From NCBI GenBank assembly GCA_026391075.1, contig JAPLES010000005.1:72660-136659 (forward strand): a stretch of 64,000 nucleotides of DNA. Reading direction: 5' to 3'. The notes under the pieces are model-generated. The model was not told where the DNA came from. It searched no databases and saw nothing but the letters and a program-made list of their open reading frames with translations. The DNA is from Bacteroidota bacterium (lineage in GTDB: Bacteria; Bacteroidota; Bacteroidia; Chitinophagales; LD1). The stretch's first letter is position 1. Every line of letters starts with the position of its first letter. Positions 1 to 64,000 of the stretch are shown here, piece after piece. Made by a program: the position numbers and the translations under genes.

Positions 1-1340
1 GTTTACTTTTTGTGGTGTTTAGTTTGTGGTTTCTATTTATGAATTTTGATGCACTTGGTCAAATACCAACTCTTTATGGATTTAGCCGAGGCGGTAAACT
101 TTTTAAATTTCTGGGTGATGGTTCAAGCTTCGTAACTATTGGTACATGTACTGGGACTCAATCTCCTGGCCATTTGATGCAAGCAAGCAATGGCTTGATT
201 TACGGTATGAGTGGAAGTGGACAGCTTTTTAATGTTGATCCTAGTAATGATCAATTTACCGTCCTACATACTTTCGGTTGTGTTGCCAATTACTTTTGCA
301 CGTGCCCGCCTCCTTATCCTTATCCAAGATATTGCTCTATTTACAACGGGAACTTAGTTGAAGGAAAAGATGGAATCCTGTACGGAAATTTATGGAACAC
401 GTTATTCAGCTACGATCTTACTAGTAATGCAATTACAATCTATAGTCCGGGTATATCAAATGGAGAAGGGATATTCAATTTGGTTATGGCTGATAATGGC
501 AAAATTTATATGGCTACCTCAGATTATCATGGTTACGGTCACTTATGCAGTTTTGACACCTCCTCACAAACCTACTCTATATTGACATCTTCGACAATCC
601 CACCACAAAATCTTTTAAAGGGGAAAAACGGAATGCTTTATTGCACAATGGATAACAAAGATATACTCTCATTTAATACAGCAACTAATGCTTTTGGGTT
701 TGTATTAACGCTAATATCTCCGGAGATATATCCGGAAGGACTAGCTATAAGTGAGAATAAGCAAATGCTTTATGGTACAATACAAAGAAACACCATATAC
801 AGTTTCAATCTTTTAGACAATACCTATACTCGTTTACGTACTTTTGATTCTAATCCTGATTCCTTAGGTAAATACCCTGGTGGTTCAATAATTTTAGCGA
901 GTGACTGTAAAATATTTGGAATGATTCACACAAACGGATTTAATCGTGATGCCTCTTTTTTTAGCTTCGATATAACCAACAATACCTATACTAAAATACT
1001 TGATGGCTCTTATTCTACAGTTCAGCCGTACGAAGTTGATCAACTTCTGGAAGTAAATCCTGGTCATTGTTCGTTCTCTATGATTAGTGAAAAAAAGGAA
1101 GATATACCCTTCTCCATCTTCCCCAACCCCGCTACCAACCCCGTTACTATAACCATTGATGAAAACATGCTCAACAGCACCGCTACCATTACCGATATAA
1201 CCGGAAGAAAAATGGCGGCTGTTCAACTTCAAACTTTAAACTACAAACTCGAAACCGCAAACTTCGCTAACGGAGTTTATTTTATCAGTTTAGAAAATGA
1301 GAGAGGAAGAGTGACGAAGAAGTTGGTGATACAGAAATAA
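1..1340 (+). CDS. T9SS-secreted repeat protein (beta-propeller/GloVer-like repeats), 5' end probably just outside the window
   Basis: The frame is open to the left window edge, and the GTG at 12 is only the ORF-track start. The first residues are a hydrophobic signal-peptide-like stretch. The body has about 7 degenerate G-x-[LI]-[YF]-G ... [FY]-S-[FY]-[DN] repeats. The C-terminus (FPNPATNPVTITI...GVYFISL...KKLVIQK) is a type A T9SS sorting domain. Confidence 0.6.
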   Translation, partial: LLFVVFSLWFLFMNFDALGQIPTLYGFSRGGKLFKFLGDGSSFVTIGTCTGTQSPGHLMQASNGLIYGMSGSGQLFNVDPSNDQFTVLHTFGCVANYFCTCPPPYPYPRYCSIYNGNLVEGKDGILYGNLWNTLFSYDLTSNAITIYSPGISNGEGIFNLVMADNGKIYMATSDYHGYGHLCSFDTSSQTYSILTSSTIPPQNLLKGKNGMLYCTMDNKDILSFNTATNAFGFVLTLISPEIYPEGLAISENKQMLYGTIQRNTIYSFNLLDNTYTRLRTFDSNPDSLGKYPGGSIILASDCKIFGMIHTNGFNRDASFFSFDITNNTYTKILDGSYSTVQPYEVDQLLEVNPGHCSFSMISEKKEDIPFSIFPNPATNPVTITIDENMLNSTATITDITGRKMAAVQLQTLNYKLETANFANGVYFISLENERGRVTKKLVIQK

Positions 1341-1439
1341 AACAGCATTGTGAACAGGTAAGATCTGCCCACACATAATTGCTATAGTCCCGCAACTAAT
1401 ACTTGCTTTGCCGTATCAGTATTTCTATAAACCATTAGC

Positions 1440-2852
1440 ATGAAAAAAATCTACACCGCTTTTGCGCTTTTATTGTTTGCCGCTTTTTCTTCAACTGCGT
1501 TTGCTCAAACCGCAGAAGATAATGGCGAAGGTGGCGCTTACCCTATGGAAGTAAACGATGCCGCTCACCCATGCATTACCACACAGGAGTATGAGTTGAT
1601 TGAAAAAACCTGTATCGAAAACCGCAAACGCCTCGGTCTGCCGCTCGAAGGGCAGCGCAGTGCTAACACAACTTCGCTCATTTGGCCTTTGCGTGCCGCG
1701 GCTAATCTGCACGACTGCGGTTACTACACCATAAGCGCGGGCGTTGACCACAATGCCGCCACCCCCGCCATAAAAGATTACAACTGCGGCAGCAAAACCT
1801 ACGATGGTCACCGAGGGACCGATATACCTGCATTCCCTTTTGGCTTTCATAAAATGGATAGCAGTCAAGTAGAGGTGATTGCCGCTGCTGCAGGCACTAT
1901 CCTTTATAAATTAGATGGTAACCTCGATAGAAATTGCGCCACTAATAATCTCGCTGCAAACGCTGTAGTTATAGAACATGCCGATGGCTCACAAACGCAT
2001 TACTGGCACATGAAAAACGGCTCGGTTACGAGTAAGATCGTGGGGCAAACCGTTACCGCAGGTGAATACCTTGGTGTGGTGGGCAGCTCCGGAAATTCTT
2101 CGGGACCGCATCTTCATTTCGAAGTATGGAGCGGCAGCACCGTTAGCACTTTGGTTGACCCTTATGCGGGCACTTGTAATTTAATGAATGCTACTTCATG
2201 GTGGGCAAACCAGAAACCATACAACGACCCCACCGCTATAAAGGTATCGGTGAACACCACTGATATTGTAGTGCCCGCCTGCCCCGGCAGTGAAACGCTG
2301 AACGAAAGCAGTTCATATACTATTCCGTTTCAGGGGGCAGGTCTGTCACCCGGTTATGCAAAATTTTATTTGTTCATGCGCGATGAAACCGCTGCACTCA
2401 CTGCCAACTTAAGCATCCTGAATCCTAACGGCTCTACCTTCAATAGCTGGACTTACACGAGCAACACTCCCTACAATTCGAGTTACCGCAGCTTCTCTAA
2501 ACTGCTTCCTACAATAGCGGGAACCTATACTTTCAAAGCTACTTACAACGGCACCATCTGCTCCACCACTTTCAATATTATTACCACCACTTCGGTAAAC
2601 GAAACCGAAACGCCTGATGCATTTTCACTATTTCCTAATCCTGCTACCAATAGTGTTACAATTAATATTGATGAAACCATGCTAGGCAGTACGGCTAAAG
2701 TTACAGATATAACAGGAAGAAGAATAGCGGTTATTAAACTCGTAACACGTAATCTTCAACTCACAACTGAAAACTTTCTCAACGGCACTTACTTTGTAAC
2801 CATTGAAGGCGAAATGGGAAGGGTGACGAAGAAACTCGTCATTCAGAAATGA
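1440..2852 (+). CDS. M23 family metallopeptidase with T9SS C-terminal sorting domain
   Basis: Signal peptide MKKIYTAFALLLFAAFSSTAFAQ. M23 motifs HRGTDI (HxxxD) and GSSGNSSGPHLHFEV (HxH). C-terminal FPNPATNSVTINI...KKLVIQK. Confidence 0.85.
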   Translation: MKKIYTAFALLLFAAFSSTAFAQTAEDNGEGGAYPMEVNDAAHPCITTQEYELIEKTCIENRKRLGLPLEGQRSANTTSLIWPLRAAANLHDCGYYTISAGVDHNAATPAIKDYNCGSKTYDGHRGTDIPAFPFGFHKMDSSQVEVIAAAAGTILYKLDGNLDRNCATNNLAANAVVIEHADGSQTHYWHMKNGSVTSKIVGQTVTAGEYLGVVGSSGNSSGPHLHFEVWSGSTVSTLVDPYAGTCNLMNATSWWANQKPYNDPTAIKVSVNTTDIVVPACPGSETLNESSSYTIPFQGAGLSPGYAKFYLFMRDETAALTANLSILNPNGSTFNSWTYTSNTPYNSSYRSFSKLLPTIAGTYTFKATYNGTICSTTFNIITTTSVNETETPDAFSLFPNPATNSVTINIDETMLGSTAKVTDITGRRIAVIKLVTRNLQLTTENFLNGTYFVTIEGEMGRVTKKLVIQK

Positions 2853-2928
2853 TTTTTCAAAAACATTTTCTAAACCGCTAAACTGCGAACTATAATTATT
2901 CCTTTACTTCGAACCTTAAAATTTTTCT

Positions 2929-3783
2929 ATGTCGTTTGAAATTAAAAAAACAGGAGTAGCGGGAGCAGGTGCCATGGGCGCGGGAATAGCACAGGTATTT
3001 GCACAGGCAAACTTAGATGTGGTATTGTTTGATTTGAACATTGCGCAGTTAGAAAAAGCAAAAACAGAAATCGAAAAGAATCTAGCCTTCGCGGTTTCGA
3101 AAAGTAAAATTTCAGAAGCCGATAAAACTGCTGCCTTATCGCGGATTGTTTTTTCTGCCGATATCAATTCATTGAAAGCTGATTTAATTATTGAAGCGAT
3201 TGTAGAAAAGTTAGAAGCCAAGCGCGAACTGTTTCAAAACCTGGCGGAAATTAATTCTGCTGAAACAATTTTAGCAACAAACACTTCTTCTATTCCCGTT
3301 ACGCGAATAGCAAAAGATATTTCGAATCCACAGCGTGTGGTGGGTATGCACTTTTTTAATCCTGCTCATTTAATGAAGTTAGTGGAAGTAATTTCAGGAG
3401 TCGAAACTTCTGCTGAAGTAGCAGAAACCATCAAACAACTTTCCATTACCATTGGCAAAACGCCTATTATGTGTAAGGACTCCCCGGGTTTTATTGTGAA
3501 CCGTGTAGCGCGTCATTATTATGTAGAGAGTTTAAAAATGCTAGAAGAAAAAGTAGCCACCACCGAAACTATTGATGCGTTGATGGAAAGTGCGGGTTTT
3601 AAAATGGGTCCTTTTAAATTAATGGATCACGTAGGCAACGATATCAACTTTGCGGTTACGTCTTCCCTGTTCGAGTCATTTCATCACGATGCAAAGTTTC
3701 GTCCTTCACGCATTCAGCAGCAAAAAGTTGATGCCGGGCATCTCGGTAAAAAAACAGGAAAAGGATTTTACGACTACCTGTAA
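2929..3783 (+). CDS. 3-hydroxyacyl-CoA / 3-hydroxybutyryl-CoA dehydrogenase
   Basis: N-terminal Rossmann motif GVAGAGAMGAGIAQVFA. Conserved NTSS, HFFNPA and GFIVNR blocks typical of the 3HCDH family. Length 284 aa. Confidence 0.85.
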   Translation: MSFEIKKTGVAGAGAMGAGIAQVFAQANLDVVLFDLNIAQLEKAKTEIEKNLAFAVSKSKISEADKTAALSRIVFSADINSLKADLIIEAIVEKLEAKRELFQNLAEINSAETILATNTSSIPVTRIAKDISNPQRVVGMHFFNPAHLMKLVEVISGVETSAEVAETIKQLSITIGKTPIMCKDSPGFIVNRVARHYYVESLKMLEEKVATTETIDALMESAGFKMGPFKLMDHVGNDINFAVTSSLFESFHHDAKFRPSRIQQQKVDAGHLGKKTGKGFYDYL

Positions 3784-3882
3784 ATCTGTTTTCAACTTTT
3801 CAATTTCATTGGACCTTCTATTTTCGCAACCTCTGAAAAAGTGAAAGAGTGTCGGCTGTTACCGACAAGGTCTGCGAAAAAA

Positions 3883-3964
3883 GCCCGGGTGGCGAAACTG
3901 GTAGACGCGCTCGTTTCAGGTGCGAGAGCCGCAAGGTGTGGGGGTTCGAATCCCTTCCCGGGCA
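3883..3964 (+). tRNA. tRNA-Leu (anticodon CAG), class II tRNA with long variable arm, no encoded CCA
   Basis: Perfect 7-bp acceptor stem GCCCGGG/CCCGGGC. D arm GCG-AAACTGGTAGA-CGC. Anticodon stem CTCGT/GCGAG with loop TT-CAG-GT. 13-nt variable arm and T loop GGTTCGAATCC. Folded by hand. Confidence 0.85.
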
Positions 3965-3971
3965 CTTTTCA

Positions 3972-4014
3972 ATTAGCTAATTAGCCAATGTGCTGATTAG
4001 CTAATTTTGTTTTG
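3972..4014 (+). terminator. Hairpin built from ATTAGCTAAT palindromes followed by a T-rich tract (possible tRNA terminator)
   Basis: TTAGCTAAT (3973-3981) pairs with ATTAGCTAA (3996-4004). TTTTGTTTT follows. Confidence 0.4.
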
Positions 4015-4030
4015 AGCGAAAAGACATCGT

Positions 4031-4093
4031 TGTCACCCTGAGCTTGTCGAAGGGTTGTTATTCGAAAGATGCTTCGACAAGCTCAGCATGACA
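4031..4093. repeat. REP-like palindromic element, family A (copy 1)
   Basis: Arms TGTCACCCTGAGCTTGTCGAAGG and GCTTCGACAAGCTCAGCATGACA are about 23-bp inverted repeats around a 17-nt spacer. A second copy in reverse orientation lies at 57338-57400. Confidence 0.75.
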
Positions 4094-4110
4094 TTTTGTT
4101 TTCAACGGCT

Positions 4111-4147
4111 AAAAACAAAAAGAGGAAAACATTTCTGCCTTCCTCTT
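4111..4147 (-). terminator. Rho-independent terminator candidate for the aldehyde dehydrogenase gene
   Basis: On the minus strand the stem AGAGGAA/TTCCTCT (4121-4127 / 4140-4146) is followed by TTTTGTTTTT (complement of 4111-4120). Confidence 0.5.
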
Positions 4148-4202
4148 TGTATTTACTGTTTACTGCTGCTGCCTAGTGCTGCTATTTTTTTACTGCTACT
4201 TA

Positions 4203-5864
4203 CTACGCTACTCTTCTATGTCCAATCCAAACAAACCGTTTGTTTACATATTCAGGATTAGTGAACGAAGCGTTTCCCGCAGGGTTACCACCTGTAACGT
4301 GAAAATCACTAAAGCCCGCATGTTGGTTTACCCAAATCATTCCGGTAAGGTTAAGTGACACGGGAGCAAAAACACTTTCCAGTTCTTCAGTAATAGTTGT
4401 TGCCGTTGCTTCATCAGTGGTGTATGCACTGAACGTTATTGCACCATGTTTTTCAACGAGGTCTTTTGCCAGTTCAATACTTTGAGCGGTATCTTTTGTT
4501 TTCACAATAATCACAATCGGTCCAAAAAGTTCTTCTTCATAAATGCCGCTGTCCTTTGCATCTACTTCCAAAACAATAGGAGAAATAACTCTTGCTTCAG
4601 GAAACTCAGCGTTAACTACAGGTTTCGAATCGTGAAGAATAGTTGCATCCAATTCTCTCACAGAGTTTACTCGTTTTACGGTCAAAGGATTTTGAACCGC
4701 ACCATAAGTTCCGGGTCCCATTTGCGGGTGATTGGCAATTCCTGCAATGGCATCTACCAATGCTTTCTTCACTTCTTCATAAGGAATTACGGTATGGCCC
4801 TGTTTAATTCCGCCAGCCGGAATAAAAAAGTTTTGAGGTGCAGTACACATTTGTCCGCTGTAAAGCGAAACAGCAAACGATAAATTCTGAACCACCGGTT
4901 TTAAATCAACCACCGAATCAAGAATCACCGAGTTCACTCCCGCCTTCTCGGTAAAAGTTGTTTTGCCCGGAATTGATTCGATATAATTTCCGAAGGTGCT
5001 TCCACCTGTGTAATCAATCAGTTTAATCAGTTGATGTTCGGCTAATTGTTTTGTAATAAGTTTTGCTGAAGAGTCAACCGCTAACTGACAAACGTTGATG
5101 TCGATTCCTTTTGCCTGCAACGCGTTTTGAATTTCAGAAACGACAATCGCAATAGGATAAACCGATTTAGGATGCGGCTTTACAATCACTGTGTTTCCTG
5201 TAATCAACGAAGCAAAAATTCCCGGCACTGAATTCCATATTGGGAATGTTGAGCAACCGATGCAAAGCGAAATTCCTTTCGGCACTGGTTTAAATTGTTT
5301 TTGCAAAACCACACTCGTTTTACCCATAGGTTTTTCCCAGGTAACGTTTGCAGGAAAACGACTCAACTCTTCGTAACCCACCGCAAGTGCTTCCAACGCG
5401 CGGTCACTTGCATGAGGACCACTCGCCTGAAAACTCATCATAAAACTTTGTCCCGTTGAATGCTGTGTAGCATGAGCAATTTCAAAAAAACGATTTTTCA
5501 CGCGTTCCAAAGCATCCACCAAAATTTCTGCGCGCGTATCAACGCTCACATTTTTCCAAGCCGAAAATGCACGACCTGCGCGCACAATAGTTGTTTCTAC
5601 TTCGAAAACAGGATACGTAACACCCAACGATTTTCCGGTATAAGGCGAAGCTTCTTCACCCGCCCACGATTCAGGATTTTGCTGTAACAAACCCTGAAAT
5701 GATTTGCCCAATTGATTATTGAACGCCTCCAATCCTTTCACAGGAGCTTCTTCGCCATACGCTTTCGGATGCTCGGGATATTGCGCGTAAAACGTGCGCG
5801 CGTGAATAGCTTTAATAGCGTTTTCAATTATTTCTTTGTAATTAGTAGCTGCTGTTGCCGACAT
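4203..5864 (-). CDS. Aldehyde dehydrogenase family protein, PaaN-like (about 550 aa type)
   Basis: The ALDH fold is recognisable. The catalytic Cys context is YSGQMCTAPQNFF and the Glu context is FTEKAGVNS. The N-terminus (ARTFYAQYPEHPKAYGEE) and the length resemble PaaN-type ring-opening aldehyde dehydrogenases. It is divergent from atpG and near a 3-hydroxyacyl-CoA dehydrogenase. Confidence 0.7.
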   Translation of the reverse strand: MSATAATNYKEIIENAIKAIHARTFYAQYPEHPKAYGEEAPVKGLEAFNNQLGKSFQGLLQQNPESWAGEEASPYTGKSLGVTYPVFEVETTIVRAGRAFSAWKNVSVDTRAEILVDALERVKNRFFEIAHATQHSTGQSFMMSFQASGPHASDRALEALAVGYEELSRFPANVTWEKPMGKTSVVLQKQFKPVPKGISLCIGCSTFPIWNSVPGIFASLITGNTVIVKPHPKSVYPIAIVVSEIQNALQAKGIDINVCQLAVDSSAKLITKQLAEHQLIKLIDYTGGSTFGNYIESIPGKTTFTEKAGVNSVILDSVVDLKPVVQNLSFAVSLYSGQMCTAPQNFFIPAGGIKQGHTVIPYEEVKKALVDAIAGIANHPQMGPGTYGAVQNPLTVKRVNSVRELDATILHDSKPVVNAEFPEARVISPIVLEVDAKDSGIYEEELFGPIVIIVKTKDTAQSIELAKDLVEKHGAITFSAYTTDEATATTITEELESVFAPVSLNLTGMIWVNQHAGFSDFHVTGGNPAGNASFTNPEYVNKRFVWIGHRRVA

Positions 5865-6035
5865 AGAAAATTATTTTGTGTGTTGAAAATTAAGGGTGTG
5901 AAAATAGAAAAAGCAAGCAGATAACAGGCGGAAGAAAAACCCTTTGAAAGGCGACAGATTTACCTGTTGTATCTCTACGTTATTCTTCTATTTTTGCCGC
6001 GCAATTTTTTAAAAGATAACAGCGAGAATCTCCTT

Positions 6036-6926
6036 ATGGCAAATCTGAAAGAAGTAAGAATTCGTATAGCCAGTGTAAACACTACACAGCAAATTACCAA
6101 AGCCATGAAACTGGTTTCGGCTTCTAAATTGAAACGTGCACAAGACCGCATTTTGCAAATGCGTCCGTATTCAGAAAAGCTGAATGAAATGCTGAGCAAC
6201 ATTATGAGCGGAATGGAAGGTGGCTCTTCGCTTAGCTTTAATAAGCAACGCGAAGTGAAGAAGGTTTTGATTGTGCTGATTACTTCAGATAAAGGTTTGT
6301 GCGGTGGTTTTAATTCGAACCTGATTAAGACAGCGCGCAAAGCAATTACTGAAGATTACGCCACACAGAAGAAGAACAAAGGCGTAACTTTCCTTTGCGT
6401 TGGAAGAAAAGGATACGATTACTTTAAGAAAGATAAAGACCTCAATTTCATTACCGACCATGTGGGATTAACTGCAAGACTTTCTTTCGAAAACTCACAA
6501 CAGGTTTCTGAATTTTTGATGCAAAGTTTCATCGAAGAAAAATATGATGTAATTGAACTGGTGTATTCAAAGTTTGTGAATGCAGCCGTTCAGAAATATC
6601 AGTTCGAAAGATTTTTACCTGTGGCAACATCGACACAAAACCCGGCAGTGAAAACAAAAGCCGATTACATTTTCGAACCTGAAAAAGAAAAATTGCTCGA
6701 AGAACTCGTTCCGAAAATCTTGAACACACAACTCTTCAAAGCGCTTTGCGATAACTTAGCTTCAGAACATGGTGCACGAATGGTAGCTATGGATTCGGCA
6801 ACGAACAACGCGAACGAACTCATTCGCAGTTTGAAAATTGTTTACAACCGCGAACGTCAGTCAACTATTACCAAAGAACTTTTGGAAATTGTGGCAGGAG
6901 CAGCAGCATTGGAAGAGAAAGGATAG
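6036..6926 (+). CDS. atpG: F0F1 ATP synthase subunit gamma
   Basis: MANLKEVRIRIASVNTTQQITKAMKLVSASKLKRAQ is the canonical AtpG N-terminus, and the C-terminus reads RQSTITKELLEIVAGAAALE. The ATG at 6036 is preferred over the ORF-track start at 5967. Confidence 0.9.
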   Translation: MANLKEVRIRIASVNTTQQITKAMKLVSASKLKRAQDRILQMRPYSEKLNEMLSNIMSGMEGGSSLSFNKQREVKKVLIVLITSDKGLCGGFNSNLIKTARKAITEDYATQKKNKGVTFLCVGRKGYDYFKKDKDLNFITDHVGLTARLSFENSQQVSEFLMQSFIEEKYDVIELVYSKFVNAAVQKYQFERFLPVATSTQNPAVKTKADYIFEPEKEKLLEELVPKILNTQLFKALCDNLASEHGARMVAMDSATNNANELIRSLKIVYNRERQSTITKELLEIVAGAAALEEKG

Positions 6927-6928
6927 AA

Positions 6929-6988
6929 GACGATGAGTTGATGGGTAAATTAGCAGATGAGCAAATGAAATACATCGTCAGTTTTTTT
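6929..6988 (+). terminator. Terminator-like structure after atpG
   Basis: GACGATG (6929-6935) pairs with CATCGTC (6973-6979) and is followed by a T7 run (6982-6988). It is nested with a 13-bp stem TTAGCAGATGAGC (6950-6962) / GCTCATTTGCTAA (7003-7015). Confidence 0.4.
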
Positions 6989-7037
6989 GCATCTTAACAT
7001 CAGCTCATTTGCTAATCGGCTAATCATCTAATTAAAC

Positions 7038-7646
7038 ATGGAAAATTTACACCAACATATCGAAGCCCTTGTTTTCAGCAGTGAAACTGCTGTTACCAAA
7101 GCTGATATTGTTCAGGTGATGAACAAAGCTTTTCCGGGAACTGTGCTCGATGAACAAATAGTGGAATCTGTTCTCAACGATTTACAGGAAAAATTCAGAA
7201 GCGATATTTTTGCGTTTGAGCTGCGAGTGATTGGTGGTGGCTATCAGTTTTTTACCAAGGCAGAATACTACGATGCGGTTTCTGTTTTCATTGGACAAAA
7301 AGAAAAGAAACGTCTTTCTACTGCGGCACTTGAAACACTTTCAATTATTGCTTACAAAGGACCTATTACAAAAGTTGAGTGCGAAAAAATTCGAGGGGTT
7401 GATTGCAATTACTCGGTAGAAAAATTATTGGAAAAAGAATTGATTGAAATTTGCGGTCGCATAGAAACCATGCCCGGCAAACCTATTGTTTACAAGGTAA
7501 CACAAACCTTTCTCGACTATTTCGGCATTAACTCTACTACCGAACTTCCAAAACTAAAAGATGTGCTTCCACAACCCGATGACAACACCGTGGGTGAAGT
7601 GCCGGAAGTAATCTCTGACCAGCCTTCCGATATCTCTCCTGAATAA
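7038..7646 (+). CDS. scpB: SMC-Scp complex subunit ScpB (segregation and condensation protein B)
   Basis: HIEALVFSSETAVTKADI, LSTAALETLSIIAYKGPITKVECEKIRGV and PGKPIVYKVTQTFLDYFGI are typical ScpB winged-helix blocks. Confidence 0.85.
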   Translation: MENLHQHIEALVFSSETAVTKADIVQVMNKAFPGTVLDEQIVESVLNDLQEKFRSDIFAFELRVIGGGYQFFTKAEYYDAVSVFIGQKEKKRLSTAALETLSIIAYKGPITKVECEKIRGVDCNYSVEKLLEKELIEICGRIETMPGKPIVYKVTQTFLDYFGINSTTELPKLKDVLPQPDDNTVGEVPEVISDQPSDISPE

Positions 7647-7763
7647 TCTTTCCGTTTGAATGAATCAATCGTCTTGAAATTTATTTTTAAATAAATTTGG
7701 TTTATAAAACAAACTACTTTACAATTGCAGTATAGTTTATCATTAAATCCAAAAACAATACCA

Positions 7764-8366
7764 ATGGAAACTTCAACCAAAGAACTTACGCCTGAAGAGA
7801 GTTTTAAAATTATTCAAACCATGATTGACACTGCCCGAAACAAAGTAGCCGAAGATGGATTTCACTTAATGCTTTGGGGAGTATTGGTGATTCTATGTTG
7901 CGTAGCCAATTATTTTCTCATACAAGTTGATGCAGGTAATATGGCAGGCATCCCTTGGTTGCTCATGCCGTGTATTGGAGTTCCCGCTGGAATACTGTAT
8001 GAAAAAAGCAGAAGCCGTCAACAACAAATAAAATCACACGCTGATTTATACGTGGCGCACATGTGGATGGCATATCTGTTTTCGTTGGTGATGATGATTG
8101 TCTTTTGCTCCTACTCACAAATTTCACCAGTGCCTTTTATTCTAATAATTACAGGTATGGCAACTTTTGCCACAGGAAAAATTTTAAAATTCACTCCTTT
8201 ATTAATTGGAGGAATTATTTTTTGGCTGAGTGCTTTACTTTGTTTGAAAGTGGTGGATGAAAAGCAATTGCTCATTCAAGCGGTAAGCACTTTCTTCGGT
8301 TACATCATTCCAGGAATTTTATTGTGGAGAAACTATAAAGCAGAAACCAATGTTCAAACCGCTTGA
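7764..8366 (+). CDS. Polytopic membrane protein, unknown function
   Basis: Four to five hydrophobic helices. The ATG at 7764 (METSTKEL) is preferred. It overlaps the downstream HTH gene by 17 nt, which suggests an operon. Confidence 0.5.
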   Translation: METSTKELTPEESFKIIQTMIDTARNKVAEDGFHLMLWGVLVILCCVANYFLIQVDAGNMAGIPWLLMPCIGVPAGILYEKSRSRQQQIKSHADLYVAHMWMAYLFSLVMMIVFCSYSQISPVPFILIITGMATFATGKILKFTPLLIGGIIFWLSALLCLKVVDEKQLLIQAVSTFFGYIIPGILLWRNYKAETNVQTA

Positions 8367-8637
8367 CCCATTATTGCATTCTGAATTGCGGTTAGCTGTA
8401 ATGTCGCTGCTGGTGAGCGTGAAGGAAGCTGAGTTTGGTTTCATCAAAGAAAAAACCGGAGCTACTGCGGGCAACCTCAGTATTCAGTTACAAAAATTAT
8501 ACGAGGCAGATTATGTAGTGCTGGAAAAATCTTTCAAAGGAAATTATCCGCTTACTACCTGCCGCATTACTAAAAAAGGAATTGATGCTTTCGAAAAATA
8601 TGTGAATGCATTAAATGCCTACATTCGACCTAAATAA
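8350..8637 (+). CDS. Winged-helix transcriptional regulator (HTH_34-like)
   Basis: LHSELRLAVMSLLVS...FGFIKEKTGATAGNLSIQLQKLYEADYVVLEK...CRITKKGIDAF matches the small winged-helix family commonly paired with a membrane protein. Confidence 0.7.
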   Translation: MFKPLDPLLHSELRLAVMSLLVSVKEAEFGFIKEKTGATAGNLSIQLQKLYEADYVVLEKSFKGNYPLTTCRITKKGIDAFEKYVNALNAYIRPK

Positions 8638-8664
8638 TTTTCATCCACTATAAACAAAAACAAA

Positions 8665-8847
8665 ATGGAAGTAATCAATAACAACAACAAAGAAAAAGAC
8701 AAAATTGGCGGATTGCTTTTTGTAGGCTGTATGTTCATAGGCATGGGCATTGGTCAATACGAAGGAGCCACAGGCACGGGAACACTCATAGGTTTAGGAA
8801 TAGGTTTTTTAGCCATGGCAATTTACCGTGTAGCCAAGAAAGATTAA
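8665..8847 (+). CDS. Small glycine-zipper membrane protein
   Basis: 60 aa with two Gly-rich hydrophobic segments (GGLLFVGCMFIGMGIG and GTLIGLGIGFLAMAI). No recognisable family. Confidence 0.35.
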   Translation: MEVINNNNKEKDKIGGLLFVGCMFIGMGIGQYEGATGTGTLIGLGIGFLAMAIYRVAKKD

Positions 8848-8849
8848 GC

Positions 8850-11117
8850 TTAGTAAGTTCTCTCTAACACAAACCAACTGAAGGCGCGCAGGTTCAACTT
8901 TACCATTGAATCGCGCAGCAGCGGATCTATCTTTTTCCAGGCGCGTTCCAAAATTGTTTTGGCTTCGCGCTCGCACAGTTCAATCGCCTTTACTTTATCG
9001 AGTAATGAAACGGCTTCAGCAATTAGTTTTAGATTTTCGGTTTTCATGCTCACAATCTGCCACAAACGAGCGCGGTCTTTTTTGTCGAGCAATGCCAACG
9101 CTTTCGCAATCGGGTAAGTAATTTTTCCCGCTGTAATGTCTTCGCCTTTTGTTTTCAGATGGTCTTTGAATCCTTTGAGGTTAAGGGTGTCGTCAATTAT
9201 CTGAAACGAAATGCCGAGCGCTTCAAAATAATTTCCCATGGCTTCTGCCTGCTCATCGGTTCCTTCGCCAAGCAAAACGCCAATGCGCGCTAAGTATGCA
9301 GCAGGAGCGGCAGACTTTAAACGGTGTGTTGCAATTACTCTCTTCTGCAAAAGTTTTGCGATCTCATCATCTTTCAATGCAGCAGGCATCATGTAATCCA
9401 ATCCGTAAATATCCATTGCCTGACCGCTATGCGATGCGCGCATCGCTTCAAAATAAGCATTGTAAATTTTCACTTTGCCTTCGGCATATTTATCAATGTG
9501 ATAAATACAATACTGACCAATGAAATATGCCGCTGTGCCGCTATTGATTGCCGTAGCTTCACCATGCACCACGTGCGCGGCAGGTCCGCCTCTGCGCACG
9601 GTAGATTTATCCTGCACATCATCCACCATCAACGAACCTACGTGCATCAACTCAGGAAGAGCGAGCCAGTCAATTGCTATTTGCGAGTTTCCGCCTACGG
9701 CATCGCAACAAGCAATGGTGGCGTAACTACGCCAGCTCTTTCCGCTGCGGTCGGTTATTTCGCGAATAGGTTTAATGAACTTTTCGATGTAAGCATTCTT
9801 GTCGAGCCCTTCGGTTAAATGTTTGTTTCCCTTTTTAGAAACCAATTCTTCAAACTTTTCCTGTGTAGGGTCGAGTGGTAAAATTTTGCGCACCGAAGCA
9901 AGGGTAGCTTTTGAAACGGCTTTCAAAAACTCTTTCATGTTGCTGCTGTTTACAAAACCGTGGCGTTCGATGTAAGCAGGTCCGCTCACCTTCTTGCCTT
10001 TCATTTTGCCGGTCACATTCATTCTTCCTTCCCAAAAAGCGGGCTTCGAAATTACGGTGGCAAATTCCTGATTAGGAAAAGCGGCATCGGCAATTACTGA
10101 CAACCCGAATTCAGAAACATCTAATTTCCATTTAGAAGGATACTCATTGAACGTGCGCGTACTCGTCCATAATTCGCCAACTGGCTTGAGTGAAAATTTT
10201 GTGGAGTAATGCCGCTTGCCTGCTTTATCAATCATGATAATGAACGAGCCGCAGTCCTCTCCTGTTTTCAAATCAATTAAATCGTAAGCAGTGAGTTCGC
10301 AGCCGTTATCGAGCTGCATCGCAATCCAATTCCACGATACATCTTTTTTGGCTTCATCTATTTGACCTTCTTTTCTTTCGGCATGACAACCAAATTCATG
10401 GTCGTACCAACCACTTGCCGATTTAATTTTCAGATTTTCTTTCTTCAACTTCAATGTTCCTTTCACTTCGCAACGCGGAATGAAATAGTAGAACATATCT
10501 TCTGCCGAAACACCGCGCACTACTCCGTTATCACCTTGACGCACGGGTGCTTTCTTCGGTTTGAAATTTATATCTACACCTAACTTCAATTCTTTGTGCG
10601 CCAGATGAAGCTGATACGAGCCGTCTTTTAATTTCTCAAAAGTATTGCCATCGTAATTCAAATTCAGTTTGGTGTAAGAAATAGTTGGTGTTTTCTTCAA
10701 CAACTCATCGGGGTAAGGCATTACACCTTTGCTCAGCATTTCAATTCCCGCTCTGCGGATGTAAGGGTCTTTTACCAGTTCGCCTTTTTTCAAACGCTCC
10801 AAACCTAGTTTTGGCGCGCGCTTATCTACCAATGAAACGGTGTGATATTTTTTCTCTTTCAAATCACTGATTCCCCAAATAACCGAGTGACCATAATCTG
10901 ATTTGCCCGTTGCTTTATCGTAACTGATGGCGTGTTGAAAAAACGAAGCAAAGAGCGAGAACTCTCTTCCGTCTTCTACTTTTATATGACTGTGCATATA
11001 CCACCATTCGGTTGAGGAAGAAAGATGAGGCAGGTCGTGAATATTTAAATCAATGGGGCCGTCTTTGGGCCAATCAGCAGCGAAGAATTTAGAGGGAGAA
11101 GAAGATTTTTTTTTCAT
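8850..11117 (-). CDS. Fusion protein with an N-terminal CrtC/AttH-like (hydroxyneurosporene synthase/lipocalin) domain and a C-terminal polyprenyl (GGPP-type) diphosphate synthase domain
   Basis: N-terminal half carries STEWWYMHSH, YYFIPRCEVKG, GWYDHEFG, WNWIAMQLDNG and FWEGRMNV..GPAYIERHGF. C-terminal half carries LMVDDVQDKSTVRRGGPAAH (first Asp-rich motif) and FQIIDDTLNLKGF...KGEDITAGKITYP (second motif, DDxxN form). It is one uninterrupted 755-codon frame. Confidence 0.8.
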   Translation of the reverse strand: MKKKSSSPSKFFAADWPKDGPIDLNIHDLPHLSSSTEWWYMHSHIKVEDGREFSLFASFFQHAISYDKATGKSDYGHSVIWGISDLKEKKYHTVSLVDKRAPKLGLERLKKGELVKDPYIRRAGIEMLSKGVMPYPDELLKKTPTISYTKLNLNYDGNTFEKLKDGSYQLHLAHKELKLGVDINFKPKKAPVRQGDNGVVRGVSAEDMFYYFIPRCEVKGTLKLKKENLKIKSASGWYDHEFGCHAERKEGQIDEAKKDVSWNWIAMQLDNGCELTAYDLIDLKTGEDCGSFIIMIDKAGKRHYSTKFSLKPVGELWTSTRTFNEYPSKWKLDVSEFGLSVIADAAFPNQEFATVISKPAFWEGRMNVTGKMKGKKVSGPAYIERHGFVNSSNMKEFLKAVSKATLASVRKILPLDPTQEKFEELVSKKGNKHLTEGLDKNAYIEKFIKPIREITDRSGKSWRSYATIACCDAVGGNSQIAIDWLALPELMHVGSLMVDDVQDKSTVRRGGPAAHVVHGEATAINSGTAAYFIGQYCIYHIDKYAEGKVKIYNAYFEAMRASHSGQAMDIYGLDYMMPAALKDDEIAKLLQKRVIATHRLKSAAPAAYLARIGVLLGEGTDEQAEAMGNYFEALGISFQIIDDTLNLKGFKDHLKTKGEDITAGKITYPIAKALALLDKKDRARLWQIVSMKTENLKLIAEAVSLLDKVKAIELCEREAKTILERAWKKIDPLLRDSMVKLNLRAFSWFVLERTY

Positions 11118-11234
11118 TAGGCAGCGTTACATTTTTTTCGAGGCTGCGATAATAGAGAATAAATAAAGTGGAGGTGCTGCTATTTTTCATCTAGTAAAGG
11201 GAGTGAACTAAGTTTTGAGTTTTATAAAACCGGA

Positions 11235-11894
11235 ATGTTTCTGATATTTCAAAAAAATAGAGTCATGGGCATGTTTAAGCGATTTCAACTTTGGAAAATT
11301 AATAAGCACCGCACCGAAGCCTTCAGTGATGGTGTGTTTGCGATTATCGTAACACTACTAGTGCTTGAAATAAAAGTGCCTCCCCTGAACGACCACACCA
11401 GTTCGCAGGAATTGCTTGACGCACTTGTTGGTTTGTCTCCCAAAATTATAAGCTGGGTGGCGAGTTTCTTTTTTATTTCGGTGATGTGGGTGCAGCATCA
11501 CAATCTGTTTCGCATGAGCGAGAAGATTGACTACGGCATGGTTTGGCTCAACGATATTTTTCTACTCTTCATTTGCTTCATGCCTTTTCCTACGGCTCTC
11601 ATGGGCGAGTATCCGCACAATCGCCCCGCGGTTTTGCTTTTTGGTTTAGATGTAACCATTGCCTCGCTGGTGCAGGTGTGGATGTATTACTACGTGGCAA
11701 AAAATTATTTGCTGAGCCACTACGACCAGAAGAATGTAATGCGCAATGTGAAGCGGTCGTTTATGCTGGCGCCTATGTTATTGATTGTGGCAACGGCCGT
11801 TTCGTTTGTAAGTTTGGTACTGCCCTATATTATTTACCTGATTGTTCCTTTCTTTTTTCTGCTGCCGTTTGATGAGGAGAAGGAAAATTTGTAA
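11235..11894 (+). CDS. TMEM175-family potassium channel (DUF1211)
   Basis: Signature RTEAFSDGVFAIIVTLLVLEIKVP plus six hydrophobic helices. Alternative starts are at 11265 and 11271. Confidence 0.75.
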   Translation: MFLIFQKNRVMGMFKRFQLWKINKHRTEAFSDGVFAIIVTLLVLEIKVPPLNDHTSSQELLDALVGLSPKIISWVASFFFISVMWVQHHNLFRMSEKIDYGMVWLNDIFLLFICFMPFPTALMGEYPHNRPAVLLFGLDVTIASLVQVWMYYYVAKNYLLSHYDQKNVMRNVKRSFMLAPMLLIVATAVSFVSLVLPYIIYLIVPFFFLLPFDEEKENL

Positions 11895-11958
11895 AACCGA
11901 AATCAATAAATTTACAACGAAATGAAATTTTTAAAATTGACCCGCTTAAATAAAGTGT

Positions 11959-12192
11959 ATGAATCCGAGAGTAGAAAAAGTAAAACCGCAGGCTGATTAT
12001 ACGTTGCACCTTGTTTTTAAAAATGGTGAGGTGAAAACTTTTGACGTAAAACCTTATCTGGAAACGGGTGTTTTTAAAGCGTTGAAAAACGCTGTGCTTT
12101 TTGCTACTGCACGTGCAGAATATGGCACCGTGGTTTGGCAAAACAATATTGACTTTGACCCTGACACTTTGTATTTAGAAGGCACCGCATAA
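11959..12192 (+). CDS. DUF2442 domain protein
   Basis: 77 aa. The pattern V..V.P..DY.L.L.F.NGE...FD..PYL and F..L.....F......G.V.W.N.IDFDPD.LY is typical of DUF2442. Confidence 0.55.
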   Translation: MNPRVEKVKPQADYTLHLVFKNGEVKTFDVKPYLETGVFKALKNAVLFATARAEYGTVVWQNNIDFDPDTLYLEGTA

Positions 12193-12200
12193 TTTTCAAA

Positions 12201-12704
12201 TCACTTCTCCGCCTTCAACGCCCTAATCATTTCTCCATAGTGCAAACCGCGCAACATGGCGTTTAGGGTTTGGGTAATTCGTTTGGCTTTGGTGGCGTCT
12301 GTTTTAGCACTGTCAATCCACTTGCTGAAATATTTTTGTTCAGAGCCCGAAAGTTTTTTGAAATTCTCCATTGCCTTCGGCTCGTCTTCTAAACAGGCAA
12401 TCATATCTTGGTTAAATTGAAAAGCCGATTCATCTAAAACCAATTGCACTTGCAGTTGCGCGCCTTTGCGTTTGCCAATAGCTTTGCGCATGGCGGCATT
12501 CAGCGGCATTATGAAATCGCCTTCGCCCATAGGTATAAGGGCAACCTGCTTAATAGCATGGTTGTCTAATTTTCCTTTTACGCGAAACGATTTTTTGAGT
12601 GGAGAAAGTTGTTGCGCCTGCTCAGCAGGAATTACAATATGAGTCCAGCCGGTTTTTTCGCCCTGCTCATCAAATTTTAAAATGGTGGTGGTGAATTTTA
12701 TCAT
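12201..12704 (-). CDS. DUF1905 / YdeI-OmpD-associated family protein
   Basis: N-terminal TGWTHIVIPAEQA...FRVKGKLD (DUF1905-like) and C-terminal FKKLSGSEQKYFSKWIDSAKTDATKAKRI (YdeI-like). Confidence 0.6.
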   Translation of the reverse strand: MIKFTTTILKFDEQGEKTGWTHIVIPAEQAQQLSPLKKSFRVKGKLDNHAIKQVALIPMGEGDFIMPLNAAMRKAIGKRKGAQLQVQLVLDESAFQFNQDMIACLEDEPKAMENFKKLSGSEQKYFSKWIDSAKTDATKAKRITQTLNAMLRGLHYGEMIRALKAEK

Positions 12705-12713
12705 GCGGTAACT

Positions 12714-14255
12714 TTATGCCGCCCAGTCTTCTCTATCCAAACTTCTAAACTGAATGGCTTCGGCAAGGTGTTCGGTTTTAATGTCGGGGCTGGCGGCTAA
12801 ATCGGCAATGGTGCGGCTTACTTTTATAATGCGGTTATAGGCACGCGCTGAAAGATTTAATTTTTGCATAGCGCGGCTCAACAAATTTTTACCGGCATCG
12901 GTAATGGTGCAAATTTCTTCCACCATTTGTGGCTCCATTTGCGCGTTAGAATACAAGTTAGCTTTTCCTTCAAAACGCTTCTCCTGAATTGCCCGTGCCT
13001 GAATAACCCGCGCACGAATACTTTCACTGGTTTCGAATTTTTTTGTGCTGGAAAGTTCGTTAAAGGCAACAGGTGTAACTTCCACATGCAAATCAATTCT
13101 ATCCATCAAAGGACCCGAAATTTTGTTCAAATATTTTTGAACAACTCCGGGAGCGCACACACATTCCTTTTCCGGATGATTATAATAACCGCACGGACAC
13201 GGATTCATAGAAGCTACTAACATAAACGAAGCCGGATAGGTAATAGAAACTTTAGAGCGCGAAATAGTCACGCATCTTTCTTCCATTGGCTGACGCATCA
13301 CTTCCAGCACGGTGCGTTTAAATTCCGGCAGCTCATCTAAAAACAAAACACCGTTATGTGCCAATGAAATCTCACCGGGTTGCGGATTACTTCCGCCCCC
13401 AACTAGCCCGGCATCGGACACCGTGTGGTGCGGAGAGCGAAACGGACGCTGATAGATAAGTGAACAATCCTTTGCAAGTTTTCCCGCAACGGAATGAATC
13501 TTAGTTGTCTCTAACGCTTCATTCAAACTAAGTGGAGGCAGAATGGTTGGGAAACGTTTTGCCAACATGGTTTTACCCGCGCCCGGTGGACCAATGAGAA
13601 TTACATTATGTCCGCCCGCAGCCGCTATTTCCAATGCGCGCTTAATATTTTCCTGCCCTTTTACATCCGAAAAATCAAATTCGTTTTTTAAAACATTGTT
13701 CTCAAATTCTGCTCGGGTATCAACTACGGTGGGTTCAATTTTTTCTTTGCCCTCTAAAAAATTAATCACTTCGCGTAAAGTTTCTACGCCTATAACTTCT
13801 ATGTTGTTTACAATGGCAGCTTCGCGCGCGTTTTGTTTTGGCAGAATAAAACCTTTGAACTTTTCTTTACGCGCTTGTATGGCAATAGGCAGCGCACCTT
13901 TAATTGGCTGAATCGTTCCATCGAGCGAAAGCTCGCCCATGATGATATACTTATCAAGCAAATCGGTTTCAATTTGCCCTGCACCGGCAAGAACACCAAT
14001 TGCCATAGTTAAATCATAAGCAGTGCCTTCCTTGCGTACATCGGCTGGCGAAAGATTGATTACCGTTCTGCGTCTCGGCATTTCAAGCCCTATATGCTTT
14101 ACGGCAGTTCCTATTCTGAACATAGATTCTTTCACTGCGTTATCGGGCAAGCCAACGGTAAAGTAATTGGGCTGACCGTTCTCAACGCTTACTTCCACTG
14201 TAATGGTAGCAGCATCAACTCCGTAAACCGCGCTTCCAAATGTTTTTACCAGCAT
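12714..14255 (-). CDS. comM: YifB/ComM family Mg-chelatase-like AAA+ ATPase
   Basis: N-terminal Lon-protease-like domain (GLPDNAVKES, GELSLDG). Walker A LIGPPGAGKTMLA and Walker B GVLFLDELPEF. A C-terminal Mg_chelatase_C block (LSARAYNRIIKVSRTIADL) is also present. Confidence 0.9.
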   Translation of the reverse strand: MLVKTFGSAVYGVDAATITVEVSVENGQPNYFTVGLPDNAVKESMFRIGTAVKHIGLEMPRRRTVINLSPADVRKEGTAYDLTMAIGVLAGAGQIETDLLDKYIIMGELSLDGTIQPIKGALPIAIQARKEKFKGFILPKQNAREAAIVNNIEVIGVETLREVINFLEGKEKIEPTVVDTRAEFENNVLKNEFDFSDVKGQENIKRALEIAAAGGHNVILIGPPGAGKTMLAKRFPTILPPLSLNEALETTKIHSVAGKLAKDCSLIYQRPFRSPHHTVSDAGLVGGGSNPQPGEISLAHNGVLFLDELPEFKRTVLEVMRQPMEERCVTISRSKVSITYPASFMLVASMNPCPCGYYNHPEKECVCAPGVVQKYLNKISGPLMDRIDLHVEVTPVAFNELSSTKKFETSESIRARVIQARAIQEKRFEGKANLYSNAQMEPQMVEEICTITDAGKNLLSRAMQKLNLSARAYNRIIKVSRTIADLAASPDIKTEHLAEAIQFRSLDREDWAA

Positions 14256-14310
14256 AAAAAAGAATGATGCGAACTAAAGTAAAAACATTTATTAATCAGA
14301 AGTGTTTTTA

Positions 14311-14347
14311 CTCGCCCCGATTCCGCTGAAGCGGGACAAGGCGAGGG
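14311..14347. repeat. GC-rich imperfect hairpin (REP-like) in the comM / hemolysin III intergenic region
   Basis: CTCGCC...GGCGAG outer stem with an inner TCCGC-TGAA-GCGGGA stem. Only a single copy is seen in the window. Confidence 0.35.
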
Positions 14348-14417
14348 CACAAAAAACATTCGACCCCGTTTTGCGTTATTATAGTTATTCAGCATTTTCA
14401 CTCGACACATTTTTTAT

Positions 14418-15071
14418 ATGAGCAGACGCGAACAAACCATTAGTGAAGAAAAAGCAAACTACATTACACATGCATTCGGCATTTTGTTTTCACTGATTGC
14501 TATTCCGGTGTTGCTGATTTATGCAACACAAAAAAGTTCTGCCTCCACCGTTTGGGGCGTAGCAGTTTTCAGTTTCGGAATGCTGATGGTGTATATGGCT
14601 TCAACTATTTATCATGCCACAAAGCAAAACACTACCGCTAAACGTGTGCTCCGCATTTTCGACCACATCGGCATTTTTGTAATGATAGGCGGAAGCTATA
14701 CTCCGTTAGTTATAAAGTATACGGACACGAGCACGGCAACTTTATTTCTCGGAACCATGTGGGGCATCATTTTATTTGGAAGTCTTTTGAAAATTTTCTA
14801 CACCGGAAAATATCTCTTGCTCGAAGTCGGAATTTATCTCGCGCTTGGGTGGATGATTGTGTTCATCATTAAACCGCTTATTGCAAATATGCCTTCGCAA
14901 ATTTTTCTGTTCATTTTAGTGAGTGGAATTTTTTATTCCATTGGTGTGGTTTTCTACTTATGGAAAAAGTTGAATTACCATCATGCCGTGTGGCATGTGT
15001 TTGTTTTAGCGGGAACAGTCACCCATTTTTTCGCTGTCTACAATAGTATTCCTCTCAACATTAAACTTTAG
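14418..15071 (+). CDS. Hemolysin III / PAQR family membrane protein
   Basis: Seven TM segments with motifs ANYITHAFG, TIYHAT, FDHIGIF and HAVWHVFVLAGTVTHF. Confidence 0.8.
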   Translation: MSRREQTISEEKANYITHAFGILFSLIAIPVLLIYATQKSSASTVWGVAVFSFGMLMVYMASTIYHATKQNTTAKRVLRIFDHIGIFVMIGGSYTPLVIKYTDTSTATLFLGTMWGIILFGSLLKIFYTGKYLLLEVGIYLALGWMIVFIIKPLIANMPSQIFLFILVSGIFYSIGVVFYLWKKLNYHHAVWHVFVLAGTVTHFFAVYNSIPLNIKL

Positions 15072-15128
15072 TTAGCCCCTATTGCTTGTTTTTAGCTGAA
15101 ACATATCTTCGCATTTTCAGTAAACAGA

Positions 15129-16379
15129 ATGACTAAAGTTTTTGAACCGAAAATCTTTACCACAGTGAAAAATACGAAGCATTTATTTGCAGGGCTCTCG
15201 CTTTTGCTATTGCTGTGTATTCCATTCAGTCCCAGTTCGGGTGCGGGAAATCCAAGTACTCCTGGTGTTACCGAAACCGAAAACTGTTCCGATGAAATTC
15301 TGCCGCTTAGTTTAGAAGAAATTTTTTCGAAAAGAGTTTCAGACCAATTGGATTCTTTTTACAGAAGACGACATAAAGTAGATGGCTTTAACGGTTGTGT
15401 TATGATTGCCAAAGATGGCAAGCCAATTTACTCCTGTGCGTTTGGTTACGGCAATATCGGTTGGAAAGACACCCTTACTACCGAATCTTCCATTCAATTG
15501 GCTTCTGTTACAAAAACATTTACTTCTACTGCCATTCTGCTTTTAGCAGAGCAGGGATTTCTTTCCCTGGATGATTCGGTACAGAAATTTTTCCCTGATT
15601 TTCCTTATCACGGAATTACGATTCGTCTTTTGCTTAGTCACCGCACAGGCTTGCCCGACTATACTTACTGGGATAAATATTTTATAGGAAAGGATGTGCA
15701 GTATCTCACCAATCAATCGTTGATGGAATTGCTGGCGGCTAAAAAACCACAGGTGCGTTGTAGACCAGACCACATGTTTATTTACTGCAACACCAACTAC
15801 GCCATTCTAGCTTCTATTATGGAGAACGTAACGGCTATGTCGTATCACAAATTCATGCACGATTTTATTTTTTCTCCGCTCGGTATGACCAACACTTTTG
15901 CTTATGATGCGGGAAATTCAGCAGGGCAATATTGCACTATCAGTTATGATTCGAAAGGAAGAATATGGAAAGATTGCCCGAGTGATGGAGTGGTAGGTGA
16001 CAAGGGAATTTATTCATCGGTTGATGACATGCTCAAGTGGGATAACGCTTTGCGTTCGGGATTAATATTGAGTAAAGAAAGCTTGGAAGAAGCCTATAAG
16101 CCGCGCAGTTTAGACCGTTATTCTTTTGCGAAGGAAAGAGATAAAAACTACGGCTACGGTTGGAGAATGATTAAGCAGCCCGATAAATCGTATTTGATTT
16201 ATCACAACGGATTTTGGCACGGCAGCAATAATGTTTTTGCGCGCGATTTAAATAATGGATTCACTGTAATTATTCTTGGAAATAAATCGAACCACGCCAA
16301 CTATTGGACACAGCCCATCTGGAATACCCTCGGGCAAATGAAGAATTTAGAGACCATGGCTGAAGGCGAAGTGCAGTAA
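15129..16379 (+). CDS. Serine hydrolase, class C beta-lactamase/PBP-like family
   Basis: SxxK motif LASVTKTF, YxN motif IYCNTNY and the conserved block LLSHRTGLPDY. N-terminal hydrophobic signal. Confidence 0.8.
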   Translation: MTKVFEPKIFTTVKNTKHLFAGLSLLLLLCIPFSPSSGAGNPSTPGVTETENCSDEILPLSLEEIFSKRVSDQLDSFYRRRHKVDGFNGCVMIAKDGKPIYSCAFGYGNIGWKDTLTTESSIQLASVTKTFTSTAILLLAEQGFLSLDDSVQKFFPDFPYHGITIRLLLSHRTGLPDYTYWDKYFIGKDVQYLTNQSLMELLAAKKPQVRCRPDHMFIYCNTNYAILASIMENVTAMSYHKFMHDFIFSPLGMTNTFAYDAGNSAGQYCTISYDSKGRIWKDCPSDGVVGDKGIYSSVDDMLKWDNALRSGLILSKESLEEAYKPRSLDRYSFAKERDKNYGYGWRMIKQPDKSYLIYHNGFWHGSNNVFARDLNNGFTVIILGNKSNHANYWTQPIWNTLGQMKNLETMAEGEVQ

Positions 16380-16527
16380 ATTAAAATCTTCTGGTACAAA
16401 AATTCTTCTTTGGCTTCTTTTCTTTTTCTTTTGGTGAAATCCCGATTTTAAATCAAATTATTTTTCGATGAACGGTTGGGTTCTTTAATCAATGATTGAA
16501 TAAAGTCTGTGCCAAACAATAGCAGCA

Positions 16528-17544
16528 TTATTCTTCATAACCCAGTTTCTTATAATTGGGTTGCGGGCTAGTTGAATAGGCATCTATTCCGTAAGAATTA
16601 ATGGTTTTTAAAATGCTATCGATTTGTACTGTAGTAAAATTTCTTTCCCAATTCAATAATTGGTTTTCGCCAGTTAAAATTCCTGAACCGCTTTTTGTGG
16701 TAGCACTTGGCTTAAGCATTCTCGAAAAAATATCGGATGAAAAACGAATGCCCAATCGATTCGAAATTCTTTCCATCTCAAATTGTGGTCTGCTCACCAA
16801 ACTTTCATAGGATACTGTAATCCATTTTTTGTTATTGTATTCGTGGGTTAACGGTACCACGTTATTAAGTGCCCACCAATTCGCAAACATTTCTTCGCGG
16901 TTTTTTATCCCTTCAATATTTGCCCGGTACTTTTCAAAAATTTGGCTGTATCTCGACTTCTGATTCGCAAAAATACTTGCCTTTTCATCCATACCCGAAA
17001 ATGCCGAATGCCGGTATTGTGATGAAATTACAGAAAGCGGATGTCGAACCAAATAGATCGGCAGAATATTGAAGCTATCAACCAGCCAAGGCAAAAGCAG
17101 GTTAGCTCTACAAAATTTAAACATCAAACTATCTACAATTTCCGGGTTAAAATTGGCTTCAGGGTTTGCAAATATGCTCGAGTAATTTAGCTCAGAGCCG
17201 TTAAACAGCGCGTTAAAATAGTCCGTGGCTTCGGGCCAAACAGTGCCTTGAGGAATGTACGGCATATGCCCAATCTCTTCTCCAAATTTTTTCAATTTAT
17301 ACTGAGCAACTATTTTGTAGTGTAATGGTTCCCAAATAATCAATCTATTTTTTTCGCTCAGAACTTCGGCAAGCCAAGTTGTTCCTCCTCTGGGTTCACC
17401 TGATATAATCAAGTGTTTTAGATGTTCCCTAAATCGCCCTGTGCCTTCATTCTTTTTCCTGAATTTTTCTATCGCTAATTTTTGTTTGAAAATTTCGAAC
17501 TGCCGGCCATAATTCGCAAGCCTTTGTTTAAACGGAATGGACAT
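16528..17544 (-). CDS. Sulfotransferase-fold protein (PAPS-dependent type)
   Basis: A 5'-PSB-like loop GEPRGGTTWLAEVL and a 3'-PB-like LVRHPLSVISSQYR. Spot counts give about 32-35% GC. Confidence 0.5.
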   Translation of the reverse strand: MSIPFKQRLANYGRQFEIFKQKLAIEKFRKKNEGTGRFREHLKHLIISGEPRGGTTWLAEVLSEKNRLIIWEPLHYKIVAQYKLKKFGEEIGHMPYIPQGTVWPEATDYFNALFNGSELNYSSIFANPEANFNPEIVDSLMFKFCRANLLLPWLVDSFNILPIYLVRHPLSVISSQYRHSAFSGMDEKASIFANQKSRYSQIFEKYRANIEGIKNREEMFANWWALNNVVPLTHEYNNKKWITVSYESLVSRPQFEMERISNRLGIRFSSDIFSRMLKPSATTKSGSGILTGENQLLNWERNFTTVQIDSILKTINSYGIDAYSTSPQPNYKKLGYEE

Positions 17545-17737
17545 AGGATGTTGTTTGAGAGCGAAAAATAAGAAAAGCGTTTACGTTTAATTCAGCAAAA
17601 GTCTTTGCCTGAAGCAACCGTACTAACAAAAATGCAAGTAAAAATTTGGTGGCAACAAGGCAAATGGAACAGATGAACCGCATGGTTATTACACAATTTA
17701 TATTTTCACCCACCGTTATAGCGGTTCAAATTTCAGC

Positions 17738-19213
17738 GTGAAAAAAATCTTCCATCTTCTTTTAGTGTTTAGTATTCCCACGGTGGTTTTGTTATTAAGC
17801 AATTGCCGAAAAGAACAATTTGGCAAAGGCAATCTTTCGTTTAGTACCGATACGCTTACGTTTGACACTGTTTTTACTTCACTTGGTTCTACCACCAAAT
17901 ATTTCAAAGTGTTTAATACCGATAAGAAGGCGGTGAAGATTTCGAATATTCATTTGGCGCATTTGGTAGGAACGCAGTTTCGCATTAGTGTAGATGGTTT
18001 GCAGGGCGATAATTTTAATGAAGTGGAAATTCCTGCAAAAGATTCGGTTTATGTTTTTGTAGAGGTAACCGTAAACCCTACCAGTGCCGCCACTCCTTTT
18101 TTAATTATTGATGATGTAGAGTTTACCGCCAATGGTGAAACTTCAACCGTTCACTTGCAGGCATTCGGGCAAAACGCACATTTTCATTATGGACAAATAA
18201 TTAACGGAGCCGAAACATGGAACAACGATTTGCCGCACGTGGTTATCAGTCACGATACCGTGCCAGGTGTATATGTAAAGTGTGGCGGTTCGCTCACGAT
18301 AAATTCGGGCTGCAAAATTTTCTTCGCTAACAACTCTGCCTTGTTTGTTGAGGGAACTTTAAATGCTAACGCTATAAGTTGGACAGACTCTATTGTTTTT
18401 CAAGGTGTGCGCCTCGAAGAATATTATAACGACAAACCCGGGCAATGGTTTGGAATTGTTTTTTTGCGAAACAAAACCTGTACACCGCAAGGAAATTTTA
18501 ATCACTGTATAGTCAATGAATCTTCGTATGGCATTTATGCTGGCGCGGGATTGAGTGTTTCTATTACTGATTATTTGGGTGCTACCGGACGACCTGAAGT
18601 AACGATTCAAAATTCGATTGTAGAAAACAGTTTGTATAACGCAGTGTATGGATTCAATGCAAAAATTTTGGCTGAGAATTCCATCTTTCATACAGCAGGC
18701 GAAAACTTAGTGAAGTTTGGTTTAGGTGGTGATTACACTTTCAATCAATGCACTATGTACAATGGCGGTTCAAAATATGTTGACCACCAAAAAGAATCGT
18801 TGTTCCTCAGCAATTTGGTTTCAGACGGAACTAACACTTACCTCGAACCACTTAAAACTACTTTTACAAATTGCGTGGTTTATGGAAGTTTAGAAAATGA
18901 AGTATCCTTCAATAATGCAGAAACGGTTTTTACCAATTTCGACAATGCGTTTCATTACTGCGATGTAAAAACCAAGCAGGACACTTTTGAATTGTACTCT
19001 AATGTTCACGACAATATTCTTTTTAATCAAGAGCCGCATTTTGTAAAAGCAGAAGAATTCAACTTTACACCGAGCGACAGCGCAGGATTTTTTTCTCCGT
19101 TGATTGATGATGCACCAAATGGTTTGTCGAATGATATTTTCGGAAAACTACGACCGGTTTCTAAAACCGCAAACACAAACAAGTTTGATCTAGGTGCGAT
19201 TGAAGCACAATAA
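17738..19213 (+). CDS. Lipoprotein with an Ig-like N-domain and beta-helix-like repeats, unknown function
   Basis: GTG start. Lipobox LLLSNC. The rest is rich in N/G/S beta-strand repeats. Confidence 0.45.
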   Translation: MKKIFHLLLVFSIPTVVLLLSNCRKEQFGKGNLSFSTDTLTFDTVFTSLGSTTKYFKVFNTDKKAVKISNIHLAHLVGTQFRISVDGLQGDNFNEVEIPAKDSVYVFVEVTVNPTSAATPFLIIDDVEFTANGETSTVHLQAFGQNAHFHYGQIINGAETWNNDLPHVVISHDTVPGVYVKCGGSLTINSGCKIFFANNSALFVEGTLNANAISWTDSIVFQGVRLEEYYNDKPGQWFGIVFLRNKTCTPQGNFNHCIVNESSYGIYAGAGLSVSITDYLGATGRPEVTIQNSIVENSLYNAVYGFNAKILAENSIFHTAGENLVKFGLGGDYTFNQCTMYNGGSKYVDHQKESLFLSNLVSDGTNTYLEPLKTTFTNCVVYGSLENEVSFNNAETVFTNFDNAFHYCDVKTKQDTFELYSNVHDNILFNQEPHFVKAEEFNFTPSDSAGFFSPLIDDAPNGLSNDIFGKLRPVSKTANTNKFDLGAIEAQ

Positions 19214-19221
19214 CAGAGTTA

Positions 19222-19345
19222 TGTCATGTTGAACAAGGCTTTGCGAAGTGAAACAAATTGTAAGTTGCTTCCCTCCGGAAACCTACAGTCAGCATGACAG
19301 TAATTTTTCAGACTTGTCATCGGGAGCCTTTGCTCAGTATGACAA
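19222..19345. repeat. Cluster of degenerate family A REP arms
   Basis: TGTCATGTTGAACAAGGCTTTGCGAAG, AGTCAGCATGACA, TTGTCATCGGGAGC and CTCAGTATGACAAAG resemble the TGTCATGCTGAGCTTGTCGAAGC / CTCAGCATGACA arms. Confidence 0.35.
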
Positions 19346-19415
19346 AGTCTCTAACAACATTTGCGTTCTAAATTCAAAGAGCTTCTTACATTTATCAAAC
19401 ACAAAATTTTTCGCC

Positions 19416-20021
19416 ATGAAAAAAATCTTCTACTCACTCCTTCTTCTTTTAAATTTCTGTTTCTTAATTCCATCAGCACAGGATGTAGCCGCACTCGAAA
19501 CTTTTGAAAAAGCCATGAAGCCCGGAGCCGTGCTTACTTACGATGTAAACATGGCCGGCAAAAAATATCAGTTCATTGCAACCATAAAAAAACTGGGTAG
19601 CGAAATTGCCTTCGATTGGAAAATGACCGAGCCTATCAATAAAACAGGAAGTGTAATCATGAGTGCCAACGCTATTTCAAAAGCCGATGGACTGTTTAAT
19701 TATTTTACCGGTGGCGAAACGAAATTGGAAAAAGAAACTTCCATGTTTATCAGCGGAAAAATTTTTAATGATGCAGCTACTACTTTTCAGGCAAGCTTGA
19801 AAGTAAACGGGCAGAGCGACACCGCTACAGTTTTGAGTAGTACCGTTGCAGAGCTAGGTGTTACGGTAAACGGAGATTTTCTTTCTATTCCCGGTATTGA
19901 ACTACAAGGCGGCAGCGAAGTGAAATATACGATTGGTGTGGTAGAAACGCAAAGATTCCCACTCATCACGCGTATGGATTTAGGTTGGACGATTCAGTTA
20001 ATGGAAATAAAAAATCCATAG
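19416..20021 (+). CDS. Secreted hypothetical protein
   Basis: The ATG at 19416 gives signal peptide MKKIFYSLLLLLNFCFLIPSAQD. The longer ORF-track start at 19248 runs through REP remnants. Confidence 0.5.
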   Translation: MKKIFYSLLLLLNFCFLIPSAQDVAALETFEKAMKPGAVLTYDVNMAGKKYQFIATIKKLGSEIAFDWKMTEPINKTGSVIMSANAISKADGLFNYFTGGETKLEKETSMFISGKIFNDAATTFQASLKVNGQSDTATVLSSTVAELGVTVNGDFLSIPGIELQGGSEVKYTIGVVETQRFPLITRMDLGWTIQLMEIKNP

Positions 20022-20114
20022 TTGTATATTCCTATACACAAGCACCGCGCGCTGGTTCATTAGTAACGTTTATAGCTGCACACTTTTTTCTTTCTTGTAG
20101 TTCGAAAACAGCGC

Positions 20115-22352
20115 ATGCTTACTTTCTTCAAAGACCTTTACTACTCTTTTCCTATTCAACTTCTGTTGTTGTCGTTTAAACGGCAGCAGTTTTTATTGCT
20201 TGCCTGGGTTTTGCTTTTTGTAATTGCTATCGGTAGGTTTGGTGCAGCAGTTGGCGCGCCTGCTGTTTTTCTCGATCCGGAATATTTGGGTGATGTTGGC
20301 TATCTAAGTTTTGCGTTAGTGGGTATTGGACTTGGTGCCATGTTTGTTACCTGGAACATTGTGATGTATATTTTGCACTCGCATCGTTTCCCTTTCATGG
20401 CGAGTTTGCAATATCCGCTTGGTATGTTTTGCCTCAATAACTTTATTATTCCACTTACTTTTTTCATTGGCTATTTCATCAGTATAACTATTTATCAAAT
20501 CAATAACGAGTACCAGAACTATCTGGAAGTAGGTACCGATTTAATTGGTGTTACAGCAGGTTTTGTATTGGTGATTCTTATCACGGCCATTTATTTCAGT
20601 TATACCAATAAAAATACCGGTAATATTTTAGAAGAAAACAAAGCCAACCTCAAAAAGAAAAAATCAATACGCAAAGTGTTTTTTAATGAAGCATTGGAAA
20701 CACAACACACCAATAGAGTTGACTACTATCTCACCAATAAATTCAATATTCGTCATACGCGTACCGTAGAGCACTACGACCCTAAATTGCATCAACTTGT
20801 TTTTCGCAGGCACCACTGGAACGCGTTTCTCGCTTCGCTGGTTGCGTTTGTTGTTTTAATCATCAGCGGATTTTTTATTGAGTACCCTTTCTTCCAAATT
20901 CCAATTGGCGCAAGCGGTCCGCTTTTTCTTTGCGTGTTGCTTTCTTTGTTCGGTTTGTTTTTGTACTGGACGGGCGGCTGGGGCACTGCAGCCATTATTG
21001 TTTTCATTTTAGTGGCGAACCAATTGACCAAGTACGATATCATGGGTTCGCAGAACCGCGCCTATGGTTTGCGTTACGATAAAGGAAATGCCCCTTACAA
21101 TCTTGAAACATTTCGTGCGCTTTCCACCGATTCGATAATTGATGAAGACCGAAAATATTTTTTACAGATTCTTGAAAACTGGAAGCGAAAAAATGTGGAT
21201 GCCCGCGCTCCGTTCAAAAAACCAAAATTGGTTTTTATCAATGTAAGCGGTGGTGGTGTGCGTGCAGGAATTTTTGTGATTTCGGTTTTACAAAACTGCG
21301 ATAGCATACTGAACGAAAAATTGTTCGACAACACTTTTCTTGCCAGCGGAGCTTCGGGTGGCATGTTCGGTATTACGTACTTGCGCGAATTGTTTTTGCA
21401 GAAAAAAAATGGATTCCCCATCAACATGCACGACCGGCAATATGCATTCAATGTTTCAAAAGATTTGCTCAACCCAATTGCACTTTCTATTTTGAGTAAC
21501 GATGCGTTATTGCCTTTTCACAAATTCAAACTTGATTCCAATACTTACTTTAAAGACCGCGGATATATTTTTGAAAAGTCCTATTGCCGCAATACAGATT
21601 TCAGATTCGACAAAAAAATTTCTGATTACAAGAGCGATGAGTTTAATGCTAAAGTTCCGTTGGTGATTTATCACACAACCGTTATGAACGACTCACGCAG
21701 ATATTTTATCAGTCCTCATCCCGTTTCGTTTCTCATGCGCCCTTATGGGAAAAACGCTGCCGATAACAATCTCGAAATTGACGGAATTGATTTTTGCAGA
21801 TTCTTCAAAAAACAAGGCGGAGAAAATTTGTTGGTTACTTCAGCCATGCGAATGGATGCTAGTTTTCCTTTCATTCTTCCCAATGCATGCTTGCCCAGCG
21901 AACCGGCTACTTATGTAATGGATGGTGGCGCGCTCGACAACACCGGAGTGGAAACTACGTTTCGGTTTTTACAAACCTTTAAAGATTGGATAAATCAAAA
22001 CACCAGCGATGTAGTGGTGATTCAAATTCGTGATGATAAAAAGCAAGATGAACCTGATGCACAGGAACAGAAAACTTTGTTTGCCCGACTCACCGACCCA
22101 CTCGGAACAGTTTATACGAACATGGATAACATGCAGGACTTTCTGATTGACCAGAAACTGAATTACATGGATGAAGAGTTGCGTGGCAAACTACACTTCG
22201 TTTTTTTTGAATACACCAGTGAGAAGAAAGATGATAAAGCCGCCATGAGTATGCACATCAGCTCGCGCGATAAAAATGACATTCTTCGCTCGCTAAACAG
22301 AGCAAACAACGTAGTGGCTTTCAACAAATTGCAAAAGCTACTAGCAGACTAA
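20115..22352 (+). CDS. Patatin-like phospholipase with a large N-terminal polytopic membrane domain
   Basis: About 330 aa with six or more hydrophobic helices. The patatin motifs follow: VSGGGVRAG (oxyanion GGGxR), SGASGGM (GxSxG) and MDGGALDNTGV (catalytic Asp DGG). Confidence 0.8.
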   Translation: MLTFFKDLYYSFPIQLLLLSFKRQQFLLLAWVLLFVIAIGRFGAAVGAPAVFLDPEYLGDVGYLSFALVGIGLGAMFVTWNIVMYILHSHRFPFMASLQYPLGMFCLNNFIIPLTFFIGYFISITIYQINNEYQNYLEVGTDLIGVTAGFVLVILITAIYFSYTNKNTGNILEENKANLKKKKSIRKVFFNEALETQHTNRVDYYLTNKFNIRHTRTVEHYDPKLHQLVFRRHHWNAFLASLVAFVVLIISGFFIEYPFFQIPIGASGPLFLCVLLSLFGLFLYWTGGWGTAAIIVFILVANQLTKYDIMGSQNRAYGLRYDKGNAPYNLETFRALSTDSIIDEDRKYFLQILENWKRKNVDARAPFKKPKLVFINVSGGGVRAGIFVISVLQNCDSILNEKLFDNTFLASGASGGMFGITYLRELFLQKKNGFPINMHDRQYAFNVSKDLLNPIALSILSNDALLPFHKFKLDSNTYFKDRGYIFEKSYCRNTDFRFDKKISDYKSDEFNAKVPLVIYHTTVMNDSRRYFISPHPVSFLMRPYGKNAADNNLEIDGIDFCRFFKKQGGENLLVTSAMRMDASFPFILPNACLPSEPATYVMDGGALDNTGVETTFRFLQTFKDWINQNTSDVVVIQIRDDKKQDEPDAQEQKTLFARLTDPLGTVYTNMDNMQDFLIDQKLNYMDEELRGKLHFVFFEYTSEKKDDKAAMSMHISSRDKNDILRSLNRANNVVAFNKLQKLLAD

Positions 22353-22436
22353 ACTTGTTGCAATATTTTTCCAGGCACGAACTCCATAAAATTTTATTCC
22401 CTATAAAAACGCTACCTTAACGTAAAATTAAAAGCC

Positions 22437-23602
22437 ATGAAAAACAAATTTTTACTCTTGTTACTTTTAGTTGCCGGCACTCAATTCAGCTTTGGGCAAA
22501 CTAGTTATCATGTGTATGATTCTATTTACCAAAGCGATTATGATTACCCCAGTACTTCTTGGAAGTTAACATCGAGAGCCTATGCCTACATTGCCAATGG
22601 TTGCCTGCACGAAGATTCGTTTCATACTGAAGCGTATGATGATCTATCCTCCACCTGGAGTCCATTTTCAAAAGATTTGTACCAATATAACGGTAACAAT
22701 AAATTACGTATGCCGAAACGATGAAGTATGTTTCGGGCAATTACCGTGGCAGCTCTAAACTTCTATATTTTTATAACGGCACTAATCTAACGGAGTACAT
22801 CACTCAACAATGGAAAACACATTTAAGTGCTTTCCGAAACACCAGTCGAAACGTTTACAACTATAACACCATTAATAAAACGGACACGTTTTTCGCACAA
22901 ACCTGGGACACGGTATCTACCATCTGGCGACCCAGTAATTTTACCAAGTACTTTTACAATATAGATTCGACCACTAGTAATGCCACCACCTACAAATATT
23001 TTACGCACCTAGGCGGTTACCGTGTTTACTCCAAAAGTGATTATGCTTATAGCGGAGGCTTGTTGAATTTAACTATGAGCTACAATTGGGATACCCTCAC
23101 CACTACTTGGATAAAAACTTCGCGCAAAACTTATACCTACAATGGACTCAGTCAAAAAACAGCAGATTTATCAGAGGCATGGGATAACATCAACAGCACC
23201 TGGAAAAATTCATACAAAGATGAATACACCTACAACGGCTCTTCCAACGAATGGGCGAGTTATGTTCTTATGTATTGGCAAAGTGGCGATTGGTCTGTTG
23301 GGTTCAAGTCAGATTATTTTTATGGCTGTGCTACTCCAAGTACTGTAGATGAAATTAGTGAAGCCGAAAAATATGTGAACGTTTATCCCAACCCTGCACA
23401 GGGAAATTTCACAATAGAAATTTCTTCGGCCGCTTTGAATCGCTATAACATGATAGATTTAGCAGGAAGAAAATTGCAAAGTGGAAATATTGAAATAGGA
23501 AACAATCAAGTTTCTGTAAACGAATTGCCGAAAGGAATTTATCTCATTCAACTTCAAGGCTCCCAAGGTGTGGTAGTGGTAAAGAAAGTGGTAGTGGAAT
23601 AA
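22437..23602 (+). pseudogene. T9SS-secreted W...Y-x-Y-N repeat protein split by a frameshift (or sequencing indel) near 22700
   Basis: ORF 22437-22724 has the signal peptide but no CTD. ORF 22721-23602 has the T9SS CTD (VYPNPAQGNFTIEI...) but no signal peptide. The same roughly 35-aa repeat ending [YF]-x-Y-N-G runs through both. The second frame is open from 22703. Confidence 0.5.
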
Positions 23603-23620
23603 ATTATCTTAGAAGACATT

Positions 23621-23663
23621 AAACCAGCACGAAGGATTTTCTCTTCGCGCTGGTTTGGTTTTA
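23621..23663 (+). terminator. Rho-independent terminator candidate between convergent genes
   Basis: AAACCAGCACGAAG / CTTCGCGCTGGTTT forms a 14-bp stem with 1 mismatch and is followed by GGTTTTAT. Confidence 0.55.
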
Positions 23664-23678
23664 TGGGTTTGATTATTT

Positions 23679-26582
23679 CTAAAGTCCTAACTCCTCCCGC
23701 AAATACTTAGCAGTAAAACTTTCTTTCGATTCTGCTACTTCTTCAGGAGTGCCGGTAGCAATTACATTTCCACCACGGAAACCGCCTTCGGGACCAATGT
23801 CAATAATGTGGTCGGCAACTTTTATTACATCGAGGTTGTGTTCTATTACGAGAACAGTATTTCCTTTTTCAACCAAGCGATTTAATACATCAAGCAACAC
23901 GCGAATGTCTTCAAAGTGAAGACCGGTGGTTGGTTCATCCAGAATGTAAAATGTCTTGCCGGTATCTTTTTTTGAAAGTTCGGCAGAGAGTTTTACGCGC
24001 TGCGCTTCTCCTCCTGATAAGGTTGTAGATGATTGTCCCAATCGTAAATATCCAAGCCCAACATCATTCAGTGTTTTTAATTTCGGATAGATAGATGGTA
24101 TGCTTTCAAAAAACTCCAATGAATCTTCAACGGTCATGTTCAGCACATCGCTGATAGATTTTCCTTTGTAACGCACTTCCAGCGTTTCGCGGTTGTAGCG
24201 TTTGCCAAAACATTTTTCACATTGCACTTCTACATCGGGTAGGAAGTTCATTTCAATAATCTTCATTCCACCGCCACCGCATTCTTCGCAGCGTCCTCCT
24301 TTTACGTTAAACGAAAATCTGCCGGCTGCATAGCCACGGATTTTTGCTTCGGGTAACATGGCATACAGCTTTCTGATTTCATCAAACACCTTAATGTAAG
24401 TAACCGGGTTGCTACGAGGAGTTCTTCCGATAGGCGATTGGTCAATTTCAATTACCTTATCAATTTGGTTGAGCCCTTCAATGCTATCATGCTTGAGCGG
24501 TTTGTATTTGCCGTTGTAAACGTAGTTATGAAGTATTGGATAAAGTGTTTCGTTAATCAACGATGATTTGCCGCTGCCCGAAACGCCACTTACACAAATG
24601 AATGTTCCTAGCGGAAAATCAACACTTACATTTTTTAAATTATTTCCGGTGGCTCCGATCAATCTTAAAAAATTGCCATTTCCAACTCTACGGGTTTTAG
24701 GTGTTTCAATTTTCAATTCACCTGAAAGGAATTTTGCTGTAGTAGAACCTTGTTTCAAAAATTCTTCGGGTGTTCCTTGCGCCACAATTCTTCCTCCGTG
24801 CTCACCCGCGCGCGGACCGATATCAATAATATAATCGCTCTCGAGCATTATTTCTTTATCGTGCTCAACAACTAAAACGGTGTTAGGATTTGATGCCAGT
24901 TGTTTGAGTGCCGTAATCAGTTTGCGGTTATCGCGTTGATGTAAACCAATACTCGGCTCATCCAAAATATAAGTGATGCCCGAAAGTTGCGAACCTATTT
25001 GAGTAGCCAAGCGAATACGTTGGCTCTCTCCACCGCTCAAACTTTTTGACGGACGGTCGAGTGCGAGATAATCCAAACCAACATCTAAGATAAAGGCGAT
25101 GCGGGTGCGTATTTCTTTCAGCAATTCTTTTGCAATAGTTTGTTGACGCTTGTTCATGCGTTCATCTAAACCCGTAAACCAATTTTGCAAATCTGTTAAA
25201 TCAAGTTTCGAAAGTTCGCCTATGTTTTTTTCATCAATCTTAAACCACAAACTTTCTTTTTTTAATCGTGTGCCATTACAACTTGGGCAACTGTGCTGCT
25301 CCATAAAACCTTCAGCCCAACTGCGAATAGCTTCGGAAGTTGTAAACCGAAAACATCTTTTGAGCAAGCCGATCAATCCGCCTTTGTTTAAGGTGTACCA
25401 TCTGTCATCATAGTCTTCTATAATTAAATCCTCATCATCAAAAACGGCTTCTTCGGTGTCGCCATACAAAATAAAGTTGAGTGCTTCATCCGGAATTTTA
25501 GAAATAGGTTCATCTAAATTGAACTTGAATTTCTTGGCAATCAAATTCAGTTCTTTGAAAATAAAATTGTCGCGCGATTCACCTATTGGCTTAATTCCTC
25601 CGCGTGCAATCGAAACTTTTTCATCAGGCAAAATCACCTTGCGGCTTACTTCATACGTAACGCCCAAACCATTACAAGTATTACAGGCACCGTAAGGCGA
25701 GTTGAAAGAAAACGAATTAGGCGATGGCTCTTCATACGAAATACCCGACTCAATACACATGAGGTGACGGCTGAACATAAACACTTCGTTCGTTTCGCTG
25801 TCGAGTAACATCATCAAACCTTTTCCTTGTTTCATTGCCAGCGAAACAGAGTTGCGAACACGGTCTCTATCTGTGTCATCAACTTTTAATCTGTCAATAA
25901 TTAATTCGATGTCGTGAACTTCATATCTATCCACTTGCATCTTCAACTTCACATCAACGATTTCTCCATCTACTCTTATTTTTAAATAACCTTGTTTACG
26001 CACTTGCTCAAACAGCTCGCGGTAATGTCCTTTTCGCCCGCGCACAACAGGCGCAAGAATGATCATCTTCTTGTCTTTGTGGTTGGTTAGAAGTGTATCA
26101 ATGATTTGCTCATCGGTAAACTTCACCATCTTTTTACCGGTTACATACGAATACGCTTCACCTGCGCGCGCAAAAAGCAAACGCATGAAGTCGTAAATCT
26201 CGGTAACCGTTCCAACCGTTGAGCGCGGATTTTTATTGACTGATTTTTGTTCAATGGAAATAACGGGTGAGAGGCCGGTAATTTTATCTACATCAGGTCG
26301 CTCGCCATTGCCAATAAACTGGCGCGCATAAGCACTGAAAGAATCGAGATAGCGTCTTTGCCCCTCACTATATATAGTATCGAAAGCCAGTGAAGATTTT
26401 CCGCTTCCCGAAATTCCTGTGATAACCACAAAACAATTTCGCGGAATAGTTACATCAACATTCTTGAGGTTGTGCACGCGCGCACCGAACACTTCGATGT
26501 TATCCGGTTCAAGACCAATGAGTTTGTCTTCTACAAGAACTTCTTCTTCTAAAATATTTTCAACTGATTTCTTCTTTGCCAT
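23679..26582 (-). CDS. uvrA: Excinuclease ABC subunit A
   Basis: Two ABC modules ([10 protein letters not shown] and [10 protein letters not shown]), signature LSGGESQR / LSGGEAQR, and zinc-finger Cys clusters ([24 protein letters not shown]). The ATG at 26582 ([10 protein letters not shown]) is preferred over the ORF-track start. Confidence 0.92.
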
Positions 26583-26720
26583 TTGCGAGGGCGCGAATTT
26601 ATACAAATGCAATTGCAAAAATGTATTGCGCACTCAAACATTTTATTCGGTTGTAATGACCAATTTTTATTAAACCGATTTTTCGTAATACGGAGAAACC
26701 ATTTCTATTCCTGCTTCGCT

Positions 26721-28475
26721 TCAGGCATCCTGAATATTTTGATGTAGATCTGAGTAGATCGTATTTTGTAAAGATGGTTCTTTGGTGTACACATTTATTT
26801 GGTAAGAAACATAAAAATCGTCCAGGCTTAAGTTGAGTACAAATGGCTTTGGCTCCTGAAGCACATGTGGAGTTTTGAGTGCCGCTTTAATTAATATTTC
26901 ATGCACTTGTTGCCACGGCATATCGTACCCCATAGTTACTTTGGTGTGCAAAATTAATCCGGTATCCTGTGGTTTGGTATGCGCGGTATAATTGGTTGTA
27001 TTGCTCGAAAGCACAGTAGCGTTAGGCACTGTTACTTCTTCGTTTTTTATTGTTCTTATTCGTGTTACCAGCAATGTTTTCTCTATTACATCTCCGGTTA
27101 TAATTCCAATGTTTACACGGTCGCCTACTTTAAACGGTCGCATATAGGTTATCACTAAACCGGCTATTACATTGGCAATGGCGTTTGAAGAACCCAATGA
27201 AAGTAACACGCCTAAAAAAACTGAAACGCCTTGAAACGCAGCAGAGCTTGAACCTGGCAAATAGGGAAAAATTAAAATGAGCATGAAGGCATACATCAGC
27301 ACTCGAAAAATATCAAAGGTGGGTTGTGCCCAATCGCGATGGAAGCCATCAATTTCCACATCGCCTTCTTCAACTTGCTGCGCAAAAAATCTGGCTACCT
27401 GCAAGCAGTACTTAAAAATATAGTAGATGACCAAAATGGTGAAGAAGTCCGGTATAAAATTGATGACTCCGGTAAAAGCTGATTTTGCCGGAGTAAAAAC
27501 CAAACCAAATAAGGTAGTAGCCCATTTTTCGGTAATAGGAAAAATGCTAAAGAGCAAAGGCAGTGAAAAATAAACAGCAACAAGAATCGTAATGAGTCGC
27601 GTAAAGTTGACGAGTTTGTGTGCTACCATTTCATGTTCTGCCGGAGTAAAAAGCACAAACTTGCCTATGGTAATTCCATTAAGAACATGCAATTTCTGTT
27701 TGCTCAAAAAGTTTTTGATGTATTTAAAAACCTTATTGATAAGAAAAACAACAATGCACAAACACAAAACAATCAGCAACACCCAAACCGATTTCTCAAT
27801 TCTGTCCTTTGTCAGATTGATTTGTTTTTCTGCTTCTACACCAGCTATAATTTTAGCTACTAAATCTTTAGCTAGGTCCTCACCTTTTTTTGAAAACCAA
27901 AGTGCATCTACTTCCGAAACAGTAAGTACGGTTTCTCTACTGTTATAAAGAATATGGAAGAGAGTGCCACGGTCAAGAATAGAAAGCGATTCAGCAGTGA
28001 ACCTTGGATCGCGATACATTTTCTTCATCCACTTATTTAAAGTAGCTACTCTTTCTTTTGCCGGAATCAAATGCAAATTGGCGTTGATGAAAAAGAGCGT
28101 ATCCTTAAACGGTGCCACAGGCAAGGCTGCGGCTGTAATTTTTATCAATTGCAACTTCTCTACAAGTTGCGCCTTCGCGCTTGAATCATTCATAGCGAGT
28201 GTATCTAATTCGCCCAAAAGTCTAATAGCCTCCTCACCATCGCTCAATTGTAAACGGCCTTGCAATTCTACTTTCTTAAGAGAATTTTGCTCGTTAATCT
28301 GCACCTGTTGGGCAAACAATTTTTCCACTTCGGCATAAAGACCATTAGAGGTAGAGTCAGGCTTGTTTTGATTTTGGGCAGGAGCCGAAAGCGCAGAAAA
28401 TAAAAAAAGAGCAAGTGAAATTTTTAGCAAAACCGAAGAATAACATGGCTTAGAAATTATTTTTTCTGTTGGCAT
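26721..28475 (-). CDS. Mechanosensitive ion channel (MscS family) with a large N-terminal periplasmic extension
   Basis: Signal peptide and coiled N-domain, then TM helices. The MscS core reads NVIAGLVITYMRPFKVGDRVNIGIITGDVIEKTLLVTRIRT..NEEVTVPN. Confidence 0.85.
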   Translation of the reverse strand: MPTEKIISKPCYSSVLLKISLALFLFSALSAPAQNQNKPDSTSNGLYAEVEKLFAQQVQINEQNSLKKVELQGRLQLSDGEEAIRLLGELDTLAMNDSSAKAQLVEKLQLIKITAAALPVAPFKDTLFFINANLHLIPAKERVATLNKWMKKMYRDPRFTAESLSILDRGTLFHILYNSRETVLTVSEVDALWFSKKGEDLAKDLVAKIIAGVEAEKQINLTKDRIEKSVWVLLIVLCLCIVVFLINKVFKYIKNFLSKQKLHVLNGITIGKFVLFTPAEHEMVAHKLVNFTRLITILVAVYFSLPLLFSIFPITEKWATTLFGLVFTPAKSAFTGVINFIPDFFTILVIYYIFKYCLQVARFFAQQVEEGDVEIDGFHRDWAQPTFDIFRVLMYAFMLILIFPYLPGSSSAAFQGVSVFLGVLLSLGSSNAIANVIAGLVITYMRPFKVGDRVNIGIITGDVIEKTLLVTRIRTIKNEEVTVPNATVLSSNTTNYTAHTKPQDTGLILHTKVTMGYDMPWQQVHEILIKAALKTPHVLQEPKPFVLNLSLDDFYVSYQINVYTKEPSLQNTIYSDLHQNIQDA

Positions 28476-28635
28476 ACACGCATTTGTTTAGGTTTTAAAT
28501 AAACACAGATTATTCGAATTTCGTGACAATCTTCTTGTGTAATGGTTCATTTACGGTTTCCATTTTTCGCACAAAAGCATTCTTCTAGTTTCTGAATTCT
28601 TTTATCTACTTTTCGTTTCAATAAAATCATAACGT

Positions 28636-29895
28636 ATGAGAAACCTCTACTCCCTTCTCTGCCTCTCGGTTTTCGTTTTCTTCTTTTCAAATTTACAATC
28701 GCAATGCAGCAATGGTCGTTACTACGACAAAATTTTTTCGCAGTCGTCATCAACAGTTACGTTTGGTAACGCCATGAACTTTGACAGCACCTTTGTCGAT
28801 TTAAAAATGGATATCTATCAACCCACAGGCGATAATTTTTTGCACAGACCGCTGATTGTACTTGCCTTCCCCGGAAGTTTTACAGCGGGCACGCGTTTAA
28901 GCCCCGATATAATTACTATGTGCGATAATTTTTCGCGTAGAGGTTATGTATGTGCTTCTATTGATTACCGACTTGGATTTGAAGGCGGCAGCGATTGCGA
29001 CACCAATCAGTTTAAAGCGTTGATGCGTGCCGTGCAGGATATGAAAGCAGCGGTGCGATTTTTTTATAGGGATGAGCAAACCACCAACACGTTTCGTATT
29101 GATACCAATCAAATTTGGATTGGAGGCAGTTCAGCCGGAGCATTTATAGGATTGAATTACGCTTATGGAAAAGTGGATACGCTATCTCGTTCAGAACCGG
29201 CTTGGGCTCGACCTGCTTTAGATTCCTTAGGCGGACCCGAAGGAAACAGCGGAAACCCAGGTTATGCAAGCAAAGTAAAAGGAGTTATTGATTTGTGTGG
29301 CGCAATTGCCGACACCGTTTGGATGATGCCGGGTGACCCAATTTTAGTTGGTGTTCATGGCACGGCCGATGCGACCGTTTCGTGTTATTTCGATAGCGTG
29401 TATGCATCCACCCATCCCGAAAGTTTGCTCTTTGGTGGTGGCGATATTAAAAACAGACTTGACCATATTCCTTTGAATCATTTTCTGTATTTGTTTCAAG
29501 GAGCCGACCACGTGCCTTATATTTTGCCTATTCCGTTTATACCTCCTGCTTCTAAATACATGGATTCTACGGTTTGGATTGTGCGCGATTTCCTTTTCCA
29601 GAATACAACTTGCGATTCTACGCAGATTTCGGGGGTTGAAGATGTGGCGTATGAAATTTCGGTTTCCGTGTTTCCAAACCCGAGTGATGATGCGACTGTT
29701 ATTTATTCGCATTACAATAATGATTTGACAGCCGAAATTTTTTCGGTAGATGGAAAAATAGTGACAAAAAAAATAGTGCCTGCTCAATCTTCGCAAGAAA
29801 TTTCGAAACAGGAACTGGGAGCAGGAATCTATGTGATTCGGATGACTGACTTGAAAAATTCCATTCACCGAACAGAGCGAATTGTTTTTTACTAA
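28636..29895 (+). CDS. Secreted alpha/beta-hydrolase esterase with T9SS CTD
   Basis: Signal peptide. Nucleophile elbow GGSSAGAF (G-S-S-A-G), acid HGTADATV and His QGADHVPY. C-terminal VSVFPNPSDD...GIYVIRM. Confidence 0.7.
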   Translation: MRNLYSLLCLSVFVFFFSNLQSQCSNGRYYDKIFSQSSSTVTFGNAMNFDSTFVDLKMDIYQPTGDNFLHRPLIVLAFPGSFTAGTRLSPDIITMCDNFSRRGYVCASIDYRLGFEGGSDCDTNQFKALMRAVQDMKAAVRFFYRDEQTTNTFRIDTNQIWIGGSSAGAFIGLNYAYGKVDTLSRSEPAWARPALDSLGGPEGNSGNPGYASKVKGVIDLCGAIADTVWMMPGDPILVGVHGTADATVSCYFDSVYASTHPESLLFGGGDIKNRLDHIPLNHFLYLFQGADHVPYILPIPFIPPASKYMDSTVWIVRDFLFQNTTCDSTQISGVEDVAYEISVSVFPNPSDDATVIYSHYNNDLTAEIFSVDGKIVTKKIVPAQSSQEISKQELGAGIYVIRMTDLKNSIHRTERIVFY

Positions 29896-29943
29896 AATGG
29901 TTTTTCTAATTTACTTTCATTTCTTATCATCGCTTAATAAGAA

Positions 29944-32928
29944 ATGAAAAAATATCTACTCTTGCTTTTTCAAAGCTTCGCTTTTGTCTCTGTTGTTTTC
30001 TCGCAAGAGATTTCGGGAACTCTTTTCGACAAGCAAAACAACGAAGCCCTCATAGGCGCTACCGTTTCGGTAAAGGGAACTGCCACGGGCACTACTACCG
30101 ACATTGATGGAAAGTTTCAATTGAAGGTAATCCAGCAACCACCGCTCACACTTTTGTTTTCATACATAGGTTACACTGCTCAGGAAATAGAAATTAAAAC
30201 AGTTGCAGATTTAAAACGCTCGTTCAACTTGAAACTTGGCACATCAGAAAAGGTTTTGAAAGATGTAGAGATTGTGGACTCGCGCATTACACAAAAACAA
30301 AAAGAATCTCCCCTTACCGTGGAGAGCATGGGTTTGCAGGCAATTAAGCAAACTGCTTCTTCTACTTTTTACGAAGGCCTTGGCGGATTGAAGGGCGTAG
30401 ATATGACGGCCGCTTCAATGGGTTTTGTGATTATCAATACGCGCGGGTTTAATTCCACTTCTCCGGTGCGTTCACTTCAACTCTTAGATGGCGCTGACAA
30501 TCAAGCACCGGGTTTAAATTTTAGTGTGGGAAATTTTGCGGGCGCTACCGAAATTGATATTCAAAAAGTGGATTTGATCGTGGGTGCTTCATCATCATTG
30601 TATGGGCCAAACGCTTTCAACGGGGTGATTAATATGCAAACCAAAAATCCCTTTTTCTATAATGGGTTGACCGTTTTTGTAAAAGGTGGTGAGCGCAATT
30701 TATTTGAAGGCGCGCTGCGTTATGCTAAAGTTTTCAAGAATAAAAACCAGACCGATAAGTTTGCCTTTAAAGTAAACTTCAGTTACCTGAGGGCCGATGA
30801 TTGGGTGGCAGACAATCTCTCGGCATCTACTGGTTCATGGCAACCGAGCACGAACGCAGGAGGATATGATGCCGTTAGCCGCTATGGTGATGAATTATTA
30901 GTGCAAGGGGCAAACAATTACATTTTGTTGGCCCGTACATTTCCAGGGTTGAAACAGTTTTTTAGAACAGGATATTTAGAAAAGGATTTAGTGAACTACA
31001 ACACGCGAAACATAAAAGCAAATGCTTCGGTGCATTATAAGATTACCGATAAAATTGAAATAAAAGCGGCTTACAATTTCGGAACAGGAACTACGGTTTA
31101 TCAGGGCGACAACCGGTACAGTTTGAAAGGTCTTCAATTTCAACAAGCAAAGATTGAGATTTCGCAGCCCGATAAATTTTTCATCCGCGCTTATACCACT
31201 TTAGAAAATTCGGGTAATTCTTATGATGCTGTTTTCACTGCGTTGAAATTGCAGCAATATGCCAGAAGTGATGAAGAGTGGAATACCTATTACACCCGCT
31301 TTTGGACCAACGGTAGCCCTGGTGTTACTGCACCTTCTACCCGCGTAAAAAATCTTCCGGGCTTTCCCAATACAAATTCCTTTGCCTGGATTTATAAATT
31401 TGATTCTACCAATGCGGTGGCTAATGCTGTGTTAGATACCTATCACGATTCGCTTGTGCTTTGGCATCAAATGGCGCGTAATTATGCCGATACCGCTACA
31501 GGGCTTTTTGGTGGGCGCGCCAGACCCGCTCCCGGCTCTCCACTTTTTGATTCTGTGTTCAACGATATTATTTCGCGCACTGCTTTTGAGCAGGGCGGTA
31601 CTTTATTTTATGACCGCTCGAAATTAGTGCATGTGCAAGGAGAGTACAAGTTTACGCCTAAGTTGAAGGGAAAGGAAAATCCGTTTATGGATATTATTGC
31701 CGGTGCCAGTTTCAGAATGTATTTACCCGATTCGAAGGGCACCATTTTTAGCGATACCATTACGAACTACAAAATAAGGAAGAAGATTGATGGTAGTGTA
31801 AGCACGGTAAGCGTGAACGAATTTAATGCTTTGAAAAAAGACGGTTTTGAAGTATTAGATAATATCCGTTATAGAATAAAAAACTGGGAAGTGGGTGGCT
31901 ATTTAAGCCTTTCAAAAAAATTTGATTTTGGAAATGGGAATAAGCATTCCATCATACTTACAGCTACTTGCCGCGTAGACAAAAACCAAAATTTTCCGGT
32001 GATTGCAACTCCAGCAGCATCTATCGTTTATTCGTTCAACAATAAACATACGCTGCGTTTTTCATTTGCCTCAGCTATTCGAAATCCAACATTGCAAGAC
32101 CAATACCTCTATTACAATGTTGGCCGGGCTTTATTGATTGGAAATTTGAATGGCTTCGATTCGCTAGCTACTATTGAATCGGTGCGAGGGTATTTGAATA
32201 GTGCAAGTCCTAAAGATTCTATGATTCATTATGTCAATGTTCCCAAAGTGCGCCCTGAGCAGGTGAAAAGTTTTGAGTTGGGTTACAAAGGCGTAATTGC
32301 CAATAAACTTTTCATTGACGGAAGCGGCTATGTGAGTTTCTACAAATACTTTTTGGGGTATCAAATTGGGCTTACGCTGCAAAATTATGGAACAACCAAA
32401 CAACCTAAACAAGTGTATCGTGTTGCCGCCAATTCGCCCGACCAAATAATGACTTATGGCGTTTCGGTAGGCTTTAATTATTTCTTTATCCGTAATTTTT
32501 CATTGAACGGAAATTACAGTTGGAACAAAATAAATTTGATGGGTTCTACCGACCCAATCATTCCGGCATACAATACTCCTGAACATAAATTTAATGTGGG
32601 TGTGAGCGGCAGTAATATAAAAATGGGCAAGGCAAAAGGCTTCGGATTCAATCTAACTTACAAATGGATTCAAGGTTTTGAGTTTGAAGGCTCACCCCAA
32701 TTTACAGGAGCTATACCTACCTACTCGTTGCTTGATGCACAAATAAACTGGGAGGTGAAAAAGATTTACAGCACCTTTAAATTGGGCGGCTCTAACTTAA
32801 TTTCAAATAGAAATTATCAAGCCTACGGAGGCCCGGGTATTGGCCGATTAATTTATGCTTCGGTGCTTATTGATATTAACTCCGAAGTTTTACAAAAAGG
32901 ATATGATAAGGTAAGGACGAATTGGTAG
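29944..32928 (+). CDS. TonB-dependent outer-membrane receptor with CarboxypepD_reg N-domain
   Basis: The N-domain is ISGTLFDKQNNEALIGATVSVKGTATGTTTDIDGKFQL. A plug region follows, then a long beta-barrel with alternating Y/F/G strands. Length 994 aa. Confidence 0.85.
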   Translation: MKKYLLLLFQSFAFVSVVFSQEISGTLFDKQNNEALIGATVSVKGTATGTTTDIDGKFQLKVIQQPPLTLLFSYIGYTAQEIEIKTVADLKRSFNLKLGTSEKVLKDVEIVDSRITQKQKESPLTVESMGLQAIKQTASSTFYEGLGGLKGVDMTAASMGFVIINTRGFNSTSPVRSLQLLDGADNQAPGLNFSVGNFAGATEIDIQKVDLIVGASSSLYGPNAFNGVINMQTKNPFFYNGLTVFVKGGERNLFEGALRYAKVFKNKNQTDKFAFKVNFSYLRADDWVADNLSASTGSWQPSTNAGGYDAVSRYGDELLVQGANNYILLARTFPGLKQFFRTGYLEKDLVNYNTRNIKANASVHYKITDKIEIKAAYNFGTGTTVYQGDNRYSLKGLQFQQAKIEISQPDKFFIRAYTTLENSGNSYDAVFTALKLQQYARSDEEWNTYYTRFWTNGSPGVTAPSTRVKNLPGFPNTNSFAWIYKFDSTNAVANAVLDTYHDSLVLWHQMARNYADTATGLFGGRARPAPGSPLFDSVFNDIISRTAFEQGGTLFYDRSKLVHVQGEYKFTPKLKGKENPFMDIIAGASFRMYLPDSKGTIFSDTITNYKIRKKIDGSVSTVSVNEFNALKKDGFEVLDNIRYRIKNWEVGGYLSLSKKFDFGNGNKHSIILTATCRVDKNQNFPVIATPAASIVYSFNNKHTLRFSFASAIRNPTLQDQYLYYNVGRALLIGNLNGFDSLATIESVRGYLNSASPKDSMIHYVNVPKVRPEQVKSFELGYKGVIANKLFIDGSGYVSFYKYFLGYQIGLTLQNYGTTKQPKQVYRVAANSPDQIMTYGVSVGFNYFFIRNFSLNGNYSWNKINLMGSTDPIIPAYNTPEHKFNVGVSGSNIKMGKAKGFGFNLTYKWIQGFEFEGSPQFTGAIPTYSLLDAQINWEVKKIYSTFKLGGSNLISNRNYQAYGGPGIGRLIYASVLIDINSEVLQKGYDKVRTNW

Positions 32929-32998
32929 AAACGTATTTTCGGGTTGAAAAAATTAATCTTTACTTCACACCTCATTTTAAAACCAAAACTTAACTACT

Positions 32999-34486
32999 AT
33001 GAAAAAAAATTTACAAACTCTTTTAATTGCCATGCTCCTGATTACCGCATCGGCAACACAAGCGCAGGTAAGATACTTGGACGAAGTGTTTCCTACCGTT
33101 CAAGTAGACACCAGTATTACGTATGCGCAGAACCTCGAATTTTTTACCGGATTTACAGCATTGGCACCACTCGTAATGGACGTTTACCACCCCGCAGGTG
33201 ACACCGCTAAAAACCGTCCTATTATTTTGCTGTCGCACAACGGCTCATTCCTACCCGAAAACCTTACACACGCACTGGTAGGTTTGTGCTTTAACGGAAG
33301 AAAAGATTCTTCTATTGTAGAATTGTGCCAGCGCTTTGCCAAGCGAGGCTATGTAGCTGTTTCGTTTGATTATCGTTTAGGATGGAGCGCAACTTCTGCC
33401 GACCAAATTACTCGTACTAAAACAATTATTCAAGCGGTTTACCGCGCCATGCAGGATGCAAAATCATGTATCCGTTATTTTAAAAACGATTACGCCAATA
33501 ACAACAACTCCTATGGTATTGATACAGGCAAAATTATTCTTGGTGGAAGCAATTCTGGTGCTTATGTAGCTTTAGCGGCTAGTGCATTTAATGATACTAA
33601 TGAGTTTAATAACATAAAGTTTATTGACATCAATGGCTCTTTTGTAAAACAAGATACCATTGGCGATTTTGATGGTTTTGGTGGCGTGCAGAACCACGAC
33701 AACTACCCGGGCATTTCATCGAGATTTGAATGTGTGCTTTCTCTGGGTGGTGCTGTAGGTGATACTTCATGGATTCAACCAGGAGAAACTCCGATACTCG
33801 CTTTCCACGGTGTAAATGAAACAGGAACACAATTCAACACAGGTATCGTAACTACTTCTACGGGTCAGCCGGTAATTGAAGTAAGTGGCCCCGGAGATTT
33901 TATGCCATTTGTAGATGCTGCCGGGAACAACGATGGATTTAAACCAAATAATTTTGGACAAGGTCCACCGAACAGAGATGGACTTGGAACTATTACTACC
34001 CCAATCGAAGGTTTGTATCCTTTCTATGGGCAAAAATTTGAACCATGGAATTGGTTTGATACCGCTTGCTACAATGGCTCAGCACCTATGCTTTCAATAA
34101 CCGGTGGAAACGCTAGCCCTACAAAAGGCAACAGATATATTGATACGATTATGGGCTATTCTTTACCTCGCTTTGTTAAACTCTTTAATTTAGATACAGT
34201 AACAATATTGCCTACAGGAATTAATAATGTAACCAATAACAATGAATTCAGTTTGTTCCCGAATCCAGCAAACAATGAATTAAATATATCGGTAGCTGCT
34301 ACACAGAGACCAATTTCAAACATTCGAATTTTCGATGTTACAGGAAGAATGACTAAAGAAATTACAAAGGTAAATTCCTTTACACAAAAAATAGATGTTA
34401 GCGAAATGAACAGCGGTATCTATCTTGTTTCTCTTCAACTAATCGATGGAACCCTCATAACCCGTAAGTTAGCGATGGAGAAATAA
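32999..34486 (+). CDS. Alpha/beta-hydrolase-fold paralog of 28636-29895 with T9SS CTD, probably catalytically inactive
   Basis: Same fold blocks as the first esterase (DVYHPAGD, FDYRLGW, AMQDAKSCIRYF). The elbow reads GGSNSGAY where the paralog has GGSSAGAF. No His occurs after FHGVNETG. CTD FSLFPNPANNEL...GIYLVSL. Confidence 0.65.
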   Translation: MKKNLQTLLIAMLLITASATQAQVRYLDEVFPTVQVDTSITYAQNLEFFTGFTALAPLVMDVYHPAGDTAKNRPIILLSHNGSFLPENLTHALVGLCFNGRKDSSIVELCQRFAKRGYVAVSFDYRLGWSATSADQITRTKTIIQAVYRAMQDAKSCIRYFKNDYANNNNSYGIDTGKIILGGSNSGAYVALAASAFNDTNEFNNIKFIDINGSFVKQDTIGDFDGFGGVQNHDNYPGISSRFECVLSLGGAVGDTSWIQPGETPILAFHGVNETGTQFNTGIVTTSTGQPVIEVSGPGDFMPFVDAAGNNDGFKPNNFGQGPPNRDGLGTITTPIEGLYPFYGQKFEPWNWFDTACYNGSAPMLSITGGNASPTKGNRYIDTIMGYSLPRFVKLFNLDTVTILPTGINNVTNNNEFSLFPNPANNELNISVAATQRPISNIRIFDVTGRMTKEITKVNSFTQKIDVSEMNSGIYLVSLQLIDGTLITRKLAMEK

Positions 34487-34511
34487 GTTTAAAAAGAACG
34501 ATTTTTTTAAG

Positions 34512-34545
34512 ACAGCGCAGAAAATTTTCTGCGCTGTTTTTATTT
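34512..34545 (+). terminator. Rho-independent terminator
   Basis: Perfect palindrome ACAGCGCAGAAAA/TTTTCTGCGCTGT followed by TTTTTATTT. Confidence 0.65.
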
Positions 34546-34636
34546 GCGGTTTAACTAAATGAGATGGTGATGCCGAATAAATTTTTACGCTTCTTCGAAA
34601 TGGTTATGTTTGTTATGAAAACCTAAATCCAAAAAT

Positions 34637-36280
34637 ATGAATCGAATAATTCTACTCCTTCTTACGCTCAGTCTATCCTTCGGAAAAGCATTTTCTCAAT
34701 GTACTGAAATCAACGAACCCAAAGTGCTTTTAGTGGGTGACAGTTGGGCGTTTTTTATGAACACCGAATCTACCATCAACAGCGTATTTAAAACATGGGG
34801 ACATTCGAATTACAAATTTATTTCCAATGCAACACTCTCGGTGAATGGAGCTCAAACTGACGATTTTCAACAGCCGGGAACGCAGGCTGAAATTTTAAAC
34901 CAGCTAACGCTGAACCCAACTATTGAGGTAGTGCACTTGAGCATAGGGGGCAATGACTTTTTGGGCGATTGGAAGGTAAGCAATACTCAGGCAGAAACCG
35001 ATACTCTAATTGCGCACGTTTTCGTGCGTCTCGATTCGGTTATTCGTTTCATCAAAAGTTGTAAGCCTGGAATCAAAGTTTTGTGGAGCGGATATGTTTA
35101 CACGAATTTTCAGGAAGTAATTTCGGGTGCTGGCGGACTTGGAAGTACGCACCCTTTTTATGGGACTTGGCAAGGAATGGAGTTTCCGACCGCGCTACAG
35201 ATTAACACACTTCAAAACGACCAGTCGGCAAGAATGAATATCTATGCTGCTGCTGACCCACAAGTTGAATATTTTGAAGCCACCGGGCTTATGCAATATC
35301 TCTACGGACAAAATCCAGCCCTCTCCGTACCACCAGGCGGCACTTACCCTCCATATTCAGTTACCATGCCTTTAGGTGATCCAAATTATCCTTCACCAAA
35401 ATCGACCATGCGCGATTACATTTTTACGAAAGATTGCTATCACCTTTCTACACAAGGATACAAAGACTTAATTGGCTACAACACGCAAAAATTTTATCAC
35501 AAGTATTTTATGGATGATTTGTATCTGCTTGCTGAAAACAGCGCACAAACAGGTTCAGTTTCTATGAATGGAGTTGTTACAGATACTTTGTTTTTGGGTG
35601 AAACCGCTGGCGACCAGTTTTCAACTGTACTTTCGTTTAATACTACATCAATGGCTGATACTACTCTCAAAAAAGCAAGTATTTTTTTAAGAAGAAAAGA
35701 ATTAACCGGCACTAATCCAATAACTGGAAGTAGTATTGTAGTTAAAATGAAGAGCGGAAATTTTGGAGCAACGGTAAACGTAGAAGCGGCAGATTATACT
35801 GATGCAGGAGATGCTTCAGGTGCGCCTTGTCTTTTTGGTTCTAACACAGCAAACGGAGATTGGATTCGTTTAGACTTACCTGTTTCTATTCTGTCACATA
35901 TCAATCACAATGCCGCTACACAATTTGTCATTTCTACTCCGGGTGCTTCAAATGGCAGAGTGAGATTTTATGATTCAACTGACCCTGAGCTAGCACCTGT
36001 ATTGAATCTTGCATATGGAGAAACACCATCGGGCATTACTGAAGCTGCTTCGAACAAAGAATTTTACATCTACCCGAACCCAACCAGCGGATTATTGACT
36101 ATTGAGAAAGGAACTGAAACAATCACTCATTTAGAAATTTGCAACTTACTTGGCGAAGTAGTTCTTGTTCCTAATGCGCAACAACATACGATCAATCTTT
36201 CTACTCTTGCAACTGGTATGTATATGCTCAACATTACCACTAAAAACGGTAAGTCGTCACAGCGGGTATTTAAAGACTAA
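34637..36280 (+). CDS. SGNH/GDSL hydrolase with T9SS CTD
   Basis: Block I LLVGDSWAFF, block III SIGGNDFL and block V KDCYHLS (DxxH). C-terminal FYIYPNPTSGLLTIE...GMYMLNI. Confidence 0.72.
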   Translation: MNRIILLLLTLSLSFGKAFSQCTEINEPKVLLVGDSWAFFMNTESTINSVFKTWGHSNYKFISNATLSVNGAQTDDFQQPGTQAEILNQLTLNPTIEVVHLSIGGNDFLGDWKVSNTQAETDTLIAHVFVRLDSVIRFIKSCKPGIKVLWSGYVYTNFQEVISGAGGLGSTHPFYGTWQGMEFPTALQINTLQNDQSARMNIYAAADPQVEYFEATGLMQYLYGQNPALSVPPGGTYPPYSVTMPLGDPNYPSPKSTMRDYIFTKDCYHLSTQGYKDLIGYNTQKFYHKYFMDDLYLLAENSAQTGSVSMNGVVTDTLFLGETAGDQFSTVLSFNTTSMADTTLKKASIFLRRKELTGTNPITGSSIVVKMKSGNFGATVNVEAADYTDAGDASGAPCLFGSNTANGDWIRLDLPVSILSHINHNAATQFVISTPGASNGRVRFYDSTDPELAPVLNLAYGETPSGITEAASNKEFYIYPNPTSGLLTIEKGTETITHLEICNLLGEVVLVPNAQQHTINLSTLATGMYMLNITTKNGKSSQRVFKD

Positions 36281-36285
36281 AACCA

Positions 36286-36315
36286 CCTCCCTAAATCCCT
36301 CCGAAGGAGGGACTT
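36286..36315 (+). repeat. REP-like element, family B (CCCTAAATCCC-hairpin-GGGACTT), copy 1
   Basis: CCTCCCTAAATCCCTCCGAAGGAGGGACTT lies 6 nt after the stop codon. The second copy is on the minus strand at 45139-45165. Confidence 0.5.
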
Positions 36316-36317
36316 GA

Positions 36318-36365
36318 ACAGCCGTCTTTTGATTTACAAATCAGAGGCGGCTGTTTTATTTTTTG
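36318..36365 (+). terminator. Rho-independent terminator candidate
   Basis: ACAGCCGTCT ... AGAGGCGGCTGT imperfect stem followed by TTTTATTTTTT. Confidence 0.55.
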
Positions 36366-36428
36366 GTTTTCATTCTCGAATTCTCACATTCGCGCGATTA
36401 CTAATTTTCAAATTTTCAACTAAGTATT

Positions 36429-37493
36429 ATGTCTCCTCTCACTCGTAAAATTGTCGGCACTTGGTTACTAATTGGTTGTGTAATGGTTTTTTTTCAGGTG
36501 CTCGTTGGTGGTGTAACACGCTTAACTGAATCAGGATTATCCATCACGCAATGGAAACCCTTGAAAGGAATTGTTCCTCCACTCAACAAGCAGGAATGGA
36601 ACGCAGAGTTTGAACTCTACAAACAAAAAGTGCAATACAAAACCATTAACGAAGGAATGGTGTTGAGCGAATTCAAATGGATATTCTTTTGGGAATACTT
36701 CCATCGTTTCTGGGCGCGCTTCATGGGCTTTGTGTTCATCATTCCTTTTGTATTTTTTCTTTGGAAACGTTGGTTCGACAAAAATTTCTTTCGCAAAATA
36801 GGTGTGCTTTTTATCTGGGGCGGCTTGATTGGTGTGTATGGATGGATAATGGTGAAGAGCGGATTGACGGGTACTTTCGTGCCGCCAATTCATTTGAGTA
36901 TTCACTTGGTGCTTGCGCTTAGTTTGTTTGCCTACCTCATATATATGACACTCTCCGTTTATCGTGCAGACTTTGCATCGGACATCGGACATCGGACATC
37001 GGACATCAAGCGTTTAGCTTACGCCATTCTCGCACTTTTATTCTTACAAATTTTTCTGGGCGGCATCGTCTCCGGCATGAAAGCAGGATTAGCGTATCCC
37101 AGTTGGCCCGATATGAATGGACAACTAATTCCTTCCGCTCTTTATCAATTACAACCAAGCGGTGTTGGCTTTACAAATTACAACGCACAGGATTTCTGGG
37201 GAAGAACTTTTATTCAGTTTGCTCACCGCACCATCGCTTATCTACTTATGGTGATGGTTTTTATTTTCTTTTTTAAAAGCAGAAACATAACTCAAGACAA
37301 AATTTTCAAACTCGCGCTAAACCTTTTCCCTGTTTTTGTTTTGCTCCAAGCAACCATCGGAATTATTACCGTGTTGAATTGCGTTGGAAAAATTCCAGTG
37401 TTCTATGGCGTGCTACATCAGGCGGGTGCCATGTTGCTTATTGCAGAAACTGTTTTTGTTATTTTCCATCTCACAAAAACCGAAACAAAATAA
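36429..37493 (+). CDS. ctaA: Heme A synthase (COX15/CtaA family)
   Basis: VGGVTRLTESGLSITQWKP, the FWEYFHRFWARFMG His-containing helix, FAHRTIAYLL and VLHQAGAMLL. Eight TM segments. Confidence 0.85.
   Translation: MSPLTRKIVGTWLLIGCVMVFFQVLVGGVTRLTESGLSITQWKPLKGIVPPLNKQEWNAEFELYKQKVQYKTINEGMVLSEFKWIFFWEYFHRFWARFMGFVFIIPFVFFLWKRWFDKNFFRKIGVLFIWGGLIGVYGWIMVKSGLTGTFVPPIHLSIHLVLALSLFAYLIYMTLSVYRADFASDIGHRTSDIKRLAYAILALLFLQIFLGGIVSGMKAGLAYPSWPDMNGQLIPSALYQLQPSGVGFTNYNAQDFWGRTFIQFAHRTIAYLLMVMVFIFFFKSRNITQDKIFKLALNLFPVFVLLQATIGIITVLNCVGKIPVFYGVLHQAGAMLLIAETVFVIFHLTKTETK
36976..37007. repeat. Tandem heptanucleotide repeat (CATCGGA) x4 plus a partial copy, inside ctaA
   Basis: Direct read gives catcgga catcgga catcgga catcgga catc. 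It encodes SDIGHRTSDI in the central loop between the two four-helix halves. Confidence 0.9.
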
Positions 37494-37496
37494 AGC

Positions 37497-38783
37497 ATGA
37501 CCGATTCCAATAAACAAAATCTCTGGCTCCGTTACGGAATTATCATTGTTGCCTCGCTCGGTTATTTTGTCGACATCTACGACCTCATTCTTTTTAATGT
37601 AGTTAAGAAAGAAAGCATGATTGCCATGCTGCCATTTGCCAGTGCAGAAGAAATAAAAAATACCGGGCTCTATCTATTCAATATGCAAATGATAGGTATG
37701 CTCGTGGGTGGTTTGCTTTGGGGCATTCTTGGTGATAAGCGCGGACGTCTCTCTGTTTTATTCGGCTCCATTTTATTGTATTCTATTGCCAATATTGCCA
37801 ACGCATTTGTTACTACCATTCCCATGTATGCACTTGTACGCCTGGTAGCAGGCATTGGTTTAGCAGGCGAATTAGGTACAGGCATTACCCTCGTTACCGA
37901 AACCATGCACCGCGAAAAGCGAGGATACGGAACTATGATTATTGTTTCGTTTGGTGCGCTAGGGGCTGTGCTTGCTGCAGTCGTTGGTATGTGGGGCGAT
38001 TCGCTAGGAGTTTTTTTTACTACTCTTTTTCATCAGCCAATTGCCAAATGGCAAGCTGCATATATTGTTGGTGGAATACTTGGTTTGCTTTTGCTTCTTC
38101 TAAGAATAGGAACAGTAGAATCTGGCATGTTCAAAAGCGTTTTGCAAACCCAAACCAAGCGAGGAGATTTTCTTCATCTCTTTAGAAGCAAAGAGCGAAT
38201 GCTGAAATATTTCAAGTGCATTTTAATAGGCTTACCTATTTGGTTTATTGTAGGAATCATTGTTGCTAATGCCGAATTAATCTGGGGCAAAGAATTAGGT
38301 GTGGCGGGTGTTCAAAATGGTTTAGCTGTAATGTTCTCCTACATTGGCTTAAGCGTTGGCGATTTATTAAGCGGTATTTTAAGTCAGGTTTTTCGCAGTA
38401 GAAAAAAAGTAGTGATGGGTTATATTGGCTTTTGCATAATTGTAGTGACTTACTTTTTCTTTTTCGCGCATGGCATTTCGCTCAACACGTTTTACTTTCT
38501 CTGTTTCTTGTTGGGTGCTGCCACCGGTTTCTGGGCTTTGTTTGTAACTATAGCAGCCGAACAATTTGGAACAAACATTCGCTCTACAGTAACCAACACA
38601 ACTCCTAATTTTGTTCGAGGCTCTGTTCCTTTAATTACTTGGTCTTTTCAATCACTCGTTGCACTTTCATTCGGCAACATTCTTAGTGCTTTTATTGTAG
38701 GCATGGTTTGCATGGGTCTTTCGTTTTGGGCAACATACCATTCACAAGAAACTTTCTCAAAAGATTTAGATTACACGGAATAA
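37497..38783 (+). CDS. MFS transporter
   Basis: Twelve hydrophobic helices and the MFS loop motif GDKRGRL. It starts 3 nt after the ctaA stop. Confidence 0.8.
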   Translation: MTDSNKQNLWLRYGIIIVASLGYFVDIYDLILFNVVKKESMIAMLPFASAEEIKNTGLYLFNMQMIGMLVGGLLWGILGDKRGRLSVLFGSILLYSIANIANAFVTTIPMYALVRLVAGIGLAGELGTGITLVTETMHREKRGYGTMIIVSFGALGAVLAAVVGMWGDSLGVFFTTLFHQPIAKWQAAYIVGGILGLLLLLLRIGTVESGMFKSVLQTQTKRGDFLHLFRSKERMLKYFKCILIGLPIWFIVGIIVANAELIWGKELGVAGVQNGLAVMFSYIGLSVGDLLSGILSQVFRSRKKVVMGYIGFCIIVVTYFFFFAHGISLNTFYFLCFLLGAATGFWALFVTIAAEQFGTNIRSTVTNTTPNFVRGSVPLITWSFQSLVALSFGNILSAFIVGMVCMGLSFWATYHSQETFSKDLDYTE

Positions 38784-38817
38784 AAATAGGTGAGTCGAAA
38801 TTAGTTCGACTCACCTA
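38781..38817 (-). terminator. Hairpin terminator between convergent genes
   Basis: Perfect 12-bp stem AGGTGAGTCGAA / TTCGACTCACCT (38788-38799 / 38805-38816). On the minus strand it is followed by TTTTTA. Confidence 0.6.
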
Positions 38818-38872
38818 TATATTATGTTCTTACTTCTTACACTAAATATATAGTGTACAAAAACCTTCCTTG

Positions 38873-39436
38873 CTATTTTTTTCCTTTCTTTTTAGCTATC
38901 GGTTTAGCTGTTTTTTTAGGAGCTGCCAGTTTTACCTTGCCTACTTTTTTCTTGGCAGCAGGTTTAGCCGCTTTCTTGTTAGCAGTAGCTTTTGCCGATT
39001 TTTCTTCTTTTGCTTTTAAGGCTGGTTTCCCTTTTTTTTCTTTCACCTTACTCTTTGCTGCACCCTTCTCCATCTTTGGCTTTGCATCAGGATTGAAAGC
39101 GGCTGCATCATCCAAAGATGCCTTGCCTAAAAGTTTTGCTAATTCATCTTCTTCAGCATCGGCTGCTTCCAATTGCTTAGGCAAAACAATTGTTTTAACC
39201 GTCTGCTTGCTATGATGACCCGGTTTTTCTGGTTGCCCATTTACCCATTGGCCTTTTCTGTGCTCTCCCAATTTGGCTACGTCCTTGGGTCCCTTGTAAT
39301 GCTCAGCCGCACGCTCCATTTCCGCTACGGTGTCGTAACGAAGTCTTACAATGCTGCCGGTTCTTTTATCGCGAACGTCTATATAAAATCCATCGCGAAA
39401 TCCTTTTGGTTTTGATGAGGGTCTTCCTTTCTTCAT
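38873..39436 (-). CDS. Protein with a Lys/Ala/Pro-rich histone H1-like C-terminal tail
   Basis: The ATG at 39436 (MKKGRPSSKPKGF) is preferred. The C-terminal ~70 aa reads KSKVKEKKGKPALKAKEEKSAKATANKKAAKPAAKKKVGKVKLAAPKKTAKPIAKKKGKK. Confidence 0.5.
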   Translation of the reverse strand: MKKGRPSSKPKGFRDGFYIDVRDKRTGSIVRLRYDTVAEMERAAEHYKGPKDVAKLGEHRKGQWVNGQPEKPGHHSKQTVKTIVLPKQLEAADAEEDELAKLLGKASLDDAAAFNPDAKPKMEKGAAKSKVKEKKGKPALKAKEEKSAKATANKKAAKPAAKKKVGKVKLAAPKKTAKPIAKKKGKK

Positions 39437-39552
39437 AATGGTACTATTTTTTACTGAGCGAAAGATATCCTTTCTTTTGAAAGTGCAAACTATTCGTTCG
39501 TTAGAAAACGATCGCTTGACCACTCTTGCTTAAATTTTACTTTCGCCACCGT

Positions 39553-40491
39553 ATGATAAATTTCATTTCACCTGCATCGGGAGCAAAACTTACACTACAG
39601 AACAAGGAATTGATTGCTGATAACGGAGAAAAATTTCCCGTGGTGAATGGTGTGCCGCGTTTTGTGCCGGCCGATAATTATGCCAGTGCTTTTGGTTTGC
39701 AATGGAAGAATTTTGCCAAAACACAATTAGATAGTTTTAACGGAACCAAAATTTCGCAAGAGCGCTTAGAGCGTTGTTTGGGGTTTTCGATAGAACAACT
39801 GAAAGGAAAAAATTTACTGGAAGTAGGAAGCGGTGCAGGAAGATTTACCGAACTTTTTATGAAAGGTGGAGCACATGTGCATACGATTGATTTAAGCGTG
39901 GCTGTAGAAGTGAACAAAGAAAACATAGGCAATGCCGAAAATTATGCGGTAGCACAAGCGAGTGTTTATGAACTTCCGTTTCCGAAGCAAAGTTTTGATG
40001 TGGTTATTTGTTTGGGTGTAATTCAACATACACCTTCGAGCGAAAAAACGATTGATGCCTTATGGCAAATGGTTAAGCCCGGTGGTTTGCTGGTGATTGA
40101 CCATTACATTTGGCGATTGGGTTATTATTTTAATCCCGCTACGTACTGGCGATTGGTGCTGAAAGAAATGAAGCCTGCTACTTCAAAAAAAATTGTGGAT
40201 GTACTTACCGCTGTTTTCTTCCCGTTTCACTGGGCATTTAGAAATGTGCCAGCTTTGGATTGGTTAGTAAAAAGAGTTTCACCTGTTATGTGCTATATGC
40301 AATTACATCCTGAAATGAGTAAGCAGGAACATTATGAATGGGCACGTTTAGACACTAACGATTCACTGACCGATTACTATAAACACTTGCGCACAACCGC
40401 GCAAATAAAAACCGAGTTAAAAAAAATAGGCGGCAAAAATATTTGGATAAATGAAGGTGGAAATGGAGTGGAAGCGAGATGTGAGAAATAA
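39553..40491 (+). CDS. Class I SAM-dependent methyltransferase with a Trm112-like N-terminal segment
   Basis: Motif I LLEVGSGAGRFT. N-terminal KELIADNGEKFPVVNGVPRFV. The ATG at 39553 is preferred over the TTG at 39526. Confidence 0.72.
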   Translation: MINFISPASGAKLTLQNKELIADNGEKFPVVNGVPRFVPADNYASAFGLQWKNFAKTQLDSFNGTKISQERLERCLGFSIEQLKGKNLLEVGSGAGRFTELFMKGGAHVHTIDLSVAVEVNKENIGNAENYAVAQASVYELPFPKQSFDVVICLGVIQHTPSSEKTIDALWQMVKPGGLLVIDHYIWRLGYYFNPATYWRLVLKEMKPATSKKIVDVLTAVFFPFHWAFRNVPALDWLVKRVSPVMCYMQLHPEMSKQEHYEWARLDTNDSLTDYYKHLRTTAQIKTELKKIGGKNIWINEGGNGVEARCEK

Positions 40492-40497
40492 AAGAGC

Positions 40498-41310
40498 ATG
40501 AGTAACACAACAGACAAAGCAGGCGAAGTTTACTGGACAAAAGTTTGGAGCGAATCTGCTTTGCCTCCCAAAATTGATGTGCACGGTAAAAGCATTAACG
40601 ATTATCCTTATCGTATGTTGCACAAATTTTATCAGCAACTTTTTGATGGAAAGAATACGAAGCAAATGAGTTTGCTTGAAATTGGTTGTGGCAACTCTGT
40701 ATTCATGACCTACTTTGCCGAGGAGTTTGGTTTTAAGGTTGCGGGTCTTGATTATTCGCAACTCGGCTGTGAGCAATCGAAACAAATTTTGAAACGCGAT
40801 GGTATTGAAGGCGATATTTTTTTAGGTGATGCCTTTGCCCCTTCTGCCGATTTGCTTAATAAGTATGACGTAGTTTGTTCCTTTGGTGTGGCAGAACATT
40901 TTACCGATACAGCAAAAGCACTCGAAGCATTTTCAAAATTTGTAAAGCCCGGTGGCATCCTTATTACATCGGTTCCAAATCTTGCGGGCGTTACTGGTTT
41001 GTTACAAAAGAACATGAACAAGCCTGTGTATGATATTCATGTGCCTATGGATAAATCGTATTTGGAAGGCGCAATTGCAAAAGCAGGATTGAAATTACTA
41101 AGCAGCACTTATTTTGTGAGCATCAGTTTTGCGGTAACGCTCGAAGGCATAAATGGAGAAACAATTCCTTTCTTCTTGCCGAAAAAAGTATTTCTTAAAT
41201 CTATCCGCTACTTTTCAAAACTTGTTTGGATGGCTGAAGAGTTGGTTGGTTTACTACCGCTGACCAAAACTTTTTCTGCAGGTATAATTACTGCAGCAGA
41301 AAAAAGGTAG
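40498..41310 (+). CDS. Class I SAM-dependent methyltransferase
   Basis: Motif I LLEIGCGNSVF, with post-I GLDYS and VVCSFGVAEHF. It starts 6 nt after the previous methyltransferase. Confidence 0.72.
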   Translation: MSNTTDKAGEVYWTKVWSESALPPKIDVHGKSINDYPYRMLHKFYQQLFDGKNTKQMSLLEIGCGNSVFMTYFAEEFGFKVAGLDYSQLGCEQSKQILKRDGIEGDIFLGDAFAPSADLLNKYDVVCSFGVAEHFTDTAKALEAFSKFVKPGGILITSVPNLAGVTGLLQKNMNKPVYDIHVPMDKSYLEGAIAKAGLKLLSSTYFVSISFAVTLEGINGETIPFFLPKKVFLKSIRYFSKLVWMAEELVGLLPLTKTFSAGIITAAEKR

Positions 41311-41312
41311 TT

Positions 41313-41942
41313 CTATAATTCGAATTTATAAACGGGGTCAACCGGAGAGTTAGGTGGCATTTCGATAATTGATTTGAGAATGCCGTTATCGAGCGCGTAA
41401 ACCCAACCGTGCAGGTAAGGCGCGTTCTCTGTCTTCCATGCTTTTTGAATAATAGATGTTTTAGCAAGATTCATCAACTGCTCTTTCACACTTAGTTCTG
41501 TCATTCGATTTAATCGTTCTTTTTCGGTAGGCAGTGCATCAATTTCTTTTTGATACAAGCGGTAAACATCTTTGATGTTTCGAAGCCATTCATTCAACAC
41601 ACCGAAATGGCGGTTGGTCATAGCTGCCTGCACACCACCACATCCGTAATGCCCGCAAACAATAATGTGTTTCACTTTTAAAACTTCTACTGAGTATTGC
41701 AACACACTCAACAAATTCAAATCGCCATTCACCACTAAGTTGGCAACGTTGCGATGCACAAATATTTCTCCGGGGCGTGTGCCTGTAATTTGATTTGCCG
41801 GTACTCGACTATCGCTGCAACCAATCCATAAATACTCGGGAGATTGAAGGGATTCTAATCGGGTAAAAAAATCGGGGTCAAGTTCTACCTGTTTCTCAGC
41901 CCAAAGCTTGTTATCGTCTAAAAGTTTTTGAAACGGAATCAT
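41313..41942 (-). CDS. Beta-class carbonic anhydrase
   Basis: Zinc ligand motifs CSDSRV and VCGHYGCGG. Confidence 0.88.
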   Translation of the reverse strand: MIPFQKLLDDNKLWAEKQVELDPDFFTRLESLQSPEYLWIGCSDSRVPANQITGTRPGEIFVHRNVANLVVNGDLNLLSVLQYSVEVLKVKHIIVCGHYGCGGVQAAMTNRHFGVLNEWLRNIKDVYRLYQKEIDALPTEKERLNRMTELSVKEQLMNLAKTSIIQKAWKTENAPYLHGWVYALDNGILKSIIEMPPNSPVDPVYKFEL

Positions 41943-42014
41943 AAACTGCGAATTGTTTTACAAGAATAACCGCTTTTTCCATTTCCTATTTCGTACCGCC
42001 AAGAAACATATTTC

Positions 42015-45000
42015 TCAATACGCCTCATGCTTCCCTTCCTTCCTCAAAACCTCATTCACTTTCGGGCGATACGTTTTTTTGCGTTCCACTAATTTTTTGT
42101 CCACCGTATTCATATCGCGCTGCAATTTATTTAAGCCATCGTTTTGCGAAGTGGTGGGTTTAAAATCGCTGTAGGTAACACCAAAATAAATGTCGCTGAT
42201 TTTGTCGCGCAGTTTTTCTTCATCGGCAAATAACACTGTTCTTCCTGTTTTAACGGGAACCAATTCAGCACGAATAGCTTCCAACGAATCAAAGTATTCT
42301 TTTACTATCGGTGCTTCGCCTTGCAAGTCTTTAATCATTTTCTGCTCGGCTAAAACCGAATCCATCAGCTTTGCTAAATCTTCCTGCATTTTGTAGGTAC
42401 GCATTACCGCATTGTAATTTTCTTCGCGCTCAGCAGCTGTGGTCTTTGCTTTTGGGTCTACAATTAATTCTAATTCACCTTCGGCCGATTTATCATTCGC
42501 TATAATTTTCACTTTATATTTTCCTTCACGAACCATTGGTCCGGTAGTTGATGCCCCAAAGTCTGCCTTTGAACCACCTACTGCTACACGCGGTGGTTTC
42601 ATGCGCATGTTCCATGTAATGATGTTTAATCCTTTGCGTTTTGTTCCGGGAAAGTCTACAATGAAATTTCCTTTGTCGTCATAAATCTGAACGGTTACGT
42701 TGCCGCTGTTCAATCGTTGTTTCAGATAGTAAGTAATCACCGCATCTTCGCTGGAGTTTGGTCCCACATATCCATATTCGCTATCCCAGAAATACTGATA
42801 ATGTCCGTTGCTGATAGGGTATGCTCTGTCGGGAATTACTGCTACATCTTTATTCAACAGGTCTGCATTAATTTTTCGAAGCGGAGAAATATCATCAACA
42901 ATTAAAACTCCTCTGCCGTGCGTGCCAACAACTAAATCATTTGTTTTAGGTTCAATTGTCATGTCGCGTACGAGTGCATATTCAGGAATATGACCTTTCA
43001 TCTGCAACCAATTGATCCCCCCATCAATAGAAGTATATAATCCCATTTCTGTTCCGAGAAAAAGCAAATCTTTACTCACAAGGTCTTCTTTAATTTTGTG
43101 CGCGTAACCTTTGAATACTTCACACGAAAATATTTTCCAAGTCTTGCCCATGTCGGCAGATTTTGCTGCATACGTTTTCATATCACCGTAAGTGTGATTT
43201 TCGAAAGTTGCGTACACAACATTTTTATCGAAGCGCGAAGGCTCAATACTGCTCACCCATGTTTGCGCGGGCACACCACACGCTGTATAATTCTTGGCGA
43301 GGTTCGTCCATGTTTTTCCTCCATCGGTTGTCAGTTGCAAATTGCCATCATCTGTACCTGCATAAATCATATTTACATCCAAAGGTGATTCAGCAATTGT
43401 AAAAATGGTGCAATGATTTTCGGCTGAAGTATTATCGTTTGTCAAGCCACCGCTTTCTTCTTGTTTCAGTTTGTTAGGGTCGTTGGTAGTTAAGTCCGGT
43501 GAAATTTTTTCCCAGGTAATTCCTTTGTTTTCGGTCTTATAAAGAAATTGCGAAGCCATGTAAATTCTTTTTGGATTGTTCACACTCTTCACAATTGGCG
43601 TGTTCCAATTGAAGCGAAGTTTCGGGTCACCCTCGCCTGCTTTTGGTTGAATATCCTGAAACTGTTTTACGTTTCCATCGAACTTAGAAATGTGTCCGCC
43701 CTGATATTCGCTGTAGTTCAATTCGTGGTCTTCGGCATCGGGTTGCACCCAAAAGCCATCACCGCCACCTACATTTTTCCAGTCACCGTTTTCAATTCCA
43801 CCGGGTGATTGCGAAGGCGCTTTCCATGAACCATTGTCCTGCATCCCGCAATAAACATTATAAGGTTCCTGGTCATCTACCTGCACATGATACAACTGCC
43901 CAACGGGAATCGTGTTCAAATAAATCCAGTTGTTGCCTTTGTCAACGCTCATATAGACTCCGCCATCGGTGCCTACATACATTTGCGAAGTGTTCTTTGG
44001 ATTAATGTAGAGCGCATGCATATCGCTGTGCAAATAACTGCTTGCGGTAGCGCCAGTTCTGTTCCAGCTAAACCCGCCATCATCGCTGTATGAAAATTGA
44101 AAAGCAGGACGATAAATTCGTTTTGGATTTTCGGGGTCAATTTGAATAGTGCTGAAATAAAACGGACGCGCACAAATATTATCATCGGCACTTTGCTCTT
44201 TCCAATTTTCGCCACCATCGCTGCTCAACAATAAAGTAGTGCGTTTCGATTCTACAATCATCACTAAGTTTTCGGGAGCAGATGGTGCAAGTGCAATTGC
44301 TGCGCGACCGATATCTCCTTCGGGCAAACCTTTCTGAATTTTCTTCCAGGTCTTGCCGCCATCAATTGATTTCATTACAGAACTTCCCGCACCGCCCGAA
44401 CTGAATGCATACGGCTTTCTGCGGAACTGCCAGAAGGTGGCATACATTGTATTCGGATTTTTAGGGTCAAGTGCAAAATCTGCACAGCCAGTGCTGTCGT
44501 TTACATAAACAATCTTCTCCCATGTTTTTCCTCCGTCAGAAGTTTTATACAAACCGCGATCAGGAGAATTACTCCACAACTTTCCGGGCACAGCAACAAA
44601 AATTATATTCGGGTCATTTGGATGAATTGCAATTTTGCTGATGTGCTCTGAATTAGGTAAACCCATGAACACCCAGTTTTCTCCGCCATCGGTAGTTTTA
44701 TAAATACCGTTGCCGATTGAAACCGTGTTACGCATATTACTTTCACCGGTGCCCACCCAAACAATATCAGGATTTGTTTGGTCAATTGCCACCGCACCAA
44801 TGCTTTGACAATATTTATCGAACACCGAATGAAACTGCGCACCACCGCTCGTTGTTTTCCAAACTCCGCCACCCGCAGTGCCTACATAAATTATTCGCGG
44901 GTCGTTGTTGAAGCCATCAATAGCGGTAATTCTTCCACCGGTAATGGCAGGACCGATGTGCCGCGCTTCCAATTTTCCTAACGCAGCACTTGTTAACCTC

Positions 45001-45110
45001 ACCCCAACCCTCTCAGAAGGAGAGGGAGCAGATTTGTCTTTTGATTTTTGCGCGAACGTATTTATTGAAAGAGAAAAAATGATTGCAAGGAAAAATATTT
45101 TGTTCTTCAT
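42015..45110 (-). CDS. Sortilin/VPS10-type BNR-repeat (GH74-like) secreted protein
   Basis: Nine or more S-x-D-x-G-x-[TS]-W repeats (TTDGGENW, TSDGGKTW, SIDGGKTW, SSDGGENW, SDDGGFSW, TTDGGKTW, SADMGKTW, SIDGGINW). Signal peptide present. Confidence 0.8.
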   Translation of the reverse strand: MKNKIFFLAIIFSLSINTFAQKSKDKSAPSPSERVGVRLTSAALGKLEARHIGPAITGGRITAIDGFNNDPRIIYVGTAGGGVWKTTSGGAQFHSVFDKYCQSIGAVAIDQTNPDIVWVGTGESNMRNTVSIGNGIYKTTDGGENWVFMGLPNSEHISKIAIHPNDPNIIFVAVPGKLWSNSPDRGLYKTSDGGKTWEKIVYVNDSTGCADFALDPKNPNTMYATFWQFRRKPYAFSSGGAGSSVMKSIDGGKTWKKIQKGLPEGDIGRAAIALAPSAPENLVMIVESKRTTLLLSSDGGENWKEQSADDNICARPFYFSTIQIDPENPKRIYRPAFQFSYSDDGGFSWNRTGATASSYLHSDMHALYINPKNTSQMYVGTDGGVYMSVDKGNNWIYLNTIPVGQLYHVQVDDQEPYNVYCGMQDNGSWKAPSQSPGGIENGDWKNVGGGDGFWVQPDAEDHELNYSEYQGGHISKFDGNVKQFQDIQPKAGEGDPKLRFNWNTPIVKSVNNPKRIYMASQFLYKTENKGITWEKISPDLTTNDPNKLKQEESGGLTNDNTSAENHCTIFTIAESPLDVNMIYAGTDDGNLQLTTDGGKTWTNLAKNYTACGVPAQTWVSSIEPSRFDKNVVYATFENHTYGDMKTYAAKSADMGKTWKIFSCEVFKGYAHKIKEDLVSKDLLFLGTEMGLYTSIDGGINWLQMKGHIPEYALVRDMTIEPKTNDLVVGTHGRGVLIVDDISPLRKINADLLNKDVAVIPDRAYPISNGHYQYFWDSEYGYVGPNSSEDAVITYYLKQRLNSGNVTVQIYDDKGNFIVDFPGTKRKGLNIITWNMRMKPPRVAVGGSKADFGASTTGPMVREGKYKVKIIANDKSAEGELELIVDPKAKTTAAEREENYNAVMRTYKMQEDLAKLMDSVLAEQKMIKDLQGEAPIVKEYFDSLEAIRAELVPVKTGRTVLFADEEKLRDKISDIYFGVTYSDFKPTTSQNDGLNKLQRDMNTVDKKLVERKKTYRPKVNEVLRKEGKHEAY

Positions 45111-45138
45111 GTTGTTTGCGTTTTTGTATTTGTCTTTA

Positions 45139-45165
45139 AAGTCCCCCTCGGGGATTTAGGGGCTG
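45139..45165 (-). repeat. REP-like element, family B, copy 2
   Basis: The reverse complement reads CAGCCCCTAAATCCCCGAGGGGGACTT. It lies 4 nt after the stop of the minus-strand gene 45169-45903. Confidence 0.5.
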
Positions 45166-45168
45166 GGT

Positions 45169-45903
45169 TTAAGGATTCTTCGGTTTATCAAACATCTTCG
45201 CATCAATAGCTGAGTTCACTTCCACCTTCGAATAATTCACAGGGCCACCTTGTTCGTTTCCATTTTCATCAATACGCTGTACGCAAAACGGAACTACTAA
45301 ACCAAAATCATTTTTTTTGAAATCGGAATAGCTGATATAATTCTTCTGCTCTTTATCTTTCAGCTTCACGCGTTGCACTTCTTTCAAAATGTAAAACGTT
45401 TCTGCATCCAGAAAATAATAAACCACGTCGCCCTCTTTTGTGGTGAGTCGAAGTTTCAACACATCGGTGCCATCCATATCATCGGTGCCGAGATATTCAA
45501 CGGTAAATCCTTTTTGTTTGTAGTTAAACAACAAGCCTTGCGGATCGCTTCCTAATTTATCGCTACGAATTTCTTCGGGCGACACTGGATCAGTTTCTCT
45601 TTTTCCTCCAAACGGATTGTAACTCCAACCGCTATCTGCACGAATAGCGCTCTTGCTCGTCATGCCTTGCCAACTAAAATCAGAGTAAGACCCCTTGAAA
45701 GGTTTGCTGATATAAATTCCATTCAGCGGTGCCAACATACCCGGACCCATTTGATAAGTGCCCGTGTATTTAAGCGAAATTACTTTGCTCCATTTTTCAG
45801 CACCACCTGTAGCGACTATGTATTTGTTGACGATGTCGTCAGCCGTTTGTGAAAACATTTTATTGGAGAAGAATAGAAGAAAAAAGAGAAGAACATTTTT
45901 CAT
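45169..45903 (-). CDS. Secreted LolA-like / outer-membrane lipoprotein-sorting-like protein
   Basis: Signal peptide followed by TADDIVNKYIVATGGAEKWSKVISLKYTG, an N-terminus typical of this family. It is commonly adjacent to BNR/sortilin-like genes. Confidence 0.45.
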   Translation of the reverse strand: MKNVLLFFLLFFSNKMFSQTADDIVNKYIVATGGAEKWSKVISLKYTGTYQMGPGMLAPLNGIYISKPFKGSYSDFSWQGMTSKSAIRADSGWSYNPFGGKRETDPVSPEEIRSDKLGSDPQGLLFNYKQKGFTVEYLGTDDMDGTDVLKLRLTTKEGDVVYYFLDAETFYILKEVQRVKLKDKEQKNYISYSDFKKNDFGLVVPFCVQRIDENGNEQGGPVNYSKVEVNSAIDAKMFDKPKNP

Positions 45904-46032
45904 GTCAATGAATTTAGAAACCGAAAATAGAAATGTTTTTGAAAACTATGTAAGTGGTTACATATTTCTGATTTAAGCCAAAAGGACAACCTTTTAAGAA
46001 GTGCCGCTTCCATAATTTTCTACATTCGGTGA

Positions 46033-48234
46033 ATGAAAAAAATATTTCTGCTCCTCGTTGCTTTTGCAACTACACAAATTCTCTTTGCGCAAAAAGACCT
46101 GACCAAATATGTTGACCCTTTTATAGGCACAGGTGGACATGGACACACTTTCCCGGGACCGACAATGCCTTTTGGTATGGTGCAGTTGAGTCCTGATACA
46201 CGATTGAAAGGTTGGGATGGCTGCTCGGGGTATCATTACTCAGATAAGCTGATTTACGGTTTCTCGCACACGCATCTGAGCGGAACTGGTTGCAGTGACT
46301 ACGGAGATATTCTTTTAACTCCAACCGTTGGCAAGCCGCAGTTCAGTAACAAGAAGTATTCTTCGCCTTTTAAAAAGGAAAGCGAGAAAGCAAGCGCGGG
46401 TTACTATTCGGTGTTTCTTGATAAGCCGAAAGTGAAAGTTGAATTGACGGCAACTACACGCACCGGTTTACACAAATACACTTTTCCAAAATCTACTTCT
46501 TCGAATATCATTTTGGATTTAACGCACCGCGATTTTGCGAAGCAGGGAGAAATAAATATTACGGGCAACAACGAAATTTCAGGAACGCGCGTGAGCAAGC
46601 AGTGGGCCGATAATCAGATTCTGTATTTCGTAATTCAGTTTTCTAAACCGTTTATTGAATCAGGTATTGCAAAGGCTGAGGCCGTAAACACCAACTCTAA
46701 ACACGATACCGGTTCTTTGCTGAAAGCATTTGTAAGTTTTAATACGGAAGAAGGCGAAGTGATTTATGCGCGTGTTGGAATTTCGGCAGTGAGTATTGAT
46801 GGCGCTCGAAAAAATTTAGAAACAGAACAAAAGGATTTTGATTTTGAAAAGACAAAACGCAATGCAGAAGCTGAGTGGAATAAAGAGCTAAGCAAAATTG
46901 AAATTGAAACCACTGATGAAAACAACAAGCGCACTTTCTACACTGCGCTTTATCACTGCATGATTTCACCTAATACTTACATGGATGTAGACGGCAAATA
47001 TCGTGGGCGCGATTTTAAAGTTCACGAAACAAATTCGTTCAACTACAGCACCGTGTTTTCGCTTTGGGATACTTACCGCGCGCTTCACCCACTGCTGACT
47101 TTGATTGACAAAAAACGCAGTTCAGATTTCATCAACACATTTATTAAAGAGTATGAAGAAGGTGGTCGCTTACCGGTTTGGGAGTTGAGCAGTTGCGAAA
47201 CCTGGTGCATGATTGGCTACCACGCCATTCCGGTAATTACCGAAGCGGTTATGAAAGATGTTACGGGCTTTGACGTAAACAAAGCTTATGAAGCAATGAA
47301 GTTCAGTGCTATGGAAGACAAGAATGCGCTGGATAGTTACAAAGCGAACGGCTACGTAAAATATCAGAGTAACGGACAAAGTGTTTCGCGCACGCTGGAA
47401 TATGGTTTTGATGATTGGTGTATTGCCATGGTGGCAAAGAAACTCGGCAAGCAAGACGACTATAATTATTTTATTCAGCGAGCACAGAGTTATAAAAATG
47501 TGTTTGACAAGGAAACAGGTTTCATGCGTCCGCGCAATGGAGAATTTCTTTCGCCATTCGACCCATTTAAGGTTGACAACAATTACACCGAAGGAAATTC
47601 ATGGCAATATTCTTTTTACGTACCGCAGGATTTAACCGGACAAATGAAATTGCTTGGCGGCAAAGAAAAGCTGGCCGCGTTTCTTGATTCTCTATTTACC
47701 GCTTCATCGAAATTAACCGGCCACAAGCAACCCGACATAAGCGGTATGATTGGGCAGTATGTGCACGGCAACGAGCCCAGCCATCAGATTGCTTATGAGT
47801 ATAACTATGCAGGCCAGCCATGGAAAACACAAAGCATGGTGCGCAGAATTATGAATGAAATGTATCACGCTGCACCCGATGGTTTAAGTGGCAATGAAGA
47901 TTGCGGACAGATGAGTGCCTGGTATGTTTTCAGTGCGCTGGGTTTTTATCCTGTGTGCCCGGGCAGCGACCATTATGCGATTGGCTCAGCCGTTTTAGAT
48001 AAGGCAACTATTCATTTAGAAAACGGAAAATCATTTACAGTTACTGCCAACGCCAACCAAAAGGAAAATGTTTACATCAGTTCTGCTAAACTGAATGGCG
48101 CTAACTACACCAAGAGTTATTTGTTGTATGATGATTTAAAAAACGGTGGCACACTTCATTTGGAAATGAGCGGTGAGCCCAACAAAAATTGGGGAAGCAG
48201 CGAAGGTGATATACCTGTTACGAAAATTGATTGA
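46033..48234 (+). CDS. GH92 family alpha-mannosidase
   Basis: DPFIGTGGHGHTFPGPTMPFGMVQLSPDT, GFSHTHLSGTGCSDYGD, HGNEPSHQIAY and GNEDCGQMSAWYVFSALGFYPV. Confidence 0.9.
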   Translation: MKKIFLLLVAFATTQILFAQKDLTKYVDPFIGTGGHGHTFPGPTMPFGMVQLSPDTRLKGWDGCSGYHYSDKLIYGFSHTHLSGTGCSDYGDILLTPTVGKPQFSNKKYSSPFKKESEKASAGYYSVFLDKPKVKVELTATTRTGLHKYTFPKSTSSNIILDLTHRDFAKQGEINITGNNEISGTRVSKQWADNQILYFVIQFSKPFIESGIAKAEAVNTNSKHDTGSLLKAFVSFNTEEGEVIYARVGISAVSIDGARKNLETEQKDFDFEKTKRNAEAEWNKELSKIEIETTDENNKRTFYTALYHCMISPNTYMDVDGKYRGRDFKVHETNSFNYSTVFSLWDTYRALHPLLTLIDKKRSSDFINTFIKEYEEGGRLPVWELSSCETWCMIGYHAIPVITEAVMKDVTGFDVNKAYEAMKFSAMEDKNALDSYKANGYVKYQSNGQSVSRTLEYGFDDWCIAMVAKKLGKQDDYNYFIQRAQSYKNVFDKETGFMRPRNGEFLSPFDPFKVDNNYTEGNSWQYSFYVPQDLTGQMKLLGGKEKLAAFLDSLFTASSKLTGHKQPDISGMIGQYVHGNEPSHQIAYEYNYAGQPWKTQSMVRRIMNEMYHAAPDGLSGNEDCGQMSAWYVFSALGFYPVCPGSDHYAIGSAVLDKATIHLENGKSFTVTANANQKENVYISSAKLNGANYTKSYLLYDDLKNGGTLHLEMSGEPNKNWGSSEGDIPVTKID

Positions 48235-48325
48235 TACGGGATTTGATATTGAAAAATCTTTTGTAAAAAAGTTCATTTCATTCCCCTATCACAGCATTGA
48301 TCGAATGCTTCGCTTACTAAAAAAT

Positions 48326-49627
48326 ATGATGACAAAAATTGCTTCACAATTAATAATCCTGGCTCTCTCCGTTTCAAGTTTGTTTGCGCAAACCAGTCAC
48401 GACTTAGCTAAAAGTATTGAACAAAATCCGGACTTCAAGTTGGTGAAAGAAAAAGCGCAGGCAATAATTAAAACGGGGTTCAATGCCGGTGATGGTTATA
48501 TACAAGTTTGGATAAGAGATTTGAATACGTTTATAGAATTAGCAATGGATGCAAATCAGAAAGAAGTTGAAAATGCGCTGTTGGTGTTTTTTAAACTTCA
48601 GGCAGAAGACGGAAATATTTTAGATGGATATACTCCGGCTAAGGATAAAAAGCCCTTCACTAAAAAAAAGGATTGCGTGAATACAACTTTGGCTCCTAAC
48701 TACTGCGGCCATAAAAACACAGTGGCAACCGATCAGGAAACTTCACTGATTCAAGCCGTTTACAAATACGTTACTAAAACCGGAAATACTCAATTTCTGC
48801 AAACTAAAGTTGGTGAAATAACGGTGGCACAACGAATGGAAATGGCTATGCTTTATTTGATGAAGCATAAGTGGACTGAAAAATACGGGTTGATTATTGG
48901 AGCCGCTACAGCCGATTGGGGCGATGTGCAACAAAGCGGTTTCAGTGGGGTGGATATTTCGAAGAAAACAAAATTCTGTGCCGATATTTACGACAACGCC
49001 ATGATGATTATCGCCCTAAAAAACATGATGGAAATTATTCCCGAAACCAAAAGCACATGGCAACCCATATGCGATTCCATTGCACAAAACACCATGAAGT
49101 ATTTATGGGATAATAAAAATCAGAAGTTCATTCCTCATCTGTATTTAGATGGTTCGCCATATCCTGCAAGCTTTGATGAAAACAAAATTTTTTACCACGG
49201 AGGAACAGCCGTTGCTATTGAAGCAGGGCTTTTATCTAAAGAGCAAATACAAGTTTCGTTACAAAAAATGAAAGCCAATATAAAGGAGTCAGGAGCCGCA
49301 TCTATTGGATTAACGCTCTATCCTGTTTACCCAAAATGGGCTTTTGAAAATCCGGGCTTAACTCCCTGGCAGTATCAAAACGGTGGCGACTGGACATGGT
49401 TTGGCGGAAGAATGATTCAACAGTTAGTGCGCTTTGGATTTGTTGAAGATGCATACGAATGCTTACAACCCATGACCGCAAGGGCTGCAAAAAATAATGG
49501 CTTTTACGAATGGTATACAAAAGAAAATAAACCAAAAGGTTCAGGAACTTTTAGAGGCGAAGCCGGTGTGCTGTATAAGTCCATTATCATGTTAGAAGAT
49601 TGGAGCAAAAATCAAATCAAAAATTAA
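48326..49627 (+). CDS. Six-hairpin (alpha/alpha)6 glycoside-hydrolase-like protein, family uncertain
   Basis: Signal peptide from the ATG at 48326. WIRDLNTF, ATADWGDV, YDNAMMIIAL and WQYQNGGDWTWFGG resemble the GDE_C/GH63/GH100-type Y-[HQ]-N-G-G-x-W block. Confidence 0.45.
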   Translation: MMTKIASQLIILALSVSSLFAQTSHDLAKSIEQNPDFKLVKEKAQAIIKTGFNAGDGYIQVWIRDLNTFIELAMDANQKEVENALLVFFKLQAEDGNILDGYTPAKDKKPFTKKKDCVNTTLAPNYCGHKNTVATDQETSLIQAVYKYVTKTGNTQFLQTKVGEITVAQRMEMAMLYLMKHKWTEKYGLIIGAATADWGDVQQSGFSGVDISKKTKFCADIYDNAMMIIALKNMMEIIPETKSTWQPICDSIAQNTMKYLWDNKNQKFIPHLYLDGSPYPASFDENKIFYHGGTAVAIEAGLLSKEQIQVSLQKMKANIKESGAASIGLTLYPVYPKWAFENPGLTPWQYQNGGDWTWFGGRMIQQLVRFGFVEDAYECLQPMTARAAKNNGFYEWYTKENKPKGSGTFRGEAGVLYKSIIMLEDWSKNQIKN

Positions 49628-49674
49628 AACAGGAAGTAGATTCATTAAAAGCATTTTGATTTTTGACAGCAGAA

Positions 49675-51870
49675 ATGATGACCAAGCAGTATACATTTTT
49701 AATAGCGCTCTGCATTTTTTGCCATTCAGTATTTTCTCAAAATGCTGATTATCGCAACACCTCCTTAAGCTTTGAAACAAGGGCTTGGGATTTGCTTAGC
49801 AAAATGACGCTGGAGCAAAAAATTTCGCAATTGGGAAACGATGCTCCTTCTATTTCCACTTTGGGTATTGAAAAATACGATTGGTGGAATGAATGTTTGC
49901 ATGGTGTGGCAAGAGCCGGTGAAGCCACTGTGTTTCCTCAAGCCATTGGAATGGCAGCAAGTTTTGATACCGCATTGATGTATAAAGTTGCTGATGCTAT
50001 AAGCACAGAGGCGCGCGCAAAATACAATGAGGCTGTTCGTAGAAACCAACAGGGTAAGCGCTATTACGGACTTACTTTCTGGTCACCTAACATCAATATC
50101 TTTCGAGATCCTCGCTGGGGACGCGGACACGAAACCTATGGAGAAGACCCCTATTTAACCGCAGTAATGGGAGTTCAGTTTGTAAGAGGTTTGCAGGATA
50201 ACGACCCCAAATATTTTAAAGTGATAGCCACTGCCAAACACTATGCGGTTCACAGCGGTCCGGAATCTGAACGGCATTTTTTTAATGCAGAACCCCCAAT
50301 ACGCGATTTGTATGAAACCTATCTTCCGGCTTTTGAATCCTTAGTAAAAAAGGCGGGTGTGTTTTCAGTAATGAGTGCTTACAACCGGGTTTATGGTCAA
50401 TCGGCCAGTGCAAGCAAATTGCTGCTTGAAAATATCTTGCGTAACGAATGGGGTTTTAATGGATACGTGGTTTCAGATTGTGGCGCTATACGCGACATTT
50501 ATAAGTTTCATAAAATTACGGAGAACAGAACACAGGCTTCTGCCTTGGGCATTACTAATGGTTGCGATTTAGATTGCGGAATTGTTTATCAGTCTGCGCT
50601 TAAAATGGCAGTTAAAAAAAATCTTGTTTCAGAGCAGGATATTGATACTTCTGTTTACCGCTTAATGTATGCCCGCATGAAACTGGGTATGTTCGATAGC
50701 GCTGAAGACGTGCCTTTTTCGAGCATTCCATTCTCTGCAAACAATAGCACTCAACACGATGCATTAGCTTATGAAATGGCGAAAAAGTCAATGGTGCTTT
50801 TAAAGAACAATGGCATTTTACCGTTAAGCAAAAACGCAATAAAAAAAATTGTGGTCTTAGGTCCCAATGCTAACAGTTTAGCAGTATTGCGCAGTAATTA
50901 TTTTGGCGAAGCATCGCATCCTGTAACGGTGTTAGAAGGAATTAAAAAGTTAGCAGGCAATACGATTGAAATATTTTATGCGAATGAAGTTCCCATTGCT
51001 TTAGCCAATTCCCAAAAATTTAAATTTTCATCTGCAACACTTGAAAAAATTAAAGCTGCTGATCTGGTATTATTTGTTGGCGGATTAGATGCCACCTGGG
51101 AAGGCGAAGAAGGAAGTGTGATGAAAGCAGTAAGCGGCTTTTCGGGTGGCGACAGAACAAAAATTGAATTACCGGAAATTCAGTTACAAGCATTGCAGGC
51201 AATAAAACAAATCGGTAAGCCTGTTGTATTCGTCTTGATGTCGGGCAGTGCGGTATCGTTCAATGGCATGGAAAAAAACATGGATGCCATTTTGCAAGCA
51301 TGGTATCCCGGCCAACGAGGAGGTGATGCCGTAGCCGATATTCTTTTTGGAAATTATAATCCTGCCGGGCGTTTACCTCTTACTTTCTATTCATCAACCA
51401 ATGAGCTTGGCGACTTTCGAAATTATAACCTTCGCTCCGGCAAAGGGCTTACCTACCGTTTCTACAAAGGCAATGCACTCTATCCGTTTGGTCACGGACT
51501 CAGCTACACTCAATTTGAATATTCCAATCTTGAAATTGATAAAACAACATTTTCAAATACAGATACCATCCGTGTTTCTGTAATGATTAAAAATATTGGG
51601 AATGCGGATGGTGAAGAAGTTGTTCAGTTATATATCAAAGATGTGGACTCAAAACTTTGGATGCCAGAAAAACAACTAAAAGGTTTTCAAAAAATTTATT
51701 TAGAAAAAGGCGAAACAAAAAAACTGAGTTTCCAAATAACGATTGCAGATGCACTTCGATACTATGACGAAAACACAAAACAATTTAAAGTGGAACCCGG
51801 AGAATTTCAAATTCAAATTGGCGCATCCAGTCAGGATATCAGGCTTAAAAGGAATGTGGAGGTGAGGTGA
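49675..51870 (+). CDS. GH3 family beta-glucosidase/beta-xylosidase with a C-terminal FnIII-like domain
   Basis: SPNINIFRDPRWGRGHETYGEDP, KHYAVHSGPE and the nucleophile context GYVVSDCGAI. FGHGLSYTQFEYS is also present. Signal peptide from the ATG at 49675. Confidence 0.88.
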   Translation: MMTKQYTFLIALCIFCHSVFSQNADYRNTSLSFETRAWDLLSKMTLEQKISQLGNDAPSISTLGIEKYDWWNECLHGVARAGEATVFPQAIGMAASFDTALMYKVADAISTEARAKYNEAVRRNQQGKRYYGLTFWSPNINIFRDPRWGRGHETYGEDPYLTAVMGVQFVRGLQDNDPKYFKVIATAKHYAVHSGPESERHFFNAEPPIRDLYETYLPAFESLVKKAGVFSVMSAYNRVYGQSASASKLLLENILRNEWGFNGYVVSDCGAIRDIYKFHKITENRTQASALGITNGCDLDCGIVYQSALKMAVKKNLVSEQDIDTSVYRLMYARMKLGMFDSAEDVPFSSIPFSANNSTQHDALAYEMAKKSMVLLKNNGILPLSKNAIKKIVVLGPNANSLAVLRSNYFGEASHPVTVLEGIKKLAGNTIEIFYANEVPIALANSQKFKFSSATLEKIKAADLVLFVGGLDATWEGEEGSVMKAVSGFSGGDRTKIELPEIQLQALQAIKQIGKPVVFVLMSGSAVSFNGMEKNMDAILQAWYPGQRGGDAVADILFGNYNPAGRLPLTFYSSTNELGDFRNYNLRSGKGLTYRFYKGNALYPFGHGLSYTQFEYSNLEIDKTTFSNTDTIRVSVMIKNIGNADGEEVVQLYIKDVDSKLWMPEKQLKGFQKIYLEKGETKKLSFQITIADALRYYDENTKQFKVEPGEFQIQIGASSQDIRLKRNVEVR

Positions 51871-51967
51871 CGTTTTTAAAACTTAATAAACGTAGTAAGA
51901 TCGTTGTAAGCCTTTGTTTAAAAATTAACCTGCCAACGCGTTTTAGTAATTCTTTATTTCTTTGATT

Positions 51968-54256
51968 ATGCTAAAACCACTCTCTCTGAAAAAGGCAATC
52001 CTTCTTTTTGTACTCTTTCCTTTATTTCTTTTTTCTCAAAAAGATTTTTCTGTTTATGTAAATCCGTTTATTGGTACCGGTGGACATGGACACACTTTTC
52101 CTGGTGCTACGGTTCCTTTTGGTATGGTGCAACTGAGCCCCGATACACGATTGACAGGTTGGGATGGGTGCTCGGGCTATCATTATTCCGATAAAAAGAT
52201 TTATGGTTTTTCACACACGCACTTGAGCGGCACCGGTTGCAGCGATTATGGCGATGTGATGCTGATGCCAACCGTTGGTAAGGTTCGGTTGAGCAACAAA
52301 AACAACTCTTCCACTTTCAAAAAGGAAACCGAGAAAGCAAGTGCTGGTTATTACTGTGTTTTTCTTGATAAGCCAAAAGTTAAAGTAGAACTGACTTCTA
52401 CTACCCGCACAGGTTTACACAAATACACCTTTCCAAAAACGTCTTCAGCCAATGTAATTCTCGACTTAACGCACCGCGATAGAGCGAAGAAGGGCGAAAT
52501 AAATATTACCGGCAACAACGAAATATCAGGTTATAGGATCAGTTCTGCCTGGGCAAGTAATCAGCACGTATACTTCGTTATTCAGTTTTCAAAACCGTTT
52601 AAAAAATTTGGAACAGCAAAAGCTGATGCGATAAGCAAAGGTAGCAAGCATGTTCGCGGAAGTTTATTGAAAGCATTCGTACAGTTTGAAACCGAAGAAG
52701 GGGAAATGATTTATGCGCGTGTGGGAATTTCGGCTGTGAGTGTAGAAGGCGCACGTAAAAATTTAGAAGCCGAGCAACCAAGTTTCGATTTTGAAAAGAT
52801 AAAAACTGATGCTGTAAAACTTTGGAACAAGGAGCTTGGAAAAATTGAAGTAGAATCCGATAGCGAGAACAATAAGCGCACATTCTATACTGCACTATAC
52901 CACAGCATGATTGCACCCAATGTTTATCAGGACGTGGATGGTAAATATCGTGGACGCGACTTGCAAGTGCACGAAACCAAGGACTATACCAATTATACTG
53001 TTTTCAGTCTGTGGGACACCTATCGCGCTTTACATCCGCTGCTCACCATCATTGACCGTAAGCGAACTTCCAACTTCGTCAATACTTTTATAACACAATA
53101 TAAAGAAGGTGGTTTACTGCCTATTTGGGAACTTGCTGCAAACGAAACATACTGCATGATTGGCTACCATGCCGTGCCTGTAATTACTGATGCTTATTTA
53201 AAAGGAATTCCGAGTATTAACGCTGAGCTGGCATTGCAGGCTATGCGCAAAAGCGCGGAGACCGATGAAAAAGGTTTGCGAACTATTAAGTTACCAAGCT
53301 CGCTCTTAGCTGAAATTTCATTATACAGATACAAGAAGGGAATGAGCTACTATTTTAAAAACGGCTATATCAAGAATAGCTTTATGAGCGGGTCGGTGGC
53401 TAAAACGTTGGAGTTTGCTTATGACGACTGGTGTATAGCACAAATGGCTGCTGCAATGGACAGCAATTCTGTTTATGAAAAGTATATTAAGCGGGCACAG
53501 AATTATAAAAATGTTTATGACCCTTCTACACATTTTATGCGTGCCCGTACTAAAAGAGGTTTTGTAGGAGGCTTCGATCCTTTCAAAGCCAGCCTCACGG
53601 TATACTGTGAAGCTAACGCCTGGCAATACTCACCTTATGTGCCTCAAGATATTTCAGGACTTATGCAGCTGGCCGGAGGCAAAGAGCGATACAGTCAGTT
53701 TCTTGATTCCCTCTTCCAAACTACCTCACAATTGAAAGGGCTCCACACGCAAGATATCTCGGGAATGATAGGGCAGTATGCCCACGGCAATGAACCCAGT
53801 CATCATGTAGCCTACATGTATAATTACACCGGCCAAGCATGGAAAACACAAGCGATGACCCGAAGAATTATGTCGGAATTTTATCTTAATAAACCTGACG
53901 GATTGCCGGGCAATGAAGACTGCGGACAGATGAGTGCCTGGTATGTTTTCAGTGCGCTAGGTTTTTACCCGGTGTGCCCGGGCAGCGACCATTATGCGAT
54001 TGGCTCACCGCTTTTCGACAAGGCGATTATTCATTTAGAGAACGGCAAATCGTTTACCATTCAAACTTCGGGCAATGGCAAAAACAATTTTTACATCAAC
54101 GCAGCGAAGTTAAATGGTGCGAATTATTCCAAATCGTTTTTAGAATATGCTGATATAGCTAATGGCGGAACTCTGGAATTAAACATGAGCAGCGAGCCAA
54201 ATAAAAATTGGGGAAGCGGAGAAGGTGATGTGCCGGTGACGAAGATTGAGAATTGA
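51968..54256 (+). CDS. GH92 family alpha-mannosidase (paralog 2)
   Basis: Same GH92 blocks as 46033-48234 (NPFIGTGGHGHTFPGATVPFGMVQLSPDT, HGNEPSHHVAY, GNEDCGQMSAWYVFSALGFYPV). ATG at 51968. Confidence 0.9.
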   Translation: MLKPLSLKKAILLFVLFPLFLFSQKDFSVYVNPFIGTGGHGHTFPGATVPFGMVQLSPDTRLTGWDGCSGYHYSDKKIYGFSHTHLSGTGCSDYGDVMLMPTVGKVRLSNKNNSSTFKKETEKASAGYYCVFLDKPKVKVELTSTTRTGLHKYTFPKTSSANVILDLTHRDRAKKGEINITGNNEISGYRISSAWASNQHVYFVIQFSKPFKKFGTAKADAISKGSKHVRGSLLKAFVQFETEEGEMIYARVGISAVSVEGARKNLEAEQPSFDFEKIKTDAVKLWNKELGKIEVESDSENNKRTFYTALYHSMIAPNVYQDVDGKYRGRDLQVHETKDYTNYTVFSLWDTYRALHPLLTIIDRKRTSNFVNTFITQYKEGGLLPIWELAANETYCMIGYHAVPVITDAYLKGIPSINAELALQAMRKSAETDEKGLRTIKLPSSLLAEISLYRYKKGMSYYFKNGYIKNSFMSGSVAKTLEFAYDDWCIAQMAAAMDSNSVYEKYIKRAQNYKNVYDPSTHFMRARTKRGFVGGFDPFKASLTVYCEANAWQYSPYVPQDISGLMQLAGGKERYSQFLDSLFQTTSQLKGLHTQDISGMIGQYAHGNEPSHHVAYMYNYTGQAWKTQAMTRRIMSEFYLNKPDGLPGNEDCGQMSAWYVFSALGFYPVCPGSDHYAIGSPLFDKAIIHLENGKSFTIQTSGNGKNNFYINAAKLNGANYSKSFLEYADIANGGTLELNMSSEPNKNWGSGEGDVPVTKIEN
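54225..54250 (+). repeat. Left copy of a 26-bp direct repeat (last codons of GH92 paralog 2)
   Basis: GTGATGTGCCGGTGACGAAGATTGAG matches 54819-54844 (GTGATGTGCAGGTGACGAAGATTGAG) at 25 of 26 positions. Confidence 0.9.
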
Positions 54257-54281
54257 TTTGATTGCTGAAGGAATTTGCTGA

Positions 54282-54557
54282 ACCGATTTTTATAAATTAA
54301 ATTTAACTGTAAATACGATTAAGCGTAAACAGAACAAATCTGAATTTGAACATTGGGAAGATCTCTCCGATGGAGGAAGAAAATACTGGTTTGATCTGAA
54401 AGGGAAAGTAAGTGGCTTTGCGCGATACATTAAAGTAGTGAATAGTGAAGAAGAAACTGTTTCGTTTACTCAAGAGATTTATAATAGCGATGGAGAGCTA
54501 ACTCATATTCACGAAAAATATCCAATAGATAAAGGACATCAAAAAATGAAACCATGA
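54282..54557 (+). pseudogene. Start-less ORF fragment (about 91 codons) inside the insert
   Basis: The frame is open from the stop at 54279-54281 to the TGA at 54555-54557. It has no ATG/TTG, and the only GTG leaves 39 codons. It overlaps the next ORF by ATGA. Translation: ...FEHWEDLSDGGRKYWFDLKGKVSGFARYIKVVNSEEETVSFTQEIYNSDGELTHIHEKYPIDKGHQKMKP. Confidence 0.3.
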
Positions 54558-54814
54558 TAACGAAACAAATAATTGCACAGCAACTTTTAAAATATCTGAA
54601 CCATCAAATAACTCTTGCCGTTTTAGTTGACTGGGCAGAGAACTCGATAATGCAAGGAAATATAGAACCTACCGAGCCGCGTGCACTCATGCAAATACTC
54701 GGACGCATTGGTGCGGCTGATGTAAAAGAGTTTGGTTTGCTATGGGAAGACTGCGACTCTATGATGCACCAACTCGGCTATGATATAAAGGTGGATGCCA
54801 ACTTAGCGGCATAG
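54554..54814 (+). CDS. Small hypothetical protein (86 aa), no recognisable family
   Basis: ATG-initiated ORF overlapping the upstream frame by 4 nt. Predicted helical, acidic. Confidence 0.4.
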   Translation: MITKQIIAQQLLKYLNHQITLAVLVDWAENSIMQGNIEPTEPRALMQILGRIGAADVKEFGLLWEDCDSMMHQLGYDIKVDANLAA

Positions 54815-54818
54815 TTAG

Positions 54819-54844
54819 TGATGTGCAGGTGACGAAGATTGAGT
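54819..54844 (+). repeat. Right copy of the 26-bp direct repeat (relic GH92 3' end with its own TGA)
   Basis: In the GH92 register it reads SDVQVTKIE-stop. This matches the ending of paralog 1 (GDIPVTKID-stop). Confidence 0.9.
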
Positions 54845-54895
54845 GAGAGAGAATCGCTTAACTATTCTATAGTTGTTTTAATAATGAGCATAGCA

Positions 54896-55507
54896 ATGAA
54901 AAAAATAATCTTAACGAATAGTGCAATTTTATTGATTGTATTAGGTTTTGCACAAGCGAACTTTAAATGGGAAAAAATTGATTCTGTAGCGAAAACAAAA
55001 GCTCAGATATATTCCGATACAAAAATGTTTATTGCGGAAACATGGAAGGCAGCCTCTTCAACAATAAACAAAGGCGCAATTGCAAGTATAATTTTTACTG
55101 GGAAAGGAGAAATAGTTAAAAACCTTTCAGCTGAAAAACATTCGATTCAAAATGATGATAAAGATAATGGTGCTATTTTGGTAAAAGGTGAAATGGAATT
55201 TAGCTCAGACTTCATGATGAACTCACATATTTATAGGTACTCTTACGATGTTAAGTTTTTAATGAAAGATAATAAGTATAAAATGACCATTGAAAATGTC
55301 CATTGCAATTATGCTCGATGCGTAAATATAGATTGGCCACTTATTGAACCCTGTGAGGATGTCGATTGCCCAGGGTTTAGCGAAACATCAATGCCTAGTA
55401 ATAAATTAATAGAGTTGATGACATCGTTAAAAGAGAACTTACAAAACATAGCAAATAGTTATGTAGCATACATTAAAACCCCAAGTGCATCTAATGGTGA
55501 TTGGTAA
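54896..55507 (+). CDS. DUF4468-like (TBP-like fold) secreted protein
   Basis: Signal peptide MKKIILTNSAILLIVLGFAQ. AKTKAQIYSDTKMFIAETWK...IQNDDKDNGAILVKG resembles DUF4468. Confidence 0.5.
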   Translation: MKKIILTNSAILLIVLGFAQANFKWEKIDSVAKTKAQIYSDTKMFIAETWKAASSTINKGAIASIIFTGKGEIVKNLSAEKHSIQNDDKDNGAILVKGEMEFSSDFMMNSHIYRYSYDVKFLMKDNKYKMTIENVHCNYARCVNIDWPLIEPCEDVDCPGFSETSMPSNKLIELMTSLKENLQNIANSYVAYIKTPSASNGDW

Positions 55508-55567
55508 AAATAATTTGCACTTTGTTATTGCTTTAGTATCGGCTTTGCGATATGTCACCAACATTTT

Positions 55568-56320
55568 TTACTTCACCATCACCTTCTTCACGCCCAAACC
55601 ATCTGCGGTTCGGTATTCAATAAAGTAAATGCCTCGCGCGTATTGACTGATGTCAATCGTGGTTTCATAAAAAGGAGAAGCGGTTTTTAGCGCATAAATA
55701 ATTCGACCCGTTATATCGCGCACATTTATTTCTCCATCTGTTTTCGCGGGTGAATTAAATCGCAATTCAAAAATTCCGTGGTTGGGGTTCGGATAAATCG
55801 AAAAAGTTTCAGCTAAAACAGAATTCTGTTTTTTAATACCTGTGGTTGTATTGGTACACACTTCACCGGAGTCAATTACAGTCAATGCATAGTCAGGTAA
55901 TGTTCCCGGAAAATTTGCTTTCAAATACCAAAACGGAGCAGCACCCGCGCTTGTGTATGCTGTGCCGTCATAAGTAATTTGGTAATAACCTACGGTATCG
56001 GAAGTAGTTCCCGAAACGTGTATGCACATTCTTCCTTCGGGGTGCATGATACCGTTCACAGGTGTAGCTACCTTTGTAATTCCCGTTGGCAAATTATGAA
56101 ACGCACTTACTTTGATAGAGTCTATGGTAATTCCACCAAGCGATGGCGGGCAAAATAATTGCAGCGTAATATCATAAGGCTGATTTCTGATTACACAGGG
56201 CAGTTCTTCAGATGGTGGTGCAAACAAATTGTAGTTGTTGGTGTCAATCACACACGATTGACTGAAAACACTACTAACAGAAACAAGAAGAACAAAAAAG
56301 AGGACTTGAAGTTTTTTCAT
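55568..56320 (-). CDS. Secreted hypothetical protein with T9SS CTD
   Basis: Signal peptide. C-terminal FSIYPNPNHGIFELRF...GIYFIEYRT...VKKVMVK. Confidence 0.65.
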   Translation of the reverse strand: MKKLQVLFFVLLVSVSSVFSQSCVIDTNNYNLFAPPSEELPCVIRNQPYDITLQLFCPPSLGGITIDSIKVSAFHNLPTGITKVATPVNGIMHPEGRMCIHVSGTTSDTVGYYQITYDGTAYTSAGAAPFWYLKANFPGTLPDYALTVIDSGEVCTNTTTGIKKQNSVLAETFSIYPNPNHGIFELRFNSPAKTDGEINVRDITGRIIYALKTASPFYETTIDISQYARGIYFIEYRTADGLGVKKVMVK

Positions 56321-56341
56321 TGGTATTTATTTGAAAAGCAT

Positions 56342-57292
56342 TTATACATGAGCAATAGCAGAAACATTCTCCAGCATATCCTTCGTCATCTTAGGCAAAG
56401 TAAATTCAGGTTTCCATCCCCAGTCTTTTTGTGCCACCGCATCATCAATACTCTGCGGCCAACTTTCGGCAATTGATTGGCGAAAATCGGGTTTGTAAGA
56501 AATAGAAAAATCAGGAATTGTCTTTTTGATTTCTGCGGCTACATCCTGCGGGGCAAAACTACATCCTGCAAAATTATATCCCGAACGCACCGTAATTTTT
56601 TCGGCAGGCGCTTCCATCATCTCAATCGTCCCGCGAATGGCATCGGGCATATACATCATGGGCAGTACCGTATCGTGTTTCAAAAAGCATTCATACTTTT
56701 TCTTTTCTGCCGCTTCAAAAAAAATATCTACCGCATAATCGGTAGTGCCGCCACCCGCTTTTGTTTTGTAGCTGATTAAACCCGGATAACGCAGCGAGCG
56801 CACATCCAATCCGCGCTTTTGAAAATACCAATCGCACCAGCGCTCACCTGCCTGCTTGCTGATGCCGTAAATCGTATTGGGTTCCATAACCGTGTATTGT
56901 GGTGTATTTACTTTAGGCGTTGTTGGTCCAAACACAGCAATGGTAGAAGGGAAAAATAATTTCTTCACTCCGTTTTCGGTGCAAACATCAAGCACGTTGC
57001 GCAAACCTTTCATGTTCACGCGCCAGGCAAACTCCGGATTTTTTTCTCCTGTGGCAGAAAGTATAGCCGCTAAATGATAAATCTGGTTGACGTTGAAACG
57101 CTTTACAAAATCAGCAAGACCATTTTTGTAAAGCACATCAAGGCGCACAAAATCTCCGCCTTCTTTTAATTCGGGAGTTCCGTCTTTAAGGTCAGAAGCA
57201 ATTACAGTTTTATAAATTTTTCGAAGTGCCAGAACCAATTCGGTTCCGAGTTGACCTCCTGCACCGGTTACAAGTATCGTGTCTGAATGCAT
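56342..57292 (-). CDS. NAD-dependent epimerase/dehydratase family protein, L-threonine 3-dehydrogenase-like
   Basis: ILVTGAGGQLGTELVLALRKIY Rossmann motif and YGISK (YxxxK). Length and overall pattern fit SDR-type TDH. Confidence 0.65.
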   Translation of the reverse strand: MHSDTILVTGAGGQLGTELVLALRKIYKTVIASDLKDGTPELKEGGDFVRLDVLYKNGLADFVKRFNVNQIYHLAAILSATGEKNPEFAWRVNMKGLRNVLDVCTENGVKKLFFPSTIAVFGPTTPKVNTPQYTVMEPNTIYGISKQAGERWCDWYFQKRGLDVRSLRYPGLISYKTKAGGGTTDYAVDIFFEAAEKKKYECFLKHDTVLPMMYMPDAIRGTIEMMEAPAEKITVRSGYNFAGCSFAPQDVAAEIKKTIPDFSISYKPDFRQSIAESWPQSIDDAVAQKDWGWKPEFTLPKMTKDMLENVSAIAHV

Positions 57293-57337
57293 AAATGCTT
57301 TGTGATAATTTTATCCCCGAGTCCTCACCGTTCTCTT

Positions 57338-57400
57338 TGTCATGCTGAGTTTGTCGAAGCATTTTCCTTCTTCAAACCCTTCGACAAGCTCAGGGTGACA
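57338..57400. repeat. REP-like palindromic element, family A (copy 2, inverted relative to copy 1)
   Basis: TGTCATGCTGAGTTTGTCGAAGC - 17 nt - CCTTCGACAAGCTCAGGGTGACA. The arms differ from the reverse complement of 4031-4093 at one position, and the spacer has the same length but a different sequence. Confidence 0.75.
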
Positions 57401-57412
57401 TTTCGCTTTCGT

Positions 57413-60400
57413 TTATCTAATCAACGTTGAACTTCCTTTGTCATCTGCGGCAACACCATTGTTGTAAACCACATGATAAACATAAATATAAGTGCCCACC
57501 GGCTGCTCTTTGCCACGGAAAACTCCATCCCATCCATCACCAGTTTGCATGTTCAGGTTTTCATAAACCATTTCGCCCCAACGATTAAAAACTCTGAACT
57601 GCAATTGTTGCACGTTCTTCATAATTGCAACCAAGCGGTCGTTTACATTATCACCATTCGGTGAAAATGCAGAAGGCACAAGCACTCTGTTTTTATCGCC
57701 CTGACATGTAGTAGGATTAGTAGTCGGTTCGCGTAGCGAATCCTGTGCCGCTGCCTGACAGCCGTTGGCATCAGTCACTATTACCGTGTAAAAACCTTTA
57801 CCTATTTTTTCTACATGCGAAGTAGTATCGAATGGCGAAGTGTTCCATGCGAAAGTAAAGGGACCAGTTCCTCCGCTTGTGTTTGCTACCACAGCACCCG
57901 ATGAATCGCCAATGCAATTAGGATCAACGGTAACAATGCTTACGGTGAATGGCGAAGGTGCGCTCACTCCAATGTTAGAACTTGCTGAGCAGGAATTTAA
58001 ATCAGTAGCAGTAACCGAATAAGTTCCTGTAGCCACTTGCGGACTTTGTTGTGCTGAAGTAAATCCTCCTGTGCCCGACCAGTTAAACGTAAATGGAGAA
58101 GTTCCTCCGGTTACCGTTGTCGTAATAACTCCGTTGGCAGAATCAGAACACAAAGGTTCAGTAGAACTGAGTTGAATATTTATTTCGGCAGGCGAAGTAA
58201 TGGTTCCTGTAAGAATTGAATCGCATCCGTTAGCATCCTGAATAACTATAGAGAATGGACCTGCATCTAAACTGTTCACACTTGAAGAAGTAGAAAAATT
58301 ACTCCAGAAATAAGTGTAAGGTGAAGTTTCACCGCTCACATTTACCGAAGCTGTTCCATCAGTTGCTCCATAGCAAAGTAAATTTGTTGAAGTAAGAACA
58401 ATAGCAAAAGGAGTTGGTTCGCTCAATGTTGCGCTTGACGAAACACTGCATCCGTTGGCGTCAGTCACTGTTACTGTATGCGTTCCTGCTTTTACGTTAT
58501 TCAGATTTTGTGTGGTTGCATTTGTAGGTGACCACAAATAGCCGTAAGGTTGAACACCTCCGCCTACGGTTACGTTTACAATTCCATCACTTCCGGCATT
58601 GCAGCGCGGGTTAAACGTGAAAGGAATAGTTGAAGTAAGAAGTGTTGGCTCTGTAACGGTGTAAGTGTTTCCTGCTGTGCAACCAACGTTGTCAGTCACC
58701 GTAATCGTATAAGTTCCGGGTCCGAGATTTGGATTGTCTTCTGTAACAACAGAATTATTTGACCAGGCAAATTGCAAAGGACTTTGACCACCTGTTGAAG
58801 TGAGATACACACCACCATTTGCTGCACCAAAACATTGTACATCGTTCAAGCTGTCAAGTGTGATAATTACCGTAGTTGTGTTTGCTACATTTACTGTTGC
58901 CGATGCGGTGCATCCACCAAAATCAGTAACGGTTACGTTGTAATTTCCCACACAAAGCAAAACTGCATTTGCTAATTGCTGTGGCGGATTCGAATTCCAT
59001 GCATAAGAATATGGAGTAGTTCCTCCCGTTGCTGTTGCACTTGCCGAGCCATCACAAGCTCCACCGCAGGTAACAGGATTTCCGTTTGCAGTAACACCAA
59101 TTTGTGCCGGAACATTAATAGTTACCGAAGCACTTGCCTGACATCCTTTTGAATCAGTAACAGTTAAACCGTAATTTCCTCCGGCTAAACCCGTTTGAGA
59201 AGTTACGTTACCCGCACTGTTGCTCCAGGTATAACTAAAAGGAGCAAGTCCACCTTGAAGGGTTGAAGCAATTTGTCCGTCAGTTCCGTTAAAGCACGAA
59301 ACATCTTGCTTGGTTAACGCCACCGCAAAAACAAAATTCGGATTGTCGGTTAATGAAAGTGTGAACGTTCCCATATCCGTAGCACTGGCTCCATCTACCA
59401 CTAAATAATAATCGCCTGGCTGACAAATAGAATAGTTGATGAGCGATTGATTTCCGCAGCCGTTATCATCTGAAGTATCGGCAGTAGCAAGTCCACAGCC
59501 GCTGAATAAATAAAGGTAGCTGTCGAACTGCGCACCGTTCACTCCACAAAGCGAAGCGGTAATTCCAATCGTACCGTTTACATGAAATTTGTACCAAACA
59601 TCGTTACCCGGTGAAAGCGTATTGGTATTTGAATAACACTCGTTGCTGTTGTAATGCGAAAGCGTTGTTCCGCTCGTAAGCGTTCCCAAATCAATAGGGT
59701 TAGCACATGAAGTTCCTTTGGTGTATTGCCAATAGCTTTCAATGCTTGGGTGGTAAAAATCGTTAGGACCTGTATTGCCGTTTACATAACCGTGACTATA
59801 CCATTGACAAGGCGGACCTAGGCGGTAATTCATGTTGGTTTTATAAACCGGCACATCGTTATTGTAATCATCTTCTTCGCTAAACAAACAACCTATAAAA
59901 GGAATATTTGCACAACAACTCGAGGCCTCATAACTGCAACGGCCTCCACTACTTCCGCAAGGAGTTAACCCGCTAATGATGGCAAAATCGGAAGGGATAT
60001 CATCTTCGAAACAGTTCTCTTTTATTTCAAAAAATTGAGGAACTGTAGCACCTGGATAGGTATAGTTATACAAAACCAAATTGTAATCGTTTGAATATTC
60101 GGGACCGCCAACCGTCATTGGCAAATCTGCCTGCAAACAACCACTTCCCTGCCAACCTATACCGCTAATGTTTCCCTTGTCTTGCGCTGAATAATAAAAC
60201 GTAAATTCATCACCTGCCAACGAACCTGGCAAATTGAAATTACCAACCTGAAGAGTTACTCCATCGCGATTATTGGCACTTGGATATTGCACCTTTACAT
60301 CGCGAAGGCGAACCTGCAATTGAATAGGTCCGTCATTTAAAGTTTGAGCGGGTAAATTTTCGAATACAGCTAGGAATAAAAACGCTGCTGAAAATAGTTT

Positions 60401-60415
60401 GTAGAAATTCTTCAT
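57413..60415 (-). CDS. Large cell-surface adhesin with an N-terminal PPC-like domain, seven SprB repeats and a type B T9SS (gliding-associated) C-terminal domain
   Basis: Seven repeats of C-x-G-x-x-[DN]-G...GG-x-x-P-[FY]-x-[FY]-x-W-[SN]...VTVTD-x-x-GC. C-terminal VPSAFSPNGDNVNDRL...FNRWGEMVYE...GWDG..RGKEQPVGTYIYV. Confidence 0.85.
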   Translation of the reverse strand: MKNFYKLFSAAFLFLAVFENLPAQTLNDGPIQLQVRLRDVKVQYPSANNRDGVTLQVGNFNLPGSLAGDEFTFYYSAQDKGNISGIGWQGSGCLQADLPMTVGGPEYSNDYNLVLYNYTYPGATVPQFFEIKENCFEDDIPSDFAIISGLTPCGSSGGRCSYEASSCCANIPFIGCLFSEEDDYNNDVPVYKTNMNYRLGPPCQWYSHGYVNGNTGPNDFYHPSIESYWQYTKGTSCANPIDLGTLTSGTTLSHYNSNECYSNTNTLSPGNDVWYKFHVNGTIGITASLCGVNGAQFDSYLYLFSGCGLATADTSDDNGCGNQSLINYSICQPGDYYLVVDGASATDMGTFTLSLTDNPNFVFAVALTKQDVSCFNGTDGQIASTLQGGLAPFSYTWSNSAGNVTSQTGLAGGNYGLTVTDSKGCQASASVTINVPAQIGVTANGNPVTCGGACDGSASATATGGTTPYSYAWNSNPPQQLANAVLLCVGNYNVTVTDFGGCTASATVNVANTTTVIITLDSLNDVQCFGAANGGVYLTSTGGQSPLQFAWSNNSVVTEDNPNLGPGTYTITVTDNVGCTAGNTYTVTEPTLLTSTIPFTFNPRCNAGSDGIVNVTVGGGVQPYGYLWSPTNATTQNLNNVKAGTHTVTVTDANGCSVSSSATLSEPTPFAIVLTSTNLLCYGATDGTASVNVSGETSPYTYFWSNFSTSSSVNSLDAGPFSIVIQDANGCDSILTGTITSPAEINIQLSSTEPLCSDSANGVITTTVTGGTSPFTFNWSGTGGFTSAQQSPQVATGTYSVTATDLNSCSASSNIGVSAPSPFTVSIVTVDPNCIGDSSGAVVANTSGGTGPFTFAWNTSPFDTTSHVEKIGKGFYTVIVTDANGCQAAAQDSLREPTTNPTTCQGDKNRVLVPSAFSPNGDNVNDRLVAIMKNVQQLQFRVFNRWGEMVYENLNMQTGDGWDGVFRGKEQPVGTYIYVYHVVYNNGVAADDKGSSTLIR

Positions 60416-60562
60416 AGAGAGCTGGTTTTTTCGGTGCGTAAAAGTAAATTTTTCAATCTGCTTTCAGCATTTTTCATTGGCTCGTTTTCTAAATTCCAAA
60501 TTTTCAAATTCCTTCTTTGCCAAATAGTAAATTCAAGTAGGTTTGCCGCCTTAATTTTTGCC

Positions 60563-61801
60563 ATGATAAAATTTGAAGAAACCGTTTTGAAAAACGGGTT
60601 GAAAATAATTGTTCATGAAGATACAGCCACCACTATGGCGGCAGTGAACATTTTGTATAAAGTAGGCTCGCGCGATGAAGATATTCAGCAAACGGGCTTC
60701 GCACATTTGTTTGAGCATTTCATGTTTGAAGGCTCGAAAAATATTCCTGAGTTCGACACGCCTTTGCAAAATGCCGGTGGCGAAAACAATGCCTTTACTT
60801 CTACAGACATTACCAACTACTACGACATTCTTCCTGCTAATAATCTCGAAACTGCTTTTTGGCTAGAGAGCGACAGAATGCTTTCACTCGCTTTTGATGA
60901 AGAGAGTTTGAACACGCAGAAAAATGTAGTGATGGAGGAATTCAAAGAGCATTACATCAATCAGCCGTACGGAGATGTGTGGCATAAGATGTGCGCGCTG
61001 GCTTATAAAGTTCACCCTTATCAGTGGCCTGTTATTGGTTTGAACCTGGAACATATTGAACAGGTGAAAATGCAATCGGCAAAAGATTTCTTCTTCAAAT
61101 ATTATCGTCCGAACAATGCGGTGTTGGTGGTGGGCGGCAATGTAAAAGCCAATGAAGTTTTCGCTTTAGCCGAAAAATGGTTTGGTGAAATTCCTTCAGG
61201 TGAAAAAATTACTCGCAACCTCCCTAAGGAACCGATTCAAAACGAGGAAAGGATTTTGGAAGTGAAAGCCGATGTGCCGGTTCATTCCATTTACAAAGCT
61301 TACAAAATAGGCACCCGCAACTCGGCTGATTTTTACGCGACTGATTTGCTGCGTGATATTTTAAGCAATGGCGATTCCTCGCGTTTGTATCGTCAACTGG
61401 TGAAAGAAGAAAAACTATTCAGCAGCATTAGTGCCTACGGAACGGATAGCATAGACGAAGGACTTCTTTTGGTGGAGGGAAAGTTGAGCAAAGATATTTC
61501 AATGGATGTTGCTGAAAAGGCTATTGAAAAAGTGCTCCATGAAATGACACAGGAAAAAATTTCGGATGATGAATTAGAGAAAGTGAAAAACAAAATAGAA
61601 GCATACATGGTGTTCAGCGAAGTAAATGTGCTGAACCGCGTAATGAATCTCGCTTACTTCGAAATGCTGGGCAATGCTGCTGATGTAAATAACGAAGCTG
61701 AAAAATACCGTGCAGTAACTGCCGAACAAATGCAGGCAGCCGCAGCTAAAGTTTTCAGAAAAGAGAACTGCAATACGATTAGATATTTTTCGAATAATTA
61801 A
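60563..61801 (+). CDS. M16 family zinc peptidase (active subunit)
   Basis: Inverted zinc motif HLFEH in GFAHLFEHFMFEGS. ATG at 60563 (MIKFEETVLKNGLKIIVHED). Confidence 0.85.
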   Translation: MIKFEETVLKNGLKIIVHEDTATTMAAVNILYKVGSRDEDIQQTGFAHLFEHFMFEGSKNIPEFDTPLQNAGGENNAFTSTDITNYYDILPANNLETAFWLESDRMLSLAFDEESLNTQKNVVMEEFKEHYINQPYGDVWHKMCALAYKVHPYQWPVIGLNLEHIEQVKMQSAKDFFFKYYRPNNAVLVVGGNVKANEVFALAEKWFGEIPSGEKITRNLPKEPIQNEERILEVKADVPVHSIYKAYKIGTRNSADFYATDLLRDILSNGDSSRLYRQLVKEEKLFSSISAYGTDSIDEGLLLVEGKLSKDISMDVAEKAIEKVLHEMTQEKISDDELEKVKNKIEAYMVFSEVNVLNRVMNLAYFEMLGNAADVNNEAEKYRAVTAEQMQAAAAKVFRKENCNTIRYFSNN

Positions 61802-61883
61802 TTCTACACGAAGGCGCCAAGACGCGAAGCGAGCAAATCTGTATTCTTTGTGTCTTTGCGACTTTGTGTAAATAAAAAATAAC

Positions 61884-63155
61884 ATGAACCGACAACTCGC
61901 CCCAGAAATAAATCTTATTGACTCTATCACTTTCCCGAATGTAGAACAACTTAAACTCGACAATGGTGTTCCGGTTTATTTGTTGAACGAAGGCGTGCAG
62001 GACGTGGTAAAAATTGAATTGATGTTCAAAGCAGGCAAATGGTTTGAGTCGAAAAATTTGATTGCCGATTTTACGAACCGAATGTTGCGCGAGGGAACAA
62101 AAAATTATTCCGCAAAACAAATTGCCGATACGTTCGATTACTACGGAGCTAACTTCAACACTTCATCTGGATTTGAAACAGCGGGGGCATCGCTGTTTTC
62201 TTTGACCAAGCATATTGATTTACTGCTCCCGGTCTTTGCCGAAATATTTACCGAATCTGTTTTCCCTGAAAATGAATTGAACACTATTCTCAGCAATCGC
62301 ACGCAACGCCTCTCGGTTGATTTAAAGAAAAATGATTTTCTGGCGAACAGAGATTTTCTGAATGCGCTTTTCGGCAAAAATCATCCTTACGGAAGAGTGT
62401 CGGAGTTTGAGCATTTCGAAAATATTTTTGTGGATGATTTAAAAGCCTTCTACAAAAGTTATTACAGCGCAACTAACCTCACCATTCTTGTGGCAGGAAA
62501 ATTTTCTCCATCTCTTGTTGAGCAACTCAATAAATATTTCGGCAGCAAAAATTTATTGCGCGATGTGCCTGCTGCTCCAATAGATTACGCGATTGAATCT
62601 TCTGCTGAACGTATTCATCATACCGAAAAATCTGATTCCGTTCAAAGTGCCATTATCATCGGTAACATGAGCATCAACAAAACGCACCCTGATTTTTTAA
62701 AACTTTCTGTGCTTAATACTGTGTTTGGCGGCTACTTCGGTTCGCGACTCATGAGTAATATACGCGAAGAGAAAGGATACACTTACGGTATCTATTCTTC
62801 GTTTGCTTCTTATCCTCATGCGGGCTTTATTGAAATTGCTTCTGAGGTTGGAAAAGATGTGCGCGATGCCACGCTCAAAGAAATTCAGCACGAAATAAAT
62901 GTACTGCGCACCGAACTGATTGATGAGGAAGAATTGCAAGTGGTAAAAAATTACATGAGCGGAAAAATTTTGCGCAGCATTGATGGACCTCTTAAATTTT
63001 CTGAAACACTGAAAGGATTACTCATCTATAATCAGGATGTAAGCTACATTGACCAATTACTCAAAACCGTTCGCGAAGTTACAAGCGATGAACTCCTTCA
63101 ACTCGCTCAAAAATATTTCGACTACGATAAAATGTATAAGGTAACGGTGGGGTAG
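61884..63155 (+). CDS. M16 family peptidase-like protein (no HxxEH, likely non-catalytic partner)
   Basis: M16 fold blocks (LDNGVPVYLL, REEKGYTYGIYS) without the zinc motif. It lies immediately downstream of the active subunit. Confidence 0.78.
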   Translation: MNRQLAPEINLIDSITFPNVEQLKLDNGVPVYLLNEGVQDVVKIELMFKAGKWFESKNLIADFTNRMLREGTKNYSAKQIADTFDYYGANFNTSSGFETAGASLFSLTKHIDLLLPVFAEIFTESVFPENELNTILSNRTQRLSVDLKKNDFLANRDFLNALFGKNHPYGRVSEFEHFENIFVDDLKAFYKSYYSATNLTILVAGKFSPSLVEQLNKYFGSKNLLRDVPAAPIDYAIESSAERIHHTEKSDSVQSAIIIGNMSINKTHPDFLKLSVLNTVFGGYFGSRLMSNIREEKGYTYGIYSSFASYPHAGFIEIASEVGKDVRDATLKEIQHEINVLRTELIDEEELQVVKNYMSGKILRSIDGPLKFSETLKGLLIYNQDVSYIDQLLKTVREVTSDELLQLAQKYFDYDKMYKVTVG

Positions 63156-63221
63156 TTTATGGAATTTTGAAACCCGCTCATCTCATTACTGAATCTATTT
63201 TCTAATCCAAAATTTTCAGTT

Positions 63222-64000
63222 ATGAGAACTCAACCTAAAATTTTCGTTTCCGTCCTCTCCATCTTTCTTCTCTTTTCCGCTTTCGCTTTTCGAACTGTTA
63301 TTCCCTGTACCGTCAGCGGAACAGTTATTGAAAAAGGAACCACAGACCCTGTTATTTCCGCAGCTGTTATACTGAACCAAAACGGCAAGCCATTGCAAAC
63401 CGCACTTACCGATGCCAATGGTAAATTCTGTTTTCAAAACGTAGCTGATGGCAACTACCGCTTAGATGTGAAATATGTGGGCTTCAGCTCTTTTACATCT
63501 AACATCTTGGTAAAAGATGGAAAGTGCAATGCACTCAAAATTGAAATGGAGGCATCGCATCAAAAAGTTGATGAAGTAGTTATTACTACAAGTAAAGTAA
63601 CACAAGCAGAAGAGCAGTCCATTTCTTATGGTGCTATTGCGCCTATGTCGCTTACAAATGCTTCTCTCTCTCGTAGCGTAGGTTACGGAAAACTCCGAAA
63701 CAAAAACTATGAAAGATACGCTGACGCTGCGCCTGCACCGGTTTACGATTGGATAGATGATGGCAATGTAAAAGACAAAAAAGAGAAAACTGAACCTGAA
63801 GAATTCAATACCGAAGACTACGACCGCATTGTAGAAAATGAATTTCAAAAACCTACCGACCGTGCACTCTCTACCTTTTCAATTGACGTGGATGTGGCTT
63901 CGTATGGAATACTTCGCAAGAAATTAGATGCAGGACAAACGCCACCAAAAGAATCCATTCGCCTCGAAGAAATGATTAACTACTTCACTTACGATTACGC
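63222..64000 (+). CDS. vWA-domain protein (YfbK-like) with a CarboxypepD_reg-like N-domain, 3' end outside the window
   Basis: The ORF is open from the ATG at 63222 to the window end, so it is absent from the ORF track. VSGTVIEKGTTDPVISAAVIL...TDANGKFCF is the regulatory-like domain. ALSTFSIDVDVASYGILRKKLDAGQTPPKESIRLEEMINYF is the N-terminal signature of YfbK-type vWA proteins. Confidence 0.7.
   Translation, partial: MRTQPKIFVSVLSIFLLFSAFAFRTVIPCTVSGTVIEKGTTDPVISAAVILNQNGKPLQTALTDANGKFCFQNVADGNYRLDVKYVGFSSFTSNILVKDGKCNALKIEMEASHQKVDEVVITTSKVTQAEEQSISYGAIAPMSLTNASLSRSVGYGKLRNKNYERYADAAPAPVYDWIDDGNVKDKKEKTEPEEFNTEDYDRIVENEFQKPTDRALSTFSIDVDVASYGILRKKLDAGQTPPKESIRLEEMINYFTYDY

Follow-up and report, generated by a model that had tools for sequence, protein, structure and literature searches.

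A protein family that fuses an AttH/CrtC-type barrel to a prenyl diphosphate synthase appears widespread and uncharacterized

A single gene in the window (the whole 64-kb stretch of DNA analyzed here) encodes a protein in which an N-terminal barrel of the AttH/CrtC superfamily is joined to a complete trans-isoprenyl diphosphate synthase (Table 1). The two-domain family to which it belongs appears to be widespread and, so far, uncharacterized. From sequence comparisons we favor, with moderate confidence, the reading that this is a bifunctional cytoplasmic enzyme, which would make GGPP and then carry out an acid-catalyzed hydration or cyclization, with a product that is tailored and exported in relatives.

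Table 1. Positions of the fusion gene, its domains and its motifs in the window
Feature	Residues (aa)	Nucleotides	Strand	Remarks
Complete gene, 755-aa two-domain protein		8850..11117	minus	ATG 11115-11117, TAA 8850-8852
CrtC N-terminal lipocalin domain, PF07143	36-243	10389..11012	minus	Pfam E 1.7e-18; first half of AttH-like double barrel
Lipocalin_9, PF17186	257-385	9963..10349	minus	Pfam E 7.8e-20; second half of AttH-like barrel
Inter-domain linker	391-440	9798..9947	minus	conserved, structured; helices 394-412, 419-426
polyprenyl_synt, PF00348	447-705	9003..9779	minus	Pfam E 4.6e-44; helical domain runs on to aa 755 (nt 8853)
STEWWYMHSH	35-44
E206-D-M-F-Y-Y-F-I-P214 block	206-214	10476..10502	minus	nearly invariant
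(F)YYFIPRCEVKG	209-220
GWYDHEFG	236-243
W237-Y-D239-H-E-F242 motif	237-242	10392..10409	minus	from alignments and family conservation
WNWIAMQL	262-269
FWEGRMNV	361-368
GPAYIERHGF	379-388
Chain-length region and first Asp-rich motif, G494-S495-L-M-V-D499-D500-V-Q-D503	494-503	9609..9638	minus	positions -5/-4 small, no insertion
LMVDDVQDKSTVRRGGPAAH	496-515
Y531-F532	531-532	9522..9527	minus	aligns with Y-F pair of human GGPPS; by motif correspondence yeast Tyr107/Phe108, part of C20 stop
H563	563	9429..9431	minus	aligns with His of human GGPPS LHQGQGLDIY; by motif correspondence yeast His139, part of C20 stop
FQIIDDTLNL	638-647
Second Asp-rich motif, D642-D-T-L-N646 (DDxxN)	642-646	9180..9194	minus

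The gene is a real fusion. A preliminary description of this DNA had called a single intact ORF without naming a strand; its coordinates were exact, the gene lies on the minus strand, the translation has no internal stops, and all the motifs quoted in that description are present. Profile checks of the two halves with PF07143/PF17186 and PF00348 gave three matches, each above its own curated Pfam cut-off (68.3 bits against 22.5 for PF07143; 150.9 bits against 27 for PF00348). The same three domains occur at full length in at least 120 clusters (90% identity clusters) at 55-98% identity, and relatives are encoded in at least 126 species-representative genomes; at the 80 loci that we kept, the match spans most or all of the query except for a few at contig ends. 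Among representatives of the N-terminal half at 50% identity, the synthase half is present as well in 85 of the best 150. The dN/dS ratio is 0.014-0.030 per domain. The at least 120 full-length homolog clusters, together with a dN/dS of ~0.02 in both halves, rule out a frameshift or a chimeric assembly, and the earlier claim of an AttH/CrtC-superfamily domain fused to a complete trans-prenyl diphosphate synthase is borne out by Pfam and by the homologs. An antisense ORF at 9324-9818 (plus strand, 164 aa, GTG start) is spurious; the substitution pattern matches the minus-strand frame.

The fusion gene is monocistronic, divergent from a TMEM175-like gene at 11235 and convergent with an HTH_34 gene ending at 8637. 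It stands alone amid housekeeping genes, so any tailoring enzymes would be encoded elsewhere. The absence of crt genes and classical cyclases, first noted for 8 kb on each side, extends to the whole 64-kb window, where we found no phytoene synthase, desaturase, lycopene cyclase or any carotenoid or terpene gene. A sulfotransferase gene of the window (16528-17544) was considered as a partner and rejected: it is unrelated to the fused sulfotransferases of relatives, and no homolog of it occurs in any of the fetched loci, that of a 97%-identical relative included. Rfam gave no match in 8000-12000, and a promoter/terminator scan found nothing beyond chance. No signal peptide is apparent, as had been stated, from simple inspection of N-terminal hydrophobicity (the longest hydrophobic run in residues 1-60 is 4 aa). 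Without an N-terminal hydrophobic segment the protein departs from the secreted or periplasmic location of kievitone hydratase and of the 'predicted secreted hydrolase' annotation; being fused to an enzyme that uses IPP, it is expected in the cytoplasm instead. The structure prediction that had been proposed gave a confident AlphaFold model in which the whole protein forms a single body (pLDDT 89.2, pTM 0.86); the linker has a block-mean pLDDT of ~86-92 and a dN/dS of 0.03-0.05.

The N-terminal half has the double-barrel fold of the AttH/kievitone hydratase superfamily (Foldseek target TM-score 0.83 to AttH 2ich and 0.79 to kievitone hydratase 7a0q), profile homology to both (hmmsearch with the family profile, E 2.9e-34 and 6.1e-19, respectively; identity to 7a0q is ~15%), and the W-x-D-[HR]-[EQ]-[FW] motif. 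In alignments the Asp of this motif, D239, falls on Asp268 of CrtC (AYLDSNEG), for which a catalytic role is proposed, and on the Asp in WYDRQW of kievitone hydratase; the position is acidic in 68 of the 69 wide-family members. The Lipocalin_9 part contains W262-N-W264, F361-W-E-G364 and E384-R385; residues E37, H44, E206, H240, E241, N263, Q268, E363, E384 and R385 are invariant in 39 closer relatives (56-88% identity). Four residues are essential in CrtC (H239, W241, Y266 and D268, R. gelatinosus numbering). While D268 is kept in the fusion, Y266 is replaced by W237 (Trp in 66 of the 69 members), and comparison of motifs, those of CrtC being taken from the supplement of PMC4717167, gave no clear counterpart of the CrtC H-x-W motif (RHRWGPIAP) in EDMFYYFIP; this block sits where CrtC has H239-x-W241, in an exact register that is uncertain. 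With Tyr266 a Trp and His239/Trp241 unmappable, the catalytic machinery is thus only partly shared with CrtC, the one mutagenized relative. The carotenoid-gene linkage (crtB, crtI, crtD and others) of CrtC (EC 4.2.1.131) is absent, and NCBIfam models gave no significant match to the N-terminal half. What had been described as a CrtC/AttH-type hydratase domain therefore holds as a member of the superfamily, but not as a CrtC ortholog.

All the characterized relatives (CrtC, kievitone hydratase and Hgs) hydrate an isoprene C=C bond to a tertiary alcohol; AttH itself, for which involvement in lipid metabolism has been proposed, is without a demonstrated activity. The barrel of the fusion shares with kievitone hydratase and CrtC the fold and the W/Y-x-D motif with its proposed general acid, and Markovnikov hydration of an isoprene C=C bond to a tertiary alcohol would be the reaction expected of it. 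Those two enzymes are stand-alone, however, kievitone hydratase being secreted and CrtC encoded in crt/photosynthesis clusters, whereas the barrel here is fused to a synthase, cytoplasmic and without Tyr266. The archaeal AttH-like Hgs (hydroxy-GDGT synthase) adds water to double bonds in the isoprenoid chains of membrane lipids, so the AttH family acts on isoprenoid lipids beyond carotenoids (bioRxiv 10.1101/2025.10.20.683597). Hgs belongs to the AttH family like the barrel of the fusion, but it stands alone, is paired with a radical-SAM desaturase, acts on mature tetraethers and has no prenyl synthase fused to it. We rejected 25-phosphosteroid lyase as a mechanistic precedent (Foldseek target TM-score 0.49, rmsd ~11 Å, no match by the family profile).

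The C-terminal domain is predicted to be a chain-elongating synthase with the complete catalytic motif set. Besides its PF00348 match it has the all-alpha prenyltransferase fold, with Foldseek target TM-scores of 0.75-0.86 to many GGPPS, OPPS and other prenyl synthases. Of the two Asp-rich motifs and the basic residues that bind IPP and diphosphate (GKxxR, RRG, Lys of KT/SA, K..GK), D499, D500, D503, R508, R509, K460, R463, K601, D642, D643 and K665 are all present and kept in at least 61 of the 69 members; as motifs, G-K-x-W-R, DDxxD, RRG, K601, DDxx(N/D) and K..GK are kept in 58-69 of the 69, most of them in at least 65. The hallmarks of type-III GGPP synthases are a first motif free of insertions, positions -4/-5 occupied by small residues, a bulky Tyr/Phe/His floor and DDxxN (PMC9729869). 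The fusion synthase shares all of these with the human (2q80) and yeast (2dh4) enzymes: G494/S495, Y531/F532, H563 and DDTLN align to human GGPPS, and the equivalence to yeast Y107/F108/H139 is by motif correspondence rather than printed alignment. The chain-length region has 19 solved-structure matches at E<=1e-6, and without exception they belong to human or yeast GGPPS or to the prenyltransferase domains of fungal PT-TS enzymes. Over the whole domain, in contrast, plant type-II and archaeal enzymes score equal to human GGPPS (E-values of type-III, plant type-II and archaeal matches lie within one to five orders of magnitude, and Foldseek identity to archaeal and eukaryotic GGPPS is ~21-26%), an insertion that human GGPPS lacks lies around aa 575-625, and scores fall far below every NCBIfam equivalog cut-off (IdsA_Meth 133.6 against 468, GGPP_syn 87.4 against 500, CrtE 69 against 460), so that orthology to a curated GGPPS is not indicated. 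The description of the synthase as eukaryote-like type III thus fits its core and pocket residues but not the domain overall, which is equally near type-II and archaeal enzymes; likewise the DDxxN second motif is present in the window protein but is not fixed in the family (of the 69 members, 46 have N and 19 have D at the fifth position). The type-III-like floor of Y531, F532 and H563 suggests a stop at C20, with GGPP as product. The products of fungal prenyltransferase domains of this type range from C20 to C30.

The architecture survey that had been proposed shows that the family is not specific to Bacteroidota: hosts include Myxococcota, cyanobacteria and Streptomyces, and the fusion is also found in a probable Legionella, on an archaeal-looking contig and in PX-domain (eukaryote-like) proteins. 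Cultured carriers are Telluribacter humicola KCTC 42819, Tolypothrix sp. PCC 7601 and PCC 7712, Iningainema tapete BLCC-T55 and Streptomyces canus NBC_01585. A literature search, whose coverage excluded most subscription journals, found no paper on this fusion, agreeing with the earlier impression that no member has been characterized.

The 391 neighbor genes fall into 258 distinct families, and there is no universal conserved neighbor. Most Chitinophagales and Myxococcota loci have no biosynthetic neighbors at all. Elsewhere the partners are glycosyltransferases, sulfotransferases, P450s, methyltransferases and exporters, and this tailoring evidence derives from members 28-50% identical to the window protein. 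A glycosyltransferase gene adjoins the fusion at six loci (L047, L060, L064, L066, L069, L079), and GT1 is fused upstream of AttH-synthase in two proteins (P0176, P0194); in P0230 and Tolypothrix PCC 7601 both a sulfotransferase and GT1 are fused, the latter strain having a 1,509-aa sulfotransferase-GT-AttH-synthase protein with DevB/DevC/DevA-type exporter genes around it. The Telluribacter humicola operon consists of a GT, the fusion, an LMF1-like protein, an FkbM methyltransferase and two P450s, and ABC or RND exporters lie beside the genes of S. canus, L088 and L087. There is also a split form, in which an AttH gene, a gene of its own for a 268-aa synthase and a P450 gene come one after the other, a sign of functional coupling of the two halves. 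These related genomes suggest a pathway, started by the fusion, to exported terpenoid lipids decorated with sugar or sulfate. A carotenoid cluster found no support: carotenoid families are absent from the window, and none is recurrent among the 142 distinct neighbor families scanned from the 80 loci (114 of the 258 were left out, and families seen once are unlisted).

We propose the following course of reaction. The Mg2+-dependent C-terminal synthase would condense IPP with DMAPP, GPP or FPP, and the type-III-like floor would stop the chain at C20 to give GGPP, a step that we infer from the conserved catalytic residues. The barrel, oriented by the conserved helical linker, would then take up the prenyl chain; its buried acid D239 may generate a tertiary carbocation, which water would quench, with or without prior ring closure, to a terpenoid tertiary alcohol. 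Homology and the conserved acid motif point to this second step. In relatives, the only source for a third step, the hydroxyl may serve as the handle for glycosylation, sulfation, oxidation and methylation before export. The window organism probably uses the enzyme to make a hydroxylated C20 isoprenoid lipid, or a precursor of such a lipid. The fusion, the split operon and the neighborhoods make it, we infer, much more plausible that a C20 product is channeled into a hydrated or cyclized terpenoid, as first suggested. The barrel could also act on a later pathway intermediate and not on the prenyl diphosphate.

The architecture had been said to recall the fungal PT-TS chimeras, with a different partner domain; these include PaFS fusicoccadiene synthase, variediene synthase and PvCPS. 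The resemblance holds in that one polypeptide carries an N-terminal modifier and a C-terminal GGPP-forming prenyltransferase, and in the best matches of the chain-length region. It fails at the linker, long and flexible in PT-TS but short, conserved and structured here. The partner differs too: an alpha-helical class I or beta-gamma class II cyclase in PT-TS, an all-beta AttH/CrtC-type barrel in the fusion, where no terpene-synthase Pfam or fold matches, so the fusion is not a PT-TS member even though domain order and prenyltransferase domain agree. The hosts are fungi in one case and bacteria, and probably archaea and protists, in the other. Downstream products of PT-TS enzymes can be glycosides, such as fusicoccin.

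A sharper version of our favored reading, which we consider possible but doubtful, makes the barrel itself a non-canonical terpene synthase that forms the scaffold on GGPP from the fused synthase: it would remove or ionize the diphosphate, or start a class-II-like protonation cascade, to leave a diphosphate-free acyclic or cyclic alcohol for later tailoring and export. In operons and fusions the barrel does fill the slot usual for a terpene synthase, with no classical synthase or cyclase there, and its order relative to the prenyltransferase is that of fungal PT-TS, to which the synthase core is most similar. Moreover, GT, sulfotransferase, P450s and a glycolipid-type exporter are chemically sensible only for a diphosphate-free amphiphile; under our favored reading, hydration of a distal double bond alone would leave the diphosphate on, a poor fit with the GT, sulfotransferase and exporter partners. 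However, no Mg2+-binding or DxDD-type motif is evident in the barrel, the hint of C-O-P chemistry from 25-phosphosteroid lyase is unsupported by the sequence profile, unspecific phosphatases could strip the diphosphate instead, and we know of no member of the AttH/CrtC/kievitone hydratase superfamily that cyclizes or that cleaves a diphosphate. Put for the family as a whole, the AttH-like barrel would be a new metal-independent terpene synthase/cyclase fold, providing the alcohol aglycone of widespread, unnoticed, exported glycosylated or sulfated terpenoid lipids in several bacterial phyla and apparently in archaea and protists, a proposal that we regard as rather unlikely; were it true, some organisms would hold the whole pathway in one four-domain protein (sulfotransferase, glycosyltransferase, barrel, synthase).

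Less probable still is a CrtE-CrtC carotenoid fusion, in which GGPP would feed phytoene synthesis, the barrel would act later as a carotenoid 1,2-hydratase on psi-end groups, and the GTs would make carotenoid glycosides. The N-terminal half bears the Pfam label CrtC and conserves the Asp, GT1 includes carotenoid glucosyltransferases, many of the host phyla make 1'-hydroxy or glycosylated carotenoids, and fusions of non-consecutive carotenoid enzymes exist (fungal CrtYB, for example). Against this stand the absence of phytoene synthase, desaturase and lycopene cyclase from the window, their lack of recurrence among the scanned neighbor families, the replaced Tyr266, unrecognizable His/Trp pair and missing NCBIfam match noted above, the occurrence in a probable Legionella and on an archaeal-looking contig, and partners (P450s, FkbM methyltransferase, LMF1-like membrane protein, sulfotransferase, DevBCA) that are not carotenoid tailoring sets. 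Equally improbable to us is a barrel that is non-catalytic and binds the hydrophobic product of the synthase, passing it to membrane enzymes or tuning release or chain length. Proteins of the calycin/lipocalin fold are classic carriers of ligands, and AttH lacks a demonstrated activity, but a mere binding module does not account for the buried acid in an aromatic motif, at the catalytic Asp position of the CrtC/kievitone hydratase motif in nearly every member, nor for the many more polar residues invariant in the closer relatives, and it leaves the hydroxyl-using partner enzymes unexplained.

To our knowledge, bifunctional prenyltransferase-cyclases come mainly from fungi, and their cyclase domains are always alpha-helical. 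If our favored reading of a GGPP-forming synthase coupled to a hydrating or cyclizing barrel is true, the family would represent a bacterial solution of a new kind, in which chain synthesis is tied to a beta-barrel of the protonation/hydration type. For the large AttH/'predicted secreted hydrolase' family, most of which has no assigned function, it would also mean a first direct connection with a supply of prenyl diphosphate. Selective enzymatic hydration or cyclization of unactivated isoprenoid double bonds is in demand in biocatalysis, and the reading is directly testable, with cultured carriers at hand and a predicted soluble enzyme whose substrates would be IPP and DMAPP only. The family may point to terpenoid (sulfo)glycolipids of a class not yet described, served by exporters of their own.

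The fusion gene proved to be one unbroken 755-aa ORF running from an ATG start to a TAA stop, and every sequence block quoted in the preliminary description was found in it, at the relative positions given there. No NCBIfam model reached its cut-off in a scan of this protein; the best scores came from archaeal IdsA (133.6 bits vs a cut-off of 468) and the family-2 encapsulin cargo prenyltransferase, and the N half drew only two non-significant matches (E about 0.06-0.07). The protein has no hydrophobic stretch at its N-terminus, no Rfam family matched the gene region, and a promoter/terminator scan of that region stayed at chance level.

Coordinates of the fusion, its domains and other features (nucleotide positions in the window or in the named locus of a relative, unless marked aa)
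Feature	Location	Strand	Remarks
Fusion gene	window 8850-11117	-	
CrtC (PF07143)	aa 36-243		Pfam, well over curated cut-off
Lipocalin_9 (PF17186)	aa 257-385		Pfam, well over curated cut-off
polyprenyl_synt (PF00348)	aa 447-705		Pfam, well over curated cut-off
Membrane-protein/HTH_34 pair	window 7621-8673		
TMEM175-like gene	window 11219-11913		
Sulfotransferase gene	window 16528-17544	-	
Three successive ORFs	window 17738-22352	+	491, 257 and 745 aa; no Pfam match at E<=1e-5
SAM methyltransferase gene pair	window 39526-41310	+	second with weak cyclopropane-fatty-acid-synthase (CMAS) match
Glycan-degradation block	window 46033-54256	+	GH92, GH94-like protein, GH3, GH92
SprB-repeat protein	window 57413-60415	-	1,000 aa; CHU_C type-IX secretion signal
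LMF1-like protein	L060 12243-14525		760 aa, bacterial; lipase-maturation-factor domains LMF1/LMF1_C; directly after fusion in the GT/P450 operon; also in L066, L069
Conserved protein of ~200 aa	L062 12362-12976		no Pfam match; adjoins fusion
Methyltransferase locus	L086 641-10402		fusion is distant member P0122
738-aa member	L087 7001-9217		contig UGOW01000001.1 (3.99 Mb)
GT1+barrel+synthase gene	L084 10001-13237		GCA_964520075.1

The fusion is a genuine one, and selection acts on it. Searching 5.8 billion protein clusters brought up at least 120 that carry all three domains at full length, with 55-98% identity; their only names are 'polyprenyl synthetase family protein' or 'geranylgeranyl pyrophosphate synthase/predicted secreted hydrolase'. 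Among GTDB species, each represented by a single genome, 126 have a relative. With the N half alone as query, an exhaustive search gave 143 representatives of 50%-identity clusters at E < 1e-30; the synthase half is also present in 85 of the 150 best N-half representatives, at N-half identities down to about 28%. Two loci, L001 and L002, hold 97-99% identical relatives, yet their DNA identity to the window gene is only about 90%, with dN/dS of 0.016-0.019 for the N domain, 0.03-0.05 for the linker and 0.014-0.030 for the C domain. An AlphaFold2 model built on a 39-sequence alignment (pLDDT 89.2, pTM 0.86) predicts that aa 36-386 form a beta-rich body, that helices span 394-412 and 419-426, and that an all-helical body follows up to aa 751; given the high pTM for a two-domain chain and the conserved linker, the arrangement of the two halves is probably fixed.

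Aligned to human GGPPS, the synthase half has the first Asp-rich motif DDVQD without insertion and small residues at positions -5/-4 (G494, S495), small residues there being what defines type III GGPPS (PMC9729869). Its Y531-F532 pair and H563 share motifs with the type-III pocket floor; by motif, via the human alignment, they pair with yeast Tyr107, Phe108 and His139, which halt elongation at C20 (PMC9729869). A 95-aa query covering the chain-length region matched only human/yeast GGPPS or fungal PT-TS prenyltransferase domains (19 of 19 matches at E<=1e-6); over the full synthase domain, however, the scores of plant type-II and archaeal enzymes are just as high. Substrate-binding and catalytic residues are kept across the 69 aligned members of the wide family, and the second Asp-rich motif, DDxxN in the window protein, has N as its fifth residue in 46 of them and D in 19. 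From these alignments we conclude that the C half would be an active elongating prenyl diphosphate synthase, and infer that its product is probably C20.

For the N half, the best Foldseek matches were AttH (2ich, target TM-score 0.83) and kievitone hydratase (7a0q, 0.79), and an N-domain profile of 15 diverse sequences hit the same structures at E 2.9e-34 and 6.1e-19. Mutagenesis of CrtC found H239, W241, Y266 and D268 essential, with D268 the proposed proton donor; the supplement of that CrtC mutagenesis paper gives the motifs 'RHRWGPIAP..RIEV' and 'GHAYLDSNEG'. The window block 'SGWYDHEFG' aligns to the latter, placing D239 as the counterpart of D268 (acidic in 68 of the 69 wide-family members) and W237 at the Y266 position; we found no secure counterpart of the H-x-W motif in the window block 'EDMFYYFIP'. 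Given the fold and profile matches, the retained D239, the replaced Y266 and the unmatched H-x-W, the N half is, as judged by homology, a member of the AttH/KHS/CrtC superfamily and not a CrtC orthologue. Its characterised relatives are CrtC, kievitone hydratase and archaeal hydroxy-GDGT synthase. A 25-phosphosteroid lyase (PDB 9fzn/9g4c/9g2i) matched the N half of the model weakly in Foldseek (E about 6e-9, target TM-score 0.49, rmsd about 11 Å); the family sequence profile did not match it, leaving that relationship unproven.

The 76 genome-derived full-length members fall into three clades and a singleton (L052): one of Chitinophagales/Saprospiraceae (55 members, window included), one of Myxococcota (14) and a mixed one (6, with Chitinophagaceae, Telluribacter humicola and Iningainema tapete among them). 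No neighbour gene is universal among the loci compared; in the 142 distinct neighbour families scanned, glycosyltransferase families gave the commonest Pfam matches by raw count. The mixed-clade operon comprises a GT28-like glycosyltransferase, the fusion, an LMF1-like membrane protein, an FkbM methyltransferase and two P450s; elsewhere a GT1 gene lies immediately 5' of the fusion (L047), five SAM methyltransferase genes surround it, one CMAS-like (L086), or a 747-aa member adjoins an ABC transporter (Streptomyces canus). Cyclopropane/mycolic-acid-synthase-type methyltransferases modify lipid double bonds. In P0121 a stand-alone barrel is followed by a separate synthase gene and then a P450. 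The ~200-aa protein of L062 recurs beside the fusion in five other Myxococcota loci; it is directly downstream in five of the six, and in L080 it lies upstream and is encoded on the other strand.

Larger fusions occur. P0176 and P0194 join GT1, barrel and synthase; P0230, P0168 and P0179 reach about 1,500 aa, the first being sulfotransferase + GT1 + barrel + synthase, while P0168 and P0179 have Pfam matches to a sulfotransferase, the barrel and the synthase. In Tolypothrix sp. PCC 7601 a plasmid encodes a 1,509-aa protein with 48.5% full-length identity to P0230. Flanking its gene are those for a DevB-like membrane-fusion protein and an ABC ATPase, as well as devC; cysC is farther out, past inserted transposons. 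On this plasmid (NZ_CP064882.1, loci L089/L091) two IS701 copies and a TnsA-containing (Tn7-like) element separate the four-domain gene and Dev-type exporter from cysC and two type I PKS genes, and transposition may have broken up the cluster. The L087 member directly follows an RND efflux operon and adjoins a WipA-type effector phosphatase, so its host is probably a Legionella species, where a terpenoid enzyme whose synthase core is eukaryote-like would be unexpected. The L084 gene has archaeal-looking neighbours (PDCD5-type dsDNA-binding protein, RPA/CDC24-type OB folds, RNase HII, DUF7411), and the family thus seems to cross domains of life.

Among unusual metagenomic barrel carriers (P0162, P0126; P0204, P0213, P0215, P0227, P0235, P0238, P0253, P0268), P0162 looks eukaryotic, with a PX (phosphoinositide-binding) domain ahead of the barrel and a weak synthase match. 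In a set of 750-865-aa metagenomic proteins, the same barrel is followed by another kind of C-terminal region, about 330-400 aa long and Ala-rich, that lacks Pfam matches and Asp-rich motifs.

In the window the fusion gene is monocistronic, among genes for an aldehyde dehydrogenase, ATP synthase gamma, ScpB, a membrane protein with winged-helix regulator, a TMEM175-like channel, a DUF1905/OmdA protein, a YifB-type ATPase, hemolysin-III and a beta-lactamase-fold protein; the remainder carries T9SS cargo, glycoside hydrolases, UvrA and similar genes. Beyond 20% DNA divergence only the fusion gene itself still aligns, so its flanks have been shuffled. Three features drop out of the alignment with L002, a relative 97% identical: the sulfotransferase gene, the TMEM175-like gene and the membrane-protein/HTH_34 pair. 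What immediately surrounds the conserved gene is therefore strain-variable. We claim no link to the methyltransferase pair, which lies 28 kb away. The glycan-degradation block, the SprB-repeat protein and the Por_Secre_tail T9SS sorting domains on several other window proteins are typical of Bacteroidota.

Evidence from fusions, from the split form and from gene neighbourhoods points the same way: the two halves serve one pathway, whose product often undergoes glycosylation, sulfation, oxidation, methylation and export. The mechanism that accounts most simply for the homology would have the synthase half make GGPP, to which the barrel would then add water under acid catalysis. The tailoring and export partners fit better with a barrel product free of the diphosphate, for which reason we keep open the more novel reading of the barrel itself as a terpene synthase of a new type. 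Less likely is a carotenoid CrtE-CrtC fusion; the rest of the 64-kb window holds no carotenoid, terpene synthase or prenyl-related genes, and no carotenoid family recurred among the 142 distinct neighbour families scanned (114 more lay outside the scan). A purely lipid-binding barrel is also less likely, given the acidic residue that nearly all members keep at D239.

In the window organism the core enzyme alone is visible, and we infer its product and role. Our full-text searches turned up no description of the barrel-synthase architecture, and its database names are generic only; it is akin to two known kinds of protein, the bifunctional prenyltransferase fusions and the AttH/CrtC hydratases. 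The family is widespread, strongly constrained and experimentally accessible.
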